From: Vicinamibacterales bacterium | GTDB taxonomy: Bacteria > Acidobacteriota > Vicinamibacteria > Vicinamibacterales > UBA2999 | Assembly (NCBI GenBank): GCA_040081715.1 | Contig: JBEBFY010000003.1 | Coordinates: forward strand, 6,524-70,523 | DNA: 64,000 bases | Direction of reading: 5' to 3' | Shown: positions 1 to 64,000 of the stretch, one piece after another | Layout: every line of letters begins with the position of its first letter | How positions within the stretch are numbered: the stretch's first letter is position 1 | The notes under the pieces: generated by a model | Told to the model about the DNA's origin: nothing | Seen by the model: the letters and a program-made list of their open reading frames with translations, nothing else | The model's database searches: none | Program-made: the position numbers and the translations under genes

Positions 1-2
1 GT

Positions 3-842
3 CACTCGGGGAGACGGGATCTGGCGGTGGTCCGTTCCCTCTGGCAGACGCTGATTGGGGCGGCCTCGGTGTATCTCGTGTTTCTGCTGTGCTGGGGGCT
101 GAACTACCAGCGGGAACCGCTGTCGGCCCGGCTGGAGCTGGCTGCAGCCGCCCCGGACTCGGCAGCGGTCCTGTCGCTCGGCCGCGACACCGTGAACCAT
201 GCCAATGCGCTTCGTGAGCAGGCGCACCAGGCGGGCTGGCCTGATGCCGCCGTGAACGATGCGCGGCTCCGTGCGTCAGCGGCCCATGTGCAGGCGATGC
301 TTGGCGGGCAGCGGTCTCAGGCAGCGCGCCTTAAGCCCACGCTGCTCCGGTGGCTCTTCCGCTGGGAGGGCGTGGACGCCATGACCAACCCCTTCGGGCT
401 GGATGTGCTCCGCAACCCGGATCTGTTGCCGTTCGAGCGGCCGTTCGTGGCGGCGCACGAGTGGGCGCATCTGGCAGGCTTTGCCAATGAAGCGGAGGCG
501 AACTTCATCGGCTGGCTCACCTGCTTGCACGGCGATGCGCGGTCGCAGTACAGCGGCTGGTTGTTCCTCTACTGGCAGGTGCGCGGTGAATTGCCGGCCG
601 GGGAGCGGGCGGCCCTGGCGCGGGCGCTGGCACCAGGGACGAAAGCGGACCTGGATGCGATTGCGGCCCGCCTCAGCAACGGCCTCGTGCCGGCGCTCCA
701 GCAGGCAGGCTGGGCGGCCTACGACCAGTACCTGAAGGCCAATCGCGTTGAGAGCGGGGTGCGGAGCTACGGCGAAGTGCTGGCGCTCGTACTGCGGACC
801 CGGTTCGACGACCGGTGGCGGCCTCGTCTCAGGGCGCGGTGA
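3..842 (+). CDS. DUF3810-like membrane metalloprotease-type protein (5' end probably outside the window)
   Basis: The frame is open from the window edge. It has a hydrophobic N-terminal segment (LIGAASVYLVFLLCWGLNYQ) and an HExxH-type motif (AHEWAHLAGF). GC3-rich codon usage. Confidence 0.6.
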   Translation, partial: HSGRRDLAVVRSLWQTLIGAASVYLVFLLCWGLNYQREPLSARLELAAAAPDSAAVLSLGRDTVNHANALREQAHQAGWPDAAVNDARLRASAAHVQAMLGGQRSQAARLKPTLLRWLFRWEGVDAMTNPFGLDVLRNPDLLPFERPFVAAHEWAHLAGFANEAEANFIGWLTCLHGDARSQYSGWLFLYWQVRGELPAGERAALARALAPGTKADLDAIAARLSNGLVPALQQAGWAAYDQYLKANRVESGVRSYGEVLALVLRTRFDDRWRPRLRAR

Positions 843-1854
843 CAGGGACGTCGACCAGGGACAGTCCAGCCGCTGCGATGGCGGCAAACGCCTCGGCTTC
901 GGTCGTCATCTCCTCGCCAGGTCTGGCCCTGTGGCGGAACGGCCGGAAGGCGTCCTCGGCGGTGCGGCGAGCCAGTTCCGGCGCGAGGTCGTGGCGGACG
1001 AAGAAAGCGTTGACGCCCGTCTGCTCGCAGAGGACCAGCCGGTATCCCTTCTCGCGTGCCACCTGCTCAAGGGCTGTCAGCGAGGCACCGAAGTACTCGA
1101 TGGGCCGCTCTGCTGGGACATCCGTAGCGGGGATGGTCACGGCGCGTGTCGGGCCGAAGTAGGCGTTGTACTCCAGCACGAGCACCCGGGCCGTGCACGC
1201 GTCGAGCGCCTTCATTAGCCAGTACTCGATGCTGTCCACGTCGATGGAGAGCAGGTCGATCTCCCCGGCGCACCCATGCTGACGCACCAGTGCGTTGATG
1301 TTGTCGGGCGTCACCATGGCCTGCACGACGGTGACACCGGGGTTGGTCCTGAGCTCGTGCCTGGCCATGCTCGCGGCGCGCTGGCTGGCGTCCACCATCA
1401 ACCCGCTCCAGCCCATGTCGTGCGCGAGCACGGCCGCGCTGCCGCCGGAACCGCCCGAGCCGATCTCGACGAACCGGCGCGTCTTCACACCGACCGCGTC
1501 CAGCAGCGCGAGGATGATGCCGTCTTCTTCATGCTGGGAGCGCAGCCGGAAGCGCTTGGCGTTGAGGGCCAGGGGCGCCGGAATGTCCGTGGGCAGATAC
1601 TGCGCCCGTACCAGCGAGGCGAGCTGCATGCGGAACGTCTGCCGGAAACGTTCATCCGCTTTCTGATTCGCGAGCACCTTGCCGACCTGCTTCTGCGCGG
1701 CGGCGACGTCCTCGAGCTTGGTCGCCACGCGTTGGGTCAGCGCCCGCAGCCCGGATACCTCCTCACGCAGCGCCCGCAACTCAGCCGATTCCTGCGCAAA
1801 CAAGCGGCGGCCGATGCGCGCGAGGAAGCCGCCTGGAGTGGGGGAGTCCGCCAT
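829..1854 (-). CDS. SAM-dependent methyltransferase (FkbM-like) with N-terminal coiled-coil
   Basis: Gly-rich SAM-binding stretch VEIGSGGSGGSAAVLAHDMGWSGLMVDAS. The N-terminus is heptad-like (ELRALREEVSGLRALTQRV). Confidence 0.55.
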   Translation of the reverse strand: MADSPTPGGFLARIGRRLFAQESAELRALREEVSGLRALTQRVATKLEDVAAAQKQVGKVLANQKADERFRQTFRMQLASLVRAQYLPTDIPAPLALNAKRFRLRSQHEEDGIILALLDAVGVKTRRFVEIGSGGSGGSAAVLAHDMGWSGLMVDASQRAASMARHELRTNPGVTVVQAMVTPDNINALVRQHGCAGEIDLLSIDVDSIEYWLMKALDACTARVLVLEYNAYFGPTRAVTIPATDVPAERPIEYFGASLTALEQVAREKGYRLVLCEQTGVNAFFVRHDLAPELARRTAEDAFRPFRHRARPGEEMTTEAEAFAAIAAAGLSLVDVPVTAP

Positions 1855-1860
1855 GAGAGG

Positions 1861-2910
1861 TCAGTGTACCGTGATGAGGCGGCCCGATGCCGCGCGTGTC
1901 AGTCGGTCGGCGAGGGCAGCCCCGAGCCGATCGTCCGGTGGAATGGCCGACGCGATGATGCGCGCCACGCCGGTGGCGTCCAGTTCGCGCAGGCACGCGT
2001 ACAGGCGTGCCGCCGCAGTGTCGAGGTCGCCCTCTGGCGCCAGTGTGGCGGTCACAGCACCCGCGCGCTGAAACGCGCCAGCCTCCTCCATGCTCACCAG
2101 GGCACCCACCGGTTCGCCTCGCTCGACGTCGGAGGCGACCTCGGCGAGCATGCGTGCCAGCCGCGACGCCGACGGCCCTGCGTACAGCGTGAGGGGCGCC
2201 TTCGGGGCGTAGTGCGTGTCGAGCTGTCCCGGAGATGCGGCCACGGGGTTCGATCCCGCCGGTGCGCCGGCTGCCAGATCCGGGATGAAGACCCGTAGCA
2301 TCTCGAAGGTCACGGCGCCCGGACGCAGGACGCGCGGCGGGGTGCTCGTCAGGTCCACCACCGTGGACTCCACGCCGACATCGGTGGGGCCGCCATCGAG
2401 GACGATGTCGATGCGGCCGTCGAGGTCACTGGTCACGTGTGCCGCGGTCGTGGGGCTCGGGCGGGAGAAGAGGTTGGCGCTCGGGGCGGCCACCGGCACG
2501 CCCGCGGCGGCAATCAGGGCGCGCGCCACCAGGTGGCGGGGCACGCGGACCGCCACAGTTGAACCGCCAGCGGTCACCACATCCGGGACCAGCGGCTTTC
2601 TGGGCAGCACGAGGGTCAGCGGACCCGGCCAGAACGCCTCGGCCAGGTGCCACGCGAGTGCCGGAATGTATTCCGCCACACGCGCAATCTCCGCCGCGTT
2701 GGCCACGTGGACGATCAGCGGGTCGTGGAACGGACGGTTCTTGGCGGTGAAGATGCGCCCCACCGCCGTGGCATCGAGGGCGTTGGCACCGAGGCCGTAG
2801 ACCGTCTCGGTGGGAAACGCCACGAGTCCGCCCTCGCGCAGGCATGCAGCCGCGCGGGCAATCACGTCAGGTTGTGGGGAACGGGGGTCGACCGGAAGGA
2901 TGAGGGTCAT
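1861..2910 (-). CDS. tsaC: L-threonylcarbamoyladenylate synthase, Sua5/YwlC long form
   Basis: YrdC-domain signature LVAFPTETVYGLGANALD and RIFTAKNRPFHDPLIVHV, plus a C-terminal Sua5-type extension. 349 aa. Confidence 0.8.
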   Translation of the reverse strand: MTLILPVDPRSPQPDVIARAAACLREGGLVAFPTETVYGLGANALDATAVGRIFTAKNRPFHDPLIVHVANAAEIARVAEYIPALAWHLAEAFWPGPLTLVLPRKPLVPDVVTAGGSTVAVRVPRHLVARALIAAAGVPVAAPSANLFSRPSPTTAAHVTSDLDGRIDIVLDGGPTDVGVESTVVDLTSTPPRVLRPGAVTFEMLRVFIPDLAAGAPAGSNPVAASPGQLDTHYAPKAPLTLYAGPSASRLARMLAEVASDVERGEPVGALVSMEEAGAFQRAGAVTATLAPEGDLDTAAARLYACLRELDATGVARIIASAIPPDDRLGAALADRLTRAASGRLITVH

Positions 2911-2957
2911 GAACGTAGGGGCGACGCCACCATCGTGGGCCGCCCCTACCGGAACGC

Positions 2958-3395
2958 CTACTTGACGATGTTGATCGCCTTGAGCGCCGCTGCATCAGCG
3001 GACAGATCCTCGGCCCCTGCCGGGAACTTGTTCGCCTTCAGCATGAAGGCCGTGATTTCGGCCGCCTGCGCACGGGTCAGGCTTCCGGGTGCGCTTGCGG
3101 GCATGGACGACTGAATCTTCTCGACCAGGTCGGCCACCGGGGTCTTGTCCCAGAAACCGAGGAAGTCGGCACCCGCCAGCGCCGGCGCGCCGCCGCCGCT
3201 CAGGTCGCCGCCGTGGCAGGCCGCGCACTGCTCGCCGTAGACCGTCTCGCCCTTCTTGGCCTGCGCGTCGGTGTAGACGCCGTCCTTCGAGGTCTTGGCC
3301 TGCTCGGCACGAACAGTCATCGTTGAACCCAGGAACGCCACGGCAAGAGCCGCCACCGTGCCAGTAAACGCTACGTGCTTCGCATAGAAACGCAT
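2958..3395 (-). CDS. periplasmic monoheme c-type cytochrome
   Basis: Signal peptide (MRFYAKHVAFTGTVAALAVAFLGS) and a single CAACH heme motif. GGAGGA Shine-Dalgarno 7 nt upstream of the ATG at 3395. The track ORF begins at 3428. Confidence 0.7.
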   Translation of the reverse strand: MRFYAKHVAFTGTVAALAVAFLGSTMTVRAEQAKTSKDGVYTDAQAKKGETVYGEQCAACHGGDLSGGGAPALAGADFLGFWDKTPVADLVEKIQSSMPASAPGSLTRAQAAEITAFMLKANKFPAGAEDLSADAAALKAINIVK

Positions 3396-3564
3396 TGAGT
3401 TCTCCTCCGCAGATCGAATAGTGCACAAATCCTACCACATGGATTCCGGTGTGTTTTCCTCATGATTTGACGTGAAAGTCGGTGCCCGCGCTTCACCGTT
3501 TCGATTAGGCGGTACAAATGACACACTGACCAGGAGGACACCAGCGTCGGGGGAGCGACAACGG

Positions 3565-4464
3565 ATGGCTGAGGTGGGGCGGGATCGGGCACAGCAACGG
3601 GCGCGGGAACGCATCGGGTTCATCGGCGTGGGCACAATGGGGAGCCCGGTGGTCGGGCACCTGCTGGACAAGGGGTACCCGGTGACGGTCTTTGCGCGGC
3701 GGGCGGAGGCGGCGGCCCCGCTGGTGGCCAGGGGCGCCCTCGCGGCCGCTTCACCCCGGGCGGTGGCGGAGGCCTCCGACGTGGTCTTCACGATGGTGAC
3801 GGCCACCTCCGACGTGGAGCAGGTGGTCTTCGGACCCGATGGCGTGGCGGCCGGCTTCAATCCGGGCGCGCTGCTGATCGACATGAGCACGATCGCGCCC
3901 GAGGCCACGCGGGGCTTCGCCACGCGGCTGGCGGATCAGGGCGTGGACCTGCTGGATGCGCCCGTCTCTGGCGGGCCGGAGGGCGCCAGCAAGGGTACCT
4001 TGTCGATCATGGTCGGCGGCGCCGAGCAGGCGCTGGAGCGGGCACGGCCGATCCTGGCCGCCTTCAGCACGTCCGTCTTCCACATGGGCCCCTCGGGTGC
4101 GGGGCAGGTGACGAAGGCGTGCCATCAGCTCCTGCTGCTCATTACGGCCGAAGGCGTCGCCGAGTCGCTGTCCCTGGCCGCGAAGGCGGGCGTCGATCCC
4201 GGCAAGGTGCGTGAGGTGATGTTGACGGCCATGGCGTCCAGTCGCGTCCTGGATCGATTCGGGGCGCTGATGGCAGCACGGACCTTTGCACCGGGGATTC
4301 CCGCGCGGATCTACAAGAAGGACCTCCAGATCGTGCGCGACCTCGCGGACGCAGTTGGCGCCGCCCTTCCTGCGGGAGACGTGGTGCGGGCCAACGTGGG
4401 CAAGGTGCTGGATGCCGGGCGGGGTGACGAGGACCTCTCCGTGCTGATTACGACGCTGGACTGA
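3565..4464 (+). CDS. NAD(P)-dependent oxidoreductase, 3-hydroxyisobutyrate/6-phosphogluconate dehydrogenase family
   Basis: Rossmann motif IGFIGVGTMGSPVVGHLL and family-typical DAPVSGGPEGA and KACHQLLL segments. The internal ATG at 3565 is chosen over the track start at 3472. Confidence 0.75.
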   Translation: MAEVGRDRAQQRARERIGFIGVGTMGSPVVGHLLDKGYPVTVFARRAEAAAPLVARGALAAASPRAVAEASDVVFTMVTATSDVEQVVFGPDGVAAGFNPGALLIDMSTIAPEATRGFATRLADQGVDLLDAPVSGGPEGASKGTLSIMVGGAEQALERARPILAAFSTSVFHMGPSGAGQVTKACHQLLLLITAEGVAESLSLAAKAGVDPGKVREVMLTAMASSRVLDRFGALMAARTFAPGIPARIYKKDLQIVRDLADAVGAALPAGDVVRANVGKVLDAGRGDEDLSVLITTLD

Positions 4465-4476
4465 GATCCGCGACCG

Positions 4477-5094
4477 ATGAGTGCGTTGCAGCCGGCGCTG
4501 CCCTTTGACGCGCTGCCCTGTGAGGCGACGCGCTTGGAGACGCTGCCCTCTGGGGCGCCGCCCATGCGGCCCGAGTCGATCCGCTTCATCCGGCATCACC
4601 GGGCGCGGCGGTATCTCATTCGCGTTGACCGCGACGGACGCGTCCGCGTGACGATTCCCCGTGGCGGGTCCCGCCGGGAAGCCGAAGCCTTTGCCCGCCG
4701 CAGCGAGCCCTGGATCGCCAGGCAACGCGCGCTGCGGTGCCAGGAGCCGGCGCTCCCGACCGACGAGGAACGGAGGCTCCGGCAGTTCGCGCACGCGACG
4801 CTCCCACAACGGCTGATGGCCCTGGCGGCTGCGCACGAACTGGTGGTATCGCGCATCACCATCCGCAACCCGAAGGCCCGCTGGGGTTCTTGCAGCCGCG
4901 ACGGGCACATCTGCCTGAGCTGGCGGCTGGTGCGCATGCCGGACTGGGTGTGCGACTACGTGCTCGTCCACGAGCTGATGCATCTGAAGCAGATGAACCA
5001 TTCGCCCGCCTACTGGGCGCTGGTGGCGGCCGCGTATCCCAACTACGACGAGGCGCGCCGGTGGCTGCGCGCCAACGGCCGCCACATCGGGTAG
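4477..5094 (+). CDS. YgjP/DUF45-type (M48-like) zinc metallohydrolase
   Basis: HExxH motif in VLVHELMHLKQMNHSPAYWALV. About 200 aa, typical of the family. Confidence 0.7.
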   Translation: MSALQPALPFDALPCEATRLETLPSGAPPMRPESIRFIRHHRARRYLIRVDRDGRVRVTIPRGGSRREAEAFARRSEPWIARQRALRCQEPALPTDEERRLRQFAHATLPQRLMALAAAHELVVSRITIRNPKARWGSCSRDGHICLSWRLVRMPDWVCDYVLVHELMHLKQMNHSPAYWALVAAAYPNYDEARRWLRANGRHIG

Positions 5095-5116
5095 CGGCCA
5101 GCGAGGACGGGCTGTT

Positions 5117-6148
5117 CTACCCGCCCCGTGTGTGCATTTCGAGGTGCGGGTCCCGGCGCAGCGAGTCCACCGGAATGACAGGGCGGTGGCCCGCCGCCAG
5201 CCTGTCCTCGGCACCGCGGTCCGTACGGGCCTGCCACACACCGCTGATCGCCGCCGCAATCGCCTCGTCCGAGGCGCCGCCGCGCAGCGGACCGCGCAGA
5301 TCCAGCCCCCGCGTGCCGTAGAGACACAGGAGCCACTGCCCGTCGGCCGTGAGCCGGCTCCGGTCGCACGAGGCGCAGAAGGGCTCGGTCGTCGAGGAGA
5401 TGATGCCGAACACGGTGCCGTCCGGCAGCCGGAAGCGGTCTGCCGGCGCCGAGGTCCGATCACCGACCGGGACGCCAGGCTCGCCAGACTCAATAGCGCC
5501 GTAGTGGCGGGAGAGCGTCTCCAGAATCTCGGCGCGGGACACCACGCGGTCGAGCGACCAGTGTGTGGCGCCGCCCACATCCATGTACTCGATGAACCGC
5601 ACCTCCGCGCCGAGCGGCCGCGCAAACTCGATGAGCGGCACCAGTTCGTCGTCGTTCACGCCGCGCATCACCACGGTGTCGAGCTTGAGGCCCGGAAAGA
5701 GCGGGGCGGCGGTGGCGATGCCTTCCAGCACCAGACCGAGATCCTGCGAGCGGGCGAGTGCCTCGAAACGATCCGCGTGGAGTGTGTCGAGGCTGACCGT
5801 CAGCCGGTGCAGGCCAGCCGCTTTCAGGGTCGTGGCCATGGGCGCCAGCAGGATCCCGTTGGTGGTCATCGCCAGATCGTGGAGGCCGGGCTTGGCGGAG
5901 AGCCGCGCGATGAGGCCCGTGAGGCCGCGCCGCAGGAGCGGTTCGCCACCCGTGAGCCGCACCTTGTCCGCACCCAGACTCAGGAAGATGTCGACGAGTC
6001 GATCAATCTCCTCGAACTGCAGGATGTCGGTGCGGGGGAGCCAGACGTAGTCCTGCTCCGGCATGCAATAGCTGCAGCGGAGGTTGCACCGGTCGGTGAC
6101 CGACAGGCGCAGGTTACGGAGCGGTCGCTGATGGCGGTCGAGGAGCAC
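5117..6148 (-). CDS. moaA: GTP 3',8-cyclase MoaA (radical SAM, molybdenum cofactor biosynthesis)
   Basis: N-terminal LRLSVTDRCNLRCSYCMP radical-SAM cluster motif. C-terminal CxxCxnC cluster (FCASCDRSRLTADGQWLLC) and terminal GG. Confidence 0.9.
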   Translation of the reverse strand: MLLDRHQRPLRNLRLSVTDRCNLRCSYCMPEQDYVWLPRTDILQFEEIDRLVDIFLSLGADKVRLTGGEPLLRRGLTGLIARLSAKPGLHDLAMTTNGILLAPMATTLKAAGLHRLTVSLDTLHADRFEALARSQDLGLVLEGIATAAPLFPGLKLDTVVMRGVNDDELVPLIEFARPLGAEVRFIEYMDVGGATHWSLDRVVSRAEILETLSRHYGAIESGEPGVPVGDRTSAPADRFRLPDGTVFGIISSTTEPFCASCDRSRLTADGQWLLCLYGTRGLDLRGPLRGGASDEAIAAAISGVWQARTDRGAEDRLAAGHRPVIPVDSLRRDPHLEMHTRGG

Positions 6149-6169
6149 GGTCCGCGGGCTCCACCCGGT

Positions 6170-6928
6170 CTACGGACAGGTCTCGGCGACCATGTCGATG
6201 GCCAGGACGTTCAGGCTCATGGCGGCGCCGTTCCGGATCAGGAGTCCCTTGGCCAGCATCTTGTGACCCTTGTGCGCATCCGGCTTCGGGTAGACATCGA
6301 GCAGCTTCACCCTCGCCGACCCGAGGGACCGTGTCTTGGCTGCTGCGGCGTCGGCGGCCGGGTCGTCCATGGTGCTCACCACAGGCTCGGTGGCATTCCC
6401 GATCACGTAGTCGCTGCCATCAGCCAGGAGGCACCCCAGCACCTCGACCATCGCACCGGTGGGCGCGGGCTGCGGGCCGTCCTTGCCGACGATGAGGATC
6501 GAGCTCAGCTCCGGCATGTCCATCGGCAGGTCTTTCGGCCCGGCCGGGAACCCGTTCATCATCAGCAGATACGACGTGATGTCGAGCTTCTCCTGGTCCG
6601 TGGCGATGAACACCTCGCCGGGCGGCATGCGGTTCTTGATTTTGCTGAACAGCCGCTCGACGGTGCGCGAGCCCCAGTTCCGGTTGAAGTGCGCGGCGAC
6701 GAGCGACGGTCCGTCGCCACCGGTCAGGTGCTCGTCGTGGCAGTGCGCGCAGCGGTTGTTGAAGACGTCACGTCCGCGGTTGGCTTGTGCCTCGGTATAG
6801 ACCCCCGTCCAGATCTTCGGCAGCTCGGACTGCGCGCGCGGCGCGGCCGACCACGAGAGGCCGAAGAGCACGGCCGCCGAGGCGGCGACCAGTACCGGCG
6901 AGCGACGCAAGGATGGAAACAGAGACAT
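6170..6928 (-). CDS. secreted c-type cytochrome domain protein
   Basis: Signal peptide and a CAHCH heme motif. The N-domain is paralogous to the cytochrome domains at 2958-3395 and 34797-36239. Confidence 0.7.
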   Translation of the reverse strand: MSLFPSLRRSPVLVAASAAVLFGLSWSAAPRAQSELPKIWTGVYTEAQANRGRDVFNNRCAHCHDEHLTGGDGPSLVAAHFNRNWGSRTVERLFSKIKNRMPPGEVFIATDQEKLDITSYLLMMNGFPAGPKDLPMDMPELSSILIVGKDGPQPAPTGAMVEVLGCLLADGSDYVIGNATEPVVSTMDDPAADAAAAKTRSLGSARVKLLDVYPKPDAHKGHKMLAKGLLIRNGAAMSLNVLAIDMVAETCP

Positions 6929-6949
6929 ATTTCTACGCTAGAGCATACC

Positions 6950-6955
6950 TATAAT
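6950..6955 (+). promoter_or_regulatory. candidate -10 box (TATAAT) for surE, implying a very short 5' UTR
   Basis: Perfect TATAAT in an AT-rich 34-nt divergent intergenic region, 10 nt upstream of the surE ATG at 6966. Confidence 0.3.
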
Positions 6956-6965
6956 TGATTTATTG

Positions 6966-7739
6966 ATGCGACGCATATTGGTCACCAACGATGACGGGGT
7001 GCACGCGCCGGGCATCGCGGCGCTGGCCGCGGCCCTGAGCGATCTCGGCGAGGTGACCGTTGTGGCACCTGCCCACGAAGCCAGTGCGGTAGGGCACGCG
7101 CTCACACTGGCCCGCCCGCTGCGCCTTGAGGAGATCCGGCCACACGTTTTCTGTGTTGATGGCACGCCGACCGACTGCGTGAACGTGGCCATCACGCATG
7201 TGCTCAAGGGCCCGCCGGACCTGATCGTCTCGGGCATCAACACCGGCTACAACATCGGTGATGACGTGACCTACTCGGGCACCGTGGCTGGTGCGCTCGA
7301 AGGGGCGCTCCTGGGTGTGCCCAGCATCGCCGTATCGGCCGAGCGGAAGCGGCGGTCGCCCCGTGAGGTGGAGTACGACTTTCCCCCGGCTGCGGCTGCG
7401 GCGCGACTCGTGGTGGAGGCCGTGTTCGATCGCGGCATGCCGAAGTTCATCCTTCTCAACATCAATGTGCCGTTCGGCGCCAATAAGGGCTTCAGGGTGA
7501 CGGTGCAGAGCAAGCGCAACCACATCACCGAGGTCAACGAGCGCCACGACCCGCGCGGCCGCCGGTACTTCTGGATCGAGGAAGGGCAGAACGAATATGA
7601 GCCGCATGACCAGTCCGATTACCAGGCTGTGCGCGACGGCTACATCTCGCTCACGCCCCTCCAGCCAGACCTGACAGCCTACGACGCGCTCGAGTACGTG
7701 AGAGGCCTACCACTAGCCGTCACCGAGCCCGTCGGGTAG
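6966..7739 (+). CDS. surE: 5'/3'-nucleotidase SurE
   Basis: N-terminal MRRILVTNDDGVHAPGI signature and GINTGYNIGDDVTYSGTVAGA. The track ORF starts 3 nt earlier at a TTG. Confidence 0.9.
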   Translation: MRRILVTNDDGVHAPGIAALAAALSDLGEVTVVAPAHEASAVGHALTLARPLRLEEIRPHVFCVDGTPTDCVNVAITHVLKGPPDLIVSGINTGYNIGDDVTYSGTVAGALEGALLGVPSIAVSAERKRRSPREVEYDFPPAAAAARLVVEAVFDRGMPKFILLNINVPFGANKGFRVTVQSKRNHITEVNERHDPRGRRYFWIEEGQNEYEPHDQSDYQAVRDGYISLTPLQPDLTAYDALEYVRGLPLAVTEPVG

Positions 7740-7764
7740 CGTGTGATAGGATCACGTTTCGCGT

Positions 7765-7841
7765 CGGGGCGTGGCTCAGCCTGGTAGAGCACTCGGTTCG
7801 GGACCGAGGGGTCGCTGGTTCGAATCCAGTCGCCCCGACCA
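7765..7841 (+). tRNA. tRNA-Pro (anticodon CGG), CCA encoded
   Basis: Hand-folded cloverleaf. Acceptor CGGGGCG/CGCCCCG, D arm GCTC/GAGC, anticodon arm CTCGG-TTCGGGA-CCGAG, T arm GCTGG-TTCGAAT-CCAGT. 77 nt. Confidence 0.9.
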
Positions 7842-7921
7842 ATTTCCTTCCCTGGTAGGACTGACTTATCCGGTCCACTGGGGCTCTCCGTAGTTCCGCC
7901 GGCATAGCCCGGGGGTGCCCC

Positions 7922-9280
7922 TTGCCTGACCAGCCCGCTGCTCCTGAGAAGCCGGCGCCCGCCGTCAAACCTGCCCCTCCGTCGGGGCTCGTTGCGGTTC
8001 CCACCCCTCTCGGTATTCGAAGCGTCGAGGCCGAGCTTGACCTGTTCATTCGACATGTCGATGCCTTGGCCGAGAGCCTACCCTTTTCAATGGCGATGAT
8101 CAGGGCCGCTCGTGTGAACGCGAGCCGGGAGGTTCTCAAGGCCGAGGAGGAGTTCGGCGAGAACGTCGAGGTCGTCGGTTCTGTGCGTACGGTGACGCTA
8201 AAACCTGAGGGGGTTGTGCCGTTCCAGAAGTGGAAGCGGCGAGGTGAACGATTTGCGCTGGCCGAAGAGTTGCTGCCGCGTAGCTATCTGGTGGCGTTGG
8301 TGGGGCAGTACGACGCGTTCCTGGGTGGACTCATTCGAGCCCTGTTCTTGCTTCGCCCGGACCTCCTGAACGCGTCGGAACGAAAGCTGTCGTATTCAGA
8401 GCTAATGGCATTCGGTAGCCTCGACGAGGCGCGGGACTCGCTGGTAGAGAAGGAGATCGAGTCGGTTCTTCGGGATAGCCACTCGAAGCAGTTCGACTGG
8501 CTTGAGGGCCGCTTCGGCGTCGAACTGCGAAAGGGTCTTTCGATTTGGCCGGAGTTCGTCGAAGTAACTGAACGGCGCAATCTGTTCGTCCATACCAGCG
8601 GCATCGTTTCTCGCCAGTACGTTGAGGTGTGCCGCAAGCATGGCGTTGCCTTGGGGGAGGCTCAGCAGGCCGGGGCGCAACTAGGTGTTACCCGGAAGTA
8701 TCTCCGGCGAGCGTACTCTGTCGTGCTCGAGCTGGGCATCAAGTTGGCCCATGTGCTCTGGAGGAAAGTGTCGCCGTCCCAGCTGTCGGCGGCCGACGAT
8801 CACCTGAACAAGGTGGCGTATGAACTCCTCGCTGAGCAACGGTTTCCGCTAGCAGCGTGCGTGCTGGACTTTGCCGCCGACGGCTTGAAGAAGCACGCAA
8901 ATTCGGAAGCCAGGCTGACGTACGTCGTGAACCGGGCACAGGCTCACAAGTGGATGGGTGATGAGCCGAGTGCAAACGCCATCCTCTCTAAGGAGGATTG
9001 GAGCGCCGTCAGCGAGAACTTCAAACTTGCTGAGAGAGTGCTGAGAGACGATTTTCCCGGCGCGATTGCATTGATGCGCACCATCGGCAAGGACGGCTCA
9101 GTAGGCCTCCTGCAATATAGGACATGGCCGCTTTTCAGAAAGCTTCGCGAGGATCAGGAGTTCCTATCGGCATTTGAGGAGATGTTTGGAGAGCCCCTCA
9201 ACCGGGTGACGACGGAGGCGGCGTTGGCTGAGCCTGAGACTGGACCCGAGCCCCTTGAGTCCACGGCCGTTGGAAGGTAG
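7922..9280 (+). CDS. hypothetical protein, candidate HEPN-domain (Rx4H) protein with helical C-terminal domain
   Basis: The only long ORF in a locally lower-GC stretch directly after tRNA-Pro. It has an Rx4H motif (TERRNLFVHTSG) in a predicted helical context, a low-complexity Pro/Ala N-terminus and a TPR-like C-terminal half. The start is uncertain (TTG 7922; the first ATG is at 8090). Confidence 0.45.
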   Translation: MPDQPAAPEKPAPAVKPAPPSGLVAVPTPLGIRSVEAELDLFIRHVDALAESLPFSMAMIRAARVNASREVLKAEEEFGENVEVVGSVRTVTLKPEGVVPFQKWKRRGERFALAEELLPRSYLVALVGQYDAFLGGLIRALFLLRPDLLNASERKLSYSELMAFGSLDEARDSLVEKEIESVLRDSHSKQFDWLEGRFGVELRKGLSIWPEFVEVTERRNLFVHTSGIVSRQYVEVCRKHGVALGEAQQAGAQLGVTRKYLRRAYSVVLELGIKLAHVLWRKVSPSQLSAADDHLNKVAYELLAEQRFPLAACVLDFAADGLKKHANSEARLTYVVNRAQAHKWMGDEPSANAILSKEDWSAVSENFKLAERVLRDDFPGAIALMRTIGKDGSVGLLQYRTWPLFRKLREDQEFLSAFEEMFGEPLNRVTTEAALAEPETGPEPLESTAVGR

Positions 9281-9308
9281 CGTGCCCCCCGGTCGCTCTT
9301 GCACTGGT

Positions 9309-9344
9309 CAGCGCGACGAGCGGTCGTCTAGCCAGCGTCCCGGC
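9309..9344. repeat. degenerate copy of the 3' end (including the stop codon) of the molybdoenzyme gene; left arm of a direct repeat
   Basis: cagcgcgaCGagcggtcgtcTagccag here versus cagcgcgaGTagcggtcgtcCagccag at 9932-9958. That is 24 of 27 identical, with weaker similarity for about 10 more nt. Confidence 0.7.
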
Positions 9345-9381
9345 TGGCAACGCTGCTAGGATTCACCCAAGAGAAGACATC

Positions 9382-9609
9382 ATGACGATCGCCTCAGCCG
9401 TCGTGCACAGCGACCCCGAGATTCTGGGCGGAGCGCCCGTCTTCGTCGGGACTCGCGTACCTTTCCGCAACCTTATCGACTACCTGGAGCGGAACCATAG
9501 CCTCGATGAGTTCCTGGACGCGTTTCCGAGCGTCTCCCGGGAGCAGGCCGTTGCCGCGCTTGAAGCAGCGCACGATGCGGTGACGGTTCATGCGCGTCCT
9601 GCTCGATGA
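9382..9609 (+). CDS. DUF433-family antitoxin-like protein
   Basis: DPEILGGAPVFVGTRVPFRNLIDYLERNHSLDEFLDAFPSVSREQAVAAL matches the DUF433 pattern. It overlaps the downstream gene by 20 nt. Confidence 0.8.
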   Translation: MTIASAVVHSDPEILGGAPVFVGTRVPFRNLIDYLERNHSLDEFLDAFPSVSREQAVAALEAAHDAVTVHARPAR

Positions 9610-9943
9610 GCAGCTCCCGCGTCAGCTTGCTGCGTTCCTGACAGGCTTCAATGTTCGGACCGTTCAGCAAGAGGGCTGGAGCGGGCTCAAGAACGGGGTG
9701 CTTCTGGGCCGCGCAGAAGACGCGGGATTCTCGGTCTTCTTGACCGGTGACCAAAACCTCGAGTTTCAGCAGAGCCTGAAGGGCCGGCGGCTGGCTGTCG
9801 TTGTGCTGGGCGCATCAAGCAACGCCCTTGAGGATCTATTGCCACTCGTCCCTGAGACGCTCGCGGTTCTGAGGACTGCTCAGCCCGGCGAGTGCGTTCG
9901 TGTGGGGCGTTCTGGTCGGACGCCTCCTTCTCAGCGCGAGTAG
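9590..9943 (+). CDS. DUF5615-family PIN-like (Mut7-C-like) toxin candidate
   Basis: MRVLLDEQLPRQLAAFL...FLTGDQNLEFQQ pattern of DUF5615. It is paired with DUF433 in the canonical antitoxin-toxin order. Confidence 0.75.
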   Translation: MRVLLDEQLPRQLAAFLTGFNVRTVQQEGWSGLKNGVLLGRAEDAGFSVFLTGDQNLEFQQSLKGRRLAVVVLGASSNALEDLLPLVPETLAVLRTAQPGECVRVGRSGRTPPSQRE

Positions 9944-10653
9944 CGGTCGTCCAGCCAGGGCTCGGCGGTGTCGGAATAGCCGCGCTTCTCCCAGAAACCG
10001 CGTTTCGGCAGGATCAGGAACTCGATCTTCCGGATCCACTTCGTGCCCTTCCACGCATAGAGCTTGGGCGTGATCATCCGGCACGGGCCGCCGTGCTCCA
10101 GGGGGAGCGGCGCACCTTCCCAGGTGTGGACCAGCAGGACGTCCTCTTCAATCGCTCGGGCCAGCGGCAGGTTCGTCGTATAGGGCTCGCGCGACATGCC
10201 GTCGTGGTCGTAGCCGGTGCAGAGCACGTGCGACACCGAGTCGGCCGGTACGACCAACTCGGCGAGCGTGCGGAAGCGCACGCCGTTCCAGCGGTTGTCG
10301 AGGCGGCTCCAGGTGGTCACGCAGTGGAAGTCGCTCACGTCGTCCACCTGCGGCAGGGACATGAAATCGTCCCAGGTCAGCGTGACCGGGTTGGCGACGG
10401 CGCCTCCGACCTCCAGCCGCCAGTCCGGCTTTGAGACGCGCGGTACATCGCCCAGGTCCAGCACAGGCCAGTTGGGCACGAGGTGCTGGCCCACGGGCGT
10501 CGTCGGCATGCCGTGGCGGTTCACCGGGCCGCTGCCCATCGGCCGCTGGCCGGAGGGCTGTGTGCTCACGCCGTTGCCGATCGCACGTTGGCGCTCGATG
10601 TAGCGGAGACGCTTGGCCACCAGCGAGTTCGGGTCGCGTGGCTCGTCGGCCAC
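9931..10653 (-). CDS. sulfite-oxidase-like molybdopterin-dependent oxidoreductase
   Basis: Family-typical segments DFHCVTTWSRLDNRWNGVRFRTL and GGPCRMITPKLYAWKGTKWI. Confidence 0.8.
   Translation of the reverse strand: MADEPRDPNSLVAKRLRYIERQRAIGNGVSTQPSGQRPMGSGPVNRHGMPTTPVGQHLVPNWPVLDLGDVPRVSKPDWRLEVGGAVANPVTLTWDDFMSLPQVDDVSDFHCVTTWSRLDNRWNGVRFRTLAELVVPADSVSHVLCTGYDHDGMSREPYTTNLPLARAIEEDVLLVHTWEGAPLPLEHGGPCRMITPKLYAWKGTKWIRKIEFLILPKRGFWEKRGYSDTAEPWLDDRYSR
9932..9966. repeat. right arm of the direct repeat (functional 3' end of the molybdoenzyme gene)
   Basis: See 9309-9344. The repeat starts exactly at the stop codon (tca on the + strand). Confidence 0.7.
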
Positions 10654-12021
10654 CTACTTCTTCCCAATCCGATAGAGCTTCGAGGCCGTGCGGATGAGGA
10701 GCGTGCCCTTCGCGATGGCTGGCGTGGCGAGCGTCATCTCGTCGAGGCCGTTGCGGCCCACGAGCTTGAACGCCGGGCCGGCATCCATGACGAACGTGTC
10801 GCCGTCCTCACTGAGCGCGAACACCTTGCCGTTGTACGCCCAGGGCGACGCGGTGAAACCGGTGGAATCCGCGCTGACGCGCTGCTTGCCGTAGACCTCC
10901 CGGCCGGTTGTGGCGTCGTTCGCGGCGAGAAACGCCGTGTCGTACAGCGTGTAGTAGGTGCCTCGGTACACGAGGGCCGATGGGTTGTAGGAGGCCAGTG
11001 TGCTGTTGGACCAGGCGACAAACGCATTCGAGGTCTCGCCGGCCTTGAGCGAGATGTCGCCGCTCGCGCCGGGTTTGACGGCATAGACCGGCTTTTGCGG
11101 ATCGTTCCGGTATCCCGAACTGAGGTAGAGCAGGCCGTTGGCCGCCACCGGCGTGGGGATGCTCAGCGTGGAGATGCCGCTCATCTCCCACAGCGGCGTG
11201 CCGTCCAGACCATAGGACCGGATCTTCTTCCAGCCGATGGTCACAATCTCGGTGCGGAGCGGGTTCGTCCAGATGAAGGGAGTGACCCAACTGCTGCCGG
11301 TTTCGCGGTCCGCCTTCCAGACCTCCTTGCCGGACTTCGCGTCGAGCGCGAGGAGGAACGACTGGTCCTCGTTGTCACTGACCAGGTAGATCCTGCCCCC
11401 GTGGAGGACGGGCGAGGCCGCCGCGCCCCAGCCCGAGCGCATGCGCGGGGCGGGCATCGGGCGCGACCACACGGACTTCCCCTTCGTGTCGAAGACGAAG
11501 AGGCCGGCGTTCGCAAAGTAGGCGTACACGCGCTCGCCGTCGGTGACTGGTGTTTCGGAGGCGAAGCTGTTCTTCAGGTGGAGGGGCTGCGCTGGTACGG
11601 CCGCGCCGACTTCACGCTGCCAGCGGATCTTGCCGCTCTTCAGGTCCACGTCCACAACGACCCAGCGCTGCGGTGGGGACGTCTTCGCGACCTCGCCCGC
11701 GCCGTAGACGCGCGCCTTCACCGGGGCGGGAGTCGTGGCGATGGCCGTGGTGAGGAACACATGGTCACCCCAGACCACGGGCGAACTCCAGCCGATCCCC
11801 GGGATGTCGGCCTTCCAGCGCACGTTCTCGGTGGCGCTCCACGTCTCCGGCAATCGGGGGTCATCCGCGGCAACGCCGGACGACTGCGGGCCGCGGAACT
11901 GGGGCCACTGCTGGTCGGCGGCATGAAGGGTAATGGCCGAGGCCAGAAGGAGGGCGGCCACGGAGGCATGGCTGGTGCGCATCCCCGTAGTGTACCGGGT
12001 GCGCGCCACGAAGGTGCTCAC
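10654..12021 (-). CDS. PQQ-like beta-propeller repeat protein (BamB-like fold), secreted
   Basis: Repeated W/G-rich blade motifs and a signal peptide (MRTSHASVAALLLASAITLHA). An alternative start at 11982 is likely. The stop abuts the downstream gene start (10653/10654). Confidence 0.7.
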   Translation of the reverse strand: MSTFVARTRYTTGMRTSHASVAALLLASAITLHAADQQWPQFRGPQSSGVAADDPRLPETWSATENVRWKADIPGIGWSSPVVWGDHVFLTTAIATTPAPVKARVYGAGEVAKTSPPQRWVVVDVDLKSGKIRWQREVGAAVPAQPLHLKNSFASETPVTDGERVYAYFANAGLFVFDTKGKSVWSRPMPAPRMRSGWGAAASPVLHGGRIYLVSDNEDQSFLLALDAKSGKEVWKADRETGSSWVTPFIWTNPLRTEIVTIGWKKIRSYGLDGTPLWEMSGISTLSIPTPVAANGLLYLSSGYRNDPQKPVYAVKPGASGDISLKAGETSNAFVAWSNSTLASYNPSALVYRGTYYTLYDTAFLAANDATTGREVYGKQRVSADSTGFTASPWAYNGKVFALSEDGDTFVMDAGPAFKLVGRNGLDEMTLATPAIAKGTLLIRTASKLYRIGKK

Positions 12022-12049
12022 TCGGCGGGTGACAGGTGGCCGCTTCCGG

Positions 12050-15000
12050 CTAGAAGGAGACGCGCAGCCCGAACTGCATCTGGCGCGGATCGCGCGCGCT
12101 GAAGATGCGGCCGAAGTTCGCGTTGCCGAACGTGCGGTTCGGCAGGTCGAAGTTGGCCCGGTTCAGCAGGTTGAAGATCTCCCAGCGGAACTCGACCTGG
12201 GGGCCGCTGCCGACGGGGAACGTCCGCGCGACGGAGAAGTCGATGTTCGCGAATCCCGGTCCAATCACGCTGTTGCGCGGCGCGTTGCCGAACGTGAAGG
12301 CGGTCGGTAGCGCGAAGACGCTCGTGTCGAACCACCGGTCCGGGGTCTGCTCGCCGCCAGACAGGTTCGGATTCCCGGCCTGATTCGGACGCTGGGCCGG
12401 GCCGGCGCCAATGTTGGCGCGATCCACGCTCAGATTGACGGTGAACGGTGCCCCCGACTGTGCGGTGACGACCGTGTTGAACCGCCAGTCGCCCGTCAGT
12501 GCGGCGGCAAGGCCGCTGCCGACGCCGGAGGTCATGAGCGTCCCGCTCGCCACGAACTGGTGCGTCCGGTTGAAGCTGGAGAGCGCCCACTCGCCGCCAT
12601 CGCCGAAGATGTTGCGGACGTTCTGGGGGAAGTTCGTTTCCGACTCGGTCGGCCCCGGGCTCGAGGCGTCGTCCTTCGAATGCGACCAGGTATAGGCCAG
12701 GTTGAAGGCGAAGCCGTTCGCCATGCGCCTCTCCGTCTTGGCCGTCACGCCGTGGTAGATGGACTTGCCGTCGAACCGGATGGCGCTGATGTTGCTCAGC
12801 TGCGGGATGGGGCGCCGCGCCTGAATCGAGCCAGGGCCGGGCTCCGGCACGTTGCGGATGGTGGCGTTGTCGGCCCCGAGCGTCCACGTGCCCATGTAGA
12901 ACACATCGGCCACCATGCTGTGACCGAGATCGCGCTGCAAGCCGCCGCTCCACGTCTGGCTGTACTCGACGTTGTAGGCGTAGTCCATGATTGTGCCGCC
13001 GACGGTGCCCGTGGCGGTGTTCGTCAGGATGTCGCGGGTCTGGAGCGTCGGGACCCGCACGTCGATCGGCACGTTCACCTGCTTGGTGTAGAAGAAAGGC
13101 AGGTTGCGGGCGAAGGCGGTCTGCACCGAGTAGGCCCACTGATTCAGGAAGATGCCGTAGCCGCCACGGACCACCGTCTTTCCGTCGTCGAGCGAGAGCG
13201 CGAACCCGGTCCGGGGCGCGAGGCGTACGGTGCTGGGGTCCATCAGTCCGTTTCCCCAGCCGGCCTCCTTCGACGTGACGCTCGGAATCGGCATCAGCGG
13301 CAGCAGGGCCTGAGCCGACGGGTGGATGGTGCCGGCCTCGTCGCTGGCGATCACGAACCGCTTCCCATCGAGATCAATTGAAGACAGCCGATTGTTCGCA
13401 TCGTACATGTGCTGGTTGAACTCGTAGCGCAACCCGAGGTTCACCGTCAGGTTCTCGCGCAGCCGCCAGTCGTCCTGCGCGTAGAGGTGAATCCACTTCG
13501 TCCGGCCATCCTCGTCGCCGCGGCCGATGCCTGAGGTCGCTGCCACGGGATAACCAAGGAGGAAGTCAGAAAGGGCGTTACCGCTGAACTGGCCCGTGTA
13601 CGTGAAGGCGCCGCGCGCGTTGTCGGGCTGTTCGGGCCGGAGCTGCAACTGGAAGTAGTAGGCGCCGAACTTCAGGCTGTGCTTCGCCCGCGCGATGCTG
13701 AAGTTCTCGTAGAGTTCGAAGTGCTGGTTGTTCCGGGCTACGAACGAGGTCGGGTCGCCCATGGCGTTAAAGAGGCCGCCAGTGGAGATTTGCGGATACC
13801 CGGTGTCCCGCGGGTCGCTCGTGACACCGAGCAAGCCCGTCTGGCCAGCGAAGTTCACGCCGCGGTTCACGCTGCCCTGGCCGCCCTTGACCGCCATCCA
13901 GCCGAAGCGGACCTCGTTCAGCAGCGCATTGCCGATGACGCGCGTATGGCTGACGACGAGGTTCTTCGTCTGGGTGTCCAGCGTGCGGCCGAAGCCCGGC
14001 ACGATCGACTCGCTGAGGACGCTGGTGCCGAAGGGCTGTGTTTCGTCCGCGCCGAACGTACTGAAGCGGGCGAAGAGCTGGTCGCTGTCGGTCAGCCGGT
14101 GGTCGAGCCGGAGACTGAACTGGTTGACCTCCTTGCTGAGTTCCTCCGCAGCGGCCAGGTTCTGGACGTTGCCACTCCCGGTGGGCATCGGGACCGCACG
14201 CAGCATCGCCGCGGCGATCGGGTCGATGCGGGAGGCCGGGATCTGATTGCCGGCAAAGGGCACGCAGCCGGTGGGCCTCGGGTCACAGATGGCGCCAAGG
14301 CCGCTGAAGTCGCCCGCGCGGAGCGCGGCTGATGGCACTGAGAAGGTCCGCGTCTGCGTCCGGTTCAGGCGCTGGGCCTCGTAGCTGCCGAAGAAAAACG
14401 TCCGGTTCCTGACGATCGGCCCGCCGAACGCACCGCCGAACTGGTTCTGCCGCAGCGGCGGGTTGTTCTGGCCCTTGGGGAGGAAGTAGTTGGTCGAGTC
14501 GAATGCGTCATCGCGGAAGAACTCGAAGAGGCTTCCCGTGAACTTGTTGGCGCCGGCCTTGGTTGCGACGTTGATGAGCGCCGAGGCCTTGCCGCCGAAC
14601 TCCGCCGGGTACTGCGACTTCTGAATCTTGAACTCCTGGACGGAGTCGATTGACGGGTTGATGACGAGGTTGTTGAACAGTTCGTCGGTGACTTTCGCGC
14701 CGTCGAGCAGGTAGATGTTGTGGCCGGAGCGCTGGCCGCCGACGTTGGGCAGGGGACCGGCCTGCTGGAGCGACTCGCCGCGCGTGCCGCCAGGAGGGAT
14801 GACCACGGCGTCGCTCAACTGGGCGAGGGCCATCAGGTTCCGGCCGTTGATCGGAATCTGCACGACCTCCCGGTTGCTGATGACGTCACTGATCTCCGCG
14901 GTCGTCGACTGGACGAGCGGCGCCACCGAAGCTGCCACCGTGACGGTCTCGCTGAGGCTTTCGATGTTCAGGGTGAAGTCGATGGTGACCTTGCCGCCAA

Positions 15001-15358
15001 TCTGCAGGGTGACTCCCTTGGCGGTGCTGGAGCTGAAGCCGCCGAGGCTGGCTGTGACCTCCCACTCGCCGACGCGCAGTTCGGGCAAAAGAAAGTGACC
15101 CACTCCATCGGTGACGCGGTCGAGGGTGGTGCCGCTCGCCTTGTGTGTGGCGGTGACGGTGACGCCCGGCAGGACGCCCCCTGAACTGTCCTTGACCACG
15201 CCGGAGACCTGTGCGGTGTTGGTTTGCGCAGCGGCGGACGAGGAGACCAGCAGGACCACCGCAAGCATTCGACGGATGACGAACGTGGGCATCGTGCTGA
15301 CGAGGGTACCGTCGGTCGGGCCGTGGGACGTGTAAGCGTCTTGTAAAACGCTGCGCAA
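12050..15358 (-). CDS. TonB-dependent receptor-like outer membrane protein with CarboxypepD_reg N-domain
   Basis: The N-terminal segment GVVKDSSGGVLPGVTVTATHKASGTT is a carboxypeptidase-regulatory-like fold. A plug-like region, a long beta-rich body and a terminal aromatic (LRVSF) follow. The probable start is at 15292 (MPTFVIRRMLAVVLLVSSSAAAQ). Confidence 0.8.
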   Translation of the reverse strand: MRSVLQDAYTSHGPTDGTLVSTMPTFVIRRMLAVVLLVSSSAAAQTNTAQVSGVVKDSSGGVLPGVTVTATHKASGTTLDRVTDGVGHFLLPELRVGEWEVTASLGGFSSSTAKGVTLQIGGKVTIDFTLNIESLSETVTVAASVAPLVQSTTAEISDVISNREVVQIPINGRNLMALAQLSDAVVIPPGGTRGESLQQAGPLPNVGGQRSGHNIYLLDGAKVTDELFNNLVINPSIDSVQEFKIQKSQYPAEFGGKASALINVATKAGANKFTGSLFEFFRDDAFDSTNYFLPKGQNNPPLRQNQFGGAFGGPIVRNRTFFFGSYEAQRLNRTQTRTFSVPSAALRAGDFSGLGAICDPRPTGCVPFAGNQIPASRIDPIAAAMLRAVPMPTGSGNVQNLAAAEELSKEVNQFSLRLDHRLTDSDQLFARFSTFGADETQPFGTSVLSESIVPGFGRTLDTQTKNLVVSHTRVIGNALLNEVRFGWMAVKGGQGSVNRGVNFAGQTGLLGVTSDPRDTGYPQISTGGLFNAMGDPTSFVARNNQHFELYENFSIARAKHSLKFGAYYFQLQLRPEQPDNARGAFTYTGQFSGNALSDFLLGYPVAATSGIGRGDEDGRTKWIHLYAQDDWRLRENLTVNLGLRYEFNQHMYDANNRLSSIDLDGKRFVIASDEAGTIHPSAQALLPLMPIPSVTSKEAGWGNGLMDPSTVRLAPRTGFALSLDDGKTVVRGGYGIFLNQWAYSVQTAFARNLPFFYTKQVNVPIDVRVPTLQTRDILTNTATGTVGGTIMDYAYNVEYSQTWSGGLQRDLGHSMVADVFYMGTWTLGADNATIRNVPEPGPGSIQARRPIPQLSNISAIRFDGKSIYHGVTAKTERRMANGFAFNLAYTWSHSKDDASSPGPTESETNFPQNVRNIFGDGGEWALSSFNRTHQFVASGTLMTSGVGSGLAAALTGDWRFNTVVTAQSGAPFTVNLSVDRANIGAGPAQRPNQAGNPNLSGGEQTPDRWFDTSVFALPTAFTFGNAPRNSVIGPGFANIDFSVARTFPVGSGPQVEFRWEIFNLLNRANFDLPNRTFGNANFGRIFSARDPRQMQFGLRVSF

Positions 15359-15376
15359 AAGGCCGCCGTAAAAGGG

Positions 15377-17065
15377 TCAGCCCGGCTCGGGATCGGGCGC
15401 CACCGGCAGGTGCAGGGTGAACGTGGACCCGCGGCCGGGTTCGCTTTCCACCGTGATCCGGCCCCCCATCAGCGTGGCCATGCTGCGTGCCAGCGCGAGG
15501 CCGAGACCCGTGCCGTGAATCTGGGCGGCCACAACAACGGGGCTTCGGTAGAACGGCTCGAAGATGCGGCCGCGGTCCGCGGGATCGATCCCGAGCCCCC
15601 GGTCCGTGACGGCCACCCGGACTTCGCGGGTTCCGGAGGGGTCTATGGCCGAAAAGGCATGCACGCCGATCCAGCGGGCGTTGCCGCTGTATTTGAGCGC
15701 ATTGGTCACGAGGTTTTCGACGCACTGGGTGAGGGCGGTCTGGTCTCCCAGTACCGGCGGGAGGTCCGACTCAACGACTCGTTCAATGGTGAATTGGCCC
15801 GCGTCCGCCAGCGTGACGGTGCTCGCGAGCGTGGCGTCGATCGCGTCGGTCACCGTAATCGGCTGCAGGGGGCGGCGCGTGCCCTTGCCCTGGCCCGCGA
15901 AGAGCAGGATGCGCTCGACGAGCGAGGCGAGCTGACGGACCTGTTGTCCGATCACCGTGCCGTACTCCGCCACGCGGGTCTGTTCGCGGACCACGCCACG
16001 GCTGATGTTGTCGGCCGCGGAGGCGATGACGGTTAGCGGCGTCCGCAGTTCATGCGAGACGGCTGCGACGAAGTCCATCTGCAGCGTCGCCAGCCGCTGC
16101 GCGCGGTGGCTCGCCACGACGAGCAGGGCGATGGAGGCCACCAGCAGGGCCAGGGCGCCGAGCGTTGCTACCAGATCCCGGCGCTGCGTGTTGGCGAGAA
16201 AGGCACCGAGCGCTCCACCACGGCGGTGGCGGACCACCAGGCGCCAATCCCCGGCGTCGCCGGAACCCTCGGGCAGGGCGAACCAGGTGATGGCGGCCGA
16301 GGGTACCTGCGCCTGTGGCGCCACGGTGTGGAACACCTCGAAGGGGCCACCCGACTGAGGGCTGGAGCGCCGGCCGAACACATTCAGGATGCCGTCGGCA
16401 TCAGGCGCCTGTGCCTGGCTGAAGCCGGCGTCGGAAGCCCAGAGTGCTGCTGGCTGGGCGGTGAAGACGGCGACCTCGTAGTCGAGGCCATCGGTGCCCG
16501 AGAAGTACCGCAGCGCGAGTGCCGGCAATACCGTCTCGCGGAGCACCGCGGGATCGATCGCCACGACCAGCCACCGGGGGACGTCGCTTCCCGCGATCGG
16601 CCGTGTCAGTGCCGGGAGCCCCGGGTGAAACATCCACGCTGTCGAGCCAGGACCGTCGAGCCGGAGTGCCAATGTGTCGTGCGGCACCAGCATGCCGCTG
16701 TCGGGGAGTACGCGCCGAGTCGTCGCCGGCTGGCCACCCCTGCCGGCCTCGTGCACGAACAGGCCCCGGACCAGGCCGGGGTACCGCGCGCTCCGCCGCC
16801 AGTCGGCGAGTCCTGCCGCGAGTGCCTCGGCGGACGCATCCCCTGGTGCGTGCAGATCCAGCGCGCGTGTGATGTCGGTGAAGTTGCGCTCGAAGTCCAC
16901 GTGCCAGTTGACCAGCGACATCTGCAGCGTGTCCGCCAGCCGCACGCCGGTAGCTTCGGTGATCTCACGGCTCGACCGGTACTGGAGAACGGCGAACGCG
17001 ATCAGGACGACCGTCGTGGCCACGACGGCGCCGGTCAGCAGTTGTCCCTGGGCTGGGGCCTTCAT
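15377..17065 (-). CDS. sensor histidine kinase (periplasmic-sensing)
   Basis: HisKA box VSHELRTPLT and HATPase G-boxes (TDRGLGI, GTGLGLALA). The N-terminal TM starts at MKAPAQGQLLTGAVVATTVVLIAF. Its ATG overlaps the response-regulator stop (ATGA at 17062-17065). Confidence 0.8.
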   Translation of the reverse strand: MKAPAQGQLLTGAVVATTVVLIAFAVLQYRSSREITEATGVRLADTLQMSLVNWHVDFERNFTDITRALDLHAPGDASAEALAAGLADWRRSARYPGLVRGLFVHEAGRGGQPATTRRVLPDSGMLVPHDTLALRLDGPGSTAWMFHPGLPALTRPIAGSDVPRWLVVAIDPAVLRETVLPALALRYFSGTDGLDYEVAVFTAQPAALWASDAGFSQAQAPDADGILNVFGRRSSPQSGGPFEVFHTVAPQAQVPSAAITWFALPEGSGDAGDWRLVVRHRRGGALGAFLANTQRRDLVATLGALALLVASIALLVVASHRAQRLATLQMDFVAAVSHELRTPLTVIASAADNISRGVVREQTRVAEYGTVIGQQVRQLASLVERILLFAGQGKGTRRPLQPITVTDAIDATLASTVTLADAGQFTIERVVESDLPPVLGDQTALTQCVENLVTNALKYSGNARWIGVHAFSAIDPSGTREVRVAVTDRGLGIDPADRGRIFEPFYRSPVVVAAQIHGTGLGLALARSMATLMGGRITVESEPGRGSTFTLHLPVAPDPEPG

Positions 17066-17757
17066 AAACCCTGCGGCCGGAACTTGTAGCCCAGCCCCTG
17101 CACGGTGACGAGGTACCGCGGCTGCCGCGGCTCCGGCTCCAGCTTCTGCCGGAGGCTGGCGACGTGGACGTCCACGGTGCGCGTGAACATCTTGCTGCTG
17201 TAGCCCCACACGTCCGTCAGCAGTTGCTCGCGGGTGAGCGTCGCCCCTGGATGTTCGAGAAAGTAGCGGAGCAACTGGAACTCGCGCGCCGAGAGTGGCA
17301 GCGACTTGCCATCCCGAATGACTTCAGTGCCCCGCAGGTCCACGCGGTTCGGGCCGATGTGCACGACCTCGGCTGAGGCCACCGCCCTGGCCGGCGCCCG
17401 GCGAAGGAGGGCCTCCACGCGGGCCATCAGTTCCTGCATATCGAAGGGCTTGGTGACGTAGTCGTCCGCGCCGATTTTGAGCCCGGCCACTTTGTCGGCG
17501 GTCTGGCCCTTCGCGGTGAGCATCAGGATGGGGGTGATGAGGCCGGCCGCCCGGATGTCCTCACAGACCCTGAGGCCGTTCAGTCCCGGCAGCATCACGT
17601 CCAGGATCACGAGGTCGAAGGGGAGCCGCGTGGCCTTTTCGAGGCCGTCCGGTCCGTCGGTCGCGTACTCAACCCCATATCCTTCCGAGCGTAGGCGGTC
17701 GCCCAGCGTCATCCGCAGCGCGGCTTCGTCTTCGACGAGGAGAATGTTGTCCTGCAT
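17062..17757 (-). CDS. OmpR/PhoB-family response regulator
   Basis: REC domain (ILLVEDE...LVILDVMLPG...LTAK) plus a winged-helix output domain (LSAREFQLLRYF...RTVDVHVASLRQKL). Confidence 0.9.
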   Translation of the reverse strand: MQDNILLVEDEAALRMTLGDRLRSEGYGVEYATDGPDGLEKATRLPFDLVILDVMLPGLNGLRVCEDIRAAGLITPILMLTAKGQTADKVAGLKIGADDYVTKPFDMQELMARVEALLRRAPARAVASAEVVHIGPNRVDLRGTEVIRDGKSLPLSAREFQLLRYFLEHPGATLTREQLLTDVWGYSSKMFTRTVDVHVASLRQKLEPEPRQPRYLVTVQGLGYKFRPQGL

Positions 17758-17775
17758 ACGGCTTCGTGCTCAGCC

Positions 17776-17804
17776 TTGACGGGATCCGGGGCCCCGGCTA
17801 CACT
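17776..17804 (+). promoter_or_regulatory. candidate sigma-70 promoter of the ilvB leader (TTGACG-17 nt-TACACT)
   Basis: The -35 box is at 17776-17781 and the -10 box at 17799-17804, with a 17-nt spacer. It lies in the divergent intergenic region. Confidence 0.4.
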
Positions 17805-17815
17805 GATCCGGTCAG

Positions 17816-17956
17816 ATGCCCCAGCAATTCCAGGCCATGAGTGCTCTTTCCGTCAACGGCGTCGCCGCCGGACGGAGACGTGTGCCCGCAGCCGGGATTG
17901 CCATTATCAGCATTATTAGCATTCCGGGCATCGGCAGCCCGGAATACGGTGGATGA
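17816..17956 (+). CDS. Ile-rich leader peptide of an ilvB transcription attenuator
   Basis: Translates as MPQQFQAMSALSVNGVAAGRRRVPAAGIAIISIISIPGIGSPEYGG*. There are 6 Ile in 9 codons, mostly the rare ATT codon. An alternative in-frame ATG is at 17837. The stop TGA (17954-17956) lies inside the antiterminator strand. Confidence 0.6.
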   Translation: MPQQFQAMSALSVNGVAAGRRRVPAAGIAIISIISIPGIGSPEYGG

Positions 17957-18007
17957 TGCAGGCATAGCCTGACGCCAAGGCAAGCAAGTTCCGAGGCCAT
18001 CATCCAC
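17949..18007 (+). promoter_or_regulatory. antiterminator helix of the ilvB attenuator
   Basis: GTGGATGATG (17949-17958) is perfectly complementary to CATCATCCAC (17998-18007). This pairing is mutually exclusive with the terminator stem. An upstream pause-type hairpin pairs ATTCCGGG (17921-17928) with CCCGGAAT (17938-17945). Confidence 0.6.
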
Positions 18008-18025
18008 ACGGGTGATGGCCTTTTT
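17995..18025 (+). terminator. intrinsic terminator in the ilvB 5' leader
   Basis: GGCCATCATCC-ACAC-GGGTGATGGCC (11 bp, one G-U) followed by TTTTT, 41 nt upstream of the ilvB ATG. Confidence 0.7.
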
Positions 18026-18066
18026 CATTGGTGCGGCCGATAGAAGTTCAGACGAGAGAGCGAATC

Positions 18067-19788
18067 ATGAAGCGAACTGGTGCACAGGCAATATGGGCGT
18101 CGTTGGAACAGGAAGGCGTGACCACCGTATTCGGCTACCCGGGTGGGGCGATTTTGCCGACCTATGACGCGCTGCCGGACTTCCCGTCCATCCGGCACAT
18201 CCTAGTGCGCCATGAGCAGGGCGCCACGCACATGGCCGACGGCTACGCACGCGCCGGTGGCCGCGTCGGCGTGGCCATTGCCACCTCCGGCCCCGGCGCC
18301 ACGAACATGGTCACCGGCATGGCGACGGCCATGATGGACTCGTCGCCGATTGTCTGCATCACCGGCCAGGTGGGATCGGCGCTCATCGGCACGGAGGCTT
18401 TTCAGGAGACGGACATCACGGGCGTTACCCTCCCCGTCACCAAGCACAACTACCTGGTGACGAAGGCCGAGGACATCGCTCCGACGCTGCGTGAAGCCTT
18501 CTACGTGGCGCGGACGGGCCGGCCAGGCCCGGTGCACGTGGACATCACCAAGGATGCGCAGCAGAACAGTTGCGAGTTCGAGTGGGGTGAGAGCGAGATC
18601 TCGCTGCCCGGCATCAAGACCCATCGCCCCGTTGCGGCCGAGTCGCTCCGGAAAGCCGTGGAGTTGATCAACAACGCCAAGTGCCCACTGATCTTCGCGG
18701 GCCACGGCGTGCTGCTCTCCGGGGCCGTCGATGTGCTGCGTGAGTTGGCCGAGCGGGGCAACATTCCGGTGGCGATGACACTGCTGGGCATCGGCGGATT
18801 TCCGGCCCAGCATCCGCTCAACCTCGGGATGATGGGCATGCACGGGGAGGCCTGGGTGAACCACGCCATTCAGGAGGCGGACCTCATCGTGGCGTGCGGC
18901 ATGCGGTTTGACGACCGCGTGACCGGCAATCTGAAGAACTACGCACCCAACTCGAAGAAGATCCACATCGACATCGACACGACAGAGTTCAACAAGAACG
19001 TCCGGGTGGACGTGGCGTTGGCCGGCGACCTGCGTCAGGTGCTCCTCCAACTCGTCCCGCACGTGAACCGCGTCCGGCACGAGGAGTGGCACGCGCGCAT
19101 CGACGTCAACAAAGGCCACGCCGCCGTGCGCGACATCACCAACCTGCCCGACGACGGTCACCTGTATGCCGCGCATGTGATCCACGACCTGTGGAAGGCC
19201 ACCGACGGCAAGTCCATCGTCTGCACCGACGTGGGCCAGCACCAGATGTGGGAGGCGCAGTACTACAAGCACAACGAGCCGCGGACACTGCTGACCTCCG
19301 GCGGCCTCGGTACGATGGGCTTTGCCCTGCCGGCGGCTATCGGCGCGAAGATGGCGTGCCCGGATGCCGACGTATGGGCCGTGGCCGGCGACGGCGGGTT
19401 CCAGATGACCATGCCCGAACTGGGCACCATGGCCCAGGAACACATCAAGGTCAACGTCGCCATCATCAACAACGGCTACCTCGGCATGGTGCGGCAATGG
19501 CAGCAGTTCTTCTATGAGAAGCGCTACACCGCCACGCCAATCCTCAGCCCGGACTTCGCGAAGGTCGCAGAGGCCTATGGACTGAAGGGCCAGACGGTCC
19601 GGCAGCGCAGCGAGGTGATTCCTGCGGCCCTGGCGGCGCGCGCGCACAGCAAGGGCGCGATCATCGACTTCCAGGTGGAGCAGGAGGATTCGGTGTACCC
19701 GATGGTGCCCACCGGTGCGGCATTGCACGAGATGATCACGCGCGGCGGCGTGGCCAACCCGATCGTGGAAACCAGCGCCAGCGTCTGA
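18067..19788 (+). CDS. ilvB: acetolactate synthase (acetohydroxyacid synthase) large subunit, biosynthetic type
   Basis: N-terminal GAQAIWASLEQEGVTTVFGYPGGAILP and TPP motif GDGGFQMTMPELGT...NNGYLGMVRQWQ. The ATG at 18067 is chosen over the track start at 18028. No ilvN follows it. Confidence 0.9.
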   Translation: MKRTGAQAIWASLEQEGVTTVFGYPGGAILPTYDALPDFPSIRHILVRHEQGATHMADGYARAGGRVGVAIATSGPGATNMVTGMATAMMDSSPIVCITGQVGSALIGTEAFQETDITGVTLPVTKHNYLVTKAEDIAPTLREAFYVARTGRPGPVHVDITKDAQQNSCEFEWGESEISLPGIKTHRPVAAESLRKAVELINNAKCPLIFAGHGVLLSGAVDVLRELAERGNIPVAMTLLGIGGFPAQHPLNLGMMGMHGEAWVNHAIQEADLIVACGMRFDDRVTGNLKNYAPNSKKIHIDIDTTEFNKNVRVDVALAGDLRQVLLQLVPHVNRVRHEEWHARIDVNKGHAAVRDITNLPDDGHLYAAHVIHDLWKATDGKSIVCTDVGQHQMWEAQYYKHNEPRTLLTSGGLGTMGFALPAAIGAKMACPDADVWAVAGDGGFQMTMPELGTMAQEHIKVNVAIINNGYLGMVRQWQQFFYEKRYTATPILSPDFAKVAEAYGLKGQTVRQRSEVIPAALAARAHSKGAIIDFQVEQEDSVYPMVPTGAALHEMITRGGVANPIVETSASV

Positions 19789-19802
19789 GTCGGCGGCCGG
19801 GG

Positions 19803-21983
19803 TCAGTAGTTCAGCAACGCCTTGGCCGCGGCCACAACCTTGGCCGTGGTCGGCAGGTGGGCCTCTTCCAGCTCCGTGGCGAATGGCACCGGTGTGTTGG
19901 CCGCGGCCACAAGCTGCACGGGCGCGTCGAGGTCGCTGAACGACGCGCGGACGATCTCGGTGACGATGGTGGTGCCGAAGCTGCCCGTGCGCGGCGCCTC
20001 GCAGGTGACGAGCACACGGTTGGTCTTCTTCACCGACGCGGCGATGGTCTCGATATCGAGCGGCAGCACGGTGCGCAGGTCGATGACCTCGGCGGCGATG
20101 CCCTCCTTCGCCAGTTCCATGGCGGCCTCGGCGGCGCGGATCGTCTGTGAGCCAAACGACACGATGGTGAGGTCCTTGCCCTCGCGGATCACGCGGGCCT
20201 TGCCGATCGGCACCACGTAGTCCTCCTCGGGCACGGGCAGGTTGAGCCCCTCGGGAAGCCGCTCCGGCTTGATGCGGTAGTAGTTCTTGTACTCGAGAAA
20301 GAGCACCGGGTTGCCGTCGCGCACGGCGGCCTTGAGCAGCCCCTTGGCGTCAAAGGCCGTGATGGGCGCCACGATCTTCAGCCCCGGCGTGGAGGCGAAC
20401 CAGGACTCGGGGTTGACCGAGTGGTAGATCGAGGTGTTGGTCGCCCAGCCGGACGGGAAGCGCAGGACGATCCCGACGGGGCCCATCTCCCGGACGTTCT
20501 GGGTGGCTGCGTAGTTGACGATCATCTTGAAGGCTTCCGACGCGAAGTCGGCGTACTGGAACTCGACGATTGGCGTCAGCCCGGCCAGTTGTGCGCCGAG
20601 CGCGATGCCGACATAGCCGGCTTCCGCAATCGGGGAGTCGATGATGCGGCGCTGACGGAACGGGGCGTCCTTCTTGTCCCACGACTCGGCCCAGTCGATG
20701 CCGTCGTAGCGCTTCGAGAAGCCCTCGCTGATTTTGAAGGCGCCGTTGCTGACGCCGATGTCCTCACCGATCATGAAGACGTTCGGGTCTCGGTCCAGTT
20801 CTTCCTGGAGCCCCTCGCGAATCGCCTGGTGATAGGTGATCGACTTGCCCGTGCCCGTGGGCACAACGAGCGGGTTGGCGTGGACGGGCGCGGGCGCGAA
20901 CACCTGCGACTCGATGTCGATGGCCACCGGCCTCGGGCTCTCTTCCGTCTTGAGAGCGGCAGCCAGCACTTCGGCCGTCACGCGGGAGTCGATGTCGCCC
21001 AGCTCGCTCTCCGAGGCCACGCGGGCCTTGAGGAGGCGGTCGCGGAAAGTGACGATCGGGTCCTTGGCCTTCCAGGCATTGAGCTGCTCGGCGGGCACGT
21101 AGGACGTGAAGGGGTCGGCCAGCGAGTGACCGTCCATGCGCATCGTGGCGGCTTCGATGATGGTGACGCCGCCGGTCTCGCGTCCCCGGGCCACGGCCTT
21201 CGACACCGTATCAAAGACGGTGACGACATTGGTGCCGTCGATCCAGTAGCCCTCGGTCTGCTTGCCGTAGCCGAGCGCGCGCAGCGTGAGCGTCGGGGCG
21301 GAATACTCAAGCCGGTTCGGCGTGCCGAACGCCCACTGGTTGTTCTCGATGACGAGCACCAGGGGAATCCGCATCACCGCGGCGATGTTGAGCGCCTCGT
21401 GCACGTCGCCTGTGCTGGTCGTGCCGTCACCGACGAAGGCCAGCGCCACGGAGTCTCTGCCCTGATACTGCTCGCCGAAGGCGCACCCCGCCCCAAGGGG
21501 AATCAGCGTGCCGAGATGGCTGATGAGGCCCACCACCTTCGAGGCCTTGTGGCCCATGTGGAGGCTGCCGTCCCAGCCACCGGAGAGCCCGTCCATCCGG
21601 CCGCAGGCCTGGGCGATGACACGCGAGGGCGGCACGCCGCGCACGAGGAAGGCTCCAAGGTCGCGGATGGCGAGCGTGGCCCAGTCGCCTGGCTGCAGCG
21701 CCGCGGTGGCGCCCACGGCCGTGGCCTCGTTGCCGGTGCAGGGCAGGTGCTTGCCGAGGGCGATGCCCTTGCGCGACATCTTGACGATCTCAAGATCGGT
21801 CGCCCGCGTGAGAGCCATGTAGTAGTAAAGGCGGAGGAGCTGGTCCTTCGAGTACCCGTCGAGGACGGGTGCCGGCACCCACGAGAGGCCGGAAGAAGAG
21901 ACGTGGAGCGACTTCTGGTCGAGGTCGCGCGTGACGTCAGTCTGTTCGAGTTCCTGGTAGATGCCGGCCAAGGAGCTAATCAT
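19803..21983 (-). CDS. 2-oxoacid dehydrogenase E1 component, fused alpha/beta subunits (TPP-dependent)
   Basis: The N-terminal half is E1-alpha-like (GDGTTSTGDVHEALNIAAV). The C-terminal half is E1-beta/transketolase-like (IGEDIGVSNGAFKISEG, IIDSPIAEAG). 726 aa. Confidence 0.8.
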   Translation of the reverse strand: MISSLAGIYQELEQTDVTRDLDQKSLHVSSSGLSWVPAPVLDGYSKDQLLRLYYYMALTRATDLEIVKMSRKGIALGKHLPCTGNEATAVGATAALQPGDWATLAIRDLGAFLVRGVPPSRVIAQACGRMDGLSGGWDGSLHMGHKASKVVGLISHLGTLIPLGAGCAFGEQYQGRDSVALAFVGDGTTSTGDVHEALNIAAVMRIPLVLVIENNQWAFGTPNRLEYSAPTLTLRALGYGKQTEGYWIDGTNVVTVFDTVSKAVARGRETGGVTIIEAATMRMDGHSLADPFTSYVPAEQLNAWKAKDPIVTFRDRLLKARVASESELGDIDSRVTAEVLAAALKTEESPRPVAIDIESQVFAPAPVHANPLVVPTGTGKSITYHQAIREGLQEELDRDPNVFMIGEDIGVSNGAFKISEGFSKRYDGIDWAESWDKKDAPFRQRRIIDSPIAEAGYVGIALGAQLAGLTPIVEFQYADFASEAFKMIVNYAATQNVREMGPVGIVLRFPSGWATNTSIYHSVNPESWFASTPGLKIVAPITAFDAKGLLKAAVRDGNPVLFLEYKNYYRIKPERLPEGLNLPVPEEDYVVPIGKARVIREGKDLTIVSFGSQTIRAAEAAMELAKEGIAAEVIDLRTVLPLDIETIAASVKKTNRVLVTCEAPRTGSFGTTIVTEIVRASFSDLDAPVQLVAAANTPVPFATELEEAHLPTTAKVVAAAKALLNY

Positions 21984-22046
21984 GTGGGTGTCCGGGAGGG
22001 TGCGGGGACCCCGAGTGGGTCGCCCTGATTATGGAAACATAATAGA

Positions 22047-22907
22047 TCAGCTCGGGCCCGGCGACTCCTCTTCAGGCGGCAGCGTGGCGAAGAAGCGGTA
22101 CAGGAGCCACGCGTCGAGCGCACCGACGACCACCATCACCAGATAGGCCGCGTTGGTGGCGGTGATCCGCATCTCGCCCAGCAGGCGCGACAGGCCGAAG
22201 GCCACGACCCACGCATCGAAACTCATGCAGACGCGGCGGAAGGTCTCCGGCCGGATGCGCTGAATCAGGAACGAGCCGATGGGCACGCCGATGAGGATGC
22301 TGGGCAGGATGACCGGGATCAGCCGGAAGCTCGCCTCGTTGTGCAGGCCGGCATAGAGATACGCCACCGCCGTCAGGGACGACTCTGCCAGCCGGATCAC
22401 ACCCAGCGCGGCGCGGAAGTTCCGCTTGGTCAGGCCCTGGTTGCTGAGCATCACGGCCAGCGGCGGCCCCGAGATGGTGGTGACGGAATAGAGCACGCCG
22501 AGACCGACGCCGAAGACGCCGCCGACGGCCCGTTCCGATTTGATCGGGCGCCGGAAGCCAGCCGCCTGGACCAGGATGAGCGGGAGCAGCACGATGTAGG
22601 TGATGAGTTTCAGTGGAGACGGGTTGACCTGGGCGACCAGTGCCGTGCCCGCGATAACGCCGGGCACGAGGCCGAGGACGATGGGCAGCACCCGGCGCCA
22701 GACCTGTGGCAGGGCGTCACGATTCACCCACAGGACGTAACTGTTGAGCACGACCTCGATGAGGACGAGGGCGGGATTGAGGACCCGGTTGGCGAGAAAG
22801 AGCAGGGCTAACGGGACGGTGATCGAGGAGAACCCGTACCCGAGCGCACCGTTGACGATCGCGGCCCCGAGGGTGATGGCTGCCAGTGGCAGAAGGTAGT
22901 CGTCCAT
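22047..22907 (-). CDS. TauE/SafE (TSUP, DUF81) family anion permease
   Basis: About 8 predicted TM segments and an N-terminal segment AITLGAAIVNGALGYGFSSITVPLALLFL typical of TSUP. AGGA Shine-Dalgarno upstream of the ATG. Confidence 0.8.
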   Translation of the reverse strand: MDDYLLPLAAITLGAAIVNGALGYGFSSITVPLALLFLANRVLNPALVLIEVVLNSYVLWVNRDALPQVWRRVLPIVLGLVPGVIAGTALVAQVNPSPLKLITYIVLLPLILVQAAGFRRPIKSERAVGGVFGVGLGVLYSVTTISGPPLAVMLSNQGLTKRNFRAALGVIRLAESSLTAVAYLYAGLHNEASFRLIPVILPSILIGVPIGSFLIQRIRPETFRRVCMSFDAWVVAFGLSRLLGEMRITATNAAYLVMVVVGALDAWLLYRFFATLPPEEESPGPS

Positions 22908-22922
22908 GCGTCAGTCCTGTTG

Positions 22923-22960
22923 AAAACACAAAAGCCCGGGCGGTGGTGACCGCTCCGGGC
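22923..22960 (-). terminator. intrinsic terminator in the 5' leader of the TSUP permease gene
   Basis: On the minus strand: GCCCGG(A)GCGGT-CACC-ACCGCCCGGGC (11 bp, one bulge) followed by TTTTGTGTTTT. It ends about 15 nt before the permease ATG. Confidence 0.7.
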
Positions 22961-22991
22961 TCGAATCCTGGTGGTGCGCTGCGCGCTGGAA

Positions 22992-23069
22992 CTAGGCAGG
23001 CACGTGGGGACGGCTCGGAGGCGGACCGAGAAGGGAACAACAACACGCCTGACACGCCGTCGCGAACAT
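22992..23069 (-). CDS. Cys-rich leader peptide (25 aa) of the TSUP permease attenuator
   Basis: Translates as MFATACQACCCSLLGPPPSRPHVPA*. It has four TGT codons, three of them consecutive (23045-23037), and TGT looks rare in this GC-rich genome. It lies between a candidate promoter and the terminator. Confidence 0.6.
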   Translation of the reverse strand: MFATACQACCCSLLGPPPSRPHVPA

Positions 23070-23079
23070 GAGTGGAACG

Positions 23080-23109
23080 GTTGTACCCGACCGGATTCGG
23101 GATTGTCAA
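23080..23109 (-). promoter_or_regulatory. candidate sigma-70 promoter (TTGACA-18 nt-TACAAC) for the minus-strand Cys leader
   Basis: Perfect -35 at 23109-23104 and -10 at 23085-23080 on the minus strand. The leader ATG is only 10 nt past the -10, so the mRNA would be near-leaderless. Confidence 0.4.
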
Positions 23110-23167
23110 CGCGTCGGGCCAGCTGGCTGGCCCGGCCGGCATGGGACCGCGCCGCGTCCCCGGTGTG

Positions 23168-23197
23168 TGGACGCTCCCAATCGGGAAGTGCTAAAGT
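23168..23197 (+). promoter_or_regulatory. candidate promoter (TGGACG-18 nt-TAAAGT) for the plus-strand Cys leader
   Basis: Weaker match. The -10 (23192-23197) lies 12 nt upstream of the leader ATG at 23210. Confidence 0.25.
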
Positions 23198-23209
23198 GCT
23201 GATCAGTCC

Positions 23210-23287
23210 ATGGTTCCGGCTACCTGCCCGTGCGCGTGTTGTTGTTGCATGAGGCCCTCTTCGGGGGCCCGCGGCAGAAGTCTGTAG
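23210..23287 (+). CDS. Cys-rich leader peptide (25 aa) of the cysDN attenuator
   Basis: Translates as MVPATCPCACCCCMRPSSGARGRSL*. Six Cys fall within eight codons (23225-23248), including TGT TGT TGT TGC. A terminator follows 55 nt later. Confidence 0.6.
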   Translation: MVPATCPCACCCCMRPSSGARGRSL

Positions 23288-23341
23288 GTCCGGACGTTCG
23301 GACGGGAAACGCGCACTGAACCACGCGCAACAGATCTGAGG

Positions 23342-23372
23342 CCCGGGACCCATCGGTCCCGGGTTTTTTTTT
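23342..23372 (+). terminator. intrinsic terminator in the cysD 5' leader
   Basis: CCCGGGACC-CATC-GGTCCCGGG (9 bp perfect) followed by nine T residues. It ends 14 nt before the cysD ATG. Confidence 0.8.
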
Positions 23373-23386
23373 GCTGACAGCCGACT

Positions 23387-24337
23387 ATGCCTACTGCACA
23401 ATCCGTCGCCGGTCCGGCCTCAGGCGCCACGCCCCAGCCGCGGCTCGACCATCTGCGCCGCCTTGAGGCGGAGAGCATCCACATCCTCCGAGAGGTGGTG
23501 GCCGAGTTCGAGCGGCCGGTGATGATGTACTCGGTCGGGAAGGACTCGTCGGTGATGCTGCGCCTGGCCCAGAAGGCGTTCCACCCGGCGCCCATTCCGT
23601 TCCCGCTGCTGCACATCGACACGACGTACAAGTTCAAGGAGATGATCGAGTTCCGCGACCGCATGGCCGCCGAGGTCGGGGCGAAGCTCATCGTTCACAT
23701 CAACAAAGAAGCCATCGCCGACGGGACGCAGCCCTTCAAGGTGGGCACGCAGCGCTGCTGCCAGTTGCTCAAGACCACGGGCCTTCTCGACGCCCTGGCT
23801 GAAGGGCAGTTTGACGCGGCGTTCGGCGGTGCCCGCCGCGACGAGGAACGGTCCCGCGCCAAGGAGCGGGTGTTTTCGCTGCGCGACACGCACGGCCAGT
23901 GGGACCCGAAGCGGCAGCGGCCGGAACTTTGGAGCCTGCTGAACAGCCGGCTGAATCCAGGGGAGAGCATCCGCGTGTTTCCGCTGTCCAACTGGACCGA
24001 GATCGACATCTGGCAGTACATCCATGCCGAGAACATCCCCGTGGTGCCGCTCTACTTTGCGAAGGAGCGGGAGGCCCTCGTGCGTGGCGACTCGATTCTC
24101 GTCAGGGAGCAGTCGTTCGTGCCCATGCTGCCCAGCGAGAAGACACAGATGGTCAAGTGCCGGATGCGGTCGCTCGGGTGCTCGCCCTGCACGGGTGCCA
24201 TCCGGTCCGACGCCACGACGGTGCCGATGATCATCGAAGAGCTGGTGGCGGCGCGGAACTCCGAACGGCAGCTCCGGATCATTGACCACGACCAGGACGG
24301 GTCCATGGAAGTGAAGAAGCGCGAGGGCTACTTCTAG
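23387..24337 (+). CDS. cysD: sulfate adenylyltransferase subunit 2 (CysD)
   Basis: [36 protein letters not shown] (PAPS-reductase-like fold) and C-terminal [18 protein letters not shown]. Confidence 0.9.
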
Positions 24338-25641
24338 TGCCGGGACTCCTCCGCATCTGTACCGCTGGCAGCGTCGACGACGGCAAGAGCACGCTCATCG
24401 GGCGGCTGCTGCACGACTCGCGGTCCGTCTACGAGGACCAGATCTCCTCGGTGCAGAAGGCCTCGAAGAACCGGGTGGCCGGTCCGATCGACTTTTCGCT
24501 GTTCACCGACGGCCTGAAGGCGGAGCGGGAGCAGGGCATCACGATCGACGTGGCGTACCGGTACTTCGCCACGGCGCATCGCAAGTTCATTCTGGCCGAC
24601 ACGCCGGGCCACGAGCAGTACACGCGCAACATGGCCACCGGGGCGTCGACCGCGGACCTGGCCATCCTGCTGGTGGACGCCAGGCAGGGCGTCAAGGATC
24701 AGTCGCGCCGGCATGCCCGGATCGCGCGCCTGCTCGGGATCACGCACTTCGTGGTGGCCGTCAACAAGATGGACCTCGTGGGGTTCGACAAGGCCATCTA
24801 CGACGGCATCTGCGCGGAGTTCGCCGAGATCCTCAAGGGGTCCTCGTTTCATGCCATCCCGATGAGTGCTCTCGAGGGCGACAACGTCATCGCGCTCAGC
24901 GAGCGGACGCCCTGGTTTACCGGACCGAGTCTGCTGGAGCACCTGGAGACCGTCGAAGTCGATACGGATGTGACGGCGAAGCCCTTCCGGTTTCCGGTGC
25001 AGATCGTGCTGCGGCCTCACCAGGACTTTCGCGGCTACGCCGGGCAGATTCAGTCCGGCATCGTGCACCGCGGGGATGAGGTGACGGTGTGGCCGTCCGG
25101 CCGGTCCACGGCCGTCAAGCGCATCGTGACCTACGACGGCGACGTGGAGACGGCGTTTGCCCCGATGTCGGTCACGCTCGTCCTCGAGGACGAAATCGAC
25201 ATCAGCCGTGGCGACACGCTCGTGGCCGGTCCCGTGCAGGTGGGGCAGCGCTTCCAGGCCGACATCGTGTGGATGGACGAGCGGCCGCTCGACCCCACCC
25301 GCATGTATGTCCTCAAGCACTCCACCCGCGTGGTGACGGCCGAGATCGACCGCCCGTTCGAGCTGAACGCGATCCATTCCGCGGTGGTCCGCACGTCGCG
25401 GCCCATCATCTTCGACAGCTACACGGACAACCGTGCCACGGGCAGCTTCATCCTGATCGACCCGGCCACCAATTTCACCTGCGGTGCCGGGATGATCGGT
25501 CTGCCGACCGAGGACGACCGCGCCAGTCGCGCGAACGAAGGTGCCGCAGAGCGCCTGGCCAGAATTGCCCGGGCGGCCGCTACCGATGCGGAGGCCGTGG
25601 CCGCGGTGCGGGCGGCACTCGAGGACATCATCAAGTACTGA
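24337..25641 (+). CDS. cysN: sulfate adenylyltransferase subunit 1 (CysN GTPase), no CysC fusion
   Basis: GTPase boxes GSVDDGKSTLIGRLL, DTPGHEQY and NKMDL. The GTG start overlaps the cysD stop (TAGTG). 434 aa, so no APS-kinase domain. Confidence 0.9.
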   Translation: MPGLLRICTAGSVDDGKSTLIGRLLHDSRSVYEDQISSVQKASKNRVAGPIDFSLFTDGLKAEREQGITIDVAYRYFATAHRKFILADTPGHEQYTRNMATGASTADLAILLVDARQGVKDQSRRHARIARLLGITHFVVAVNKMDLVGFDKAIYDGICAEFAEILKGSSFHAIPMSALEGDNVIALSERTPWFTGPSLLEHLETVEVDTDVTAKPFRFPVQIVLRPHQDFRGYAGQIQSGIVHRGDEVTVWPSGRSTAVKRIVTYDGDVETAFAPMSVTLVLEDEIDISRGDTLVAGPVQVGQRFQADIVWMDERPLDPTRMYVLKHSTRVVTAEIDRPFELNAIHSAVVRTSRPIIFDSYTDNRATGSFILIDPATNFTCGAGMIGLPTEDDRASRANEGAAERLARIARAAATDAEAVAAVRAALEDIIKY

Positions 25642-25662
25642 CGCCCCGGGAGGGGTGGGCCC

Positions 25663-28005
25663 ATGGCCTCTATCGCCCTCGACATCACCGGCATGACGTG
25701 CGCGGCCTGCCAGGCCAACGTGCAGCGCGCGCTGGCCCGGCAGCCGGGCGTGACCGATGCGTCGGTCAACCTCATGACCGGCGTGGCCACCGTCGACTGC
25801 GACCCGGCGACCGTGGCTCCCGCCACGCTCATCGAGGCGGTTGAGGCCATCGGCTACGGTGCCGCGGTCCCACCGGCTGAGCAGACCGCGATCGAGGCCG
25901 AGGTGCGGCGCGAGGGGCGGCAGCAGGATGAAGCCAGGGCACTGCTGCGACGGGCGGTGGTCAGCGTGACGCTCGGTGGGTTCGCCATGGTGGTCTCGAT
26001 GCCGCTGATGGTGCCGGCCACTGCACACGAGGGCCACGCCGCGGCGGATCCCTTCATGCGCTGGGCGATGCAGGCGTTGACGCCGGCGCTGCGGGCCATG
26101 CTGCCGGCGCTCTACGACGCGCCCAGGGAAGCGTTGCTCGCGACGCTGCTGCTGACGACACTGGTGGTCGTGCTCTGGGCGGGCCGGGATTTCTACGTGC
26201 ACGGCATGCGCGCGCTGGTGCACCGTGTGCCCGACATGAACTCGCTGGTGGCCGTTGGTACGGGCGCGGCGTTCCTCTATTCGCTCGTGGCCACCATCTG
26301 GCCGCAGATGCTCCTCAGCCGTGGCGTCATGCCTGACGTGTACTACGAGGCCGTCATCATCATCATCGCGCTGGTGCTGACAGGCCGGGCGCTGGAAGCC
26401 CGCGCGCGCGGACGCACTGCCCAGGCACTGCGCGGGCTCGTGGCGATGCAGCCGGCCAGGGCGCGACTGGTACGCGACGGCCGCGAAGAGGATGTCCCGC
26501 TGGAGCGCGTGCGCACGGGGGATGTGATCCGGGTGCGCCCAGGAGAGCGGGTGCCAGTGGACGGCGTCGTAACGGAGGGGTCCGCGGCGATGGACGAGTC
26601 GCTGCTGACCGGGGAGTCGATGCCGGTCACGCGCACGACGGGCGACACGGTGATCGGCGGCACGATCGCGGGTGGCGGGTCGCTCGTGGTCACGGCGACA
26701 GCCGTCGGCGGCAACAGCGTGCTGGCGCAGATCGTCCGGCTGATGCGCGACGCGCAGGGGTCGCGTGCGCCCATCCAGCACCTGGCGGACCGCGTCAGCG
26801 CCATCTTCGTGCCGGCCGTGATGGCCGCTGCGCTCCTGACCTTCATGGCCTGGCTGGCATTCGGGGGCACGGGTGTGCTGATGCAGGCGGCCGCGGCCGC
26901 CGTCTCCGTGCTCATCATCGCGTGCCCGTGCGCCATGGGGCTGGCCGTGCCCACCGCCGTCATGGTGGCCACGGGCCGTGGGGCGGCGCGCGGCATTCTG
27001 ATCAAGGGCGGCCAGGCGCTGCAGCGGGCCGGGGAAGTCACGACGGTCGTGCTTGACAAGACTGGCACGCTGACCGAGGGCCGGCCGGACGTGGTGGAGA
27101 CATGGGTCGGGCCGGGGGTGGATCCGGACGCCGTCCTGGGCGCCATTGCCGCGGTCGAACGGCTCTCGGAGCACCCGCTGGCGGGGGCCATAGTGCGTGG
27201 CGTGGCTGCTTCCCCTGCGACCGTGCCTGTCGAGGCGTTTGTCAGCGAGCCGGGCGGAGGCGTGTCGGCTCGCGTGGGAGGCCGGCGTGTCGTGGTTGGG
27301 AGCGCAGACTACGTGCGGTGGATGGGGATTGAGACGGCGGATGTGGATCTGGAAGCCGCACGACTGAGCCAGGGGGGCCGGACGGTGGTCGTGGGAGCAA
27401 TGGAGGCGAAGCCGGACGGACGGTGGGCCCTGGCGGCCTTCGCAATCGCGGACCGCCTGCGTCCGACATCACGGGAGGCGGTTGCCGCCCTGACGAGGCT
27501 GGGGCTCGAGGTCGTGATGCTGTCGGGTGACACGCAGATGACGGCTGAGGCGGTGGCCCGCGAGGCCGGCATCACCAGGGTCATCGCCGGTGTGCGGCCG
27601 GACGGCAAGGTGGCTGAGGTGCGACGGTTGCAGGAGGCTGGGGCCGTGGTCGCGATGGTGGGTGACGGCGTGAACGACGCGCCGGCCCTGGCCCAGGCCG
27701 ATGTGGGAATCGCCATGGCCAGCGGGTCCGATGTGGCGGTCGATGCGGCCGACATTGCCCTCATTCGGGGAGACCTGACTGGCGTCGTGGCGGCGATGCG
27801 ACTCTCGCGCCAGACCATGCGCACGATGCGCCAGAACCTGTTCTGGGCATTCGCGTACAACGTGGTCGGCATCCCCGTCGCGGCCGGGGTGCTCTATCCT
27901 GCGTTCGGGCTGCTGCTGAGTCCGATTCTTGCCAGCGCCGCCATGGCTGTCAGTTCGGTCAGCGTGGTCACCAACAGTCTCCGGCTTCGCCGGATGACGC
28001 TCTGA
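25663..28005 (+). CDS. copA: P1B-type heavy-metal (Cu+) translocating ATPase
   Basis: N-terminal HMA domain GMTCAACQANVQRAL, CPC motif (IIACPCAMGLAVP), DKTGTLT phosphorylation site, GDGVNDAP hinge, and YN...P and M..SS TM motifs of Cu+ pumps. Confidence 0.9.
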   Translation: MASIALDITGMTCAACQANVQRALARQPGVTDASVNLMTGVATVDCDPATVAPATLIEAVEAIGYGAAVPPAEQTAIEAEVRREGRQQDEARALLRRAVVSVTLGGFAMVVSMPLMVPATAHEGHAAADPFMRWAMQALTPALRAMLPALYDAPREALLATLLLTTLVVVLWAGRDFYVHGMRALVHRVPDMNSLVAVGTGAAFLYSLVATIWPQMLLSRGVMPDVYYEAVIIIIALVLTGRALEARARGRTAQALRGLVAMQPARARLVRDGREEDVPLERVRTGDVIRVRPGERVPVDGVVTEGSAAMDESLLTGESMPVTRTTGDTVIGGTIAGGGSLVVTATAVGGNSVLAQIVRLMRDAQGSRAPIQHLADRVSAIFVPAVMAAALLTFMAWLAFGGTGVLMQAAAAAVSVLIIACPCAMGLAVPTAVMVATGRGAARGILIKGGQALQRAGEVTTVVLDKTGTLTEGRPDVVETWVGPGVDPDAVLGAIAAVERLSEHPLAGAIVRGVAASPATVPVEAFVSEPGGGVSARVGGRRVVVGSADYVRWMGIETADVDLEAARLSQGGRTVVVGAMEAKPDGRWALAAFAIADRLRPTSREAVAALTRLGLEVVMLSGDTQMTAEAVAREAGITRVIAGVRPDGKVAEVRRLQEAGAVVAMVGDGVNDAPALAQADVGIAMASGSDVAVDAADIALIRGDLTGVVAAMRLSRQTMRTMRQNLFWAFAYNVVGIPVAAGVLYPAFGLLLSPILASAAMAVSSVSVVTNSLRLRRMTL

Positions 28006-28054
28006 CGGAACTGGCACCGAGTCGCCTGGCGTAGGGCGAGTCTGCCCCGAGCCG

Positions 28055-30358
28055 CTAATAGCGGAAGAGCCGGTTGATCTTGACGATGACGGCGCGGTTC
28101 TGCAGTTCCGGGAACCCCGGCGTCAACGTGTCGCGCTGGTCGTTGTAGACCACGAACAGTTCGCTGCCGGGCTGGTACTCCCATCGGAACCGGACGTTGG
28201 CCGACAGCGTGTTCGTGCCCGAGTTGTACTGGATGAGGGCGCTGGTGAACATGAGGGGCGTGACGGTGGCCGTCACGCGCGTGCCGACGACGGTCGTCGT
28301 GAAGGATCCTTCCTGCAGGTCCACCCAGTTGATCGAGGCGGTTGGCTCCACCGAGAGGTGCGCGGACATCTCGGTCCGGCCGCGGCTGATGCCAAGCGTG
28401 GTGCGCCGTCCTGAGTAGAACGAGCCTCGTTCGAGACTCAGGCTGCCGGAGACCGGGCGTTGCTGGCCGAAGGTGTAGGCCATGCGGGCGAAGCCGAAAT
28501 CGTAGGCGGCCACCGGCAGCGTGACGCTGCTGGAGATCCGGAACGGCCTGGGAAGAAACTCATAATTCGACGTGCCACTGACGCTGAGCCGGTCGCCGGT
28601 CTGCAGGTCCGCCGCGAACTCGGTGTCCGCCGTGCGGGTTTCGAGGCGGCCCCGTGAGTTCTCGATGTAGTTGACGGAGCTGGTCCAGAAGTACTTGCGC
28701 ACGCGCGTGGCCGTCTTCGGGCGGGGGCTGAAGCGGAACTGGCCGTAGGTCTTCCGCATATCCGGCCGACGGACGAAGCCGACGTCGGGCACGAAGTTCG
28801 CCCCGATATAGAGATGCTCGGCCTGCACACCGTACCGGTCCGAGGCGTAGTCGAGCTGGGTGCGATAGCTCTGGTCGCTGCCGCCTGCGCCGTCAATGTC
28901 GGTGCGGGCCCAGTACGAGTAGAGATTGAAGTCGGTGAAGAAGCTCAGCGAGCTGTCCACGGTGTAGAGCGTGTTGCCCGCCGCCCGCGTGTCGCCGCGC
29001 GATCGGCGGGTCACCATGGCGCCGGCGTTGCTGCGGCGCAGGAAGTCGCGGCGGACGCGCGCGACCGCGAAGTTGGTGGCCCGGGCGCCGCCCTGCGGGT
29101 CGTCGGCGGTCTGAATGTCGATGAAGCCGAGCGTGTACTGCCCGACGCGGCCCGTCAGCCGGCCGCCGCCGCGAATTGGCACGGCCCGGCCCTGCGCCAG
29201 GCCGATCCGGCGGCTGTAGAACAGCACTGGCGCATCGCCACCGCCGGCACCGCTGCCACCCGCCGCAATGCCCCCGATAGAGAAGGTGCCCTGATTCTCG
29301 AGGAAGAACTCGCGCTTCTCAGGGAAGAACAGGTTGAAGCGGGTCAGGTTGACCTGCGCGTCGTCGGCCTCGACCTGGGCGAAGTCCGTGTTGACCGTGA
29401 AGTCGGCGGACATCGACGGCGAGAGGGCGTACTTCACGTCGAGGCCCGCGGCGGCGTCGCCCTCGTTGTTCACGCGGGTGGCACGGTCGGTGGTCAGGCT
29501 TGCCGTGGCGAACGGCTTCACGTCGAGGTTGAGACCGGAGGGCGGCACCTCGAGGCCCACGAGCGTCGCCGCCCGCGACATCATGGCCACTGCCCCGGCG
29601 CCCCGCGCTGGCGGCATGGGGATGATGAAGGAGATCTCGTTCTTCCGGCGATTGGCGCGCATTGCCACCAGACCCCACACCTGCTCGCGCCCGGGCTGGG
29701 AGCGGATCGACTTGAAGGGGATGGCCATTTCCACCACCCAGCCGCCTTCAAACCGGCCGGTCTTGAAGCTCCAGATCGGGTTGGGGTCGTTCGAGACCGC
29801 CCGGTCGTTCGAGGACTGCCCATCCATCCGTCCGCCGATTGGCGAGACCGTGAAGAAGTTGCCGGTCCGGCGGTCGTGGACGGAGTCGAAGGACACGGCC
29901 ACGTATTCGTTCTGCGCGATGGCCAGGTTGTCGCGGCGTAGTTCGTTGGCGACCATCTGATCGAGGTGCTCCTCCCAGCAGCGGAAGGTCGCGTAGATAT
30001 TCTGGCCGTCGAAGAGAATCCACAGTTCGGTCTTCTGGGACGCCGGCGCGCCAGGGACCGGGTCGACCTGGTAGAAGGTGTCGATCGGCGGCGTGGCGGC
30101 GTAGATGGGTTCGTCGAGCCGGCCGTCGAGCTTGATCGGCGATGACGTGCGCACGGCACGGATCGTCGCCCGTCCCTCGGCGTCCCTGTTGATGACGGCC
30201 GGAGCCGTCGGGGCAGGGGGGCCGTCCCAGGTGGACTGGGCGGCAACGAGGGAGGGCACGAGCAGAAGCACGGCTGCGGCGAAGGCGCGATTCACGCAGA
30301 ACACCGTACCACGAGTGCCGCGGGTCGCTGACTGTCGCCCCGTGGTACCGCCGGCCAT
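28055..30358 (-). CDS. DUF5916/carbohydrate-binding-family-9-like secreted protein (paralog A)
   Basis: It has a signal peptide. Its beta-rich architecture aligns along its whole length with the protein at 44191-46413 (shared FDxxxDRxxGxxF, TDFAQVExDxxQxNLTRF and FFPEKRxFFLEN blocks). Confidence 0.7.
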   Translation of the reverse strand: MAGGTTGRQSATRGTRGTVFCVNRAFAAAVLLLVPSLVAAQSTWDGPPAPTAPAVINRDAEGRATIRAVRTSSPIKLDGRLDEPIYAATPPIDTFYQVDPVPGAPASQKTELWILFDGQNIYATFRCWEEHLDQMVANELRRDNLAIAQNEYVAVSFDSVHDRRTGNFFTVSPIGGRMDGQSSNDRAVSNDPNPIWSFKTGRFEGGWVVEMAIPFKSIRSQPGREQVWGLVAMRANRRKNEISFIIPMPPARGAGAVAMMSRAATLVGLEVPPSGLNLDVKPFATASLTTDRATRVNNEGDAAAGLDVKYALSPSMSADFTVNTDFAQVEADDAQVNLTRFNLFFPEKREFFLENQGTFSIGGIAAGGSGAGGGDAPVLFYSRRIGLAQGRAVPIRGGGRLTGRVGQYTLGFIDIQTADDPQGGARATNFAVARVRRDFLRRSNAGAMVTRRSRGDTRAAGNTLYTVDSSLSFFTDFNLYSYWARTDIDGAGGSDQSYRTQLDYASDRYGVQAEHLYIGANFVPDVGFVRRPDMRKTYGQFRFSPRPKTATRVRKYFWTSSVNYIENSRGRLETRTADTEFAADLQTGDRLSVSGTSNYEFLPRPFRISSSVTLPVAAYDFGFARMAYTFGQQRPVSGSLSLERGSFYSGRRTTLGISRGRTEMSAHLSVEPTASINWVDLQEGSFTTTVVGTRVTATVTPLMFTSALIQYNSGTNTLSANVRFRWEYQPGSELFVVYNDQRDTLTPGFPELQNRAVIVKINRLFRY

Positions 30359-30613
30359 ATGCGCCCGGGCAACGCTGAGCTACTTGCTCATGCACATCGG
30401 CCTCTGGTTCGAGGCACTGGAATCCGCCTTCAGTGTTGATGGCGGCACGCCGCTCTCCTTCCTCGCGGAGGTGCCCCGGCTCTCGGTCGAGTACGTCCCG
30501 CGCGATCCCAACTGGTCGCTCGCCTCGCCGGATATCTCGGCACAGCCGTCAGGGGAACGACATAGGCCTGGCCGCGGCGCTGGGTCTGCGCCGCTGATGC
30601 CCGGATGACGCCA

Positions 30614-31060
30614 TCAGCGCCGGGGTTCCAACTGCTGGAAGGTGATGGTGAGGACGACGGACGGCAGCGTCACTACGTGAAAGGGCGCGGTGATGACCTG
30701 CGCGAGGATGGCGTCCGCCTCTGGCCGATGCTCCACGAACTGCACGACGGCCCGATCGCCCTCTATCGTCACCCGGGTAATCTCCACTCGAAACCCCGCG
30801 GTCGGACGACTCCCGAGAAATACACCTACGGCCACCGAGCGCGAGAAGTCCACTTGCGGAGCGGGTTCCGAGCTATGCGCAGACCAGAGCGCCCGCCATT
30901 CCTCCACCGCTCGGACCGTCACCTGCCGGAATTCGCTGACGCCGCTGTCGGTCCCCTCCGCTACGGTCCTCGCCGCCAGATCCGGAAGGACGACCGGCTG
31001 CGGTGCCGCAAGGACCACCAGGGACAAGAGACCAATTCCTGCGTCAATCAGTAGCTGCAT
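30614..31060 (-). CDS. PrcB-like (protease complex subunit PrcB C-terminal domain) protein
   Basis: Signal/anchor N-terminus, then the pattern VDFSRSVAVGVFLGSRPTAGFRVEITRV...VVQFVE typical of PrcB_C. It is divergent from the S8 peptidase gene. Confidence 0.55.
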   Translation of the reverse strand: MQLLIDAGIGLLSLVVLAAPQPVVLPDLAARTVAEGTDSGVSEFRQVTVRAVEEWRALWSAHSSEPAPQVDFSRSVAVGVFLGSRPTAGFRVEITRVTIEGDRAVVQFVEHRPEADAILAQVITAPFHVVTLPSVVLTITFQQLEPRR

Positions 31061-31209
31061 CTGCCTCCCCCTGCGTCACTTCCCGCCCTTTCACCGTTCG
31101 GCCGGATGACTGCTAGTATCGGGCAGGGCGAGGGTTGACACCAGCGCATTCAGCGCCGACTAACGTAGGCACTGCCCCACGGGCCCACTGAATTCGGAGA
31201 GGACGTCAC

Positions 31210-33180
31210 ATGAGGAAGTTTCTAATCACCCTAGTCGGTGCCTTACTGGTGGCCGCCGCAGTCGGGCCGTATGTTCAGGCTCAGCGGCCGGGTAATGCCA
31301 TCGCCATCATGCAGGCCGTGGCGGACGGGCGCGCGAGCGCGAGCGAAGTGCTGATCCAGTTCCGTCCGGGTACCAACGCCTCGGATCAGCGCGACGCGCG
31401 CGGACTGGTGAACGCGCAGCGGAAGGAACTGCTGCGCGGCGGTCCGGATGGCGAGGTCGAGCTGGCAGAGCTGCCCTTCGGCGTGCCGCTGGGAAACGCG
31501 ATCGCGCTCCTCGCGCAGCACCCGAGGGTCGCGTTTGCGGAGCCGAACTGGATCTATCAGCATGAGGCGACGTCGAACGATCCGTATTTCACGGACGGCT
31601 CGCTTTGGGGCATGTACGGCCCCAGCCCTGCCCCGGCCCCGAACAACGCCTTTGGAAGCCGGGCGGCCGAAGCGTGGGCCGCCGGCTACACGGGCAGCAA
31701 TACCGTCGTCGTCGGCGTGATCGACGAAGGCATCAACTGGGCCCACGAGGATCTCGCGGCAAACATCTGGACGAACCCCGGTGAGACAGTCGATGGCATA
31801 GACAACGACGGCAACGGTTACGTGGACGATATTCGGGGCTGGGACTTCGTCAACAACGACAACAGCGTGTACGACGGCAACAGCTCACAGCTGAGTATTG
31901 ACGCGCACGGCACGCATGTCTCGGGAACGATCGGCGGCCAGGGTGGTAACGGGAAGGGTGTCGCGGGTGTGAACTGGAACGTCAAGATCATCTCAGCGAA
32001 GTTCCTCGGCACCAGCGGTGGGACCACGGCCAACGCCGTCAAGGCTGTGGACTATCTCACCAACCTCAAGACGCGGCACAACTTGAATCTGGTTGCGACG
32101 AGCAACTCCTGGGGCGGCGGCGGCTTTTCGCAGGCGCTGCTCGACGCCATCGAGCGGGCCGCGGATCAGAACATCCTCTTCATCGCGGCGGCCGGCAATT
32201 CGAGTTCGAACAACGACTCCACCGCCAGCTACCCCTCGAACTACGACACGACGGGCGGAACATCGCTGAATTACGACGCGGTGATTGCGGTCGCAGCGCT
32301 CGGCGGAAGCGGCACACTGGCGTCCTTCTCGAGTTACGGGGCCACCAAGGTGGACCTTGCAGCACCAGGCGTCGGCATCTACTCCTCGACGCCGGGGAAC
32401 CAGTACAGTTCCTACAGCGGGACGTCGATGGCGACACCGCACGTCACCGGCGCGGCGGCGCTTTACAGGTCAGTCAATCCCTCGGCGACTGCCGCACAGA
32501 TCAGGAGCGCCATTCTCGCCACGGTGACGCCGACCGCTGCCCTCAGCGGTATGGTCGCAACAGGTGGCCGGCTGAACGTCTGCGGTTTGCTCGGGGTGGC
32601 GGGGTGCACGCCTCCTCCTGTCGTTGCCCCCCCCACAAACCTTCTGGTCACCGGCGTGACTGGCCTTGCGGTCAGTCTCTCCTGGAACGCTTCTTCGGGC
32701 GCGGATTCCTATAACGTGCTGAGGTCGACGACGTCGGGTGGTCCCTACACGCTCGTGGCGCCCGGCGTTGTGGCGACTTCGTCCGTCGATACAGTCCCGG
32801 CTGCTGGGACGTACTACTACGTCGTGCAGGCCGTCGACGGCATTAATACCAGCGCATCCTCGAATCAGGTGTCGGCCTCGCCGGGGGTTCAGGTTCCCGC
32901 CGCACCGAGCAACCTGACCGTGACTGTGCCAAAGGGCAAGAAACAACTCTCGCTGTCGTGGCCGGTGTCGTCAGGCGCAACGAGTTACAGCATCTACCGA
33001 TGCGTTGGGACCTGCGGGACGGCCACCGTGCCACCGTTTTCAGCGCTCGGCAGCGTCACCGCCACGAGCGTCACGGTCACGGGGCTGCAGAGCGGTGTCC
33101 GGCACTACTTCTACGTGAGGGCGGTGAACGCGGCTGGCGCCGGCGCCCCGTCTCCCATCAAGTCTGGAACGCCGCGGTAA
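31210..33180 (+). CDS. secreted S8 (subtilisin-family) serine peptidase with two C-terminal fibronectin-III-like domains
   Basis: Catalytic triad contexts VVGVIDEGI (Asp), HGTHVSGTIGG (His) and GTSMATPHVTGAAAL (Ser). There is an I9-like propeptide. Two repeats of about 90 aa contain YNVLRSTTSGGPY and YSIYRC. Confidence 0.85.
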   Translation: MRKFLITLVGALLVAAAVGPYVQAQRPGNAIAIMQAVADGRASASEVLIQFRPGTNASDQRDARGLVNAQRKELLRGGPDGEVELAELPFGVPLGNAIALLAQHPRVAFAEPNWIYQHEATSNDPYFTDGSLWGMYGPSPAPAPNNAFGSRAAEAWAAGYTGSNTVVVGVIDEGINWAHEDLAANIWTNPGETVDGIDNDGNGYVDDIRGWDFVNNDNSVYDGNSSQLSIDAHGTHVSGTIGGQGGNGKGVAGVNWNVKIISAKFLGTSGGTTANAVKAVDYLTNLKTRHNLNLVATSNSWGGGGFSQALLDAIERAADQNILFIAAAGNSSSNNDSTASYPSNYDTTGGTSLNYDAVIAVAALGGSGTLASFSSYGATKVDLAAPGVGIYSSTPGNQYSSYSGTSMATPHVTGAAALYRSVNPSATAAQIRSAILATVTPTAALSGMVATGGRLNVCGLLGVAGCTPPPVVAPPTNLLVTGVTGLAVSLSWNASSGADSYNVLRSTTSGGPYTLVAPGVVATSSVDTVPAAGTYYYVVQAVDGINTSASSNQVSASPGVQVPAAPSNLTVTVPKGKKQLSLSWPVSSGATSYSIYRCVGTCGTATVPPFSALGSVTATSVTVTGLQSGVRHYFYVRAVNAAGAGAPSPIKSGTPR

Positions 33181-33195
33181 GCAGTGGCCGATCTC

Positions 33196-33237
33196 AGGCA
33201 CCGCAACCCCGCCCAGGCGTGCGGGGTTGCGGTGCCT
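33196..33237. terminator. 17-bp perfect stem-loop downstream of the S8 peptidase gene (no U-tract)
   Basis: AGGCACCGCAACCCCGC-8 nt-GCGGGGTTGCGGTGCCT, 16 nt after the stop codon. Confidence 0.5.
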
Positions 33238-33329
33238 GATTCCAGTCCGGCAAGCGCGGCGTGCCGTCTCACGCAGCGCCGGTTCCCAGAAGCACGAGTG
33301 TGGATGATGCGCGGCGGCCATACGAGAGA

Positions 33330-33625
33330 TCAGCGGCGGCTGGTGCTGGTGCTCGCCGCGTGCGCATCGCAGACCCCGACGGCTCCCACGGGGCCGGTCG
33401 GCAGTCCGCCGATGACGCCGGAATAGGTGAGCCTGAGCCCCGCCGGCGACTGACCGGAGGCGAGGTCCCACGCATACGGCAGCACGCCACCGGTGGCCGT
33501 GAGCGCCGCGGTGTAGTTCGAGCCGGTGGTGCGTCTGGCAGCGTGGCCGTGGTGATCGCGGGAGGCGCGGCGCTCCCCTTTTCGATCGTGAAGCGGAAAC
33601 CTTCTAATATTCCCCTAATCGTCAT
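33330..33625 (-). pseudogene. frameshifted fragment encoding a bacterial Ig-like (putative Ig / He_PIG-type) repeat
   Basis: Frame 1 gives MTIRGILEGFRFTIEKGSAAPPAITTATLPDA. After a shift near 33520, a second frame gives TTGSNYTAALTATGGVLPYAWDLASGQSPAGLRLTYSGVIGGLPTGP, which is the classic repeat consensus. There is no signal peptide and the C-terminus is truncated. Confidence 0.5.
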
Positions 33626-33910
33626 CGATGACTTAGGTCGTCCGAACTCGCCCCGCCAGCTTCGTGGACATCATGTCGACCTCCAATGGGTCGGCATCCT
33701 AGCTCTCCACTAAAGCCTGGGAACTCCAGAAGGTGGGTTCCATGAAAGCTCGGAGAGCTGCGCCTGTACGGCGACACGTGCGACCGGGTCGGATTCCGGG
33801 TGTACGGAGTGTCGGCATCACCAATGGCGCATCTGTGCGAGGCGGACGAGCGCACGTCGGTGGCCGGACCGCCGCAACGCCGCGCCCGCGCCCGCCGTTG
33901 CGTGCGGCGG

Positions 33911-34693
33911 CTACGCACTCGGTAGCACGATGGCCGCTTGCACGGGCACGTCACGGGCGTCGCCGGGGTAGTAGACGCGCTCCAGCAGCAGCCCGGACGC
34001 CGGTGCCGTGAGCTGTGCCGGGAGGGGAGAGTCCGAGGTCAGCAGGTCCGCCGCGCGCTCCGCCGTCAGCCGGCCCTTGCCCACCTCGACGAGGATGCCC
34101 ACCAGGCGCCGCACCAACTTCCAGATGAAGTGGGAGCCCTCGACGTGCACCAGGATGAGGTCCCCGTCCTCGTAGACATCCAGCGCGTCGAGTTGCACGG
34201 TAGTGGACTTCTCATCCGGGTCATCATCGGAAAAGCTCCGGAAGTCGTGAAACCCGATAAAGCGGGCCGCCGCCTGCTGCATGGCCGTCAGGTCGAGCGG
34301 CTCCTTCACCCACCAGACGACCTGCTTTGAGAACGCGGTCCTCCTCCGGGCGATCTGGTAGATGTAGCTTCTCGCCACTGCGTCGTGCCGCGCGTGGAAG
34401 CGGTGCGGAACGGCTTCCACAGCGAGGAGCACAATGTCAGAGGGCAGGGCCTCGTTCACGCGATCCTTCAGCGTGGATGGTGACAGGGTGGTCCGGATCT
34501 CGAGGTGCGCCACCTGGCGCAGGGCGTGCACGCCGGCATCGGTTCGACCTGAGCCGTACAGCTCGAATCCGTGGGCGCCGGTAGCCTCTCCGATGGCCCG
34601 CTCGATGTCGCCAGCCACGGTGCGGGCATTCTTCTGGATCTGCCAGCCGCTGTAGCGGGTGCCGTTGTACTCGATCGTCAGCTTGAAACGCAT
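33911..34693 (-). CDS. truA: tRNA pseudouridine(38-40) synthase TruA
   Basis: MRFKLTIEYNGTRYSGWQIQ start and catalytic Asp context GSGRTDAGVHALRQV. The ATG at 34693 is chosen over the track start at 34921. Confidence 0.85.
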   Translation of the reverse strand: MRFKLTIEYNGTRYSGWQIQKNARTVAGDIERAIGEATGAHGFELYGSGRTDAGVHALRQVAHLEIRTTLSPSTLKDRVNEALPSDIVLLAVEAVPHRFHARHDAVARSYIYQIARRRTAFSKQVVWWVKEPLDLTAMQQAAARFIGFHDFRSFSDDDPDEKSTTVQLDALDVYEDGDLILVHVEGSHFIWKLVRRLVGILVEVGKGRLTAERAADLLTSDSPLPAQLTAPASGLLLERVYYPGDARDVPVQAAIVLPSA

Positions 34694-34796
34694 GCTGCGG
34701 TTATCAAACCACACGAGGCCCTTGGGAGGCGCCTGGAGACGCGAGGGCGAGCGGGAGCTGCGCTTGGGACGCGGCTCTTCGGTATACTCCCGGGCC

Positions 34797-36239
34797 ATGC
34801 AGAAGATGCTGCTCTCGATCGCCGGATTGGCTGCGTGCGCGACCGTCGCGATGCTGCTCTTCCTGGCTCCGGCGTTGCAGGCCAGGCAGGCCCCTCCGTG
34901 GGACGGCGCCTTTTCGGCCAATCAGATCAAGCGTGGCGAGGCGCTATACACAGGCAATTGCCTTGCCTGCCACAGCAAGGACCTGGCTGGCGGCGACCGC
35001 GCGCCGGCGCTGGCCGGCCCGGCCTTCAAGGGACGCTGGGGCACAAAGCCGTTGGCGGAGTTGCTCGACTACACGCAGATCCAGATGCCGTTGACGAGTC
35101 CCGGCGGGCTCACCCGGCATCAGAACGCCGACATCCTGGCGTTCATGCTCGCCAGAAACGGCGCCTCGGCCGGGACGAAGGACCTCTGGTTCGACGGGCC
35201 CGAAGGCGGTTCCGCGCCAGCCAGGCGCACGCCCGACTACATGAAGGTGGCCACGCCATCCAACCGGAAGGGCGAGGCCTTCTATTCGGAAGCTCAGGCC
35301 AGGCGGGGGAAGCTGGCCTTCAATCGCAACTGTGCGTTCTGCCACACCGTGGACCCACGCACCTCGACACCGGCCGACCTGCTGCAGGCGCTGCCGAGCA
35401 CGTTCGGCGGGCACTTCCTCGAACGGGTGGTTGACGGGAAGATGGTCTACCCGAACGTGCTGATGGTCTACAGCAAGCTGCTCTCGATGCCGGCGTTCAA
35501 CGTGAAGGGCATCTCGGAACAGCAGCGCGTCGATATCACATCGTACATTCTTCAGGCCAACGGGTACCCGTCAGGTCCTGACGAGATTCCCGTGGACGTG
35601 GACGCCATGCGCGTAATGTCCCTCAACGAGCCTGGCTTCGAGCGCATCTTCAACGGCAAGGACTTCACGGGCTGGAACTTCAACCTCGGGCCGAACTGCC
35701 GCGCGGCTCCAGACGGGTGCGGACGGACCGAACCGGGCGACGTGCTGCGCGCGGAGAAGGGCGCCCTCGTCTGTGAATGCCACGTGCACGGCATCTTCTA
35801 CACGGACAAGAAGTACAAGGACTTCACGTTGCGGTTCGACTTCATGTTCGAGAAGCCCTTCGAACTGGCGCCGGACGATGACGAAGAACTGTTCAGCGGC
35901 GGTGGGGGGTATCTCATTTTCTCGGACATCGGCGCGCCCGGTTATCCGAAGAGCATCGAGGTTGAGGGCCGGTACCGCGACCTCGGCGACTACTACGCCA
36001 TCGGCGGACCCGGCAAGGTCGGCACGGTGGACCTTGCGGCCAAGCGCCGCGTGATGCGCCCGCTGGGGCAGTGGAATCACTTCGAGATCGTGGCCAGAGG
36101 CGGCACGGTGGTGACGTCCCTGAACGGCACGGCGATCTCGAAGATCGACAAGCATGACTACACGGCCGCCGGCAACATCGCCATCCAGAGCCAGGGCCGG
36201 AAGATGGCCTACCGCAACATGCGAATCAAGGCGGAGTAG
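34797..36239 (+). CDS. secreted diheme c-type cytochrome fused to a DUF1080 (3-keto-disaccharide-hydrolase-like) domain
   Basis: Signal peptide and two heme motifs (CLACH, CAFCH). The C-terminal segment FNGKDFTGWNF...NGTAISK is typical of DUF1080. Confidence 0.75.
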   Translation: MQKMLLSIAGLAACATVAMLLFLAPALQARQAPPWDGAFSANQIKRGEALYTGNCLACHSKDLAGGDRAPALAGPAFKGRWGTKPLAELLDYTQIQMPLTSPGGLTRHQNADILAFMLARNGASAGTKDLWFDGPEGGSAPARRTPDYMKVATPSNRKGEAFYSEAQARRGKLAFNRNCAFCHTVDPRTSTPADLLQALPSTFGGHFLERVVDGKMVYPNVLMVYSKLLSMPAFNVKGISEQQRVDITSYILQANGYPSGPDEIPVDVDAMRVMSLNEPGFERIFNGKDFTGWNFNLGPNCRAAPDGCGRTEPGDVLRAEKGALVCECHVHGIFYTDKKYKDFTLRFDFMFEKPFELAPDDDEELFSGGGGYLIFSDIGAPGYPKSIEVEGRYRDLGDYYAIGGPGKVGTVDLAAKRRVMRPLGQWNHFEIVARGGTVVTSLNGTAISKIDKHDYTAAGNIAIQSQGRKMAYRNMRIKAE

Positions 36240-36276
36240 CAGAGGCAGAGAGCGGGGCCGGATGCCGGGTCCTGGG

Positions 36277-39027
36277 CTATCGGCCGCGCATTCGCTCCAG
36301 CACCGCGCCGAGGGCCTTCAGTTCTTCGCCGTAGGTGGCCCAGTCGCCGTTGCGCTGGGCGTCGGTGGCCCGGTCGTAGTGCGTCTTCGCGTCGGCCGCA
36401 AGCGACCCGATAGTGCTAGCGGCATCCGGCGCGGCCTGCGTGCCGGACTGCAGCCCACTGCTGGCGGATTGCTCCGCGCTGGTCATCCCCGCGCCTGTCC
36501 TCTGCGTGCCAGCCCGCTGCGCGCCGGCCCCCGACCCGAACAGCTTGGCGAGCGCGACGTCGAGCGTTTCCTCCATCACGATCTGGTTGCCGTGCGCCAC
36601 AAGCACGCGGCGCAGTTCGGGAATGCGCCCCCCCTGGCCACGCAGGTAGAGTGGCCGCACGTAGATCAGCGACTCCTCGATGGGGATCACCATCAGCGTG
36701 CCCCAGATCACCTGCGAGCCCTGCTGGTTCCAGAGCGTGATCTGCGGCGAGATGGTCTGGTCCTGGTTCATCCGGGCCACGACCTGCCTGGGGCCGAAGA
36801 CCACCTTCTGTTTGGGGAACTGGAAAACCCGCAGCGTACCGTAGTGCTCGCCGTCGCTGCGCGCCACCAGCCACGCGGCCAGGTTGTCCTTGCGGCGCGG
36901 CGTGTACGGAAGCATCTGGATGAACTCGGCGTGCGGCTCGCCAGGCAGCTTCATGATCGTGTAGTACGGCGACATGGGCGCGGCGTCCCTCGAGTCCTCA
37001 GTGGAGGGCACCTCCCACTGGTCCTCCCGGTTGTAGAAGACAGCCGGCTGCGTCATGTGGTACGTGGCGAAAATGGAGGCCTGCACCGCAAAGATGTCCT
37101 CGGGATATCGCACGTGCGACCGCAGCGCCGCGGGCATCTCCGACAGGGCCTTGAACGTGCCGGGGAACGCCTTCGCGTAGGTGGCCGCAATCGGATCCTT
37201 CGCGTCGGCCAGGTACATCGTCGTCGTGCCGTCGTAGGCGTCGATGGTGACCTTCACGGCGTTCCGGATGTAGTTCAGATTGCGGCCGGCGGGCGTCGAG
37301 TAGGGATACCGGGAGGTGGTGGTGTAGGCGTCATAGATCCACACGAGCCGTCCGTCGGCGAGGACGAGGTACGGGTCGCTGTCGAAGCTGAGGAAGGGCG
37401 CCAGGAGCCGGACGCGGTCGCGGATGTTCCGGTTGATGAGGATCTTGCTGGTGGCCGTGATGTCGTTGCTGAGCAGGATCTGGTACGACCCGAAGCGCAG
37501 CGCGAAGAGGAGCTTCCGCCACAGCGTGTTGACGGGGATGCCGCCTGTGCCGGCGTACTGGGTAAAGACGTTCTCGTCCCCTTTCGGGTAGTGGAATTCC
37601 TTCGTCTGGCTCGGCGCGATCACGTAGTCGTTGGAGAGCTGCCCGAAGTAGATGCTGGGCTCGGTCACCGTGAGGCCGCCGCTGACCTCCGGCGGCAGGT
37701 TCCGGATGAAGAGTACCGGCAGACCCTCCTGGGTGACCTGGTTGACGGGTCCGAGTGTGAGTCCGTAGCCGTGCGTGAAGGTCAGGTGTTCGTTGACCCA
37801 CGTCTTATTGGGCAGCGCCTCCGAGTTGAGTTCCCGCGCGGAGAGCATCACCTGACGGGAGACGCCGTCGATCATGTAGCGGTCGTTATCGACCGTAACG
37901 AAGTCGTAGTAGGTGCGGATCTCCTGGATCTGGCCGAAGGTGTCGAGCAGCGGCGCGTGGTCCCAGAGGCGGACGTTGTCGAGCGTGGCGCGGTTGGCGG
38001 CCACGTGCGCGGGCGTCAGGTCCACGTCGCCGGACAGATCCCGCGTTTCGAGGGTGTCGATGGCGTAGGCGCGGCGCGTGGCGTCGATGTTGTGCTGGAT
38101 GTAGGGCTCTTCGCGCACCTGTTCGTTGGGCGCCACGAAGAACCGCTGCAGGAACGAGCTGTAGAGTTCGCCACCGACCGATGTCAAGGCCACCAGCGCC
38201 ACCCCGGCCACGATTGGCCACGTGCTGGCCGAGAAGGCGGCGTAGCTACAGAGGAGTGCGGCGACAAACGCTGCCCCGGTCACCACCAGCGCGGCCGTCA
38301 TCCGGCCATGCACGTCCGCGTAGGCCGCGCCGTGGATGAGGTCGTGCGGCGCGAGCAGGTAGTCCGCGCGTCCCAGCCACGAGCCAAAGGCGAAGAGCAG
38401 CAGGAACACGGCAGCGAGCACTGCGAGGTGGCGTCGCGGCGCGGCTGACACCGCTACGCGGGCGGGGAATCCGCTCGTGAGGCTGCCCGACACCAGATAG
38501 AGCGCGCCCGAGCTCAGTGCCGCCAGAATCACCAGGCCCTGGCCGATGCCACGGATGAACTGGAGAAAGGGCATCGAGAAGACGTAGAACGCCACGTCGT
38601 GCCCGAGGATCGGGTCCGCCTGGCCGAAGGGCACCTGGTTCCGCCAGGTGAGCCAGGTCATCCACTCGGACGACGCGGCCAGGCCGACGAGCACAGAGAG
38701 CACGGCCGTCACGTTGACGGCGATCGACCGCAGTTGCCGCTTCCCGGGCAGGCGGATCGGCGTCCCTTCCCGCGTCGTGAAGATCGGCAGGCCCTCCCCG
38801 ATGGAGTTGAGCGCCACCAGCACATTGGGAAGCAGGAAGGCCAGGGCCACCACAGTGACCACGACGAAGAGCCGCGCCTGGGCGCCGATCATCGTGAGGA
38901 ACACGCCCTGGAAGCCGACCTCCTGGTACCACCAGTAGTCCGTGATGTAGCTGAGGAGCGAGGGGCCGGCCACGAAGAGCAGCAGGGCCAGGATGGCGAC
39001 GGTGGCAGTCAGGCGGATGCGGGTCAT
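36277..39027 (-). CDS. UPF0182-family large membrane protein
   Basis: N-terminal YITDYWWYQEVGF motif, about 7 TM segments and a large extracytoplasmic domain. Its ATG overlaps the stop of the upstream WYL regulator gene (ATGA at 39024-39027). Confidence 0.8.
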   Translation of the reverse strand: MTRIRLTATVAILALLLFVAGPSLLSYITDYWWYQEVGFQGVFLTMIGAQARLFVVVTVVALAFLLPNVLVALNSIGEGLPIFTTREGTPIRLPGKRQLRSIAVNVTAVLSVLVGLAASSEWMTWLTWRNQVPFGQADPILGHDVAFYVFSMPFLQFIRGIGQGLVILAALSSGALYLVSGSLTSGFPARVAVSAAPRRHLAVLAAVFLLLFAFGSWLGRADYLLAPHDLIHGAAYADVHGRMTAALVVTGAAFVAALLCSYAAFSASTWPIVAGVALVALTSVGGELYSSFLQRFFVAPNEQVREEPYIQHNIDATRRAYAIDTLETRDLSGDVDLTPAHVAANRATLDNVRLWDHAPLLDTFGQIQEIRTYYDFVTVDNDRYMIDGVSRQVMLSARELNSEALPNKTWVNEHLTFTHGYGLTLGPVNQVTQEGLPVLFIRNLPPEVSGGLTVTEPSIYFGQLSNDYVIAPSQTKEFHYPKGDENVFTQYAGTGGIPVNTLWRKLLFALRFGSYQILLSNDITATSKILINRNIRDRVRLLAPFLSFDSDPYLVLADGRLVWIYDAYTTTSRYPYSTPAGRNLNYIRNAVKVTIDAYDGTTTMYLADAKDPIAATYAKAFPGTFKALSEMPAALRSHVRYPEDIFAVQASIFATYHMTQPAVFYNREDQWEVPSTEDSRDAAPMSPYYTIMKLPGEPHAEFIQMLPYTPRRKDNLAAWLVARSDGEHYGTLRVFQFPKQKVVFGPRQVVARMNQDQTISPQITLWNQQGSQVIWGTLMVIPIEESLIYVRPLYLRGQGGRIPELRRVLVAHGNQIVMEETLDVALAKLFGSGAGAQRAGTQRTGAGMTSAEQSASSGLQSGTQAAPDAASTIGSLAADAKTHYDRATDAQRNGDWATYGEELKALGAVLERMRGR

Positions 39028-40013
39028 GCGTACGCTCCGTAGAGGTTCCGGGCGGTGGTGAGGTCCGCCGCAATGTCCGAGGCGAGTGATGCAGGGCTCT
39101 CCACGTGCACGAAGGGACCCCAGCTCAGAATCCAGCTGCGCAACGCCCAGTCGTCGCACACATGGAGCGTAAGCGCCACGCCGCCGTCCGGCAGATCACG
39201 CAATTCCTGGGACTGGTGCCAGACGCGGGCCCGCACGTAGGGCGCCACGCTGGCCTGAAAGCGGAGCGCGACGGGCCTGGCCGGCCCTGTATTGACGCCG
39301 AGCGAGTTGCCGAACACGTCCTCGGGCACCTGCCGCTCGGGCGTGAAGGTCTGTTTCTCCAACGTCACCGTGCGGATGCGGTCCACGGCAAACGTGCGCA
39401 CGTCGTTGTAGGCCGGGACAAACGCCAGCAGGTACATCCCGCCGTGGGCGAAGGCGAGGCGGTAGGGGTGCAGCACGTAGTCCTTCTCGCGCCCGCTCGA
39501 GACCGAGTCGTACCGCATCGTCGTGACGCGGAAATAGAGCGTGGCCTCGAGCAGCCGGGCGACGACATCCGCCGTGGAGGCCTCCGTGCCCACTCGCGGT
39601 CCGGGCTTGGCCACGAGTACCGTGGGCAGACGGTCGAGAAACTGTCGCATCCGTGGCGACAGCGCGCCTTCGAGCCGGGCAAATGCCAGGCCCAGATCGC
39701 GCTGGAACGGCGAACCCGCCACCGCTTCGAGCAGGTTCCGACTGAGATAGAGCGCGCAGAGTTCCGCAAGGGTGAAGCCGGTGTCGAGGCTCTTGAAGGC
39801 CTGGCCTTCCAGCCGCCAGCGTACGCGGTCGGTGTCGTCCTTGAAGTCGAACAGCGGAAAGCCCGCTTCCTGCAGCGCGGCCAGGTCACGGCGGATGGTG
39901 CGTGTGGTGACGTCGAGGTCCGATGCCAGCCCGTCGATGGTGGCCCCATGCCGCGACGACTCCAGGGCATGAAGAAGACGCCACTGGCGGATGACTTCCT
40001 GATTGCGGGGCAC
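39024..40013 (-). CDS. HTH-WYL-domain transcriptional regulator
   Basis: N-terminal HTH (ATIDGLASDLDVTTRTIRRDLAALQEAG) and a WYL-type domain (VLHPYRLAFAHGGMYLLAFVPAYNDVRTFAVDRIRTV). A GTG start at 40013 is proposed; the track ORF extends to 40286. Confidence 0.7.
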   Translation of the reverse strand: MPRNQEVIRQWRLLHALESSRHGATIDGLASDLDVTTRTIRRDLAALQEAGFPLFDFKDDTDRVRWRLEGQAFKSLDTGFTLAELCALYLSRNLLEAVAGSPFQRDLGLAFARLEGALSPRMRQFLDRLPTVLVAKPGPRVGTEASTADVVARLLEATLYFRVTTMRYDSVSSGREKDYVLHPYRLAFAHGGMYLLAFVPAYNDVRTFAVDRIRTVTLEKQTFTPERQVPEDVFGNSLGVNTGPARPVALRFQASVAPYVRARVWHQSQELRDLPDGGVALTLHVCDDWALRSWILSWGPFVHVESPASLASDIAADLTTARNLYGAYA

Positions 40014-40055
40014 GAGGTCGATGGTACAAGTGGGACCACGGGGGCGCAATCGAAC

Positions 40056-40460
40056 ATGGCAGGCGAGGGCGGTCAGGCGGAAGTCAGGCTCGACGTGTGG
40101 CTGGATGTCACGTGCCTGTTCAAAACGCGGTCGGAGGCCAAGCGCGCCTGCGACGGTGGCAAGGTGGAACTCAACGGTGAGCGACCCAAGTCGCACCGGC
40201 TGGTGCGTGTGGGTGACGAGTTGCGGATTTCGCGTCCGCTGGGCCGGAAGCAGATGGTGCGGGTGCTGGCCGTGGCCGAGTCGCACATGAAGAAGGCCGA
40301 GGCGCGGGCCCTCTACGAGGACCTGTCGCCGAAGCCGACGGCGGCGGAGGTGGAGATGCGGCGGATGGATCGAGTCTATCAGGCGGCCGCCGCGGCGGCC
40401 GGAACCGACCGCCGCAAGCGGCGCGAACAGCGGGAGCGAAAGGAGCGGGGCGGGCTCTGA
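40056..40460 (+). CDS. S4-domain RNA-binding protein (Hsp15-like)
   Basis: RLDVWLDVTCLFKTRSEAKRACDGGKVELNGERPK S4 motif and a basic C-terminal tail. Only the last 134 codons of the 451-aa track ORF look real. Confidence 0.7.
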   Translation: MAGEGGQAEVRLDVWLDVTCLFKTRSEAKRACDGGKVELNGERPKSHRLVRVGDELRISRPLGRKQMVRVLAVAESHMKKAEARALYEDLSPKPTAAEVEMRRMDRVYQAAAAAAGTDRRKRREQRERKERGGL

Positions 40461-40476
40461 GCGCCCGCCCGCTTCC

Positions 40477-41493
40477 CTACATCTTGACGTCGACCTTGCC
40501 TTTGCTGCGCAAGGTCTTGACGAGCGCCAGGGTGAGTTCCTGCCGCTTCTGGTTCTTGAGGAACGCTTCGAGCTGCGGCTTCACCGCGTCGAGCGTCATC
40601 GTGGTGGCGGCCTTCTTCTCAGCCAGCTTGATGATGTGGAAGCCGAAGGGCGTTTCCACCAGGTCGCTCACGTCGCCGGGCTTGGCCAGCGCGAAGGCGG
40701 CGCGCTCGAACTCGCCGACCATCTGGCCCTGGCCGAAGAAGCCGAGGTCGCCGCCCTGCGGGGCGTTGCTCGGGTCCTGGGAGTTCTTCTTCGCCAGTTC
40801 GGCGAAGTCGCCTCCACCCTTGATCTGCTTCAGGATGCCGGCCGCCTTCGTTTTCGCGGCTTCCTTGGTCTTGGCGTCCGCCTCGGCGGCCACGGTAATG
40901 AGAATGTGGCTGGCGCGGATCTGCTCGGGCTGCTTGAACTGCTCCGGGTTCTTGTCGAAGAACTCCTTCAGGTCCTTGTCCTCGACCTTGACCTTCGTTT
41001 CGACCTCGGTCTCCATCATCTTGGCCATCTGCATCTCGATGCGGGTCTGGTCCTTGAGCTGGTCCATGGTCATCTTCTGTTCCGCCAGAGCCTTCGTGAA
41101 GGCCTCGGGCGAACCGAAGTGGCCCTTGAGCGAATCGATCCGGGAGTTCAGTTCGGCGTCGGGGATGGTGATGTTCCGCTTCTTGGCTTCCTGTGTGAGC
41201 AGCTTGTAGCCGATCATCTGATCCAGCACGTCCCGGTACACCGCGTCGCGCTTGTCGGCGGGCACTTCACCGCCGGCGTTCTGCTGGATGCCCTGCAGGG
41301 CTGTTTCGAACTCGGCCTTGGTCACCGTCTCGCCGTTGACGTCCGCCAGCAGGTCGGGAAGCTGGGCGGGGACGGGCTTGGGCGGATCCGGCGCGGCCTC
41401 GACAGCCGGCGTGGCTGCCGCTTCGGTGGACTTCGCCTTCGAGCAGGCCGACACGGCCGCCAGACACATCAACAGCACGATCACTCGCTTCAC
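40477..41493 (-). CDS. parvulin-type peptidyl-prolyl isomerase lipoprotein (SurA/PrsA-like)
   Basis: Lipobox LAAVSAC and PPIC domain ASHILI...GGDLGFFGQGQMVGEFERAAF. The GTG start has a GGGAG Shine-Dalgarno. Confidence 0.8.
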   Translation of the reverse strand: MKRVIVLLMCLAAVSACSKAKSTEAAATPAVEAAPDPPKPVPAQLPDLLADVNGETVTKAEFETALQGIQQNAGGEVPADKRDAVYRDVLDQMIGYKLLTQEAKKRNITIPDAELNSRIDSLKGHFGSPEAFTKALAEQKMTMDQLKDQTRIEMQMAKMMETEVETKVKVEDKDLKEFFDKNPEQFKQPEQIRASHILITVAAEADAKTKEAAKTKAAGILKQIKGGGDFAELAKKNSQDPSNAPQGGDLGFFGQGQMVGEFERAAFALAKPGDVSDLVETPFGFHIIKLAEKKAATTMTLDAVKPQLEAFLKNQKRQELTLALVKTLRSKGKVDVKM

Positions 41494-41695
41494 TCGCAAC
41501 TCCCTTGTTGAACCGGATGACAGATCCAGGTGAGCCCCGACGAGACCGTGGGGGGCCACGTCAGTCTATGCGGAGGGATCGGGACGGTCAAACCTCAGAC
41601 GGGGTGCGGTATACTCCCATTTCGTGCCCGGACATTCCCTAATCGTCCGGGGCGTCACCGCCGGGTGAGTCCCACCGGCGGGTGGTTTCCAGCAA

Positions 41696-41771
41696 GGCCA
41701 GGTAGCTCAGTCGGTAGAGCACGTGACTGAAAATCACGGTGTCGGGGGTTCAATTCCCTCCCTGGCCACCA
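41696..41771 (+). tRNA. tRNA-Phe (anticodon GAA), CCA encoded
   Basis: Hand-folded cloverleaf. Acceptor GGCCAGG/CCTGGCC, anticodon arm CGTGA-CTGAAAA-TCACG, T arm GGGGG-TTCAATT-CCCTC. 76 nt. Confidence 0.9.
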
Positions 41772-41802
41772 CTTCCAGCCGACAGGGCTTCCGTCACTCC
41801 CG

Positions 41803-44103
41803 CTAAAACTCCAGCCGCATCTGCACGCCCACCGTCCTGGGCGCGGCGATGCCCGTGCCTGAGAACAGCCCGGCAAAGTTGATGATGTTCAGCCGGTTGG
41901 TCAGGTTGCGCACATCGGCCTGCAAGGTGAGCCGGGTACTGCCCCGGTGGGCAAGCGTGGCGCCGAACGCCGCATCCAGCGACCACGTCGGGCGCACACG
42001 TCCTTCGGCCAGATTCACGCGGCTGACAATGGGCTCGCCGTATCGCTCCTCGGCTTCGTCCAGGTCGTCATCCGCCTCGACGGGAAGTCCGCTATTCACC
42101 GCGAGGCCGCCGGCGGCCCACGCGCGGGTGCCGAGCGTCGTCTGCAGCCGCAGCCGCAGGGTGTGGCGCTGGTCTTGTGTCAGCGGGAAGACACCCTGCT
42201 CGAGTGCGTCCAGTTCTTCCTCGCCCAGAAAGAGTCCACCTGTCACTGGGCCTTCTCCTGTGCCGCGCATCAGGGTGTAGCCCAGCGTGGCGGAGAGGCG
42301 CTTCCACCGAGGCACGTCGAGCGTGGTCTCAAGCCCGCGCACGTGCGCAGAATGGAAGGTAATGGGAATGCTGATGCCGGTGTTCAGCAGCACGTCATCG
42401 TCCGCGAAGTGGTCCATGCGGCGGTCGAAGACGACGCCCTCGACACGCCAGCGCTCGCCGACCGTCCGGGCGAGCCCCGCTTCCAGGAAGTGGCCGCGCG
42501 ACGGCAGCACGGGCAGGCGTGTGATCTGCTCGGCCAGCACGGTGACCTGTGGCGACGACGCGATCAGCAGGTGCTCGAACGCCGGTGTCTGGAACGCACG
42601 GTCGTAGGACGCGCGCAGCACCAGGCCGCGGCCAGGCCAGGACCAGGCACCACTCACGCGCGGGCTCAGAGCGCGGTCGGAGACGACAAGTGCATACGTA
42701 TCGAATCGCAGGCCGGCGTTCAGCGTGAAGCGTTCACCGCGGATCTGGTCCTGCATGAAGACCGCGGCTTCGTGCCCGGACCGGCGTTCCGCGAAGCCAA
42801 ACGCGAGGGGCGTGCCTGCGGGCAGGTGATCCTCATCGGTCACCGTGTAGTCGAACGCTTCGCGGACGGCGGTCACGCTGACATCGCCGCCCATCTTCCA
42901 CTCGTGCCGTCCGCGCTGGCCGGTCACGGTGGCCTTGGCATAGGACTCGCGGAACCCACGGTCCTCCCGGAGGTTGACAGGCGTCGAGGCGGCATTCGAG
43001 GTCAGGCCAGCCGAGTGGGACCGCTGCATGGCGCGGACATCGAACAGGAGCGGCGTGTTAAAGACCCTCCGGTAGGAGCCCTGCAACATGGTTTCGTCGT
43101 TGGCGCGCGACTGCCGCTGGCCGGTCGCCTCCTGCTGTGGCTCGTTGGGCACGAGGAAGCTGGCGCGCCCGCGACGAACGATGACGCCGAGCCGGTCTGC
43201 CGTCGTGAGGTCGCCTTCGGCATGAACACTCAGCCGTCCACTCGACCCGCGGTTGGTGAGGTTCTCTTCAACGGGGGGATCGAGGTACCGGTCCGTCCGG
43301 GCGCCACTCCCGGTGACGGTCAGGATGCCCCGGCTCCAGGCGTAGGTGCCGCCGCCCGCCAGGCCGCCGCTGGCAAAGCTGCCCGCGGACCCTTCGAACG
43401 ACCCGTGGAAGCCACGCAGGGTGTCCCCGGACGTATCGATTTCGATCACGCCGCCGAGCTTGCGGCCGTACTCGGCCGGGTACCCGCCCGTGAGGATGGT
43501 GACGGCGTGCAGGTCGGACAGATCCATCGACGGGGCGAAGGCCGGCGATCGGTTATCGGTCAGCGGCAGTCCGTCCACGACGAACTGCGTCTGCACTTCC
43601 GAGCCGCGCGGATGCAGCGTGCCGTTGGATTCGAGCAGCCACCCGGGCTCGTTGGCCACCAGATCCGGCATCGTGCGGCCCGGCAGCGAGAAGGAACGCG
43701 TGGCCAGCCGCTCGGCTCCGATGCGGCGCTGGCTGCCGGTCTGCCGCGGGGCGGCCAGCGTCGAGACCGCGTCCACCGTGACCTGGGCCTGCACAGCCGC
43801 CGCGCCCAGCACCAACTGAAACTCCGTGGGCAGGGCCGAGCGGACCTCCGCAAACCCCGTGGCCCGTCCGGAGGCCGCGTCGGTGACGGTGATCCGGTAC
43901 GTGCCGAAGGGAAGACGGCGAGCCACGGCCACACCCCGGGCGTCGGTTTCGACCAGCGCGTGCACCTGCGCGGCGTCGCCCGCTACGTCGACCACTGTGC
44001 GTACCGGCAGGCCCGCGAGGTCTCGGACGGTGATCCGCAATTCACCGGACAGAGCCGGGGCGAACTGCAGCAACAGGAGCGCGACGGGCAGAAAGGACGT
44101 CAT
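41803..44103 (-). CDS. TonB-dependent receptor with CarboxypepD_reg-like N-domain
   Basis: Signal peptide, a GELRITVRDLAGLPV carboxypeptidase-regulatory-like start, plug motifs (DGLPLTDN), a beta-barrel body and a terminal Phe (MRLEF). Confidence 0.8.
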   Translation of the reverse strand: MTSFLPVALLLLQFAPALSGELRITVRDLAGLPVRTVVDVAGDAAQVHALVETDARGVAVARRLPFGTYRITVTDAASGRATGFAEVRSALPTEFQLVLGAAAVQAQVTVDAVSTLAAPRQTGSQRRIGAERLATRSFSLPGRTMPDLVANEPGWLLESNGTLHPRGSEVQTQFVVDGLPLTDNRSPAFAPSMDLSDLHAVTILTGGYPAEYGRKLGGVIEIDTSGDTLRGFHGSFEGSAGSFASGGLAGGGTYAWSRGILTVTGSGARTDRYLDPPVEENLTNRGSSGRLSVHAEGDLTTADRLGVIVRRGRASFLVPNEPQQEATGQRQSRANDETMLQGSYRRVFNTPLLFDVRAMQRSHSAGLTSNAASTPVNLREDRGFRESYAKATVTGQRGRHEWKMGGDVSVTAVREAFDYTVTDEDHLPAGTPLAFGFAERRSGHEAAVFMQDQIRGERFTLNAGLRFDTYALVVSDRALSPRVSGAWSWPGRGLVLRASYDRAFQTPAFEHLLIASSPQVTVLAEQITRLPVLPSRGHFLEAGLARTVGERWRVEGVVFDRRMDHFADDDVLLNTGISIPITFHSAHVRGLETTLDVPRWKRLSATLGYTLMRGTGEGPVTGGLFLGEEELDALEQGVFPLTQDQRHTLRLRLQTTLGTRAWAAGGLAVNSGLPVEADDDLDEAEERYGEPIVSRVNLAEGRVRPTWSLDAAFGATLAHRGSTRLTLQADVRNLTNRLNIINFAGLFSGTGIAAPRTVGVQMRLEF

Positions 44104-44190
44104 TCCGTCGGGTCAGTGTACCGTACCAGCGCGCCGCACGACGGATTGCTCCAACGCCGAGCAGGAGGGGGCTGGTAGGATCGCCCCCGT

Positions 44191-46413
44191 ATGCCCACCC
44201 CGGTGCTCGGTCGTTTTGTCCATCTTGTGTTCGTCGTCGGTACTGTGGCCGCCGTGCCGGCTTTCGCGCAGCCGGCCAGCCAGAATGATCCGATGGCTCT
44301 GGCCGCCACGCCGAGGCCGGTGGCGTCGGCCGCGCGTGTCGCGGGTGCGGTGGTGGTTGATGGCGCGCTCGATGAAGCGGCGTGGCAGGCCGCCAAGCCG
44401 ATGACCGGCTTCGTGCAGGCCGAGCCCCTCCAGGGCCAGGCGGCCAGCGAGGCCACCGACGTGCGGGTGCTCTTCGATGACGAGGCGGTCTATATCGGAG
44501 CGTGGCTGACGGATGCCAACCCCTCCGAGATTGTGACCACCAGCGAGCGGCGCGATTCCTTCCTGGGCGACCAGGATTCCTTCCAGGTGGTGTTCGACAC
44601 CTTCCGCGACCGCCAGAACGGGTTTGTCTTCGGTACCAACGCCTCGGGTGTCCAGTTCGACGCGCAGGTCCGCAACCAGGTGACCAACGCGAGCTGGGAC
44701 GGCAGTTGGGAGGTGCGCACGCGCCGCACCGAGACGGGCTGGACGGTGGAGTTCCGGATTCCGCTGCGCACGCTGCGCTACGGGCCCTCGCCTCAGACAT
44801 GGGGCATGAACTTCTCGCGGCTGATCCAGCGGCGGCGCGAGCGCACCTTCTGGGCGCCGCTGCCGCGGCAGTTTGACCTGCAGCGGCTGTCGTCGGCGGG
44901 CGAACTGCGAGGGTTGACGCTCAAGACCCCGCGCAACCTGAAGGTACTGCCCTACGTGGTCGGGTCGGCGGATCGGACGTTCGCGACGAAGGCGCCCACC
45001 CTGACTAACGGGGAGTGGGGCGTGGACGCGAAGGTGGGCCTCACCGCAGGCCTGAACGTGGACCTGACCTACAACACAGACTTCGCGCAAGTGGAAGTCG
45101 ACAACCAGCAGATCAATCTCACGCGGTTCAATGTCCGCTTCCCGGAGAAGCGCCCGTTTTTCCTGGAGAACTCCGGGCTCTTCAACGTGGGCGCGTCGGC
45201 AAGTGGCGCCTTCTCAACCGGCGACCTGGATCTGTTCTTCAGCCGCCGCATCGGCCTGGACGACAGCGGCAACCTTGTGCCGATCATCGGTGGTGGCCGG
45301 CTGAGCGGCAAGACCAACGGCTACAACGTGGGCTTCCTGAACATGCAGACCGACGCGCTGGGCGTGAAGCCGGGCAACAACTTCACCGTAGCCCGCGTGA
45401 GCCGCGACCTGCGCAAGCGGTCCGGTATCGGCGGCATCTTCATCAACCGGACGGCCACTGGCGACAACGCCAGGGACGGCGACTGGAACCGGACGTGGGG
45501 GCTCGACGGCCGCCTCGGCGCAGGGGAGAAGTTCACGGTCGGGGCGTTCGCCGCGCGCACGGAGACGCCGGGCCTGACGGGGCGCGAGCACGCCTGGAAT
45601 ACGACGTCCGAGTACAACGACGGCAAGACTCTATTGAGGTTCGACTACGGGATCGTCGGCGAGGATTTCAATCCGGAGGTGGGCTACCTGCAGAACACCT
45701 TCGGGTATCGCCGGTGGTACGCGCGTGTCGAGGAAACGATGCGCCAGCAGAGGATCCGAGACTGGGGTTTCCGGGAGTTTCTGCCGCACATCAACTACAC
45801 CCGGTACGAATACCTGGACACCGGCGAACTGCAGAATGCCGAGCTGCACATCGACAACCACTGGGACTGGGAGAACGGCAACTTCATCAGCACGGGCATC
45901 AACGGCACCTGGGAGGGCCTGCGGCAGCCGTTCCAGGTCTTTCCGGGTGTTGTCGTGCCCGCGGGTGATGTCGGCGGATTTCGGCTGACGCTGCGCGAGA
46001 ACACGGACCGGCGGAAGCCGTTCTTCGCGCGCCATCAGTGGGATGTCGGCCGATTCCTGACGGGCAACCAGAACAGCCACCAACTGCAGACCATCATCCG
46101 GCAGGGGGGCACCTTGGTGTTCGACCTGGCGTGGACCCACCGCCGCATCGACCTGCCGCAGGGGGACTTCCGCACCAACCTCGGGAGCCTCCGGGCCACC
46201 TATAACTTCTCGCCCTCAGTGTTCGTGCAGAGCCTCGTGCAGTACAACGACACGACCCAGCGCTGGTCTACGAATCTGCGTTTCCACTGGTTAGAGACGG
46301 CGGGGACGGGGCTCTTCGTCGTCTACAACGACACCGAGAGCCTGCAGGGGCTTGGCCCCGTGAACCGGGCGTTCATCGTGAAGTACGTCAAGCAGTTCGA
46401 CCTGCTGCGATAG
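44191..46413 (+). CDS. DUF5916/carbohydrate-binding-family-9-like secreted protein (paralog B)
   Basis: Full-length similarity to 28055-30358. It is divergent from the TonB-dependent receptor gene. Confidence 0.7.
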   Translation: MPTPVLGRFVHLVFVVGTVAAVPAFAQPASQNDPMALAATPRPVASAARVAGAVVVDGALDEAAWQAAKPMTGFVQAEPLQGQAASEATDVRVLFDDEAVYIGAWLTDANPSEIVTTSERRDSFLGDQDSFQVVFDTFRDRQNGFVFGTNASGVQFDAQVRNQVTNASWDGSWEVRTRRTETGWTVEFRIPLRTLRYGPSPQTWGMNFSRLIQRRRERTFWAPLPRQFDLQRLSSAGELRGLTLKTPRNLKVLPYVVGSADRTFATKAPTLTNGEWGVDAKVGLTAGLNVDLTYNTDFAQVEVDNQQINLTRFNVRFPEKRPFFLENSGLFNVGASASGAFSTGDLDLFFSRRIGLDDSGNLVPIIGGGRLSGKTNGYNVGFLNMQTDALGVKPGNNFTVARVSRDLRKRSGIGGIFINRTATGDNARDGDWNRTWGLDGRLGAGEKFTVGAFAARTETPGLTGREHAWNTTSEYNDGKTLLRFDYGIVGEDFNPEVGYLQNTFGYRRWYARVEETMRQQRIRDWGFREFLPHINYTRYEYLDTGELQNAELHIDNHWDWENGNFISTGINGTWEGLRQPFQVFPGVVVPAGDVGGFRLTLRENTDRRKPFFARHQWDVGRFLTGNQNSHQLQTIIRQGGTLVFDLAWTHRRIDLPQGDFRTNLGSLRATYNFSPSVFVQSLVQYNDTTQRWSTNLRFHWLETAGTGLFVVYNDTESLQGLGPVNRAFIVKYVKQFDLLR

Positions 46414-46498
46414 CCCTCTCGCAATAGCCCCGGTGTTCCGGGTCGCCCTGCCGACTGGGCGGATCGCCCCTCGATTGACGGCCCGTGGATGAGATGGG

Positions 46499-46711
46499 CT
46501 AGTCGTCCGACGGCATGTCGCCGATCGCACCGAACATGAAGATGATGGTGCCTGTCACGCCGAGGGCGATGCCGGCCGGCAGCATCACGAGTGTCACGCC
46601 GAAGCCGAGCCCGATCAGGGCGATGACCAGCCCGAGCAGCATGATGAACGACCGCAGGACGCCGTGCTCGGCTGCTTCGATCCAGTGGGCGAGAGAATGG
46701 TGGGTGCGCAT
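46499..46711 (-). CDS. small two-TM membrane protein
   Basis: About 70 aa starting at MRTHHSLAHWIEAAEHG, followed by two hydrophobic helices. A GGAGG Shine-Dalgarno lies 7 nt upstream and a sigma-54 promoter match about 34 nt upstream. Confidence 0.55.
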   Translation of the reverse strand: MRTHHSLAHWIEAAEHGVLRSFIMLLGLVIALIGLGFGVTLVMLPAGIALGVTGTIIFMFGAIGDMPSDD

Positions 46712-46744
46712 GATGAAGCCTCCTGTGGCCTGTCCCAGGTGAGA

Positions 46745-46759
46745 GCAAGCTCGATGCCA
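46745..46759 (-). promoter_or_regulatory. sigma-54 promoter match TGGCAT-N5-TTGC
   Basis: Minus-strand TGGCATCGAGCTTGC(T). The GG and GC are spaced as in the -24/-12 consensus. It lies 34 nt upstream of the ATG at 46711. Confidence 0.6.
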
Positions 46760-46915
46760 CATCGGAACCCGCTGGACTTTCAAGGAAGACACCATGGATT
46801 CCGCCTTCCGCCGGGGCCTGGCCGCGGAATAATTCTGGTCCATGGGGATCTATTGACCGGTGATAGGTCTGGCACGGTGGCCATGATCCGTGGCCGAGCG
46901 GGGAGATCGGCAGCC

Positions 46916-47428
46916 TCAGGATGCCGGTGCTGGCACCGGAGCACGCAGGGGCAGGGTCGCTTCAACGGCCTCTTTCGCCTTGCCCACGGTGAGGACCGGA
47001 CACGGTGCGGACCGCACGACCTGTTCGGCCACGCTGCCCATGAGCAGGTGCGCAATTCCCGTGCGGCCGTGCGTGCCCATGACGATCAGATCGGTCCCAC
47101 ATTCCTCCGCGAGTTCGTGAATCGCGGCAGCTGGCCGGCCAGGCCGCACGTGAACCATGGCGGTCACGCCGAGACGCTCAAAGGCGCCGGCCATGGCGTC
47201 GAGGCGATGCCGCGCACTCACCGAAAGGCCTTCGAGCAGGGCCCGCCGATCGGGGCGCTCCGTGTCCCCCTCCCAGGCGCCGAGCGCAAAGGGATCCTCC
47301 ACGACGTGCAACAGATCCACCCGGGCGCCGAACCGGGTACCGAAGGTCGTGGCGTAGCCCACCGCCCTGTCGGACTGTGGACTGAAGTCCACGGGAACGA
47401 GAATCCTGGTGACCGCAGTCGTCGTCAT
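46916..47428 (-). CDS. universal stress protein (UspA family)
   Basis: RILVPVDFSPQSDRAVGYA start and C-terminal GTHGRTGIAHLLMGSVAEQVVRSAPCPVLTV motif. Confidence 0.85.
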   Translation of the reverse strand: MTTTAVTRILVPVDFSPQSDRAVGYATTFGTRFGARVDLLHVVEDPFALGAWEGDTERPDRRALLEGLSVSARHRLDAMAGAFERLGVTAMVHVRPGRPAAAIHELAEECGTDLIVMGTHGRTGIAHLLMGSVAEQVVRSAPCPVLTVGKAKEAVEATLPLRAPVPAPAS

Positions 47429-47485
47429 ACGCGCTCCTCAGCCTTCGGCATACGGACCTGGGCACCACTCGCCCCAAGAGACAGA

Positions 47486-47500
47486 GCGAAGCGCGTGCCA
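47486..47500 (-). promoter_or_regulatory. sigma-54 promoter match TGGCAC-N5-TCGC
   Basis: Minus-strand TGGCACGCGCTTCGC(T), 58 nt upstream of the Usp ATG. It is 14 of 15 identical to the element at 52221-52235. Confidence 0.55.
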
Positions 47501-47567
47501 AGGGCCAAGGCCCGCACGGCAGGTGCATCCTGACATGACAGCCCCGTGAGGCCGAAGAAGTGCGCCC

Positions 47568-48965
47568 TCATCCCCGAGGCGCTTCATCGGCCGGCAGTGA
47601 CACGGTGGCGGTCGTGCCACCAGACGGTGGGCATACGACCGTGAGGGTGCCGCCGTGCATCTCGACCGAGCGCTTCGCGATGGCCAGTCCCAGGCCTCCG
47701 CCGCGCGACTTTGTGGTGAAGAACGGCTCGAAGACCCGTTCGCGGACATCCTCGGGGATGCCGGGCCCGGTGTCGGCGACGGCGATGCGCACCCACGACG
47801 CATCGGCGGTGATGGTTGCCGTCAGCGAGCCCCGCCCCCCCATGGCCTGGGCGGCGTTGATGAACAGGTTCGAGAACACCGCCCGAAGCATCACGCGGTC
47901 AGCGTGGAGGGCCACCTGGCCTCCGGCGATGCGGCAGGCGATGCCCGCCCCGGCCGGATCCCGGAGCAGAAGGACCTGTGCCTCCTCAACCAGCGCGCGC
48001 ACGTCGAGCAATTGCATCTGCGGGGGCCGTGGGCGGGCGAATAGCAGCAGGTCCGAGATCAGGTCGTTCAGTGCATCGGCGCGTTCGATGATTTCGTGCA
48101 TCACCGCCGCCTCCGGGTCGCCAGCCGGCCGGCGGCTCATCAGGACCTGCAGGGCGGCCTTGATCCCAGCCAGGGGGTTCTTGACCTCGTGCGCCACCAT
48201 GGCGGCGAGTTGTCCCACGCGGGCCAGGGCTTCCTGGTTTCGCAGGCGCTCCTCGCCGAGCTTGCGCTCCGTGATATCGCTTCTGATAGCGATGTACTGG
48301 TAGGGCCTGCCACGCGCATCGAGAAACGGGACGATCGTGGTGTCAACCCAGTAGTGGGCGCCGTCCTTGGCCTTGTTCCGGATTTCGCCGTGCCAGATCT
48401 GCCCACGGCCGATCGTCTGCCAGAGCTCCTTCATGAAGGTCTTGGAGTGCAGCCCAGAATTGATCAGGCGATGGTCCTGCCCGATGAGTTCCTCGCGGGA
48501 ATACTGGGAGATCTGGCAGAACTTGTCGTTCACGAACGTGATCCGGCCGGCCACGTCGGTGGTTGCCACGATGGCCGCCTCGTCGAGGGCGTGTCGCAGC
48601 TCTTCCAGCCGCGCCACCTGGGTCGCGGAATGCGCCTCGCTCCGCTTCAGGCGCACCAGCAGGCCCGCGCTGAGCCAGAAGAGCAGCACCGCCAGTGGCT
48701 GGTTGACGAAGGCGGATGGTGGAGGCATGGCCGTTATCCGAATGGCCGTATCGGCCAGGACGAGTACCGTGCTGGCGCCGGCAGCCACGACGGGATAGCG
48801 CAGGGAATTGATGCCGAGCCCGAGCAGAATCACCAGGATGTAGGCGACCCCCACGTTGTAGTCCAGGGGGAGGCGCACATCGATGAGGAAGATCAGCGTC
48901 GCGAGTGCGGCGCCGACGGCCACCAGCGTCCGGCTGGTGGCGGAGAGTCGGGCGGACGTGGGCAT
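47568..48965 (-). CDS. membrane-anchored PAS-domain sensor histidine kinase (NtrB-like)
   Basis: N-terminal multi-TM region, a PAS domain (GRITFVNDKFCQISQYSREELIGQDHRLINSG), HisKA AHEVKNPLAGI and HATPase DTGPGIP...GGGLGLAI. Confidence 0.85.
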   Translation of the reverse strand: MPTSARLSATSRTLVAVGAALATLIFLIDVRLPLDYNVGVAYILVILLGLGINSLRYPVVAAGASTVLVLADTAIRITAMPPPSAFVNQPLAVLLFWLSAGLLVRLKRSEAHSATQVARLEELRHALDEAAIVATTDVAGRITFVNDKFCQISQYSREELIGQDHRLINSGLHSKTFMKELWQTIGRGQIWHGEIRNKAKDGAHYWVDTTIVPFLDARGRPYQYIAIRSDITERKLGEERLRNQEALARVGQLAAMVAHEVKNPLAGIKAALQVLMSRRPAGDPEAAVMHEIIERADALNDLISDLLLFARPRPPQMQLLDVRALVEEAQVLLLRDPAGAGIACRIAGGQVALHADRVMLRAVFSNLFINAAQAMGGRGSLTATITADASWVRIAVADTGPGIPEDVRERVFEPFFTTKSRGGGLGLAIAKRSVEMHGGTLTVVCPPSGGTTATVSLPADEAPRG

Positions 48966-49118
48966 CGGAATCTCTTATAACCGGAAAACGGAGCACTCAT
49001 GACCAGCGGACGGGCGCGGAACTTGCTGTGCACTGTAGAAACCCCCGCAATTGAGGAGCCGAGCGTGAAATCTTCCACGTCCGTCGCGGATAAGTTCGCG
49101 CCGCCGTACTATGGGGCC

Positions 49119-50483
49119 ATGGCGAATGCCACGGTACTGGTTGTCGATGACGAAGCGTTGGTCCGCTGGTCGCTGCGCGAACGGCTGCTGCGGGATCGTT
49201 TCAACGTGCTCGAAGCCGGCACGGCCGCGTCGGCGCTGGAACAGGTCGGCGAGGCGGTGGACCTTATCCTGCTGGACTACCGGCTCCCGGACTCGGACGG
49301 ACTGGTGGTGCTGAGGAAGGTCAAGGAGCTCTACCCCGACACGCTCGTCATTCTGATGACCGCCCATTCCACGGTCGAGAACGCCGTGGAGGCGATGAAG
49401 CTGGGGGCCTTCCACTACATCAACAAGCCGTTCAACGTGGACGAGGTGGCCCTGCTGGTCGAGAAGGCGCTCGAAACCAGCCATCTGCGCCGGGAGGTGA
49501 AGGCGCTCCGAAGCTCAGCCGGGCGGGAATTCAGCTTCGATGCGATCGTGGGCACGTCCCCGAGCATGGAGGCCATCAAGGCGCTGCTGCGCCGCGTGGC
49601 GGTGAGCCCGGCCTCGACGGTGCTGCTGACGGGCGAGACGGGCACGGGCAAGGATCTTGTGGCCAAGTCCATTCACTACAACAGTGATCGGGCGACCCGG
49701 GCCTTCGTCAACATCACCTGCTCGGCGCTGCCAGAACACCTTCTCGAAAGTGAGTTGTTCGGCCACGAGCGCGGGGCGTTCACCGATGCCCGGACGCAGA
49801 AGCGGGGCCTGTTCGAAATAGCCGATGGCGGCACGGTGTTCCTCGACGAAATCGGCGAGATGACGCCGGCGCTCCAGGCCAAGCTCCTGCGCTTTCTGGA
49901 GGAGAAGACGTTCAAGCGCGTCGGCGGGCTGCAGGACATCCGCGTGGACGTGCGCGTGATTGCCGCCACGCACCGCGACCTCGATCAGGGCGTTAAGGAG
50001 GGCAGGTTCCGCGAGGACCTCTTCTACCGGCTCCAGGTGATGCCCATCCACCTGCCGTCGCTGCGGGAGCGCAAGGGGGACGTGCCGCTGCTGGCCAACT
50101 ACTACGTGGACACCTATAACCGCGAGTTCAAGAAGCACGTGAAGGGCATCACGCCGGAGACCATGCCGCTGCTCGAGAGTTACGGGTGGCCCGGCAATAT
50201 CCGTGAGCTGCGCAACGCCGTCGAGCGGGCGATGCTGTTGACCGAACGCGACTGGCTCAGGCCCGAGGACTTCACCACGCTCACGCGATCCGTCGGTGCG
50301 CCCTCCCGGTTCCAGCTCCCTCCCGACGGCATCAACCTGGAGGATGTGGAGCGGCAACTGCTCGTGCAGGCGCTGGAGCGATCCAACGGCAATCAGACGC
50401 ATGCGGGGCAGATGCTGGGGATCAACCGCGATCAGGTGCGCTATCGCATCGAGAAGTTCGGCCTCCAGATTTCTCAGAAATAA
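49119..50483 (+). CDS. sigma-54-dependent response regulator (NtrC family enhancer-binding protein)
   Basis: REC domain (VLVVDDE...LILLDYRLPDSDG), AAA+ domain (GETGTGKD; ESELFGHERGAFTDA, a GAFTGA-type loop) and a C-terminal Fis-type HTH (NQTHAGQMLGINRDQVRYRIEKF). Confidence 0.9.
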   Translation: MANATVLVVDDEALVRWSLRERLLRDRFNVLEAGTAASALEQVGEAVDLILLDYRLPDSDGLVVLRKVKELYPDTLVILMTAHSTVENAVEAMKLGAFHYINKPFNVDEVALLVEKALETSHLRREVKALRSSAGREFSFDAIVGTSPSMEAIKALLRRVAVSPASTVLLTGETGTGKDLVAKSIHYNSDRATRAFVNITCSALPEHLLESELFGHERGAFTDARTQKRGLFEIADGGTVFLDEIGEMTPALQAKLLRFLEEKTFKRVGGLQDIRVDVRVIAATHRDLDQGVKEGRFREDLFYRLQVMPIHLPSLRERKGDVPLLANYYVDTYNREFKKHVKGITPETMPLLESYGWPGNIRELRNAVERAMLLTERDWLRPEDFTTLTRSVGAPSRFQLPPDGINLEDVERQLLVQALERSNGNQTHAGQMLGINRDQVRYRIEKFGLQISQK

Positions 50484-50531
50484 CCCTCGCCGATCGCGGA
50501 ATCCTCGCCGGCTCTGCCGTCGCCTCTCTCA

Positions 50532-50553
50532 GGCCGCCCGCACACGGGCGGCC
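50532..50553 (+). terminator. stem-loop after the activator gene (9 bp, no U-tract)
   Basis: GGCCGCCCG-ACAC-type loop-CGGGCGGCC, located between the activator stop and the Hsp20 promoter. Confidence 0.4.
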
Positions 50554-50572
50554 GAATCCACCGTGTTCTGTT

Positions 50573-50587
50573 CGGCATCCTTGTTGC
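50573..50587 (+). promoter_or_regulatory. sigma-54 promoter match CGGCAT-N5-TTGC
   Basis: CGGCATCCTTGTTGC(G) with correct GG-N10-GC spacing, 31 nt upstream of the Hsp20 ATG. GAGGAGG Shine-Dalgarno downstream. Confidence 0.55.
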
Positions 50588-50617
50588 GTGTTCACAGGGC
50601 GATTGAGGAGGTGCCCC

Positions 50618-51121
50618 ATGAGAGAGGCGCAGGATCTGATGGTTGTCGAACCCGGTTCCCTCATGCACCGGATGTTCAGGGACTTTGATCGGTTCTTCGA
50701 ACACCGTCGTGGTTTCCCGTTTGTCCGTCCTGGCAAGGGGTTCGGCGAGTTCCCGTGGTCGCCGGACCTCGAGCTGGCCGAGCGCGAGCATCGTCTCCAT
50801 GTGAAGGTCGATCTGCCGGGTCTGAAGAAGGAGGAGATCTCGGTTGAGTTGGACGACGGCATGCTGACGATCTCGGGTGAGCGGACGCACGAGGTGGAGA
50901 AGGAGAGGTCGGCGTGGACGCGCTCCGAGCGGACCTACGGCGCGTTCAGCCGGTCGATTCCCGTGCCGGACGGCGTCAAGGGCGCGGATGTGCAGGCAAC
51001 CTTCACTGACGGCGTGCTGGAGGTGACGGTGCCGCTCCCTGAGAAGCGGGACACGGGCGGGTCGAAGATCGCCATCGGGGAAGGCAGTGCCGGCGCTGGC
51101 GCCGCGAAATCGGCCGCCTGA
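50618..51121 (+). CDS. Hsp20/alpha-crystallin family small heat-shock protein
   Basis: Alpha-crystallin domain (HRLHVKVDLPGLKKEEISVELDDGMLTISGER...FSRSIPVPDGV...ATFTDGVLEVTVP). Confidence 0.9.
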   Translation: MREAQDLMVVEPGSLMHRMFRDFDRFFEHRRGFPFVRPGKGFGEFPWSPDLELAEREHRLHVKVDLPGLKKEEISVELDDGMLTISGERTHEVEKERSAWTRSERTYGAFSRSIPVPDGVKGADVQATFTDGVLEVTVPLPEKRDTGGSKIAIGEGSAGAGAAKSAA

Positions 51122-51136
51122 ACCCACCCGATGGTC

Positions 51137-51168
51137 CTGGGGCCGGCGATGCCAGTCGCCGGCCCCAG
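51137..51168. terminator. 13-bp perfect stem-loop between the convergent Hsp20 and DHOD-like genes
   Basis: CTGGGGCCGGCGA-TGCCAG-TCGCCGGCCCCAG. Confidence 0.55.
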
Positions 51169-51202
51169 ATGTGTACGGGGCGCGGCGGGCATGTGACCGG
51201 AC

Positions 51203-52192
51203 TCAGCGCCAGCTTCGCAGGGTCTGCAGGTAGGTGGCGCGCTCGAAGGCCAACGGATCGTCCATGCGGACCAGGCTGGCGCGTCCGCGGGCGTCCTCCA
51301 GACGTGCGACCGCGTGCTCCTCCATCCAGCGGGCGAGACCCGCCCGCATCGTAGCGACATAGCCGGGTCCGTGCCTGAGCAGGGCCGACACCAACTGCAC
51401 GACGTCCGCACCGGCCAGCAACGCCTTGATGCCGTCGTCCGGCGTTGCCACGCCGCCTGTGAGCGCCAGTTGCGCCTTGGTGCGCCCGAACAATGCCGCC
51501 ACCCACCGGAGCCGTAGCAGCAGTTCCTGGCTGGTGGACAGATCCACATGGACGACCGGCGTGGCCGTGGCGATATCGATGTCCGTCTGGTAGACGCGGT
51601 TAAAGAGCACCAGCGCTCCGGCGCCCGCGTCGCTGAGCCGGTTGGCCATGTTGGCGAAGGCGGTGAAGAAGGGCGTCACTTTGACGGCGATCGGAATCGT
51701 CAGCAGGCGCCTGGCGTCGCGGACCATCCGCACCCACTCGTCCTCCACAACGGCACTTGACAGTTTCGGGTCGGCTACTAGTTGATACAGGTTCAGCTCC
51801 AGGGCGTCTGCTCCTGCCCGTTCGACATCCCTGGCAAATGTCAGCCACGACTCGGCCGTGCCCCCGTTGAGCGAGGCGATCACGGGAATTCCGAGGGCGC
51901 GCTTGGCCTCCGCGACGTGCGCCAGATACGCGTCCGGCGTGGCGGCGAAGGCCTTGGAGGTCGGGTAGTGCGTGAGCGTGGCGGCGAAGCGGGGGTCGTG
52001 CGGATCCATGTGGCCAACGCGGCGCTCGCGGGCGTCGGCCACCTGTTCCTCGAACAGGGAGTGCAGCACCACGGCCGCGCAGCCCGCGTCCTCCAGTTGC
52101 CTCAGCGTGTCGATCCGCTGGGAGAGGGGCGATGCACCCGCGATGAACGGGTGGGGGAGCGGGAGTCCCAGATACGTGGTCGTCGTGTTCAT
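51203..52192 (-). CDS. dihydroorotate dehydrogenase-like (class 1 DHOD fold) protein
   Basis: TYLGLPLPHPFIAGASPLS start and TIM-barrel flavoenzyme pattern (IASLNG, VKVTPFF, LTGGVATPDDGIKALLAGADVVQLVSALL). Confidence 0.75.
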   Translation of the reverse strand: MNTTTTYLGLPLPHPFIAGASPLSQRIDTLRQLEDAGCAAVVLHSLFEEQVADARERRVGHMDPHDPRFAATLTHYPTSKAFAATPDAYLAHVAEAKRALGIPVIASLNGGTAESWLTFARDVERAGADALELNLYQLVADPKLSSAVVEDEWVRMVRDARRLLTIPIAVKVTPFFTAFANMANRLSDAGAGALVLFNRVYQTDIDIATATPVVHVDLSTSQELLLRLRWVAALFGRTKAQLALTGGVATPDDGIKALLAGADVVQLVSALLRHGPGYVATMRAGLARWMEEHAVARLEDARGRASLVRMDDPLAFERATYLQTLRSWR

Positions 52193-52220
52193 GCGTGCGT
52201 CTCCGTTCCCCTACCGCGTC

Positions 52221-52235
52221 GCGAAGCCCGTGCCA
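52221..52235 (-). promoter_or_regulatory. sigma-54 promoter match TGGCAC-N5-TCGC
   Basis: Minus-strand TGGCACGGGCTTCGC(G), 29 nt upstream of the DHOD-like ATG. Confidence 0.55.
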
Positions 52236-52374
52236 CAGCTCGTGGGGCGTGACCGGCACGCCGTCCACGTGGACGATAGCCCGGCAGCATGGATTTTTCA
52301 TCTCGGTTGTCGGATATTCCCCGTCACCCGGCAGGATCACGCCTGTAGCGCGAGCCACCCACGCCGAAGGAGAA

Positions 52375-52389
52375 TGGCAACGCGCTTGC
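52375..52389 (+). promoter_or_regulatory. sigma-54 promoter match TGGCAA-N5-TTGC
   Basis: TGGCAACGCGCTTGC(G), 27 nt upstream of the tandem-Usp ATG at 52416, with a GGAGG Shine-Dalgarno in between. This is the first gene of the cytochrome cluster strand. Confidence 0.6.
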
Positions 52390-52415
52390 GACACTGACCG
52401 GATGGAGGCCTCTCG

Positions 52416-53312
52416 ATGACCGCGATGCAACGTGTGCTCTGTCCCGTGGATTTCTCGGAGGGCTGCCGTCACGGAATTGACGTCGCCGTGGCGCTCGCGC
52501 GTGGCGCCGGCGGCCGTCTGACCGCCCTTCATGTACTGCAACCGGTTCCGGCGATGGTGCCGTTCACGGATCCGCTCTCGCTCCCGCCGGGGCTGTGGAC
52601 GCCTGAGGACATCGAATCGGTGCGCAAGGACGTCCTGACGTTCGTCGCCGGAGAGGGGGCCGGTAGCGGCGTGCCAGTGGAGGCGCTGTGCGTGGAGGGC
52701 AATCCGGCCCGCGAGATTCTGCGGAGCGCCGGCGAGCTGCCCGCCGATCTGATCGTGATGGGGACGCACGGCCGGTCCGGCTTCAAGCGGTTGCTGCTTG
52801 GCTCCGTGACAGAGAAAGTGCTCCGGCACGCGACGTGTCCCGTGCTGAGCGTGCCGCCCCGCGCGCCGGACGCCATGCCCTTCGGCACCAAGGTGTTCTC
52901 GAACATCGTTGCGGCCGTGGACTTCTCGGATAGTTCCCAGGCCGGGCTGAAGATTGCGGCGGCGCTCGCCCGCCAGCACGGGGCGACGCTTACGGCGGTG
53001 CACATCGTCGAGCCGGTGCCCACCTACGCGGACTCGGGCATTCCCGGGCTGGACGCCGACATTGAACGCGAGGCGGCGCACGGGTATCTCAAGGGTCTGC
53101 TCGAACGGGTGGCACCAGGGCTGGCGGTGCGCGAAGTGGTGATGATCGGCCACGCAGGCACTGGCGTCCTGCAGGTGGCCGAGAGTCAGCACGCGGACCT
53201 GATCGTGGCCGGCGTGCACGGCCGGAACGCGATGGACCTGATGTTCTTCGGTTCGACCACGAACCGGCTCGTGCGCGAGGCCGCCTGTCCGGTGCTGACA
53301 GTCAGGGGATGA
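52416..53312 (+). CDS. tandem-domain universal stress protein
   Basis: Two Usp domains, each ending in a GxHGRxG...GS(V/T)(T/N)...V...A.CPVL(S/T)V motif. Confidence 0.85.
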   Translation: MTAMQRVLCPVDFSEGCRHGIDVAVALARGAGGRLTALHVLQPVPAMVPFTDPLSLPPGLWTPEDIESVRKDVLTFVAGEGAGSGVPVEALCVEGNPAREILRSAGELPADLIVMGTHGRSGFKRLLLGSVTEKVLRHATCPVLSVPPRAPDAMPFGTKVFSNIVAAVDFSDSSQAGLKIAAALARQHGATLTAVHIVEPVPTYADSGIPGLDADIEREAAHGYLKGLLERVAPGLAVREVVMIGHAGTGVLQVAESQHADLIVAGVHGRNAMDLMFFGSTTNRLVREAACPVLTVRG

Positions 53313-53452
53313 GGCGTGCCTCAGAATGGACCATGGGGACCGTGAGGTGGATTTATTATGAACGGAAATGCCGCCTGCCTTGCCATACTAGGGACCGCCT
53401 ACTCGTGGTGATGGGGTGGAGACAGACCGAGCGGAGTGCAGGGAGGCTGCAG

Positions 53453-54262
53453 ATGCGAGTGCGGGTTGTGATGATTCTGGCGGTGGCGTTGGTGGGGCTG
53501 ATGGCACCTGCCGCGATGGCGCAGTCGAGTAAGTGCGCTGATTGCCACTTTGCCAATCCTGATGCGCCACGCCGTGGCCACTTGAGCGACTGGGACCGGT
53601 CGGCACACGGCCGCCAGAACATCGGCTGCGAGCGGTGCCACGGGGGCAATGCCACGAGCTTCGAGAAGCTGGTGGCCCACAAGGGCATCATCGGATCCGG
53701 CGATCGCAAGAGTGCGGTGCACCGCGCCAACCTCCCGACGACCTGCGGCACTTGCCATGCGGGCCAGTTGATGGAGTTCCAGAAGTCGAAGCACTTTCAA
53801 CTCCTGAAGGCCGACGACAAGCGGGGCCCGACCTGCGCGACCTGCCATGAGGACGTGGGCGACACGCTGCTGTCGCCGAAGTCGCTGGAGGCCCAGTGCA
53901 ACTCCTGCCACGGACCCGGCAAGACGGCACCGCGGCCCGAGCGCGCGAAGAACGCGAGGGCGATGCTGGAAAGTGTGCGTGAAGCCAGGAACCTGCTGAA
54001 GCAGGGGCGTGACCTCATCAAGCAGGTCAAAGACCCACAGCGCAAGGCGCGGCTGACGCAGGAAGCCGAGATGGTGGCGCTGGAGTTGAAGTTCGCGGTT
54101 GAAGCCGGCCACTCGTTTGTCTACGACGGACTGGAGCAGCGCGTGTCGCGGGCCCGGACGAAGCTGACGGCTCTGTTTGACGGGTTGACCAACCCGGGTG
54201 CGGCGGCGAAGCCGGTCAAGGGCGTGCCCCCCCTGCCGGGCAGCACGCAGGCGCGCCGGTAG
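53453..54262 (+). CDS. periplasmic pentaheme c-type cytochrome with helical C-terminal tail
   Basis: Signal peptide MRVRVVMILAVALVGLMAPAAMA and five CxxCH motifs (CADCH, CERCH, CGTCH, CATCH, CNSCH). GGGAGG Shine-Dalgarno before the ATG at 53453. Confidence 0.8.
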   Translation: MRVRVVMILAVALVGLMAPAAMAQSSKCADCHFANPDAPRRGHLSDWDRSAHGRQNIGCERCHGGNATSFEKLVAHKGIIGSGDRKSAVHRANLPTTCGTCHAGQLMEFQKSKHFQLLKADDKRGPTCATCHEDVGDTLLSPKSLEAQCNSCHGPGKTAPRPERAKNARAMLESVREARNLLKQGRDLIKQVKDPQRKARLTQEAEMVALELKFAVEAGHSFVYDGLEQRVSRARTKLTALFDGLTNPGAAAKPVKGVPPLPGSTQARR

Positions 54263-54301
54263 GACGGTCCTGGGGTGCAGGTTGACCGCGGGAGGTGTGC
54301 G

Positions 54302-54712
54302 ATGTGCTCGCGGATTGTGAAGGTGTTCGCGGCCGGGTGTCTGTGCGTGGTCGTGGCCATGCCGTCATCCGGCCAGACTCCCGCTTTGAAGGCGCTAATG
54401 CGGGAGAAGCTGTCGCACTCGCAGCAGTTGCTGGATGCCGTGGTGACCAGCCGCTGGGTGCAGCTGGAAGCGCATGCGGTGGCGCTCCGGAAGTTGACCG
54501 GGCGGCCTGCCTGGATGGTGCTGCAGTCGCCTGAATACGCGCGGCAGACCGCGATATTCACCCGCGCGCTGGATGATCTGGTCGAGGCGGCCCGCCGCAA
54601 GGATCTTGAAGCCACGCCGGTTGCCTACACCGCCATGACGATGAGTTGCGTCCAGTGCCACCGCCAGGTGGCCCGCATGCGGATGGCCGACTCTCCGGCT
54701 TCCACCCGCTGA
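54302..54712 (+). CDS. class II (cytochrome c'-like, four-helix-bundle type) c-type cytochrome
   Basis: Signal peptide, a helical body and a single CxxCH near the C-terminus (MSCVQCHRQV), as in class II cytochromes c. GGAGG Shine-Dalgarno. Confidence 0.6.
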   Translation: MCSRIVKVFAAGCLCVVVAMPSSGQTPALKALMREKLSHSQQLLDAVVTSRWVQLEAHAVALRKLTGRPAWMVLQSPEYARQTAIFTRALDDLVEAARRKDLEATPVAYTAMTMSCVQCHRQVARMRMADSPASTR

Positions 54713-54812
54713 CAGGGCCGCGCCATCGCCTGACAACTGCCTCGCGGGCGGCCATTCCGGCCACGCCCCGGTATGGTCTCCGGCTTGCATTGCACTCCTC
54801 GCAGGAGGGGCG

Positions 54813-55037
54813 ATGCGGATTGTGCGATATCTCAAGTCGGCGCCGGGGCGCATCGCGCGCGGGTTCCTGGGGCTGGGACTCATCGGGGTCGGTGCTCGAA
54901 ACCAGACCGCGACAGGCCTGTTCCTGCTGATGCTGGGGCTGGTGCCGCTGTGCACCGCGATCGCCAATATCTGCCTCCTGGAAGACCTGCTGGCCGCCTG
55001 GGGCAATCGCCGGGACCGCGCGCACCAGCGCACATAG
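54813..55037 (+). CDS. DUF2892 (YgaP-like) small membrane protein
   Basis: GRIARGFLGLGLIGVG...GLVPLCTAIANICLL two-helix pattern typical of DUF2892. Confidence 0.6.
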   Translation: MRIVRYLKSAPGRIARGFLGLGLIGVGARNQTATGLFLLMLGLVPLCTAIANICLLEDLLAAWGNRRDRAHQRT

Positions 55038-55046
55038 GAGGACGTC

Positions 55047-55790
55047 ATGTTCGAGTCCATTAGCGAAGGACATTGCGCAATACCGCACGGAGACTCCGTG
55101 CCGCTGCTGCTGTCGTCCCTCCTGCACGGTGCCGGTTTGGCCGCAGTCATCCTGGTGCCGCTGTTGCTGGCGAACGGTCAGGTGCCCACGTTGCCATCGA
55201 TGATGGCGTTTGTCGCGCGAGAGCCCGCGGCACCACCACCACCGCCGCCGCCGGCGGCTCCAGCCTCCGCGGCAAAGGACGCTGCGGTCCGGCCGACGCC
55301 GTCCTCCAATCCCAGTGCGGCGCCTCTTGAGGCTCCTGCGGAGATCACGCCTGAGCCCGCGCGGGCTGGGTCTGACGACGGCGTGGAGGGCGGTGTGGCA
55401 GGTGGCGTGCTTGGCGGCGTAGTCGGTGGAATCCCGACGGCAGCACCGGCGCCACCACCGCCACCACCGGCGCCGGCACCGGTGGTGCCACGGGCACCGA
55501 TTCGGGTGGGTGGCGAGCTGCAGGTGCCCGCGCTTCTGAAGCGCGTCGGACCTGACTACCCGGAACTGGCTGTACGGGCGCAGGTCGAAGGCGTCGTCAT
55601 TCTCGAGGCGGTTGTCGGCGAGAGCGGGCGCGTGGAGGATGTCCGGGTCCTGCGTTCGATCCCACTGCTCGACAACGCCGCCAAGGCGGCCGTGCGGCAA
55701 TGGGAGTACTCGCCGCTGCTCCTGAACGGCAAGGCGGAGCGATTCATCGTGACGGTGACCGTCAGCTTCCAATTGAAACGGCAGAGTTGA
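55047..55790 (+). CDS. TonB-family energy transducer
   Basis: N-terminal TM, a Pro-rich spacer (PPPPPPPAAP... PPPPPPAPAP) and a C-terminal TonB domain (PDYPELAVRAQVEGVVILEAVVGESGRVEDVRVLRS...AAKAAVRQWEYSP). Confidence 0.85.
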   Translation: MFESISEGHCAIPHGDSVPLLLSSLLHGAGLAAVILVPLLLANGQVPTLPSMMAFVAREPAAPPPPPPPAAPASAAKDAAVRPTPSSNPSAAPLEAPAEITPEPARAGSDDGVEGGVAGGVLGGVVGGIPTAAPAPPPPPPAPAPVVPRAPIRVGGELQVPALLKRVGPDYPELAVRAQVEGVVILEAVVGESGRVEDVRVLRSIPLLDNAAKAAVRQWEYSPLLLNGKAERFIVTVTVSFQLKRQS

Positions 55791-55907
55791 TGTGGGGCTC
55801 CAGACAACGAATGGTCTGCGGGATAGTTCGTGGGCGCGGGAGTTCCTTCGAGTCTGTCCTTATATGCCAGGCGACGTTCCGAAGATAATGACGGGGTGGG
55901 AGGGTAC

Positions 55908-56240
55908 ATGGTTCGAGTGATGGGGATGCTGGCGGTTGTGGGTTGCGTGCTGCTGCCCGGAGTTGCGCGGGCGGAGACGCCTGCCGAGAAGGGTGCCACG
56001 GTGTACGGAGCCCAGAAGTGCGGGATGTGTCACTCCGTGGCCGGCAAGGGCAATCCGAAGGGAGTGCTCGACGGCGTGGGCAAGAAGCTGAAGGCCGATG
56101 AGATCAGGGAGTGGATCGTAGATGCGCCGGCCATGATGGCGAAGGCGAAGGCCACCCGCAAGCCGGCGATGAAGGCCTACGCGAATCTCTCGAAAGGTGA
56201 CCTCGAGGCGCTGGTGGTCTACCTGCAGAGCCTGAAGTAG
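55908..56240 (+). CDS. small class I monoheme c-type cytochrome
   Basis: Signal peptide, a CGMCH motif and a distal Met region (KPAMKAY). About 110 aa. Confidence 0.75.
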   Translation: MVRVMGMLAVVGCVLLPGVARAETPAEKGATVYGAQKCGMCHSVAGKGNPKGVLDGVGKKLKADEIREWIVDAPAMMAKAKATRKPAMKAYANLSKGDLEALVVYLQSLK

Positions 56241-56267
56241 GCGGCCCGGGTTCCCGGGGGATCGTCC

Positions 56268-57629
56268 GTGCGCTCGTTCCTGCAGGCGTTTGTCAGAAAT
56301 GGTCTATCCCTCGTGGGGACCGCGATCGCGACGGCGATGGCGGCGCTCTTTGTCGCACTGGCCCTGCTCGACCTCGCGGGGTATCTCACCAACCCCTATC
56401 TCGGCCTGCTGCTTTTTGTGGCCATCCCGACGGTGTTCGTTGCCGGGCTGCTGCTGATCCCGCTCGGCCTCTGGCGCGAGCGGCGTCGGCGCGCCCGGAC
56501 GCCCGAAGCGGCGACGGGCGAGTGGCCCGTGTTCGACCTCCGCATCGCGCGCCAGCGCGCGATCGCCGTGGCAGTGCTGACCCTGACGGTGGTCAATCTC
56601 GTGATTGTGTCGATGGCGGCGTACGGGGGCGTGCACTACATGGAGACGCGGGAGTTCTGCGGCCAGGTGTGCCACGAGACGATGGAGCCGCAGTATGTGG
56701 CGCATCAGACCGGCCCGCACTCCCGCGTCGCGTGCGTGTCGTGTCACGTCGGGTCGGGTGCGGGGGCGGTCGCACGGTCCAAGTTCAAGGGGCTGCGGCA
56801 GTTGGTGCTTGTAGCGACGGACCGGGCACCTCGGCCTGTGGCCCCGCCGCTGCAGGTCATGCGGCCCGCAGTGGAGACGTGCGAACAGTGCCACTGGCCG
56901 GAGAAGTTTCACGGCGACAGACAGAAAGTTGTGCGCGAGTACGGCGACGACCAGGCGAGCACCGAGACGGGGACCACGCTGACGCTGCACCTCGGCGGCG
57001 GCAGCGCCGTACTCGGCATCGGCACCGGCATCCACTGGCACATGAACCTTGACAATGTCGTCGAATTTGTCGCCACCGACTCCACCCGGCAGTCGATTCC
57101 CTATGTGCGGTTGACCAACCGGGAGGGCCGCGTGAAGGAGTACGTGGCGGAAGGGGCGGACCGGACGACTCTTGCGGCACAGCCCATGCATCGGATGGAC
57201 TGCGTGGACTGCCACAACCGTCCCGCGCATGCCTTCAGCCCCTCGCCGGCACGAGCGGTCAACGAGGCGATGGCTCAGGGGCGGGTGCCGCGTGACCTTC
57301 CGTTCGCCCGCCGTGAGGTGCTGGCAGCAGTGAGCGACGGGTACCCCTCGCGCGATTCGGCGCGCGCGGGCATCGCGCGAAGGCTTGAGGGGATCTACCG
57401 GGCGCAGGGCATCAGCGCCGACCGCACGGCTCGTCTGGTGGCTGGGGCGCAGGACGTGTATGCCCGCAACGTGTTCCCGGCCATGCGAGTGAGTTGGGGC
57501 ACGTATCCGAACAACATTGGCCATATGGATGCGCCGGGGTGCTTCCGTTGCCACGACGATAGCCACAAGGCGGGGGACGGCAGCGTCCTCACACAGGACT
57601 GCGAAACCTGCCACACGGCGCCACAGTAA
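56268..57629 (+). CDS. membrane-anchored NapC/NirT-like multiheme cytochrome c (candidate quinol dehydrogenase)
   Basis: About 3 N-terminal TM helices, then a NapC-like EFCGQVCHETM (a CX3CH variant) plus five CxxCH motifs (CVSCH, CEQCH, CVDCH, CFRCH, CETCH). Confidence 0.7.
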   Translation: MRSFLQAFVRNGLSLVGTAIATAMAALFVALALLDLAGYLTNPYLGLLLFVAIPTVFVAGLLLIPLGLWRERRRRARTPEAATGEWPVFDLRIARQRAIAVAVLTLTVVNLVIVSMAAYGGVHYMETREFCGQVCHETMEPQYVAHQTGPHSRVACVSCHVGSGAGAVARSKFKGLRQLVLVATDRAPRPVAPPLQVMRPAVETCEQCHWPEKFHGDRQKVVREYGDDQASTETGTTLTLHLGGGSAVLGIGTGIHWHMNLDNVVEFVATDSTRQSIPYVRLTNREGRVKEYVAEGADRTTLAAQPMHRMDCVDCHNRPAHAFSPSPARAVNEAMAQGRVPRDLPFARREVLAAVSDGYPSRDSARAGIARRLEGIYRAQGISADRTARLVAGAQDVYARNVFPAMRVSWGTYPNNIGHMDAPGCFRCHDDSHKAGDGSVLTQDCETCHTAPQ

Positions 57630-57639
57630 CGAGGAGACC

Positions 57640-58629
57640 ATGGGGAATCACAAATCGAGTCACCAATCCAGCAACGCGGCGGCGCGCGCGTACTGGCCCG
57701 CGATCCTGGTGGTCGCGCTGGGCGTGACATGGGCCGGCACCGTGATGCTCGCCGCCGCCCCGGCCCGGCCGCGCCAGGTGAGCGCGACGCCTGCAGCGAC
57801 TGCACCCGCGGCCGCGCAGGGGGCCTATGCGGGGCAGGCCGCGTGCCTGGGTTGCCACGCCGAAATGGACTACAAAGGGACGCTGCACGGGCTCGCGTCG
57901 CGTCCGCGCACGCCGGCGGCGACGCACGGCTGCGAAAGCTGCCATGGGCCGGGGCAGGCCCACGCCGAGTCCGGCGAGGCGTCACTGATCCGCAACCCGA
58001 AGAAGCAGACGCCGCAGCAGGCGAGCGAGGCCTGCGTGAGCTGCCACAACCGCGGCACGCACGCGCTGTGGACCGGCAGCCAGCATGACCAGCGCAACGT
58101 CGGCTGCATCACGTGTCACAGCGTGCACACCCCAAAGGGGCCCGCGCAGCTCAAGGCGGCGAGCCAGAAGGAACTGTGCGCGACGTGCCACCGGCCGGTG
58201 ACCAACAAGCAGCACCGGTTCAGCCACATGCCCGTGCGCGAAGGCAAGCTGGAGTGTTCCTCCTGCCACAACACGCACGGCTCCACCAACCAGTCGCTGC
58301 TCAAGACCGGCACCACCGTGGATGAGTCCTGCACCAGCTGCCACGCGGAGAAACGCGGGCCGTACCTCTGGGAGCATGCGCCGGTGGCCAATGCCTGCGT
58401 CACCTGCCATGACCCGCATGGGTCCAACAATGAACGGATGCTGGCGGCGAAGGTGCCCTTCCTGTGCCAGCGGTGCCACGTGACGTCGCGCCATCCGCCA
58501 ACCGTGTACGACGGCTTCGTGCGGAACAACTCGACCAACGCCAACAAGATCATCGGCCGAGGCTGCGTCGTGTGCCACTCGCAGATTCACGGGTCGAATG
58601 CCCCGTCGGGCAAGTCGTTCCTGCGCTAG
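57640..58629 (+). CDS. DmsE/MtrA-family periplasmic decaheme c-type cytochrome
   Basis: Ten CxxCH motifs in 329 aa, at the spacing typical of MtrA/DmsE/PioA/MtoA. The C-terminal CVVCHSQIHGSNAPSGKSFLR matches the family ending. GAGGAG Shine-Dalgarno. Confidence 0.85.
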   Translation: MGNHKSSHQSSNAAARAYWPAILVVALGVTWAGTVMLAAAPARPRQVSATPAATAPAAAQGAYAGQAACLGCHAEMDYKGTLHGLASRPRTPAATHGCESCHGPGQAHAESGEASLIRNPKKQTPQQASEACVSCHNRGTHALWTGSQHDQRNVGCITCHSVHTPKGPAQLKAASQKELCATCHRPVTNKQHRFSHMPVREGKLECSSCHNTHGSTNQSLLKTGTTVDESCTSCHAEKRGPYLWEHAPVANACVTCHDPHGSNNERMLAAKVPFLCQRCHVTSRHPPTVYDGFVRNNSTNANKIIGRGCVVCHSQIHGSNAPSGKSFLR

Positions 58630-58637
58630 GGGAGATC

Positions 58638-60938
58638 ATGCGAACCACAGTTGTGATAGCGGCAGCAGCAGTTACGATCGTCCTGAGCGGGCAGGCACTG
58701 GCGCAGACGCCAGCTGCCAGCGAGGCCAGAAGCCGGGCGGTCACCGGCGTCGTCGACGTCGGTGCCCGCGGGACCTCGGGCTCCGGCGACGAGGCCCGTT
58801 ATGAGCGGTACAGGGATCTGCGCACGGGGGTCTTCTCGCACCTGGTGTTCGGCTCGGCGGACGAGTCGCGGATCTGGTCGGCGGGCGCCGAGAATGTCGG
58901 GTACCGCAACCAGGAATACGTGTTCCGCTACGCCGGCGGTCCGGTCACGCTGAAGGGCGGTTTCGATTCGACGCCTCTCAACTACAGCTACCTGACGTCC
59001 ACGCCGTGGCGCATGGACTCCCCTGGTGTCTTCTCGCTCGACGCGGCCGCCCGCGGGCAGGTGCAGGGCCGGGTGCCGGGTGTCGTGGGCGTGCCGTCGT
59101 CGGTCGCCCAGTTGTCGACGCCTTCGATCTTCCGAGGACTGGCCAATCCCTTTGACCTGCGGTCCCGGCGCGACACGGCGTCGGCGTCCGTGGCGGTGGA
59201 CGCGACCAGGGCGCTCGGCTGGTCGCTGGCGTTCACGTCCACGGGCAAGACCGGCAGCCAGCCCTACGGGGCCTCCTTCGCCTTCAACAACGCCAACGAG
59301 TTGCCCCTGCCGATCGACCATCGCACCAACGATGTGTCGGCGGGCCTGGAGTACACGCGCGAGCAGGGCATGGTGCGTCTGGGCTGGCAGGCCTCGTGGT
59401 TCACCAACGCGATCCAGGAGCTCATCTGGGACAACCCGCTCCGCCAGACGGATACCACGCCCTTCGATGCCAGTGGATACAGCAACGGCAACGGACCGGC
59501 GCGCGGCCGTCTGGCCATGGCGCCCAGCAACCACATGGCGGCCGTCAACGTTACCGGCCTCTACAAGATGCCGGGCCGCACCACGGTCAATGGTGTTTTT
59601 GCCTTCACCACCATGGGGCAGAACGACACGCTCATCCCCTGGACGATCAATAACGCGATTGCCAACCCGTCGGTGTACGGCACCTATCCCGGACTGGCCA
59701 GCCTGCCCCGGCCCACGGCCGAGGCCAAGGTGCACGGCGTCAACGGCATGGTGAACGTGACCTCGCGGCCGAACCGCGTATTCAGCCTGACCACCCGGTA
59801 CCGCTTCAACGACCACCGCAATCTCACGCCGGCTTTCGATGCCCGGCAGTACGTGCGTTTCGACGCTGCGCCGTACTCCGGCGGGTCGTTCAGCCAGAAC
59901 TTCAACATCCGGCAGAACACTTTCGACACGACGGCCGCCTTCAACTTGCGCCCGTCATCAACCCTCCGCGTCGGCTACACCTTCGACGACTTCGACCGCA
60001 CGGGCCGCTCCTTCAGCGACATGCGCGACCATATCGTGCGGGCCTCGTTCGACCAGATGGGCAACCAGTGGGTGACCGTGCGGCTGTCAGCGGACCACAC
60101 GACCCGTGAGGGATTCGGGTTTTCCGAAGCGTCGCTGGAAGACGGCGGACTGCAGCCGGGTGTGCGGTTCTACGATGAGTCCGACCGGAACCGGAATCGC
60201 GGCACGGCCCTCGTGGTGCTGACGCCTGCCTCGTTTATGGACGTGACCTTCACCGCGACGGCCGGCAAGGACATCTACAAGGGCGAGGGGCACGAGTTCG
60301 GGCTGCTGAACAACACGAACCGGTCACTGAACGTCGGCCTGAACGTGAGCCCGGGTGAGCACGCATCCTTCGGGTTCAGCATCGGCCGCGAGATGTTCAA
60401 CTCCCTGCAGCGGTCGCGGAACGCGAACCCGCCCGGAACCGACTACGGCAGCTGGACGGATCCGAACCGGACCTGGGACCTGACGAACGACGAACAGGTC
60501 AACATCGTGGATGTGTATGTGGATCTGGCCAAGCTGTTCCGCGCGTTCGACCTGCGGGCGGACTACCTCTACAGCGACTCCGACAACGGATTCGTCCACA
60601 GTGGTCCACGCGTGGTGGCACTTTCCACCAACGCCGCACTGACACCCGGCGACAGCCGGCCCTGCACGGCGGGGCTCACGTCCTGCTTCGAGGCGTTGCC
60701 GAACGTGACCAATGCCTGGCACCGGGTCACCCTCGACGGGACGCGGTACTTCACCGAGAAGGTCGGCATCGGCGTCAGCTACTGGTACGAGCGGTTCGAC
60801 GTGACCGACTTCGCGCGGGTGGATCTGGCCGGGACGGCACTCCCGCGTATCGACTATCTGGGCGAGATCAACACGGGCTATGGCAACCGGCCGTACCGGG
60901 GCAGTTCGATCTTCACCCGTCTGCTGTATCGTTTCTAA
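58638..60938 (+). CDS. MtrB/PioB-family decaheme-associated outer-membrane beta-barrel protein
   Basis: It follows the decaheme gene after an 8-nt gap. It has a signal peptide (AAAVTIVLSGQALA), N-terminal YERYRDLRTGVF and VGYRNQEY motifs seen in MtrB/PioB, alternating beta-strand patterning over about 740 aa, and a terminal LLYRF. Confidence 0.8.
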   Translation: MRTTVVIAAAAVTIVLSGQALAQTPAASEARSRAVTGVVDVGARGTSGSGDEARYERYRDLRTGVFSHLVFGSADESRIWSAGAENVGYRNQEYVFRYAGGPVTLKGGFDSTPLNYSYLTSTPWRMDSPGVFSLDAAARGQVQGRVPGVVGVPSSVAQLSTPSIFRGLANPFDLRSRRDTASASVAVDATRALGWSLAFTSTGKTGSQPYGASFAFNNANELPLPIDHRTNDVSAGLEYTREQGMVRLGWQASWFTNAIQELIWDNPLRQTDTTPFDASGYSNGNGPARGRLAMAPSNHMAAVNVTGLYKMPGRTTVNGVFAFTTMGQNDTLIPWTINNAIANPSVYGTYPGLASLPRPTAEAKVHGVNGMVNVTSRPNRVFSLTTRYRFNDHRNLTPAFDARQYVRFDAAPYSGGSFSQNFNIRQNTFDTTAAFNLRPSSTLRVGYTFDDFDRTGRSFSDMRDHIVRASFDQMGNQWVTVRLSADHTTREGFGFSEASLEDGGLQPGVRFYDESDRNRNRGTALVVLTPASFMDVTFTATAGKDIYKGEGHEFGLLNNTNRSLNVGLNVSPGEHASFGFSIGREMFNSLQRSRNANPPGTDYGSWTDPNRTWDLTNDEQVNIVDVYVDLAKLFRAFDLRADYLYSDSDNGFVHSGPRVVALSTNAALTPGDSRPCTAGLTSCFEALPNVTNAWHRVTLDGTRYFTEKVGIGVSYWYERFDVTDFARVDLAGTALPRIDYLGEINTGYGNRPYRGSSIFTRLLYRF

Positions 60939-60940
60939 GC

Positions 60941-61396
60941 GTGGCCGACCCGACTGAACCCGATTCGCACGCCGGCGATCGGCGCAGGTTCCTGGATGCC
61001 GTGCTGACATTCGGGTTCGTCTCGACGGCCGTGGCGGTGGCGTACCCGGTGGCCCGCTACATGGTTCCACCGGCCAGCGAGGAGCCCTCGACGGTCAGCG
61101 CGGTGGCGGCCAAGGACGCCGCCATGCCGCCCAACAGCGGCGTCGTCTTCAAGTTCGGCAACAAGCCAGGCATCCTGGTGCGAGACCACGCCGGCGACCT
61201 GCACGCCTTCGACGCCGTCTGCCCGCACCTCGGCTGCACCGTTCAATACCGCCCGGAGACGTCGGATATCTGGTGCGCCTGTCACAATGCGGTGTTCGAC
61301 GTGGGCGGCAACATTGTCTCGGGCCCGCCGCCTCGCCCGCTGGAACGTCTCACGGTGAACGTGAGCGGCGAGGACCTGGTGGTCAGCCGTGGCTAG
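60941..61396 (+). CDS. Rieske [2Fe-2S] subunit of a cytochrome bc-type complex
   Basis: Twin-arginine signal ([10 protein letters not shown]) and Rieske boxes CPHLGC and CACHNAVF. It starts 2 nt after the barrel gene stop. Confidence 0.85.
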
Positions 61397-62513
61397 CCAC
61401 GGCGCCGGGCCGCAGCGGCCGGAAGGGGAGGGCACATCCTCCGGACTCTACGGCTGGCTGGATGAGCGGCTGGACCTGACCGCTATCAGGACATTCGCCG
61501 CCGAGAAGACCGTGCCCGTGCACAAGCGGGAGTTCTGGTACTGCCTCGGCGGTATCACACTGTTCCTGTTTGCCGTGCAGGTGGCCACCGGCATCCTGCT
61601 GATTCTGTACTACCGGCCCAGTGCCGAGGAAGCTTACGAGAGCGTCCAGTTCATCGTGACGCAGGTGGAGTTCGGCTGGCTCATCCGCAACGTCCACGGC
61701 TGGTCCGCCAACCTCCTGATCGGATCGGCGTTCCTCCACATGTTCAGCGTGTGGCTGCTGACGTCCTACCGGAGGCCCCGGGAGATTACCTGGGTCAGCG
61801 GCGCCATCCTGCTGTTTTTGATGATGGCCTTCGGGTTCAGCGGGTACCTGCTCCCGTGGAACGAGCTGGCCCTGTTTGCCACCAAGGTGGGGACCGGCAT
61901 TGTCGGCGCGGTGCCTCTGATTGGCCCGTTCGCCATGCGGGTACTGCGCGGCGGTGACGAAGTGACCGGTGCCACGCTTTCGCGCTTCTATGGGTTCCAC
62001 GTGGCGGTGCTGCCCGCCGTGACCACGCTCCTCTTAGGCCTCCACGTCCTGCTCGTGCAGCGGCAGGGCATGAGCGTGCCCATTGACGTGGAGCAGGCGG
62101 AGCGCGCCGGGTCGCCGCCGAAGAGCCGGCCGTTCTTCCCGGACTTCTTCCTGCGCGACCTCGTGCTCTGGTACGTGGCCATTGCCATCATCGCGGCATT
62201 GGCCGCGTTCCTCCCGTGGGAGTTGGGGAAGAAGGCGGACCCGTTTGCGCCCGTGCCGCCGGGCATTCGGCCTGAGTGGTACTTCGTGGCCATGTTTCAC
62301 ACGCTCAAGCTGATCCCCGGGCACGTCCTCGGCATCGAGGGCGAGGTGCTCGGGATTCTTGGCTTTGGCGTGTTGGCGCTGATCCTCATCGCCATACCGT
62401 TTCTCGATCGGCGGGCCTCGCGTGGCGAGCGGAACCCGATCTTCACGGCGATGGCCTGGCTGGGCATCGCCTACCTGGTGGTGTTCACCATCGTGGGATA
62501 CCTGGCGGAATGA
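61389..62513 (+). CDS. cytochrome b (b6-like N-domain fused to subunit-IV-like C-domain)
   Basis: Heme-ligand His pairs ([19 protein letters not shown]; [21 protein letters not shown]) and the Qo-site motif PEWYF. The GTG start overlaps the Rieske gene stop. Confidence 0.85.
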
Positions 62514-63823
62514 GACCCCCCTGGCTGATCGCGATCTGGGTCGCCGGTGTGCTGGCGTTGGCCGGCACCGGCGGACGCGTGGCGCACCTGGCGGCGCAGC
62601 CGGCTGGCCAGCCTTCCGGACGGGTGGCGAGTGGACCGAACGGGTGCGTGACGTGTCACAGCGCGGAGCGCGAGGCATCCCTCTCGGCTCCGGTCGCGGC
62701 GCACAGGGCTGATGTCCACGGGCAGCGAGGGATCGGCTGCGTGGAGTGCCACGGCGGCGATGCCACGACCGCGGACAAGGTAAAGGCCATGTCGGCCGCG
62801 GCCGGCTTCAAGGGGAAGCTCACGGGCCAGGCGCAGGTGCTGGCGTGCGCGCGGTGCCACAGCGACGCGGCGTATATGCGGACCTTCTCGCCCAAACAGC
62901 GGGTGGACCAGGCGGTCGAGTACGCCGCGAGCGCGCACGGTCGGCGGCTCGCGGAGGGAGACACCCGCGTGGCGACCTGCGCGAGTTGCCACGGGGCGCA
63001 TGGTGTCAGGTCCGCATCGGACGCGCAGTCGCCGGTGTACGCCACCAACGTGGCCGGCACTTGCGGTTCGTGCCACAGCGACGCTCGGCGGATGACGAGG
63101 CACGACGGCACAGCGCATCCCACCGCGGCCGTGGCGGACTACACGTCCAGCGTGCACTTCGACGCCCTGTCGAGACGTCGCGATCTCTCGGCACCTACCT
63201 GCAACGATTGCCATGGCAACCACGGAGCCGCGCCGCCCGGCGTGGACGCGGTCAGCAACGTCTGTGGAACCTGTCACGCTGTGTTTGCCGCCCGTTTCGA
63301 CACCAGCCCTCACAAGCCGGTGTTTGAGAAGGCCTGCGTCGATTGCCACGGCAACCACGCAGTGGTCCGGCCAACCGAAGCGCTCATGGGCACCGGCGCC
63401 GGTGCGATCTGCGTGACCTGTCACGCCGAGAAGGACGACCCGGGTTTCAGGGGGGCCGCCGCCATGCGGGCGTCAATCGACCGCCTCTCCGGCCACATCG
63501 CGAAGGCGGCTGGCGTTGTCGAGCAGGCGAGAAACGCGGGGATGGAAGTCGGCGACCAGGACCTGGCCCTCGGGAAGGCTCGCGATCAGCTGATGCTGGC
63601 GCGCACCGATGTTCATACCTTTGACCCGAAGAAGGTGGAGGGTGTGACCGCCGACGGCGACAAGGTCGCAGCCGAGGCCGAAGCCGGCGGCCGCCGTGCC
63701 CTCGAGGAGCTCAGCTTCAGGCGCCGCGGTCTCACGGCATCGCTGGTGCTGATCCTGGCCGTCGTCGGAGCACTGACGCTGAAAATCCGCCAGATCGACC
63801 AGCGCAGGTCAGCCGCGCAATAA
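62510..63823 (+). CDS. membrane-anchored nonaheme c-type cytochrome (replaces cytochrome c1/f in the bc-type complex)
   Basis: Nine CxxCH motifs, an N-terminal signal/anchor and a C-terminal TM ([17 protein letters not shown]). Its ATG overlaps the cytochrome b stop (ATGA at 62510-62513). Confidence 0.8.
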
Positions 63824-63840
63824 GGGCGGCTCGGCCGGCC

Positions 63841-63999
63841 TCAGTTCCTCGACTTGTGCGAGGACTCAGTAAGCACAAGGCCCGATCCGATGCCCATCGG
63901 CAGCTTGATCCGGTCGCCCAGCGAACTCAAATTGAAGCCCTCGCGCACCTTCCCCTTCACGGTCACGCGGGCGGTCTTGCGCGGCACGCCCTTGTCCGA
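63841..63999 (-). CDS. 3' end of an unidentified gene (start lies outside the window)
   Basis: Strongly GC3-biased open frame ...SDKGVPRKTARVTVKGKVREGFNLSSLGDRIKLPMGIGSGLVLTESSHKSRN*. It is too short to appear in the ORF track. Confidence 0.4.
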   Translation of the reverse strand, partial: SDKGVPRKTARVTVKGKVREGFNLSSLGDRIKLPMGIGSGLVLTESSHKSRN

Positions 64000-64000
64000 G

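Follow-up and report, generated by a model that had tools for sequence, protein, structure and literature searches.

An isoleucine-rich leader and a predicted transcription attenuator upstream of a solitary ilvB gene in a soil Vicinamibacterales bacterium

A solitary ilvB gene and its leader promoter

Does a short, isoleucine-rich reading frame upstream of ilvB make the expression of this gene depend on the supply of isoleucine, and is isoleucine-only control of such a gene unusual? Acetohydroxyacid synthase (AHAS) serves both the isoleucine branch and the valine/leucine branch, and in E. coli the AHAS genes of ilvBN (leader ivbL) and ilvGMEDA (leader ilvL) are subject to classical four-segment ribosome-mediated attenuation. 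The E. coli leaders are about 32 amino acids long, with valine and leucine codons (ilvBN) or isoleucine, leucine, and valine codons (ilvGMEDA), and each lies before genes for both a large and a small subunit. Most work on leader-peptide attenuation concerns Proteobacteria, Actinobacteria, and a small number of Firmicutes. The locus that we consider here, at 17776-18066 on the forward strand of a 64-kb window (the whole stretch of DNA that was analyzed) from a soil Vicinamibacterales bacterium, differs from both E. coli systems in that its regulatory codons are for isoleucine only and no small-subunit gene is nearby.

The gene at 18067-19788 (forward strand) encodes the 573-amino-acid large subunit of a biosynthetic acetolactate (acetohydroxyacid) synthase. 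It matches TIGR00118 over residues 4-558 with 729.5 bits (the cutoff is 538.35), and its homologues carry three ThDP-enzyme domains (PF02776, PF00205, and PF02775). A Shine-Dalgarno-like GAGAGAG precedes it at 18054-18060 (forward strand). ilvB is monocistronic: the next gene, for a fused E1 dehydrogenase (19803-21983, reverse strand), is convergent, and the gene upstream of the leader is divergent. The initial annotation held that no ilvN adjoins ilvB, and indeed no homologue of ilvN (at E <= 1e-3) or of ilvD is found in the window. In nearly all other relatives ilvN directly follows ilvB, while in the close clade a convergent E1 dehydrogenase gene (in one case a response-regulator gene) is found in its place.

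The candidate promoter reads as first described, with a -35 hexamer TTGACG (17776-17781), a 17-nt spacer, and a -10 hexamer TACACT (17799-17804) that ends 11 nt before the leader ATG, all on the forward strand. It is the sole sigma-70-like match in 17000-20500 (0.4 expected) and it is kept in all eight aligned loci: TTGAC is invariant, the -10 hexamer has the form TA[C/G]ACT, and 10-11 nt separate it from the ATG. Given this short distance, the 5' UTR of the leader would be only a few nucleotides long. The leader ATG is not preceded by a Shine-Dalgarno sequence, so the leader would have to be translated from a leaderless or near-leaderless start, which we assume. The constant spacing between the -10 hexamer and the ATG and the conservation of the ORF are indirect signs that the leader is translated. 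A precedent is the ilvBNC operon of Corynebacterium glutamicum, where transcription starts 1 nt from the leader start codon (PMC11857589); a start practically at the ATG matches the 10-11 nt gap in our locus.

The leader peptide and its isoleucine codons

The leader ORF (17816-17956, forward strand, supported by its reading frame and its conservation) has 46 codons followed by TGA at 17954-17956 and encodes MPQQFQAMSALSVNGVAAGRRRVPAAGIAIISIISIPGIGSPEYGG. A second in-frame ATG at 17837, which would give 39 codons, had been offered as another possible start. Both ATGs are there, but conservation favors the first: the start-codon column at 17816 is invariant in the aligned loci, and the ATG at 17837 is not conserved.

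The putative regulatory codons, ATT GCC ATT ATC AGC ATT ATT AGC ATT and then CCG GGC ATC, lie at 17897-17932 (forward strand). There are six isoleucines in the nine codons at 17897-17923 and a seventh at 17930-17932 (five ATT and two ATC), and the run ends 25-57 nt upstream of the leader UGA. Across six frames of the window, this is the only stretch with at least five isoleucines in nine codons; in 12 genes of the window, isoleucine accounts for 3.6% of codons. The earlier description of the run as six isoleucines in nine, mostly the rare ATT, is correct in its counts (ATT makes up 16% of the isoleucine codons in those 12 genes). The argument from rarity is weak, however, because a single tRNA-Ile normally reads both ATT and ATC. 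The ATT bias in the leader may instead have a role in RNA pairing. In homologous leaders, ATT makes up 64% of isoleucine codons, as compared to 21% in ilvB genes.

Conservation of the leader in related genomes bears directly on whether it is a regulatory element. The promoter, the position of the ATG, the isoleucine run, and the RNA elements described below (the P hairpin, segments 2, 3, and 4, and the U-run) are retained in all seven distinct related loci, where ilvB is 81-94% identical, and 10 further isoleucine-rich leader peptides among metagenome proteins show the same pattern. The seven loci differ freely in the N-terminal two thirds of the peptide and in the spacer that precedes ilvB, and the isoleucine run is kept while neighboring residues change. 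(Scans of genome and metagenome contigs for IlvB returned mostly relatives of <=72% identity, and locus L081 was the only close one among the matches listed; the close relatives were reached by protein search and contig look-ups, of which 5 in 12, those for P0007, P0010, P0016, P0017, and P0133, gave no DNA.) The leader ends at the UGA in segment 2 in seven of the eight close loci, and in L081 it ends at a UAG 11 nt further on. In L081 and in the leaders P0130-P0132, GGUGGAUGAUG is read in another frame as W-M-M and the stop comes 11 nt later, which implies that the constraint there is on the RNA and not on the peptide.

Alternative pairings in the leader RNA

The RNA of the whole leader folds more stably than shuffled sequences (z = −5.97), and its parts (all on the forward strand) form the segments of a classical attenuator. 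Segment 1, the isoleucine-codon stretch GCAUUAUUAGC at 17910-17920, is predicted to pair with segment 2 if no ribosome covers it. In the minimum free energy (MFE) fold, 17910-17917 (GCAUUAUU) pairs with 17952-17959 and 17919-17920 pairs with 17949-17950. This 1:2 pairing is weak, includes many G-U pairs, and shifts in register from one sequence to the next, but it is present in the full-length MFE folds of all eight. As the isoleucine codons themselves pair with region 2, the layout is the full classical one with four segments, which goes beyond a mere pause hairpin. Within the 1:2 structure lies the P hairpin, ATTCCGGGC / GCCCGGAAT (AUUCCGGGC / GCCCGGAAU) at 17921-17945. It was proposed in the initial annotation, and folding gives it 9 bp and a 7-nt loop; it is a candidate RNA polymerase pause hairpin.

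Segment 2 (GUGGAUGAUGC, 17949-17959) is the 5' strand of the antiterminator and holds the leader stop codon (UGA, 17954-17956). As the initial annotation stated, 10 nt of it (GTGGATGATG, 17949-17958) are the exact complement of CATCATCCAC (17998-18007) in the 5' arm of the terminator. Shuffling the upstream segment 20,000 times produced a complement of at least 10 nt in 9 cases. Nested in the antiterminator is a small hairpin, CAGGC AUA GCCUG (17959-17971, from folding), and relatives have hairpins with other sequences at this site (for example GGCGU...ACGCC or GGGC...GCCC). Segment 3 (17993-18007, from folding and conservation) comprises the 5' arm of the terminator (17993-18005) and, overlapping it, the 3' strand of the antiterminator (CAUCAUCCAC, 17998-18007). 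Segment 4 (18010-18025, from folding) is the 3' arm, GGGUGAUGGCCUU, followed by the U-run (UUUUU, to 18025). The terminator and its T-run were thus rightly recognized, but the stem, first placed at 17995-18020, is two pairs longer on each side: it has 13 bp (17993-18022, 7 of them GC pairs) around an ACAC loop, with −23.3 kcal/mol. The ATG of ilvB (18067-18069) lies 41 nt past the U-run, as had been noted.

Structure prediction, a check that the initial annotation proposed, gives the classical 1:2 / 2:3 / 3:4 scheme in eight of eight sequences. For full-length RNA, the MFE structure is always 1:2 plus 3:4. With the isoleucine region masked and the transcript truncated ahead of segment 4 (the state that matters kinetically), the MFE structure is always the 2:3 antiterminator; in the window, the 2:3 structure has −27.6 kcal/mol as compared to −23.3 for the terminator. 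In full-length folds with a ribosome mask, the terminator is still preferred. At equilibrium and with no ribosome, 2:3 often beats the weak 1:2 pairing, so the outcome in the state without translation depends on kinetics.

A family of ilv attenuators in Acidobacteriota

By its sequence, the element belongs to a family of Acidobacteriota ilv attenuators that we define by the covariance model R1. Among 168 related ilvB loci there are 43 members. R1 matches the window exactly once (108.3 bits, E = 4e-24), a score that follows by construction as the window sequence is in the seed alignment; L001, L006, L009, L012, L018, and others are independent members from outside the seed. Attenuators of Acidobacteriota ilv operons are recovered by this one model at 41-107 bits. 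(Terriglobales leaders were missed by a strict scan for perfect-stem terminators and were found by a looser one.) The core of the family, GGAUGAUG / CCAUCAUCC / GAUGAUGG, is nearly invariant and is followed by a U-run, upstream of an ilv gene. GGAUGAUG, in segment 2, is invariant in 22 of 22 sequences and holds the leader stop codon, which lies inside segment 2 in nearly all members; CCAUCAUCC, in segment 3, is almost invariant across 39 members.

Relatives also show some of the covariation that a conserved structure should leave. In the antiterminator, pairing reaches 91.7% across 39 members and 12 cells are compensatory (UA/CG, and GC/AU in L006 and L009); none of 500 shuffles reached this level of pairing and compensation. 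Over 39 sequences, 97.4% of the terminator cells are paired, and an outer pair shows an AU/GC swap. The site of the P hairpin folds into a hairpin of 4-11 bp in all 22 members considered, with differing stem sequences. In the covariance-model alignment, the P hairpin is 52% paired in columns and not in one register, so its support comes from the single-sequence folds. RNAalifold on the 22-sequence alignment found the terminator alone. As the helix cores are invariant, most of the support for the structures is conservation rather than covariation; pair counts on a MAFFT alignment of eight sequences had little power for the same reason, namely that the helix cores never vary.

A T-box or a known riboswitch was also considered, and it is rejected: no Rfam family matched at gathering or permissive thresholds. 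At gathering scores, the whole window gave no match except for two tRNAs, and at E <= 10, 17700-18120 gave only a chance snoRNA match. The element matches none of the curated Rfam families, which include the Leu, His, Thr, and Trp leaders, the T-box, and ilvB-type motifs. A literature search for isoleucine-only ilvB leaders or for ilv attenuators in Acidobacteria found nothing specific.

Across the family, the codons in the leader vary with the genes downstream. In the eight loci with a lone ilvB, the last 28 residues of the leader include 5-8 isoleucines, 0-2 valines, and 0-1 leucines. The 34 other members with a recovered leader (L022 is a member whose leader was not recovered) all have mixed leaders that contain valine or leucine and precede ilvB-ilvN operons, with ilvD, pheA-ilvD, or an HMGL-like synthase gene coming before ilvB-ilvN. 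Within the family, an isoleucine-only leader directly before a solitary ilvB is found only in the clade of the window.

Proposed mechanism

All of the parts of a classical attenuator are present: a leader ORF, an intrinsic terminator, a mutually exclusive antiterminator, a stop codon in the expected place, and the 1:2 pairing. We think it probable that the locus is a leader-peptide attenuator of transcription, mediated by the ribosome, through which the expression of ilvB depends on charged tRNA-Ile. From the sequence elements, their conservation, the alternative pairings, and the compensatory changes, we infer the following sequence of events, from the start of transcription through pausing and stalling to the response to isoleucine. 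Transcription would start a few nucleotides before the leader ATG at 17816. A ribosome would then translate the 46-codon leader while RNA polymerase moves on, probably pausing at the 17921-17945 hairpin. With ample isoleucine, the ribosome would reach the UGA at 17954-17956 and cover segment 2 (17949-17959), so that segment 3 pairs with segment 4, and the 13-bp terminator and the U-run would stop transcription about 41 nt before ilvB. If charged tRNA-Ile is scarce, the ribosome would stall in the isoleucine run (17897-17932), leaving segment 2 uncovered and unpaired. Segment 2 would be free to pair with segment 3 (17998-18007) once that is made, no terminator would form, and ilvB would be transcribed. 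Without translation, segment 1 (the isoleucine codons) would pair with segment 2, leading to termination. The initial annotation had proposed the two central steps, that the antiterminator strand is hidden once a ribosome reaches the stop codon and that it stays free if the ribosome stalls on the isoleucine codons, and both the comparative evidence and the folding support them.

How else might these features be explained? The 46-codon ORF could encode a functional small hydrophobic peptide, with the hairpins being an ordinary terminator or due to chance. Indeed, gene callers predict the ORF in several metagenomes (the predicted homologues have 45-53 amino acids). We find this explanation hardly credible, as the N-terminal two thirds of the peptide are not conserved, the frame-shifted variants keep the RNA sequence and not the C terminus of the peptide, the divergent neighbor means that no upstream gene on the same strand needs a terminator, and the 10-nt complementarity is both rare by chance and conserved. 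It is also unlikely, if less so, that the terminator and antiterminator are real but are switched by something other than stalling at isoleucine codons, such as general translation or its coupling to transcription (starvation, ppGpp, or Rho/NusG) or a factor that binds GGAUGAUG / CCAUCAUCC in the RNA. Over 39 members, valine/leucine leaders included, the core hardly varies, and a plain helix would not need that much conservation; yet the need to pair with two or three partners would by itself keep a segment invariant, with no further factor. The ilvB leader of Streptomyces coelicolor is non-classical, in that its candidate regulatory codons could be mutated without effect (as reported in PMC1262725); even a convincing leader is thus no guarantee of classical attenuation. 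What speaks for stalling in our locus is that the regulatory codons track the type of operon (isoleucine only with a lone ilvB, rich in valine and leucine with ilvB-ilvN), that the isoleucine run persists although neighboring residues change, and that the stop codon is in segment 2 in nearly all members.

A question closer to the proposed mechanism is what the attenuator reports. It is quite possible, although it is not what we would expect, that it works as described but that the signal is the general supply of branched-chain amino acids, with the charging of tRNA-Ile as a mere proxy and with no isoleucine-dedicated role for the enzyme. This would fit the two-branch role of AHAS. It would also fit Staphylococcus aureus, where a leucine-rich attenuator peptide acts on shared branched-chain genes along with isoleucine sensing through CodY (PMC5794164). 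On the other side, the ancestral family has mixed codons, and the shift to isoleucine only coincides with the loss of linkage to ilvD and ilvN, which suggests a changed role rather than drift. A rather doubtful but more specific idea is that the lone IlvB is a dedicated isozyme for isoleucine starvation: a copy of the ancestral attenuator and ilvB would have lost ilvD and ilvN, and the leader codons would have turned to isoleucine only while the RNA core stayed fixed. If so, then falling charging of tRNA-Ile would induce a catalytic subunit that is free of the valine-sensing small subunit, functionally comparable to AHAS II of E. coli, which resists valine, and this would be a clean natural case of a change in attenuator specificity by codon replacement alone.

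Comparison to known attenuators

We return to attenuation by isoleucine stalling, our preferred reading. It does not amount to a new mechanism. Judging from its sequence, the element is a known kind of attenuator that is unusual only in its retuning from mixed valine/leucine/isoleucine to isoleucine alone. The initial annotation had called isoleucine-only control unusual, and this holds insofar as the leader differs from the mixed leaders of its own family and of E. coli, but not for single-amino-acid control as such, which has a precedent in the leucine-rich peptide of S. aureus, acting on shared branched-chain genes (PMC5794164).

Its true homologues are the other Acidobacteriota ilv attenuators (for example those of L002, L003, L019, L082, and L018), with a common core, the stop codon in segment 2, the P hairpin, and the U-run. 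The leaders of the Acidobacteriota operons differ in being rich in valine or leucine (for example ..SVVVGVHGAGAIIAPAASG and ..LLALSVAILGLVLAPLG) and in having longer 5' UTRs. The element in the window would descend from this wider family with mixed leaders, with the codons becoming isoleucine-only in a subclade of Vicinamibacterales, where the attenuator is now directly before a lone ilvB.

The C. glutamicum ilvBNC attenuator (IlvL, MTIIRLVVVTARRLP) is similar in layout, with the leader directly upstream of ilvB and alternative hairpins followed by a terminator, and its dependence on translation has been shown experimentally (PMC11857589, PMC10272879). There is no sequence similarity between the two, and the C. 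glutamicum leader has 15 amino acids with mixed isoleucine, valine, and leucine and precedes ilvB-ilvN-ilvC, whereas ours has 46 amino acids, isoleucine only, and one gene. Mycobacterium tuberculosis ilvB1NC likewise has a uORF rich in branched-chain amino acids, a ribosome footprint at the stop codon that masks the antiterminator, and a Rho-independent terminator (PMC13236596). Unlike our locus, it has mixed LVVI codons and a three-gene operon that includes ilvN, and its support is SEnd-seq, ribosome profiling, and reporters, whereas that of our element is its sequence.

The locus and its 42 relatives make up a well-defined and easily searchable family of ilv attenuators for Acidobacteriota. 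Across this one homologous RNA, the amino acid that is sensed appears to change, from mixed valine/leucine/isoleucine to isoleucine, upon rearrangement of the operon. The family should also improve the annotation of uncultured soil bacteria, in which the leader is now labeled as a hypothetical protein or missed, and the attenuator might serve as a compact isoleucine-responsive part.

Finally, the window contains another attenuator that is built in the same way, with a cysteine-rich leader (MVPATCPCACCCCM..) before cysD. It is conserved and has a clear terminator, which suggests that this lineage uses the mechanism more than once. In mycobacteria, short leaderless polycysteine ORFs perform sensing for the downstream operon (bioRxiv 10.1101/834739). 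The cysD leader is their direct counterpart, and the ilvB leader has a similar near-leaderless build with another amino acid and another operon. For mycobacteria, candidate cysteine leaders have been described upstream of cys operons with no obvious terminators (PMC1262725); in contrast, both the ilvB and the cysD elements in the window have clear ones.

A putative leader-peptide attenuator upstream of ilvB

The gene ilvB (18067–19788, plus strand) encodes the large subunit of biosynthetic acetohydroxyacid synthase (TIGR00118, 729.5 bits versus a cutoff of 538). Because it is flanked by a divergent OmpR-type response regulator and histidine kinase upstream (minus strand) and by a convergent gene (19803–21983, minus strand) for a predicted fused E1 alpha+beta 2-oxoacid dehydrogenase (726 amino acids; E1_dh, Transket_pyr, and Transketolase_C), ilvB is monocistronic. 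There are no homologues of ilvN or ilvD within the window and no other branched-chain amino acid genes among the 24 flanking ORFs that we scanned. As only 19 nt separate the start of the response-regulator gene (17757) from the −35 hexamer of the leader promoter, the regulator must be transcribed from a promoter that sits within the ilvB leader region, on the opposite strand.

The region ahead of ilvB appears to be a real, conserved, and classical leader-peptide attenuator. We recovered the promoter, leader ORF, hairpin, antiterminator strand, and terminator where the initial annotation had placed them, with the ilvB ATG corrected to 18067 and a slightly longer terminator stem. The promoter (TTGACG at 17776–17781, a 17-nt spacer, and TACACT at 17799–17804, plus strand) is the sole sigma-70-like site in a 3.5-kb scan (0.4 expected). 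The leader ATG (17816) follows 11 nt later and opens an ORF of 46 codons on the plus strand that stops at TGA 17954–17956; the final 20 residues of the peptide are GIAIISIISIPGIGSPEYGG. (A second ATG, suggested as an alternative start, is not conserved in relatives, so we place the start at 17816.) The leader contains seven Ile codons, of which five are ATT; by comparison, 3.6% of the codons in 12 window genes encode Ile, and just 16% of those are ATT. Nowhere else in the 64 kb, in any frame, are there at least five Ile per nine codons.

Folding suggests the four-segment layout of a textbook attenuator, somewhat more canonical than was first proposed. Segment 1 is the Ile-codon stretch. Segment 2 (GTGGATGATG, 17949–17958), the 5' strand of the antiterminator, contains the stop codon and is the exact complement of CATCATCCAC (17998–18007), which is part of the 5' arm of the terminator. 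Segments 3 and 4 are the arms of this terminator, a 13-bp stem (17993–18022) followed by a U-run. A 9-bp hairpin (17921–17945), which we term the P hairpin, is a candidate pause site for RNA polymerase. (All of these are on the plus strand.) A complement as long as GTGGATGATG/CATCATCCAC arose in 9 of 20,000 shuffles, and the fold of the whole leader has z = −5.97.

In agreement with the proposed switch, competing 1:2, 2:3, and 3:4 helices are predicted. At full length, the minimum free energy structure of all eight sequences contains both the terminator and a pairing of the Ile-codon stretch (in the window, GCAUUAUU at 17910–17917) with GAUGAUGC (17952–17959) around the hairpin. With the Ile region masked, as by a stalled ribosome, and the transcript ended before the 3' arm of the terminator, the 2:3 antiterminator was the minimum free energy structure of all eight (for the window sequence, −27.6 kcal/mol, versus −23.3 for the terminator alone). 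As folding prefers the terminator over the antiterminator at full length, the choice must be kinetic, as in classical systems.

Conservation of the attenuator

In a protein search, the window's IlvB belongs to a tight clade (78–97% identity, with matches beneath it at 74% or less). We compared the DNA of seven distinct members (ilvB loci L162, L161, L165, L081, L168, L166, and L163). All seven have the promoter (TTGACG-N17-TA(C/G)ACT, then ATG after 10–11 nt), an ORF of 46–53 codons with the Ile run, the hairpin, GGAUGAUG, CCAUCAUCC, GGRUGAUGG, and the U-run; thus the leader ORF, whose conservation the initial annotation had set as a test, is kept. The peptide is variable over its N-terminal two thirds, and so is the spacer preceding ilvB. 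Gene callers had already called homologous leader ORFs in metagenomes, and a profile search found ten further leader peptides, all with I.I(S/G)II(S/G)IPG. Four of the leaders (L081 and proteins P0130–P0132) translate GGUGGAUGAUG as W-M-M in a shifted frame, with a stop 11 nt later, so the constraint there acts on the RNA. These +1-frame leaders (2709–2870 in L081) end in WMMPA or KRWMMRA, with UAG or UAA as the stop; the later stop is also present in the window, out of frame (GCAUAG, 17961–17966).

In the clade loci, ilvB has neither ilvN nor ilvD as a neighbour. Synteny of the regulator-kinase pair extends to most of these loci but not to all (L161 lacks the pair), and the convergent E1 gene is beside ilvB in most (L161, L162, L163, L166, and the contigs of P0010, P0016, and P0017).

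We screened 168 fetched ilvB loci first by pattern and then with a covariance model built from 22 sequences (R1); the RNA core is present at 43 of these loci, and there is one match in the window. Outside the clade, the element lies 1.7–2.9 kb upstream of ilvB and is followed by ilvD, pheA-ilvD, or an HMGL-like (isopropylmalate/citramalate-type) synthase, and then by ilvB-ilvN. Family attenuators with Val/Leu-rich leaders occur in many Vicinamibacteria and Terriglobia; homologous attenuators lie about 1.0–1.3 kb into loci L002, L003, L008, L010, L019, L045, L082, L083, and others, and near 1.3–1.6 kb into L018, L036, L124, and others. Terminator pairing stands at 97.4% over 39 members, and one outer pair shows an AU/GC swap. 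The antiterminator is 91.7% paired, and the search for covariation that had been suggested yielded 12 compensatory cells there (for example GAAUGAUG/CAUCAUUC in L006 and L009); such support was not reached in any of 500 shuffles. No Rfam match to the leader element was found (at gathering score, the window matches Rfam only at two tRNA genes, 7765–7838 and 41696–41768, plus strand), nor was any description in the literature that we searched.

A hairpin folds at the P position in 22 of 22 members, with diverse stems (UUCCGGGC, GCCGGCGC, CGGGUGU, CCGGCAC). Across the family there is little variation in the cores GGAUGAUG, CCAUCAUCC, and GAUGAUGG; in the family alignment A6, the near-invariant columns are GGAUGAUG, GCCAUCAUCC, and GAUGAUGGC (window 17951–17958, 17996–18005, and 18012–18020). 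This is probably because each core pairs with two partners, but a sequence-specific reader may instead recognize the invariant core. AUC, an Ile codon, and its complement GAU make up the core motif. The cores stay near-invariant even in genomes with an IlvB of only 66–72% identity, although terminator stems normally drift.

Amino-acid specificity of the leaders

Within the last 28 residues, the eight clade members have 5–8 Ile, 0–2 Val, and 0–1 Leu. The leaders recovered outside the clade are mixed and mostly Val- or Leu-rich (0–5 Ile, 1–8 Val, 0–9 Leu; for example SVVVGVHGAGAIIAPAASG, YLVVVVRSVGVIITPAASG, and LLALSVAILGLVLAPLG). Sequence-unrelated ilvB leaders of other Acidobacteriota and Polyangia are mixed too. 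So, the Ile-only leader appears to be a derived state, and the shift to Ile alone coincides with an attenuator directly before a solitary ilvB. The attenuator thus seems to record an evolutionary change of the sensed amino acid. The initial annotation had called control by Ile alone unusual. It is derived within this family, but a Leu-rich attenuator peptide in S. aureus gives single-amino-acid control of shared branched-chain genes (PMC5794164), which tempers the claim.

Unrelated-looking ilvB leaders with terminators (such as GVVVVVSLIISLLLV and LEIVVVVRLV) were seen in L071, L072, L149, L154, and L052 (Polyangia and others) and, within Terriglobia, in L023, L024, L055, L058, L097, and L157, so there are several sequence families of ilvB leader attenuation in these phyla.

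ATT makes up 64% of the leader Ile codons versus 21% in the adjoining ilvB genes. As ATT and ATC are normally served by one tRNA, we think that weak A-U/G-U pairing with GAUGAU is at least as good an explanation of this bias as slow decoding.

Proposed mechanism

Transcription would start a few nucleotides before the leader ATG, so the leader would be translated without a Shine-Dalgarno sequence. The C. glutamicum ilvBNC transcript, which begins one nucleotide ahead of the leader start codon, is a direct precedent for this near-leaderless layout (PMC11857589). We propose that RNA polymerase pauses at the P hairpin and that, when Ile-tRNA is short, the ribosome stalls at the Ile codons, leading to read-through. 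A ribosome at UGA 17954–17956 would cover segment 2, with segment 3, which begins 37 nt beyond, out of reach. This logic is common to the ilv leaders of E. coli, ilvBNC of C. glutamicum (PMC11857589, PMC10272879), and ilvB1NC of M. tuberculosis, whose regulatory codons are LVVI (PMC13236596). A caution for the classical reading comes from S. coelicolor, where the candidate codons of an ilvB leader were mutated to no effect (PMC1262725).

IlvB may be the sole acetohydroxyacid synthase of the organism, with ilvN elsewhere, or it may be an extra isozyme for Ile starvation. Identity falls off smoothly in both CysD and IlvB (88% and 81% in the L163 genome, about 80% and about 72% in other Acidobacteriota), which fits plain orthology, though there may also have been an old duplication.

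A second candidate attenuator

A second candidate leader-peptide attenuator (23168–23376, plus strand) lies upstream of cysD (23387–24337) and cysN (24337–25641). A −10-like TAAAGT (23192–23197) is followed 12 nt later by the ATG (23210) of a leader ORF, MVPATCPCACCCCMRPSSGARGRSL, with six Cys in eight codons and its stop at 23285–23287. Next comes a 13-bp terminator (23338–23367) with a nine-T run, roughly 10 nt ahead of the cysD start codon; all of these are on the plus strand. The element resembles the polycysteine leaderless attenuators of mycobacteria (bioRxiv 10.1101/834739), and Cys-rich leaders with the same terminator are also found in L162, L161, and L163 (in L163, the sequence is ACCCCCCCRCC).

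Follow-up and report, generated by a model that had tools for sequence, protein, structure and literature searches.

The classical leader-peptide transcription attenuators are trpL, hisL, leuL, thrL, ilvL and pheL of E. coli and Salmonella. The two elements described here, which lie between divergent genes for a TauE/SafE (TSUP) family permease and for CysD in a soil acidobacterium (Vicinamibacterales), share with them a leader ORF containing a codon cluster for the end-product amino acid of the pathway, a hairpin (regions 1:2) directly following the regulatory codons, a 2:3 antiterminator and a 3:4 U-run terminator that are mutually exclusive, and targets among the biosynthetic genes of the sensed amino acid. 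They differ in that cysteine is the amino acid proposed to be sensed, cysDN and a permease gene are the targets, and the host is an acidobacterium. Neither sequence homology to the classical attenuators nor an Rfam match was found for them, their leader ORFs lack a Shine–Dalgarno sequence and may be leaderless or nearly so, beginning 9–12 nt after the putative -10 box, and in their long antiterminator, an interrupted helix, the base strand would lie under the terminating ribosome.

Cysteine runs in leader ORFs have precedents in other phyla. The polycysteine leaderless sORFs of mycobacteria (the 'Cys ribulon') act translationally and have no terminator (Canestrari et al. 2020, doi 10.1101/834739). 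Common to them and to the present leaders are a Cys run in an unannotated sORF without a Shine–Dalgarno sequence that begins (here by prediction) at or close to the transcript 5′ terminus, the occurrence of several cysteine-related loci per organism, and stalling on Cys codons (here proposed) that remodels downstream RNA pairing, whereas strong intrinsic terminators, a different phylum and unrelated sequences set the present leaders apart. Candidate leader peptides of actinobacterial cys operons, again Cys-run short ORFs located 5′ of cysteine-synthesis operons by comparative genomics, lack conserved terminator hairpins and were suggested to depend on Rho for termination (Seliverstov et al. 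2005, PMC1262725), in contrast to the conserved intrinsic terminators and antiterminators found here. A third case, uORFC-8-2 located 5′ of cysS in Rhodobacterales, is a predicted Cys-tRNA(Cys) attenuator (Brewer et al. 2021, PMC8632094) and resembles the present leaders in its uORF with tandem Cys codons and in its two stems with a U run at the end. It controls cysS in alpha-proteobacteria rather than cysDN/TSUP in an acidobacterium, has two Cys codons within its first stem rather than 3–6 just 5′ of the first hairpin (P1), and is unrelated in sequence, and both systems are predicted. Cys-codon attenuators as such are already known, from mycobacteria and from the predicted cysS uORF; new here are the phylum and the target genes, and no report of Cys-tRNA-sensing, intrinsic-terminator attenuation of cysDN was found in the searchable literature.

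The intergenic region between the TSUP gene and cysD

Within the window, that is, the whole 64-kb stretch of DNA that was analysed, two 25-codon Cys-rich ORFs point outward from the region between the TSUP gene and cysD (Table 1). A preliminary description of this DNA had proposed them as leader peptides of cysteine-sensing attenuators; their coordinates and translations could be confirmed, both terminators are present (ending 14 nt before the cysD ATG and 15 nt before that of the TSUP gene), and comparative evidence showed the parts of an attenuator to be conserved together in relatives. A heavy-metal P-type ATPase gene (Pfam) lies directly 3′ of cysN. CysZ of Corynebacterium glutamicum, a member of the DUF81/TauE family, provides a model for sulfate import by TSUP proteins, and by analogy the TSUP protein encoded here may be a sulfate importer.

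Table 1. Features of the cysDN/TSUP locus (window coordinates, given 5′ to 3′ on the strand concerned)
Feature	Position	Strand	Details
TauE/SafE (TSUP) family permease gene	22907-22047	minus	286 aa; Pfam PF01925, E=2.9e-25; putative regulated gene
TSUP leader, intrinsic terminator	22961-22923	minus	stem AGCCCGGAGCGG / CCGCCCGGGCU, one bulge, then UUUUGUGUUUU
TSUP leader, antiterminator 3′ strand	22968-22945	minus	GGAUUCGAGCCCGGAGCGGUCACC; overlaps terminator 5′ arm
TSUP leader, antiterminator 5′ strand	23027-23008	minus	GGUCCGCCUCCGAGCCGUCC
TSUP leader, hairpin P1	23030-23014	minus	CUCGG:CCGAG
TSUP leader, Cys codons	23054-23052, 23045-23037	minus	TGT x3 in 23045-23037
TSUP leader ORF	23069-22992	minus	25 codons; translation MFATACQACCCSLLGPPPSRPHVPA
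TSUP leader, putative promoter	23109-23080	minus	-35 TTGACA (23109-23104), 18-nt spacer, -10 TACAAC (23085-23080)
cysD leader, putative promoter	23168-23197	plus	-35 TGGACG (23168-23173), extended -10 TGcTAAAGT
cysD leader, putative -10 hexamer	23192-23197	plus	ends 12 nt 5′ of leader ATG
cysD leader ORF	23210-23287	plus	25 codons; translation MVPATCPCACCCCMRPSSGARGRSL
cysD leader, Cys codons	23225-23227, 23231-23233, 23237-23248	plus	TGT TGT TGT TGC in 23237-23248
cysD leader, hairpin P1 (regions 1:2)	23253-23269	plus	GGCCCUC:GGGGGCC; in MFE fold
cysD leader, antiterminator 5′ strand	23265-23285	plus	region 2 (GGGCCCGCGGC) and base strand AGUCUGU
cysD leader, antiterminator 3′ strand	23330-23351	plus	ACAGAUCU ... 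GCCCGGGACCC
cysD leader, intrinsic terminator	23338-23372	plus	13-bp stem 23338-23367, 4-nt loop, T9 23364-23372
cysD	23387-24337	plus	Pfam PAPS_reduct; CysN partner in sulfate adenylyltransferase; putative regulated gene
cysN	24337-25641	plus	Pfam GTP_EFTU; putative regulated gene

Six of the 25 codons of the cysD leader (3 TGT, 3 TGC) and four of the 25 of the TSUP leader (all TGT) specify Cys, TGT being used in 7 of these 10. The impression that TGT is otherwise rare at this locus was correct, six neighbour genes having one TGT and 23 TGC, and in related leaders TGT again predominates (224 versus 133 TGC). The 13-nt inverted repeat noticed earlier is exact, with arms at 23036-23048 and 23234-23246. 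In the window these two ORFs alone are both intergenic and endowed with at least four Cys in seven codons; two other Cys-rich sORFs, at 55-102 on the plus strand (at least four Cys in seven codons) and at 60250-60366 on the minus strand, were dismissed as chance occurrences within ORFs of 271 and 824 aa, respectively.

The putative cysD leader promoter is identical in the window and in two further genomes (L001 and L002), and its distance to the ATG would, if the promoter is correctly placed, give a 5′ UTR of ~4–5 nt. At the corresponding place other leaders of this kind, discussed below as class 1, display TTGAC(T) and TA(G/C)AAT, and in 23 of 36 leaders a -10-like hexamer ends 8–12 nt 5′ of the start codon, only one of the 36 having a tetramer that resembles a Shine–Dalgarno sequence. 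On the minus strand the -10 of the putative TSUP leader promoter ends, by sequence reading, 10 nt 5′ of the leader ATG, but this promoter is a weak candidate because L001 and L002 do not share it. By sequence, no obvious Shine–Dalgarno sequence precedes cysD or either leader ORF, a point against the attenuator reading; with starts 9–12 nt after the putative -10 box, the leader ORFs may be leaderless or nearly so.

The class-1 leader family

The cysD leader belongs to a conserved and apparently undescribed family, here termed class 1. Its copies, 44 from genomes and at least 102 distinct ones from metagenomes, share a putative promoter, a start codon without a Shine–Dalgarno sequence, a Cys run, the P1 hairpin with its competing antiterminator, and an intrinsic terminator. 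A search of related genomes, as the preliminary description had suggested, revealed a sense-strand Cys-run sORF 5′ of cysD in ~58 of 80 related Acidobacteriota loci, 44 of which have the conserved terminator AGCCCGGG..CCCGGGCTTTT located 50–80 nt past the stop. A cysD-linked TSUP gene is found in 25 of the 80 loci, and such genes often have Cys-rich sORFs at their 5′ side as well. A siroheme-synthase-like gene (recognized by eye from its N-terminal sequence) follows the leader on three metagenome contigs, and the three kinds of target, cysDN, TSUP and this gene, fit with cysteine synthesis. A profile built from 41 leaders, with the window and its two closest relatives left out, matches window positions 23229-23371 with E=5.7e-15.

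These comparative data bear directly upon the simplest alternative, that GC-rich intergenic DNA happens to contain two short ORFs and two hairpins. Spurious ORFs are indeed abundant in high-GC DNA, the window holding 778 ORFs of 6–80 codons, 15 of which, besides both leaders, have at least three Cys in seven codons. However, conservation with co-variation in 44 genomes and at least 102 metagenomic elements, the profile match, and a terminator motif (GCCCGGG..CCCGGGYTTTT) that occurs once in the window and was expected 0 times (100 shuffles) refute a chance origin.

Evidence that the Cys frame is maintained comes from the 102 distinct metagenomic elements, which were picked by RNA motif alone. 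By the criterion that an open frame must have its start codon upstream and must end after region 2 but before the terminator, the Cys frame qualifies in 100 of the 102, whereas the two remaining frames do so in 26 and 34. The geometry is constrained too, the Cys run being separated from the P1 5′ arm by 4 nt in 44 of 44 class-1 leaders, including that of cysD, where the first nucleotide of P1 lies 4 nt past the last Cys codon. The class-1 stop codon is found at a median of 13 nt 3′ of the antiterminator base strand; in the cysD leader the base strand AGUCUGU overlaps it.

Alternative pairings and the proposed switch

The RNAalifold consensus of class 1 consists of P1 and the terminator. Its P1 homologue, GGACC/GGTCC, exhibits compensatory changes, the window itself carrying a compensated variant, and in the terminator state 96% of cells are paired and six pairs are changed on both sides, a result matched by 0 of 500 shuffles. 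Competing with these helices is the antiterminator, whose 5′ strand in the cysD leader was defined by constrained folds, duplex prediction, a partner-swap test and pair counts, and whose 3′ strand shares 10 nucleotides with the 13-nt terminator 5′ arm. The plus-strand logic, which the preliminary description had left unsettled between GGCCC at 23253-23257 and at 23340-23344 as partners of GGGCC (23265-23269), could be settled: both pairings are real and form part of longer helices, GGGCC taking its partner either in P1 or in the terminator 5′ arm. With kinship among the leaders ignored, native antiterminator partners averaged -24.3 versus -21.3 kcal/mol for swapped ones (z=-7.2, 0/5000), a signal comparable to that of the terminator arms in the same test (z=-7.8, kinship again ignored), and the base helix of the antiterminator is 90% paired by pair counts. 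In class 1, then, P1, terminator and antiterminator all show co-variation. Two further pairings noticed by eye, one joining the Cys codons (GCGUGUU) to an AACACGC stretch further 3′ (z=-2.2) and the other a lower stem UGCGCG:CGCGC (z=-2.7), scored weakly and were left out of the model.

Folding with the leader masked, proposed earlier as a check for mutually exclusive structures, gave a divided answer. When the RNA was cut before the terminator 3′ arm, the antiterminator appeared as predicted, the terminator 5′ arm pairing with region 2 in 33 of 44 leaders and mean antiterminator pairing amounting to 0.81 in free RNA versus 0.88 with a stalled ribosome. Full-length leaders, in contrast, kept the terminator in 34 to 39 of 44 equilibrium folds even when the Cys codons were masked as if by a ribosome; since the terminator mostly wins, these folds cannot discriminate, and the cut-RNA folds were used instead. 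As the terminator prevails at full length and the antiterminator in free cut RNA, a switch between the two would have to be kinetic.

The TSUP leader has the same layout as the cysD leader, its P1 beginning 6 nt past the last Cys codon. The minus-strand pairing CTCGG/CCGAG reported earlier is real and part of a longer helix, and the 1:2/2:3/3:4 logic assigned to this leader proved right in constrained folds, which give the same antiterminator pairing in the window, L001 and L002, the three genomes in which this leader DNA is kept (the CysD genes of L001 and the window are 90% identical). The terminator stem spans 22961-22933 (RNAfold), the tract TTTTGTGTTTT extending to 22923; it was missed by a simple stem scan because of its one bulge. 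Since P1 is invariant and the three copies are near-identical, these helices are without covariation support. Homology to class 1 was considered and rejected, because the nhmmer match is marginal (E=0.06) and confined to the 3′ part, where 22968-22945 resembles the class-1 GAUCGAAAGCCCGG region, and the TSUP leader is therefore treated as a separate variant.

Taken together, the sequence evidence makes it likely that both elements sense the availability of Cys-tRNA(Cys) and work as trp/his-type transcription attenuators, with the ribosome as mediator. Each transcript would begin a few nucleotides 5′ of a short ORF lacking a Shine–Dalgarno sequence, so that translation could start almost upon emergence of the 5′ end. 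With ample cysteine, the ribosome would pass the Cys codons and reach the stop, P1 (1:2) would re-form behind it, and the terminating ribosome would mask the antiterminator base strand; the terminator (3:4) would then fold and the transcript stop 14–15 nt short of cysD or of the TSUP gene. Under a shortage of charged tRNA(Cys), the ribosome would stall on the Cys run, composed mostly of the otherwise rare TGT, and its footprint would mask the P1 5′ arm, 4–6 nt past the last Cys codon. Region 2 and the base strand, thus freed, would pair both with the terminator 5′ arm and with the nucleotides immediately 5′ of it, and this long antiterminator would prevent the terminator and allow RNA polymerase to enter cysDN or, on the other strand, the TSUP permease gene. 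Masking of P1 is expected only if the ribosome halts on the last Cys codons of the run; from the first of them its footprint would not reach P1.

The alternative folds might also be read as a riboswitch or protein-binding leader responding not to tRNA charging but to another signal, such as a regulatory protein or sulfur metabolite; terminator and antiterminator would then form its expression platform, the Cys ORF being incidental. Such a reading accommodates the strong conservation of the RNA sequence and its alternative helices, a conserved peptide tail (RT..VPA.SV) that RNA helices fully explain, and equilibrium folds that by themselves need no ribosome. It is nonetheless very unlikely in view of the openness of the Cys frame with its well-placed stop, the fixed spacing between Cys run and P1, and the fact that the TSUP leader retains both its Cys run and the place of its stop despite a frameshift (see below). 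Furthermore, there is no conserved multi-helix junction resembling a ligand pocket, the region between stop and terminator is poorly conserved in class 1, and an Rfam scan of 22000-24500 on both strands gave no match at the gathering score, the best hit, ncS037 (E=0.09), scoring 27 bits where 112 is the gathering threshold.

Peptide, translation and the wider distribution of cysteine leaders

Among the three genomes with the TSUP leader a 1-nt indel 3′ of the Cys run alters the tail of the peptide, while the Cys run persists and the stop shifts by only a few nucleotides, indicating selection on the extent of translation and on the RNA rather than on the peptide. This weighs against the notion that the sORFs encode functional Cys-rich micropeptides (metal-binding, redox or RiPP-like) that are co-transcribed by happenstance, for which the seemingly conserved class-1 peptide (C.CACCC.RT..VPA.SV.LFG) and the position of the heavy-metal P-type ATPase gene after cysN might be adduced. 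Not only does the TSUP leader tail become wholly different in close relatives by frameshift while the DNA is conserved, but the conserved class-1 codons coincide with RNA helices, N-termini and leader length vary freely, and a terminator between sORF and operon is unexpected for a simple co-expressed peptide, rendering this explanation highly improbable.

Control could alternatively be exerted mainly on translation or through mRNA stability, with the hairpin modulating ribosome access or transcript stability. The terminators end merely 14–15 nt 5′ of the start codons, the Cys sORFs studied experimentally work on translation, and related leaders of the same clade, termed class 2, have no terminator. 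However, class-1 hairpins are GC-rich, have 10–13 bp and are followed in nearly all copies by 6–10 T, the signature of intrinsic termination, and the T run is conserved yet unpaired. A duplex sequestering a Shine–Dalgarno sequence, as in mycobacteria, is likewise not seen in these leaders, whose hairpins and U run hold no such sequence. Mainly translational control of the two elements is accordingly judged very unlikely. Class-2 leaders, the peptides of which end in ...CRCxCxxPxTxR and for which RNAalifold gave no convincing consensus, may act on translation, and a mechanism of the Shine–Dalgarno-sequestering kind may fit them.

Attenuation by Cys-tRNA(Cys) supply, if correct, would extend Cys-tRNA sensing beyond Actinobacteria to classical attenuation of cysDN at intrinsic terminators, and the class-1 family supplies a testable rule for the control of sulfur assimilation in Vicinamibacterales as well as an annotation marker for putative cysteine-responsive genes such as those for the TSUP permease and the siroheme-synthase-like protein. 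A broader idea, put forward tentatively and at somewhat less than even confidence, is that Vicinamibacteria, and possibly other Acidobacteriota and Gemmatimonadota, possess a sulfate-assimilation 'Cys ribulon' assembled from two or more leader designs that are unrelated to each other. Class 1 may be its terminator-based transcriptional attenuator and class 2 its terminator-less counterpart, both may begin with leaderless or near-leaderless sORFs, and the two may swap between the same targets (cysDN, TSUP) across genera. Were this true, control by tRNA charging with cysteine would, outside Actinobacteria, be widespread and would have been invented repeatedly in place of CysB-type transcription factors. 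Acidobacteriota rank with the most abundant bacteria of soils, and to our knowledge their gene regulation is almost unstudied.

As to transcription factors at this locus, the palindrome GGCCAGC-TG-GCTGGCC (23117-23132), which lies between the two putative promoters, was considered as a binding site and rejected, being missing from L001 and L002 and set in a spacer whose length ranges from ~100 to ~170 nt.

Divergent Cys leaders between the TSUP and cysD genes

The divergent TauE/TSUP permease and cysD genes, the latter followed by cysN, are separated by 479 nt holding two 25-codon ORFs that point outward, each with a GC-rich hairpin and then a T tract on its 3' side (see table), the terminators ending 14 nt (cysD leader, plus strand) and 15 nt (TSUP leader, minus strand) before the respective structural start codons. 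The Cys runs of the two ORFs match each other as an exact inverted repeat of 13 nt, and seven of the ten Cys codons of these leaders are TGT, as against one TGT and 23 TGC in six neighbouring genes. The twin ORFs, terminators, codon bias and inverted repeat reported in the preliminary description were thus borne out in every detail, while an Rfam search gave no family match for the leader region. The finding is real, and the Cys-sensing attenuator proposed there is quite likely its best explanation.

A palindrome between the two putative leader promoters is missing from two related loci, L001 and L002, and so is unlikely to be a conserved site for a regulator. Two other Cys-rich short ORFs of the window, each inside a long ORF that is in another frame or on the opposite strand, were dismissed as chance products of GC-rich coding DNA. 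A heavy-metal P-type ATPase gene (HMA, E1-E2 ATPase) begins 21 nt 3' of cysN on the same strand, and might be cotranscribed with cysDN and hence fall under Cys-attenuator control.

Features of the TSUP-cysD region and other elements of the window
Feature	Position	Strand	Detail
TauE/TSUP permease gene	22907-22047	-	
TSUP leader ORF	23069-22992	-	translation MFATACQACCCSLLGPPPSRPHVPA
TSUP leader P1	23030-23014	-	CUCGG/CCGAG
TSUP leader antiterminator	23027-23008 : 22968-22945	-	folding
TSUP leader terminator	22961-22933, tract to 22923	-	bulged stem, tract TTTTGTGTTTT; folding
Segment compared with L001 and L002	23037-23048	-	1-nt indel directly after Cys run
Inverted repeat of Cys runs	23036-23048 and 23234-23246		13-nt arms
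Palindrome	23117-23132		GGCCAGC-TG-GCTGGCC
Stretch from -10-like hexamer to leader start	23192-23209	+	
cysD leader ORF	23210-23287	+	translation MVPATCPCACCCCMRPSSGARGRSL
Match to class-1 profile	23229-23371	+	
cysD leader P1	23253-23257 : 23265-23269	+	GGCCC:GGGCC
Pairing competing with P1	23265-23269 : 23340-23344	+	GGGCC:GGCCC, terminator arm
cysD leader antiterminator	23265-23285 : 23330-23351	+	
cysD leader terminator	23338-23367, T9 run 23364-23372	+	13-bp stem; hairpin scan
cysD	23387-24337	+	
P-type ATPase gene	25663-28005	+	
Cys-rich short ORF	55-102	+	inside ORF 27-842 (+)
Cys-rich short ORF	60250-60366	-	inside ORF 58464-60938 (+)

A conserved family of probably translated cysD leaders

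By its CysD relatives the window belongs to Acidobacteriota, near Vicinamibacterales: CysD of L001 and L002 is 90% identical to that of the window, and the majority of the other loci bear the label Vicinamibacterales. Among 80 related loci with cysD, about 58 carry a sense-strand short ORF with at least three Cys in seven codons within 700 nt upstream of the gene. Forty-four of these, together with the window, make up class 1, with a peptide of the form ...C.CACCC(C).RT..VPA.SV.LFG and a conserved terminator (AGCCCGGG-loop-CCCGGGCTTTTTT) 50-80 nt 3' of the stop, so that the recurrence of Cys-run mini-ORFs and terminators upstream of related cysD genes, on which the earlier reading depended, is established. 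The cysD leader of the window belongs to this class, because a profile of 41 class-1 leaders from which the window, L001 and L002 had been left out matches it with E=5.7e-15. L002 (CAYNUO010000081.1), whose cysD/TSUP locus and both leaders are nearly identical to those of the window, is labelled "uncultured Bifidobacteriaceae", probably a binning or labelling error.

A pattern built from RNA features only (TGTTGT-N4-GGACC-N4-8-GGTCCC-N55-85-GCCCGGG) yielded at least 120 further class-1 copies in soil and other metagenomes, with cysD as the downstream gene in about 105. In three metagenomic contigs, L081 (minus strand, about 1220-1312), L189 and L198, leader and terminator are followed by a siroheme synthase-like (CysG-like) gene, identified by eye only from its N-terminus (MFPAFL.L..R.VVV.GGG.VAA.K); such targets suggest a class-1 regulon that is small but larger than cysDN.

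Translation of the leader was examined in 102 distinct metagenomic elements among the matches listed, picked regardless of reading frame. The Cys frame (TGT TGT) combined an upstream start codon with a stop located between the 3' arm of the first hairpin and the terminator in 100 elements; the other two frames did so in 26 and 34. Class-1 starts, usually GTG, follow a -35 element TTGAC(T) and a -10 element TA(G/C)AAT; the window, L001 and L002 have TGGACG-N18-TAAAGT-N12-ATG in common. In 23 of the 36 curated leaders a -10-like hexamer ends 8-12 nt 5' of the predicted start, and only one of the 36 has an SD-like tetramer, which makes it probable that class-1 leaders are leaderless or almost so, as in mycobacteria. 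TGT accounts for about 63-69% of Cys codons in the leader Cys runs (class 1 and window) and for about 4% in neighbouring genes. Both TGT and TGC are decoded by one tRNA(Cys), and slower wobble decoding, structure avoidance or pairing constraints may underlie the preference.

Alternative RNA structures and a proposed kinetic switch

RNAalifold analysis of the 44-sequence class-1 alignment returned a hairpin, P1 (GGACC-loop-GGTCC), directly 3' of the Cys run, together with the terminator. Paired cells amount to 96% in this state, and in six pairs both sides vary, a number equalled in none of 500 shuffles; P1 of the window is itself a compensated variant. In the alternative state, a long interrupted helix forms between a 5' strand (GGTCCCCGCGC..CGGTC), comprising the P1 3' arm (region 2) and downstream sequence, and a 3' strand GATCG-AA-GCCCGGGGACC, which consists of the stretch immediately 5' of the terminator and most of its 5' arm. 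In predicted folds of RNA truncated 5' of the terminator 3' arm, 33 of 44 leaders had the terminator 5' arm paired to region 2. Native antiterminator partners average -24.3 kcal/mol versus -21.3 for partners swapped between genomes (z=-7.2, 0/5000 permutations), with the same trend for the terminator arms (z=-7.8) and P1 (z=-4.7). Read by eye, the C count of region 2 (CCCCG/CCCGG) follows the G count of the terminator arm (GGGG/GGG), and the register shift arising from these varying counts explains why a fixed-column count finds only 71% of cells paired in the upper helix; in the base helix 90% are paired. For the window, the competing pairings left open in the preliminary description could be settled: GGGCC at 23265-23269 alternates between the P1 5' arm and the terminator arm.

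Four nucleotides separate the last Cys codon from the P1 5' arm in 44/44 leaders; that arm would lie under a ribosome whose A site holds this codon. The stop codon follows the antiterminator base strand at a median distance of 13 nt (36/44 leaders within -3 to +15 nt), and a terminating ribosome would therefore cover the base strand. From this geometry we infer a switch in which stalling at Cys would prevent P1 and free region 2 and the base strand for the antiterminator, while a ribosome reaching the stop would allow P1 to re-form and hide the base strand, favouring the terminator. At equilibrium the terminator is always preferred in full-length leader RNA, and the antiterminator in truncated RNA even without a ribosome; since equilibrium folds do not reproduce the switch, it must be kinetic, as is that of the trp leader.

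The proposed mechanism agrees feature by feature with classical trp/his-type attenuation, and would not surprise a specialist. Cys-specific leaders have been described elsewhere: polycysteine leaderless sORFs of mycobacteria act as translational attenuators that unmask a ribosome-binding site (doi 10.1101/834739), a 2005 study predicted terminator-free Cys leader peptides in Actinobacteria (PMC1262725), and in Rhodobacterales a predicted uORF 5' of cysS combines tandem Cys codons with a terminator (PMC8632094). Full-text literature of incomplete coverage, whose silence is absence of evidence only, contained nothing on Acidobacteria or on terminator-type Cys attenuation of cysDN/TSUP. With class 1, a well-known attenuation principle gains a new family, new target genes and a new phylum; the family is large, clean and directly testable, in a phylum that is understudied yet ecologically dominant.

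The TSUP leader and a second leader class

Relatives of the TSUP leader were found only in L001 and L002, at the same divergent position before TSUP genes 82-83% identical to that of the window, and it resembles class 1 only marginally (E=0.06). Its DNA is conserved from Cys run to terminator in all three, but a 1-nt indel directly after TGTTGTTGT shifts the window frame relative to the other two (window peptide CCCSLLGPPPSRPHVPA, L001 CCCPISVRLRAVSVCPCN, each followed by a stop). Stops in both frames nevertheless coincide within a few nucleotides. That frames differ while stop place and DNA are kept is good evidence for selection on the Cys codons, translation extent and RNA, and for none on the peptide. 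Folding recovered the P1 hairpin previously described for this leader, along with a predicted antiterminator overlapping the terminator 5' arm and identical in 3/3 copies; these helices have no covariation support because the copies barely differ.

A second class of 25 sORFs, ending ...CRCxCxxPxTxR before the stop, occurs at related loci (L003, L005, L007, L034, L035, L039, L042, L047-L053, L055, L059, L061, L063, L066, L069, L070, L080), 5' of TSUP genes or cysD and in some cases just 3' of cysA. By eye, its members share a conserved hairpin (CCGGCGAC..GCCGG) at the stop codon, a CTCTCC stretch and, as a downstream complement, TCGCTCGGC, while the class-1 terminator is absent; class 2 may be a translational attenuator. 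Twin divergent Cys leaders recur with different parts, since a class-1 cysD leader lies opposite a class-2 TSUP leader in L003, L007, L039 and L063.

A TSUP gene is linked to cysD, divergently or co-directionally, in 25/80 loci, and a Cys-rich sORF precedes at least 14 of the 25. In L074, a Gemmatimonadaceae MAG and thus another phylum, a Cys-run sORF (...MCCCPVCPSGSSGRT) lies about 115 nt 5' of the TSUP gene at 2036 in a TSUP-cysD operon, which hints at Cys leaders on this gene pair beyond Acidobacteriota.

Follow-up and report, generated by a model that had tools for sequence, protein, structure and literature searches.

The stretch of DNA analysed here, a 64 kb window from a soil acidobacterium (Vicinamibacterales), contains a histidine kinase gene and, divergently encoded, the gene of an NtrC-family sigma-54 activator, surrounded mainly by genes for stress and redox proteins; the genes of the cluster are:

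46499–46711, minus strand: 70-aa membrane protein (open reading frame with a GGAGG Shine-Dalgarno sequence)
46916–47428, minus strand: single-domain universal stress protein, Usp1 (Pfam Usp, E = 3.6e-35)
47568–48965, minus strand: membrane-anchored histidine kinase with an FAD-type PAS domain (Pfam PAS, HisKA, HATPase_c)
49119–50483, plus strand: NtrC-family sigma-54 activator with REC, AAA+ (Sigma54_activat, GAFTDA loop) and Fis-type helix-turn-helix (HTH_8) domains (Pfam)
50618–51121, plus strand: small heat-shock protein, Hsp20/alpha-crystallin (Pfam HSP20, E = 1.6e-23)
51203–52192, minus strand: dihydroorotate-dehydrogenase-like (DHOD-like) flavoprotein (NCBIfam NF005741, 383 bits, over the 303 cut-off)
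52416–54712, plus strand: probable operon head of tandem Usp (52416–53312), multiheme cytochrome (53309–54262) and cytochrome c'-like protein (54275–54712) (Pfam)

The identities that an initial annotation had given to the Usp, Hsp20, DHOD-like, tandem Usp, kinase and activator genes were confirmed by Pfam and NCBIfam, and tblastn likewise confirmed that the window encodes a single sigma-54 activator. The 70-aa membrane protein had no Pfam or NCBIfam match. In the operon head, the tandem Usp stop overlaps the multiheme cytochrome start by 4 nt, and a 12-nt gap then leads to the cytochrome c'-like gene.

The closest solved structure to the activator is Aquifex NtrC1 (4L4U), and its recognition helix, NRDQ(V/I)RYRIEKF, is near-invariant across 12 aligned orthologues. 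The GAFTDA loop is a variant listed as activation-compatible and is found in DVU2106, an activator whose targets have been assigned (PMC4641369). The PAS domain of the kinase is about 60% identical to MmoS PAS-A (3EWK; E = 1.5e-54, 147 bits, 110 residues) and about 40% to the Aer PAS, and also matches NifL. When the PAS alignment was read against PMC9668731, all four residues of the flavin pocket (T, H, N and R, corresponding to Aer T18, H53, N85 and R115), which are common to these sensors, proved to be kept.

Five GG-N10-GC elements of the -24/-12 type had been reported in the window, and all are present, exact to the letter; a sixth, weaker one is uncertain:

46745–46759, minus strand: TGGCATCGAGCTTGC, 33 nt upstream of the small membrane protein start; top sigma-54 matrix match in the window with both matrices
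47486–47500, minus strand: TGGCACGCGCTTCGC, 57 nt upstream of Usp1; rank 2 with the heuristic matrix
50573–50587, plus strand: CGGCATCCTTGTTGC, 30 nt upstream of Hsp20; weak matrix score (9.2 bits, rank 27)
52221–52235, minus strand: TGGCACGGGCTTCGC, 28 nt upstream of the DHOD-like gene
52375–52389, plus strand: TGGCAACGCGCTTGC, 26 nt upstream of tandem Usp; rank 2 with the lineage-derived matrix
49012–49027, plus strand: GGGCGCGGAACTTGCT, weak sigma-54-like element (9.5 bits) upstream of the activator gene, uncertain

As claimed, each of the five lies shortly upstream of a start codon (distances are counted from the C of the -12 GC), and all five starts have a GGAGG-like Shine-Dalgarno sequence. 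The -12 region reads TTCGC instead of TTGC in two promoters. The initial annotation had expected a couple of TGGCA-N6-TxGC matches per window by chance; our estimate of 2.88 agrees, but the five observed are not significant by number alone, at least five having occurred in 14 of 100 shuffles, and one of the five TGGCA-N6-TNGC matches (42936) falls within a receptor gene. The non-random positioning claimed alongside was borne out. With the heuristic matrix the five elements rank 1, 2, 8, 10 and 27 in the window, and by score alone three of the five promoters do not stand above several intragenic matches; among matches of at least 9 bits, seven fell in the 150-nt zones upstream of 50 genes against 1.4 expected (P ~5e-4), six of them at successive gene starts in the 46.5–52.4 kb interval. 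The elements of Hsp20 orthologues are strong (16.0 bits in locus L001 and 14.5 bits in L006), each with site pairs. No rpoN gene was found among the Vicinamibacterales sequences examined.

Expectation-maximisation on sequences upstream of the promoters yielded a 16-bp palindrome, CGCGGAA-N2-TTCCGCG, with the core GGAA-N4-TTCC and usually two copies 20–21 bp apart. It lies about 50–65 nt upstream of the -24 element in four of the five promoters, those of the small membrane protein, Hsp20, the DHOD-like gene and tandem Usp. The sites, listed without strand, are:

46823–46858: candidate enhancer, strong site CGCGGAATAATTCTGG (46823–46838) with a weak partner 20 bp off (46843–46858); 14.1 and 4.3 bits
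49064–49100: tandem pair CGTGAAATCTTCCACG and CGCGGATAAGTTCGCG, 21 bp apart, candidate autoregulatory operator; 15.1 and 10.9 bits
50474–50510: tandem pair TCAGAAATAACCCTCG and CGCGGAATCCTCGCCG, 21 bp apart, candidate Hsp20 enhancer; 11.4 and 10.0 bits
52288–52323: tandem pair CATGGATTTTTCATCT and TGTCGGATATTCCCCG, 20 bp apart; 7.7 and 15.7 bits

The strong site at 46823–46838 is the promoter-proximal member of its pair, 63 nt upstream of the -24 element. The Hsp20 pair spans the activator stop codon and stops 62 nt short of the -24 element of Hsp20, a spacing that is identical in the L001 Hsp20 orthologue, and the pair at 52288–52323 is common to two divergent promoters, lying 52 nt from one and 51 nt from the other. 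The pair that ends 18 nt before the activator start codon was not among the motif-discovery sequences; it overlaps the -35/spacer region of a TACTAT -10-like box at 49104–49109. With a matrix trained on other genomes only, four of the five best window matches fell in the roughly 0.9 kb of intergenic DNA of the cluster: the pair at 52288–52323 gave rank 1, the pair before the activator ranks 2 and 5, and the site at 46823–46838 rank 4. The same matrix found two pairs in the window against 0.11 in shuffles. Single palindrome sites showed no excess in the window at low thresholds (23 of at least 8 bits against 24.7 in shuffles). The Usp1 promoter has no GGAA-N4-TTCC site above 0 bits in 47495–47740 and none within 200 nt, and is therefore not assignable to this activator.

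The association of palindrome and activator was also seen in an independent set of 17 orthologous metagenome loci, at most 85% identical in nucleotides to the training loci. Pairs occurred there at 20.5 per 100 kb (16 in 78 kb), against 0.45 per 100 kb (2 in 449 kb) in 63 loci with other, non-orthologous activators, a roughly 46-fold contrast of which part could reflect lineage rather than activator because most control loci belong to other phyla. Eleven of the 16 pairs had a correctly oriented sigma-54-like element 5–140 nt away, where 1.15 were expected (P ~8e-10). In relatives, a pair with a -24/-12 element precedes genes for Usp, tandem Usp, Hsp20, multiheme cytochrome, cytochrome c' and cytochrome c, as well as for a TonB_C (TonB-like) protein, a NifU-like protein and the activator itself; the multiheme cytochrome and cytochrome c' orthologues with a site pair and -24/-12 element of their own are in L004 and L005. 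The order of element, site pair and activator start codon recurs in L001 and L003, the synteny of kinase, activator and Usp is conserved, and at least 12 other genomes keep promoter elements ahead of the orthologous genes. In several relatives two activator paralogues stand in tandem, with almost identical helix-turn-helix regions, so that a site there is not assignable to one paralogue.

The architecture recalls known systems. ZraSR-zraP of E. coli, NtrBC and AtoSC pair the same type of REC/AAA+/Fis-type helix-turn-helix activator with a histidine kinase and likewise have palindromic enhancer sites upstream of -24/-12 promoters; at zraP/zraSR two divergent sigma-54 promoters share one enhancer region, as predicted at 52.2–52.4 kb here. 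The best NCBIfam matches of our pair are AtoC and AtoS, but the activator scores far under every equivalog cut-off (AtoC 462 against 714 bits, ZraR 387 against 760, NtrC 423 against 559) and is orthologous to no named system. In place of a periplasmic metal sensor or PII-controlled kinase, sensing here would fall to a cytoplasmic FAD-type PAS domain; the predicted targets, genes for Usp, Hsp20, flavoprotein and cytochromes, differ, as does the predicted binding motif, GGAA-N4-TTCC. The output genes also differ from those of MmoS/MmoQ, Aer and NifL. MmoS, like the kinase here, serves as sensor in a two-component system (PMC9668731), but is large and multidomain, whereas our kinase combines a single PAS domain, with predicted flavin binding, and an N-terminal membrane anchor.

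In content, the set resembles the DosS/DosT-DosR hypoxia (dormancy) regulon of mycobacteria, which has several Usp genes and, as here, encodes its two-component redox/oxygen sensor inside its own regulon. The DosR regulon also includes alpha-crystallin/Hsp20. It counts six USPs (PMC2914252). DosR, however, is of the NarL/LuxR type, with sigma-70-type promoters and haem-GAF sensor kinases, whereas sigma-54 promoters, an AAA+ activator and an FAD-PAS kinase are predicted here, and the likeness is functional, not homologous. The same logic of conserved -24/-12 elements and activator-specific palindromes emerged from comparative genomics of the Desulfovibrio vulgaris regulome (PMC4641369) and from a cross-phylum survey, whose predicted sigma-54 targets in other phyla include genes for Usp (COG0589) and small heat-shock proteins of the IbpA type, and which makes no mention of Acidobacteria (PMC12316311). 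Our literature searches found no earlier description of the activator, palindrome motif or regulon; the locus appears as a coherent, previously undescribed case of an ordinary type of bacterial gene switch.

Taken together, the comparative data support a real and conserved sigma-54 regulon, predicted from sequence around the kinase/activator pair, which is probably redox- or hypoxia-responsive. The full chain from FAD-PAS kinase through NtrC-family activator and tandem palindromes to the -24/-12 promoters of stress and redox genes is one we regard as likely. The kinase would sense redox state or oxygen limitation, the presumed inducing signal, through its Aer/MmoS-type FAD-binding PAS domain and phosphorylate the activator. 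The latter would bind pairs of the 16-bp palindrome (consensus CGCGGAAWWTTCCGCG), in which the two copies are separated by about two turns of the helix and which are centred roughly 60–90 nt upstream of the -24 elements, form an ATPase ring and remodel sigma-54 RNA polymerase at the promoters, on which transcription of the cluster is predicted to depend. The genes induced in this way would be those of the small membrane protein, Hsp20 and the DHOD-like flavoprotein, together with the operon that tandem Usp heads and that continues with multiheme cytochrome and cytochrome c'. At 52.2–52.4 kb a single site pair would act on both divergent promoters. The site pair abutting the activator start codon probably serves autoregulation. 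The proposal that one two-component system drives a Usp, sHsp and flavoenzyme regulon is supported for the small membrane protein, Hsp20, DHOD-like and tandem Usp genes, which share a palindrome that is tied to activator orthologues and kept with -24/-12 elements in relatives; Usp1 is not assignable to this system.

That the GG-N10-GC elements are chance matches in GC-rich DNA, with transcription from ordinary sigma-70-type promoters, seems very improbable. Their raw count is unremarkable, similar-scoring intragenic matches are present and such matches are widespread even in E. coli (PMC4591121), but chance accounts poorly for the positional enrichment, the retention upstream of orthologous genes and the co-occurrence with palindrome pairs, and a consensus scan of 46–64 kb found no sigma-70-like promoter. 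Somewhat less remote, though still unlikely, is that the promoters are real and that activators encoded elsewhere drive some or all of them, the palindrome belonging to another co-occurring regulator such as a paralogous activator or stand-alone receiver protein. The bare Usp1 promoter, the second tandem paralogue and stand-alone REC genes in relatives' loci, and a view of the genome that spans 64 kb fit such a reading; against it, the window has one activator, the palindrome follows the orthologue group of that activator, the spacing of the sites from the -24/-12 elements is that of classic enhancers, and a pair lies at the activator's own gene.

How far a regulon driven by this activator would extend into the cytochrome genes is more evenly balanced. 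The suggestion that it takes in an extracellular electron-transfer cluster is supported at the tandem Usp head, with its promoter and palindrome pair; for the whole porin-cytochrome cluster the evidence is same-strand, short-gap gene order and synteny. There is a substantial chance, a little short of even, that the transcript comprises tandem Usp, the first multiheme cytochrome and cytochrome c' only, and that the genes from about 54.8 kb onward, for porin-cytochrome and Rieske/cytochrome b proteins, are transcribed separately and lie outside the regulon. A 100-nt gap (54713–54812) follows cytochrome c' and holds a sigma-54-like element without palindrome (54774–54789) ahead of a YgaP-like small ORF, and MtrB/PioB was not found adjoining the activator in any orthologous locus. 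Read-through from the tandem Usp promoter into the porin-cytochrome genes would, on the other hand, suit the run from 52416 to 63823, in which all genes share one strand, no gap exceeds 100 nt and the gaps hold no terminator-like site. In L081, L082 and L084, homologues of cytochrome c, of two more multiheme cytochromes (56268–57629 and 57640–58629) and of cytochrome b stand beside activator-Usp, and the strongest site pair of all lies at the cytochrome c gene in L084.

The gene identities that the initial annotation had proposed for the cluster at 46.5-52.4 kb held when compared with Pfam and NCBIfam, and the protein encoded at 49119-50483 is, as had been claimed, the sole sigma-54 AAA+ activator in the window. 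The five GG-N10-GC elements described around it were all present in the sequence exactly as written.

Genes of the cluster and sigma-54-type elements
46499-46711, minus: 70-aa membrane protein without a family match
46759-46745, minus: element of the small membrane protein gene
46916-47428, minus: single-domain Usp (Usp1)
47500-47486, minus: element of the Usp1 gene
47568-48965, minus: PAS-HisKA-HATPase kinase
49119-50483, plus: activator with REC, sigma-54 AAA+ and HTH_8 domains and a GAFTDA loop
50573-50587, plus: element of the Hsp20 gene
50618-51121, plus: Hsp20
51203-52192, minus: dihydroorotate-dehydrogenase-like (DHOD-like) protein, NF005741
52235-52221, minus: element of the DHOD-like gene
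52375-52389, plus: element of the tandem Usp gene
52416-53312, plus: tandem Usp
53309-54262, plus: first multiheme cytochrome, its start overlapping the tandem Usp stop by 4 nt

GG and GC are exactly 10 nt apart in all five elements, TGGCA is found in four of them, and the -12 box reads TTCGC in two and TTGC in three. Counted from the C of the -12 GC, the start codons lie 33, 57, 30, 28 and 26 nt downstream (in the order small membrane protein, Usp1, Hsp20, DHOD-like protein and tandem Usp), each with a GGAGG-like ribosome-binding site. Such -24/-12 elements are also kept upstream of the orthologous genes of relatives, in the orientation of the gene. From this spacing, composition and placement, we predict that the five elements are promoters of the sigma-54 (-24/-12) class.

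How far these elements rise above background depended on the measure used. The initial annotation had estimated that a couple of TGGCA-N6-TNGC matches would occur by chance in the window, which agrees with the 2.88 expected, but the count of five is not thereby significant: 14 of 100 shuffles also reached five, and the raw count was dropped as evidence. One of these five matches, at 42936, falls within a receptor gene. Scored with a heuristic sigma-54 matrix, whose frequencies only approximate the published consensus, the five elements ranked 1, 2, 8, 10 and 27 in the window; score alone was also set aside as a ranking, as only two of the five stood out and a matrix derived from the relatives did no better. 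The signal of the elements is their position. Matches of at least 9 bits in the 150-nt zones upstream of 50 genes numbered 7 against ~1.4 expected (P ~5e-4), and six of these seven are held by consecutive gene starts at 46.5-52.4 kb. No sigma-54 promoter was seen by eye for the kinase gene in 48966-49063, and a search for RpoN-box peptides had its sole match in an Anaerolineales locus (L010), with none in the window or the Vicinamibacterales loci examined.

Expectation-maximisation motif discovery in the 200 nt upstream of the promoters returned a 16-bp palindrome, CGCGGAATATTCCGCG, with the core GGAA-N4-TTCC. Its copies mostly come in twos, 18-23 bp and chiefly 20-21 bp apart, equal to two helical turns, and the -24 TGG lies 40-86 nt downstream of the end of the nearer copy.

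Palindrome sites in the cluster
46823-46838: one site of 14.1 bits plus a weak partner, 5' of the gene for the small membrane protein
49064-49100: pair, 15.1 and 10.9 bits, with the activator start codon 18 nt after its end
50474-50510: pair, 11.4 and 10.0 bits, upstream of Hsp20
52288-52323: pair, 7.7 and 15.7 bits, between the divergent DHOD-like and tandem-Usp promoters

The pair at 52288-52323 is placed symmetrically, 52 nt from the DHOD-like promoter and 51 nt from the tandem-Usp promoter, and the region 49064-49100 was outside the motif training set. The Usp1 promoter had no site above 0 bits within ~240 nt. Other routes to a shared upstream motif were less productive. A generic inverted-repeat search of the intergenic regions was of no use, since palindromes this short and degenerate escape it. 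The motif CCACCGTG/CACGGTGG precedes three promoters, yet it is over-represented throughout the window, and the expectation-maximisation motif was preferred: the 8-mer CCACCGTG has 13 copies against 5.0 expected (0 of 100 shuffles reached 13), including those at 46873-46880, 47601-47608 and 50558-50565, with three copies upstream of cluster promoters, and at 46870-46883 CCACCGTG/CACGGTGG sits inside a TGGCAC-like sequence.

The palindrome was then evaluated with a matrix retrained on the loci of the six closest relatives alone (L001-L006; consensus CGCGGAAATTTCCGCG), the window being left out. The sites at 52308, 49064, 46823 and 49085 ranked 1st, 2nd, 4th and 5th in the window, so that, out of 64,000 positions, four of the top five matches are confined to ~0.9 kb of intergenic DNA in the cluster. 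Two site pairs were found in the window against 0.11 in shuffles, with the remainder of the window serving as same-genome control. We further used 17 orthologous loci from soil metagenomes (L081-L096 and L103), non-redundant with the training loci at no more than 85% nucleotide identity. These held 16 pairs in 78 kb (20.5 per 100 kb), compared to 2 in 449 kb (0.45 per 100 kb) for 63 metagenome loci of non-orthologous activators and 7 in 810 kb for 74 genome loci of such activators, a contrast in which lineage and activator identity are partly confounded because the control loci belong mostly to other phyla. In this independent set, a sigma-54-like element in the correct orientation lay 5-140 nt from 11 of the 16 pairs, where 1.15 were expected (P ~8e-10). 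Being dyad-symmetric, paired, upstream of promoters and specific to the orthologue group, the palindrome pairs are candidate enhancers for the sigma-54 activator.

The activator itself has the architecture of the NtrC family (Response_reg, 9.4e-25; Sigma54_activat, 2.2e-68; AAA_lid_14; HTH_8, 1.1e-13), and its nearest solved structure is Aquifex NtrC1 (4L4U, E = 2.7e-103). It reached none of the NCBIfam equivalog cut-offs (AtoC 462 vs 714, NtrC 423 vs 559, ZraR 387 vs 760, NtrX 370 vs 600 and GlrR 333 vs 763). The acidic pocket and phospho-acceptor Asp of the receiver are intact, with D10, D11, D53 and K103 invariant in the orthologue alignment, as is the Walker A motif (GETGTGKD). The loop predicted to contact sigma-54 reads GAFTDA in 10 of 12 orthologues and GAFTGA in two; GAFTDA is among the loop variants that retain activation and is present in DVU2106, which has assigned targets (PMC4641369). 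The recognition helix, NRDQ(V/I)RYRIEKF, is near-invariant across the 12 orthologues, which fits a conserved binding site.

The single PAS domain of the kinase (residues ~115-245) matched the FAD-binding PAS-A of MmoS (3EWK) with E = 1.5e-54 and ~60% identity, and also Aer (8DIK, E = 8.5e-22) and PAS1 of NifL (2GJ3, 1.5e-12). In Aer/MmoS the flavin-pocket residues are T18/T103, H53/H132, N85/N164 and R115/R195 (PMC9668731), and the kinase carries the identical T, H, N and R. Together, these matches and the four identical residues indicate that the kinase is most likely a flavin-based redox sensor.

The resulting model is that a redox or oxygen-limitation signal would be sensed by the FAD-PAS kinase, which would phosphorylate the activator; the latter would then assemble on the tandem palindromes and activate sigma-54 polymerase at four promoters. 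The earlier proposal that one two-component system drives a regulon of Usp, small heat-shock protein and flavoenzyme is supported for the four promoters with palindromes, but not for that of Usp1, which has no site. As for the activator gene, a TACTAT -10-like box (49104-49109) lies 9 nt before the ATG, and the 49064-49100 pair would overlap its -35 and spacer, an arrangement that hints at negative autoregulation. In many orthologous loci (L001, L002, L004, L005, L081, L082, L084 and L085) the activator start codon is preceded, at 7-12 nt, by a TATACT-like box, and such proximity suggests that the activator transcripts are leaderless or near-leaderless and made from a housekeeping-type promoter. 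In two other loci, L083 and L096, the site pair precedes a sigma-54 promoter, which in turn precedes the activator gene; this canonical layout points to positive autoregulation there.

The closest activator orthologues (61-75% identity, L001-L006) all come from Vicinamibacterales or Acidobacteriota metagenome-assembled genomes. Synteny is kept in that the kinase gene is adjacent to or divergent from that of the activator, with at least one Usp gene next door. Frequent followers are Hsp20, the DHOD-like gene, a TonB_C protein and homologues of several window cytochromes (the first multiheme cytochrome, cytochrome c', cytochrome c, cytochrome b and two further multiheme cytochromes), and sigma-54-like elements lie directly 5' of Usp, tandem Usp, Hsp20, multiheme cytochrome, cytochrome c', cytochrome c and TonB_C genes. 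Across the relatives, the putative regulon comprises several Usp genes, Hsp20, a NifU-like protein and c-type cytochromes; the DHOD-like flavoprotein is a putative member in the window only, and CBS-like, Zn-alcohol-dehydrogenase-like and twin-arginine-signal proteins are putative members by inspection of their first residues only. Many relatives (L001, L002, L003, L081-L083, L085 and L088) have two paralogous activators in tandem or an additional stand-alone receiver gene; the tandem paralogues are 72-76% identical to the query and have nearly the same helix-turn-helix, and the window has one activator.

How far the predicted control extends into the cytochrome genes can be considered gene by gene. 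On the plus strand, the first multiheme cytochrome is followed by a cytochrome c'-like gene, a YgaP-like ORF, TonB_C, cytochrome c, two multiheme cytochromes, an MtrB/PioB porin, a Rieske protein, cytochrome b and another multiheme cytochrome. The first multiheme cytochrome overlaps the tandem Usp by 4 nt and is separated from cytochrome c' by 12 nt, so both are almost certainly transcribed from the tandem-Usp promoter. After cytochrome c' comes a 100-nt gap with a sigma-54-like sequence, TGGTCTCCGGCTTGCA (54774-54789, plus), 24 nt before the ATG of the YgaP-like ORF (54813-55037, plus; 74 aa with a transmembrane domain, Pfam E = 1.8e-07), a gene absent from the initial annotation. We did not count TGGTCTCCGGCTTGCA as a sixth promoter because it has no palindrome upstream. 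Likewise, the intergenic region between TonB and cytochrome c contains a weak palindrome-like pair at 55817-55850 (9.0 and 8.3 bits, 18 bp apart), which was left uncounted because no GG-N10-GC lies nearby; the cytochrome c start is probably the ATG at 55908, not 55830. Beyond the 100-nt gap, the genes remain on the plus strand and are never more than 39 nt apart, and the spaces between the cytochrome-cluster genes showed nothing resembling a terminator. Among the relatives' loci, homologues of cytochrome c, two further multiheme cytochromes and cytochrome b adjoin the activator, and MtrB/PioB was not found adjoining it. Co-regulation of the whole cytochrome/porin module is plausible. At 58638-62513 (plus), the MtrB/PioB-type porin is directly followed by Rieske (60941-61396) and cytochrome b (61389-62513), and then by a multiheme cytochrome; this contiguity joins a porin-cytochrome module to a bc-type complex.

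The locus is best described as a predicted NtrC-type two-component sigma-54 regulon, whose predicted binding motif is new and whose redox input is probably flavin-based; our literature search for a prior description found nothing on Acidobacteria, on this activator or on its motif. Sigma-54-linked Usp and IbpA genes have been predicted in other phyla (PMC12316311), and the DosR regulon includes six USPs (PMC2914252). The likeness to DosR lies in regulon content alone, of the hypoxia/dormancy type: DosR systems have a NarL/LuxR regulator, haem-GAF kinases and sigma-70-type promoters, unlike the NtrC-type AAA+ regulator and FAD-type PAS kinase found here. A tentative and rather doubtful reading is that Vicinamibacterales possess a sigma-54-wired, flavin-sensed dormancy-like programme (Usp, small heat-shock protein, flavoenzyme and periplasmic cytochromes), a functional analogue of DosR that is here fused to the porin-cytochrome/Rieske/cytochrome b genes. 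If this were true, a fall in redox potential would induce stress protection at the same time as an alternative outlet for electrons, and if the cytochrome/porin genes were co-induced, stress or dormancy proteins would be linked to extracellular electron transfer in Acidobacteria.

Vicinamibacterales are an abundant acidobacterial order in soil, and to our knowledge their response to fluctuating oxygen is poorly understood. The locus offers a concrete regulatory unit, with a likely flavin redox sensor, an activator with a predicted motif and defined target promoters. Combined with the promoter, the palindrome motif could serve to predict the whole regulon in any member genome of the order and aid in reading soil metatranscriptomes across oxic-anoxic transitions. 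Because the mechanism would be an unsurprising, standard NtrC-type sigma-54 switch, the value lies in soil microbial physiology and ecology and not in a new principle.

Several further features of the DNA deserve mention. A hairpin with a perfect 9-bp stem and a loop of 4 nt, GGCCGCCCG-CACA-CGGGCGGCC (50538-50559), separates the activator stop from the Hsp20 -24 element and might act as an insulator or as a terminator lacking a T-tract; the convergent Hsp20/DHOD-like gap (~51139-51166) has a hairpin of similar form, GGGGCCGGCG-N8-CGCCGGCCCC. An Rfam scan of the window detected two tRNAs only (7765-7838 and 41696-41768, both plus), and the cluster gave no match to any RNA family. The stretch from the DHOD-like -24 element to the enhancer pair contains an inverted repeat GGCGTG-N5-CACGCC (52246-52262) and, immediately after it, a perfect 12-bp palindrome, GTCCACGTGGAC (52263-52274), present as a single copy in the window; a second regulator may bind in the region 52246-52274. 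Finally, a sigma-54-like element, TGGTAGGATTTGTGCA (3422-3437, minus), lies 27 nt 5' of a cbb3-type cytochrome c gene (2958-3395, minus); it ranks 3 in the window by the lineage-derived matrix, lacks a GGAA-N4-TTCC site and may be a sigma-54 promoter of another regulon.
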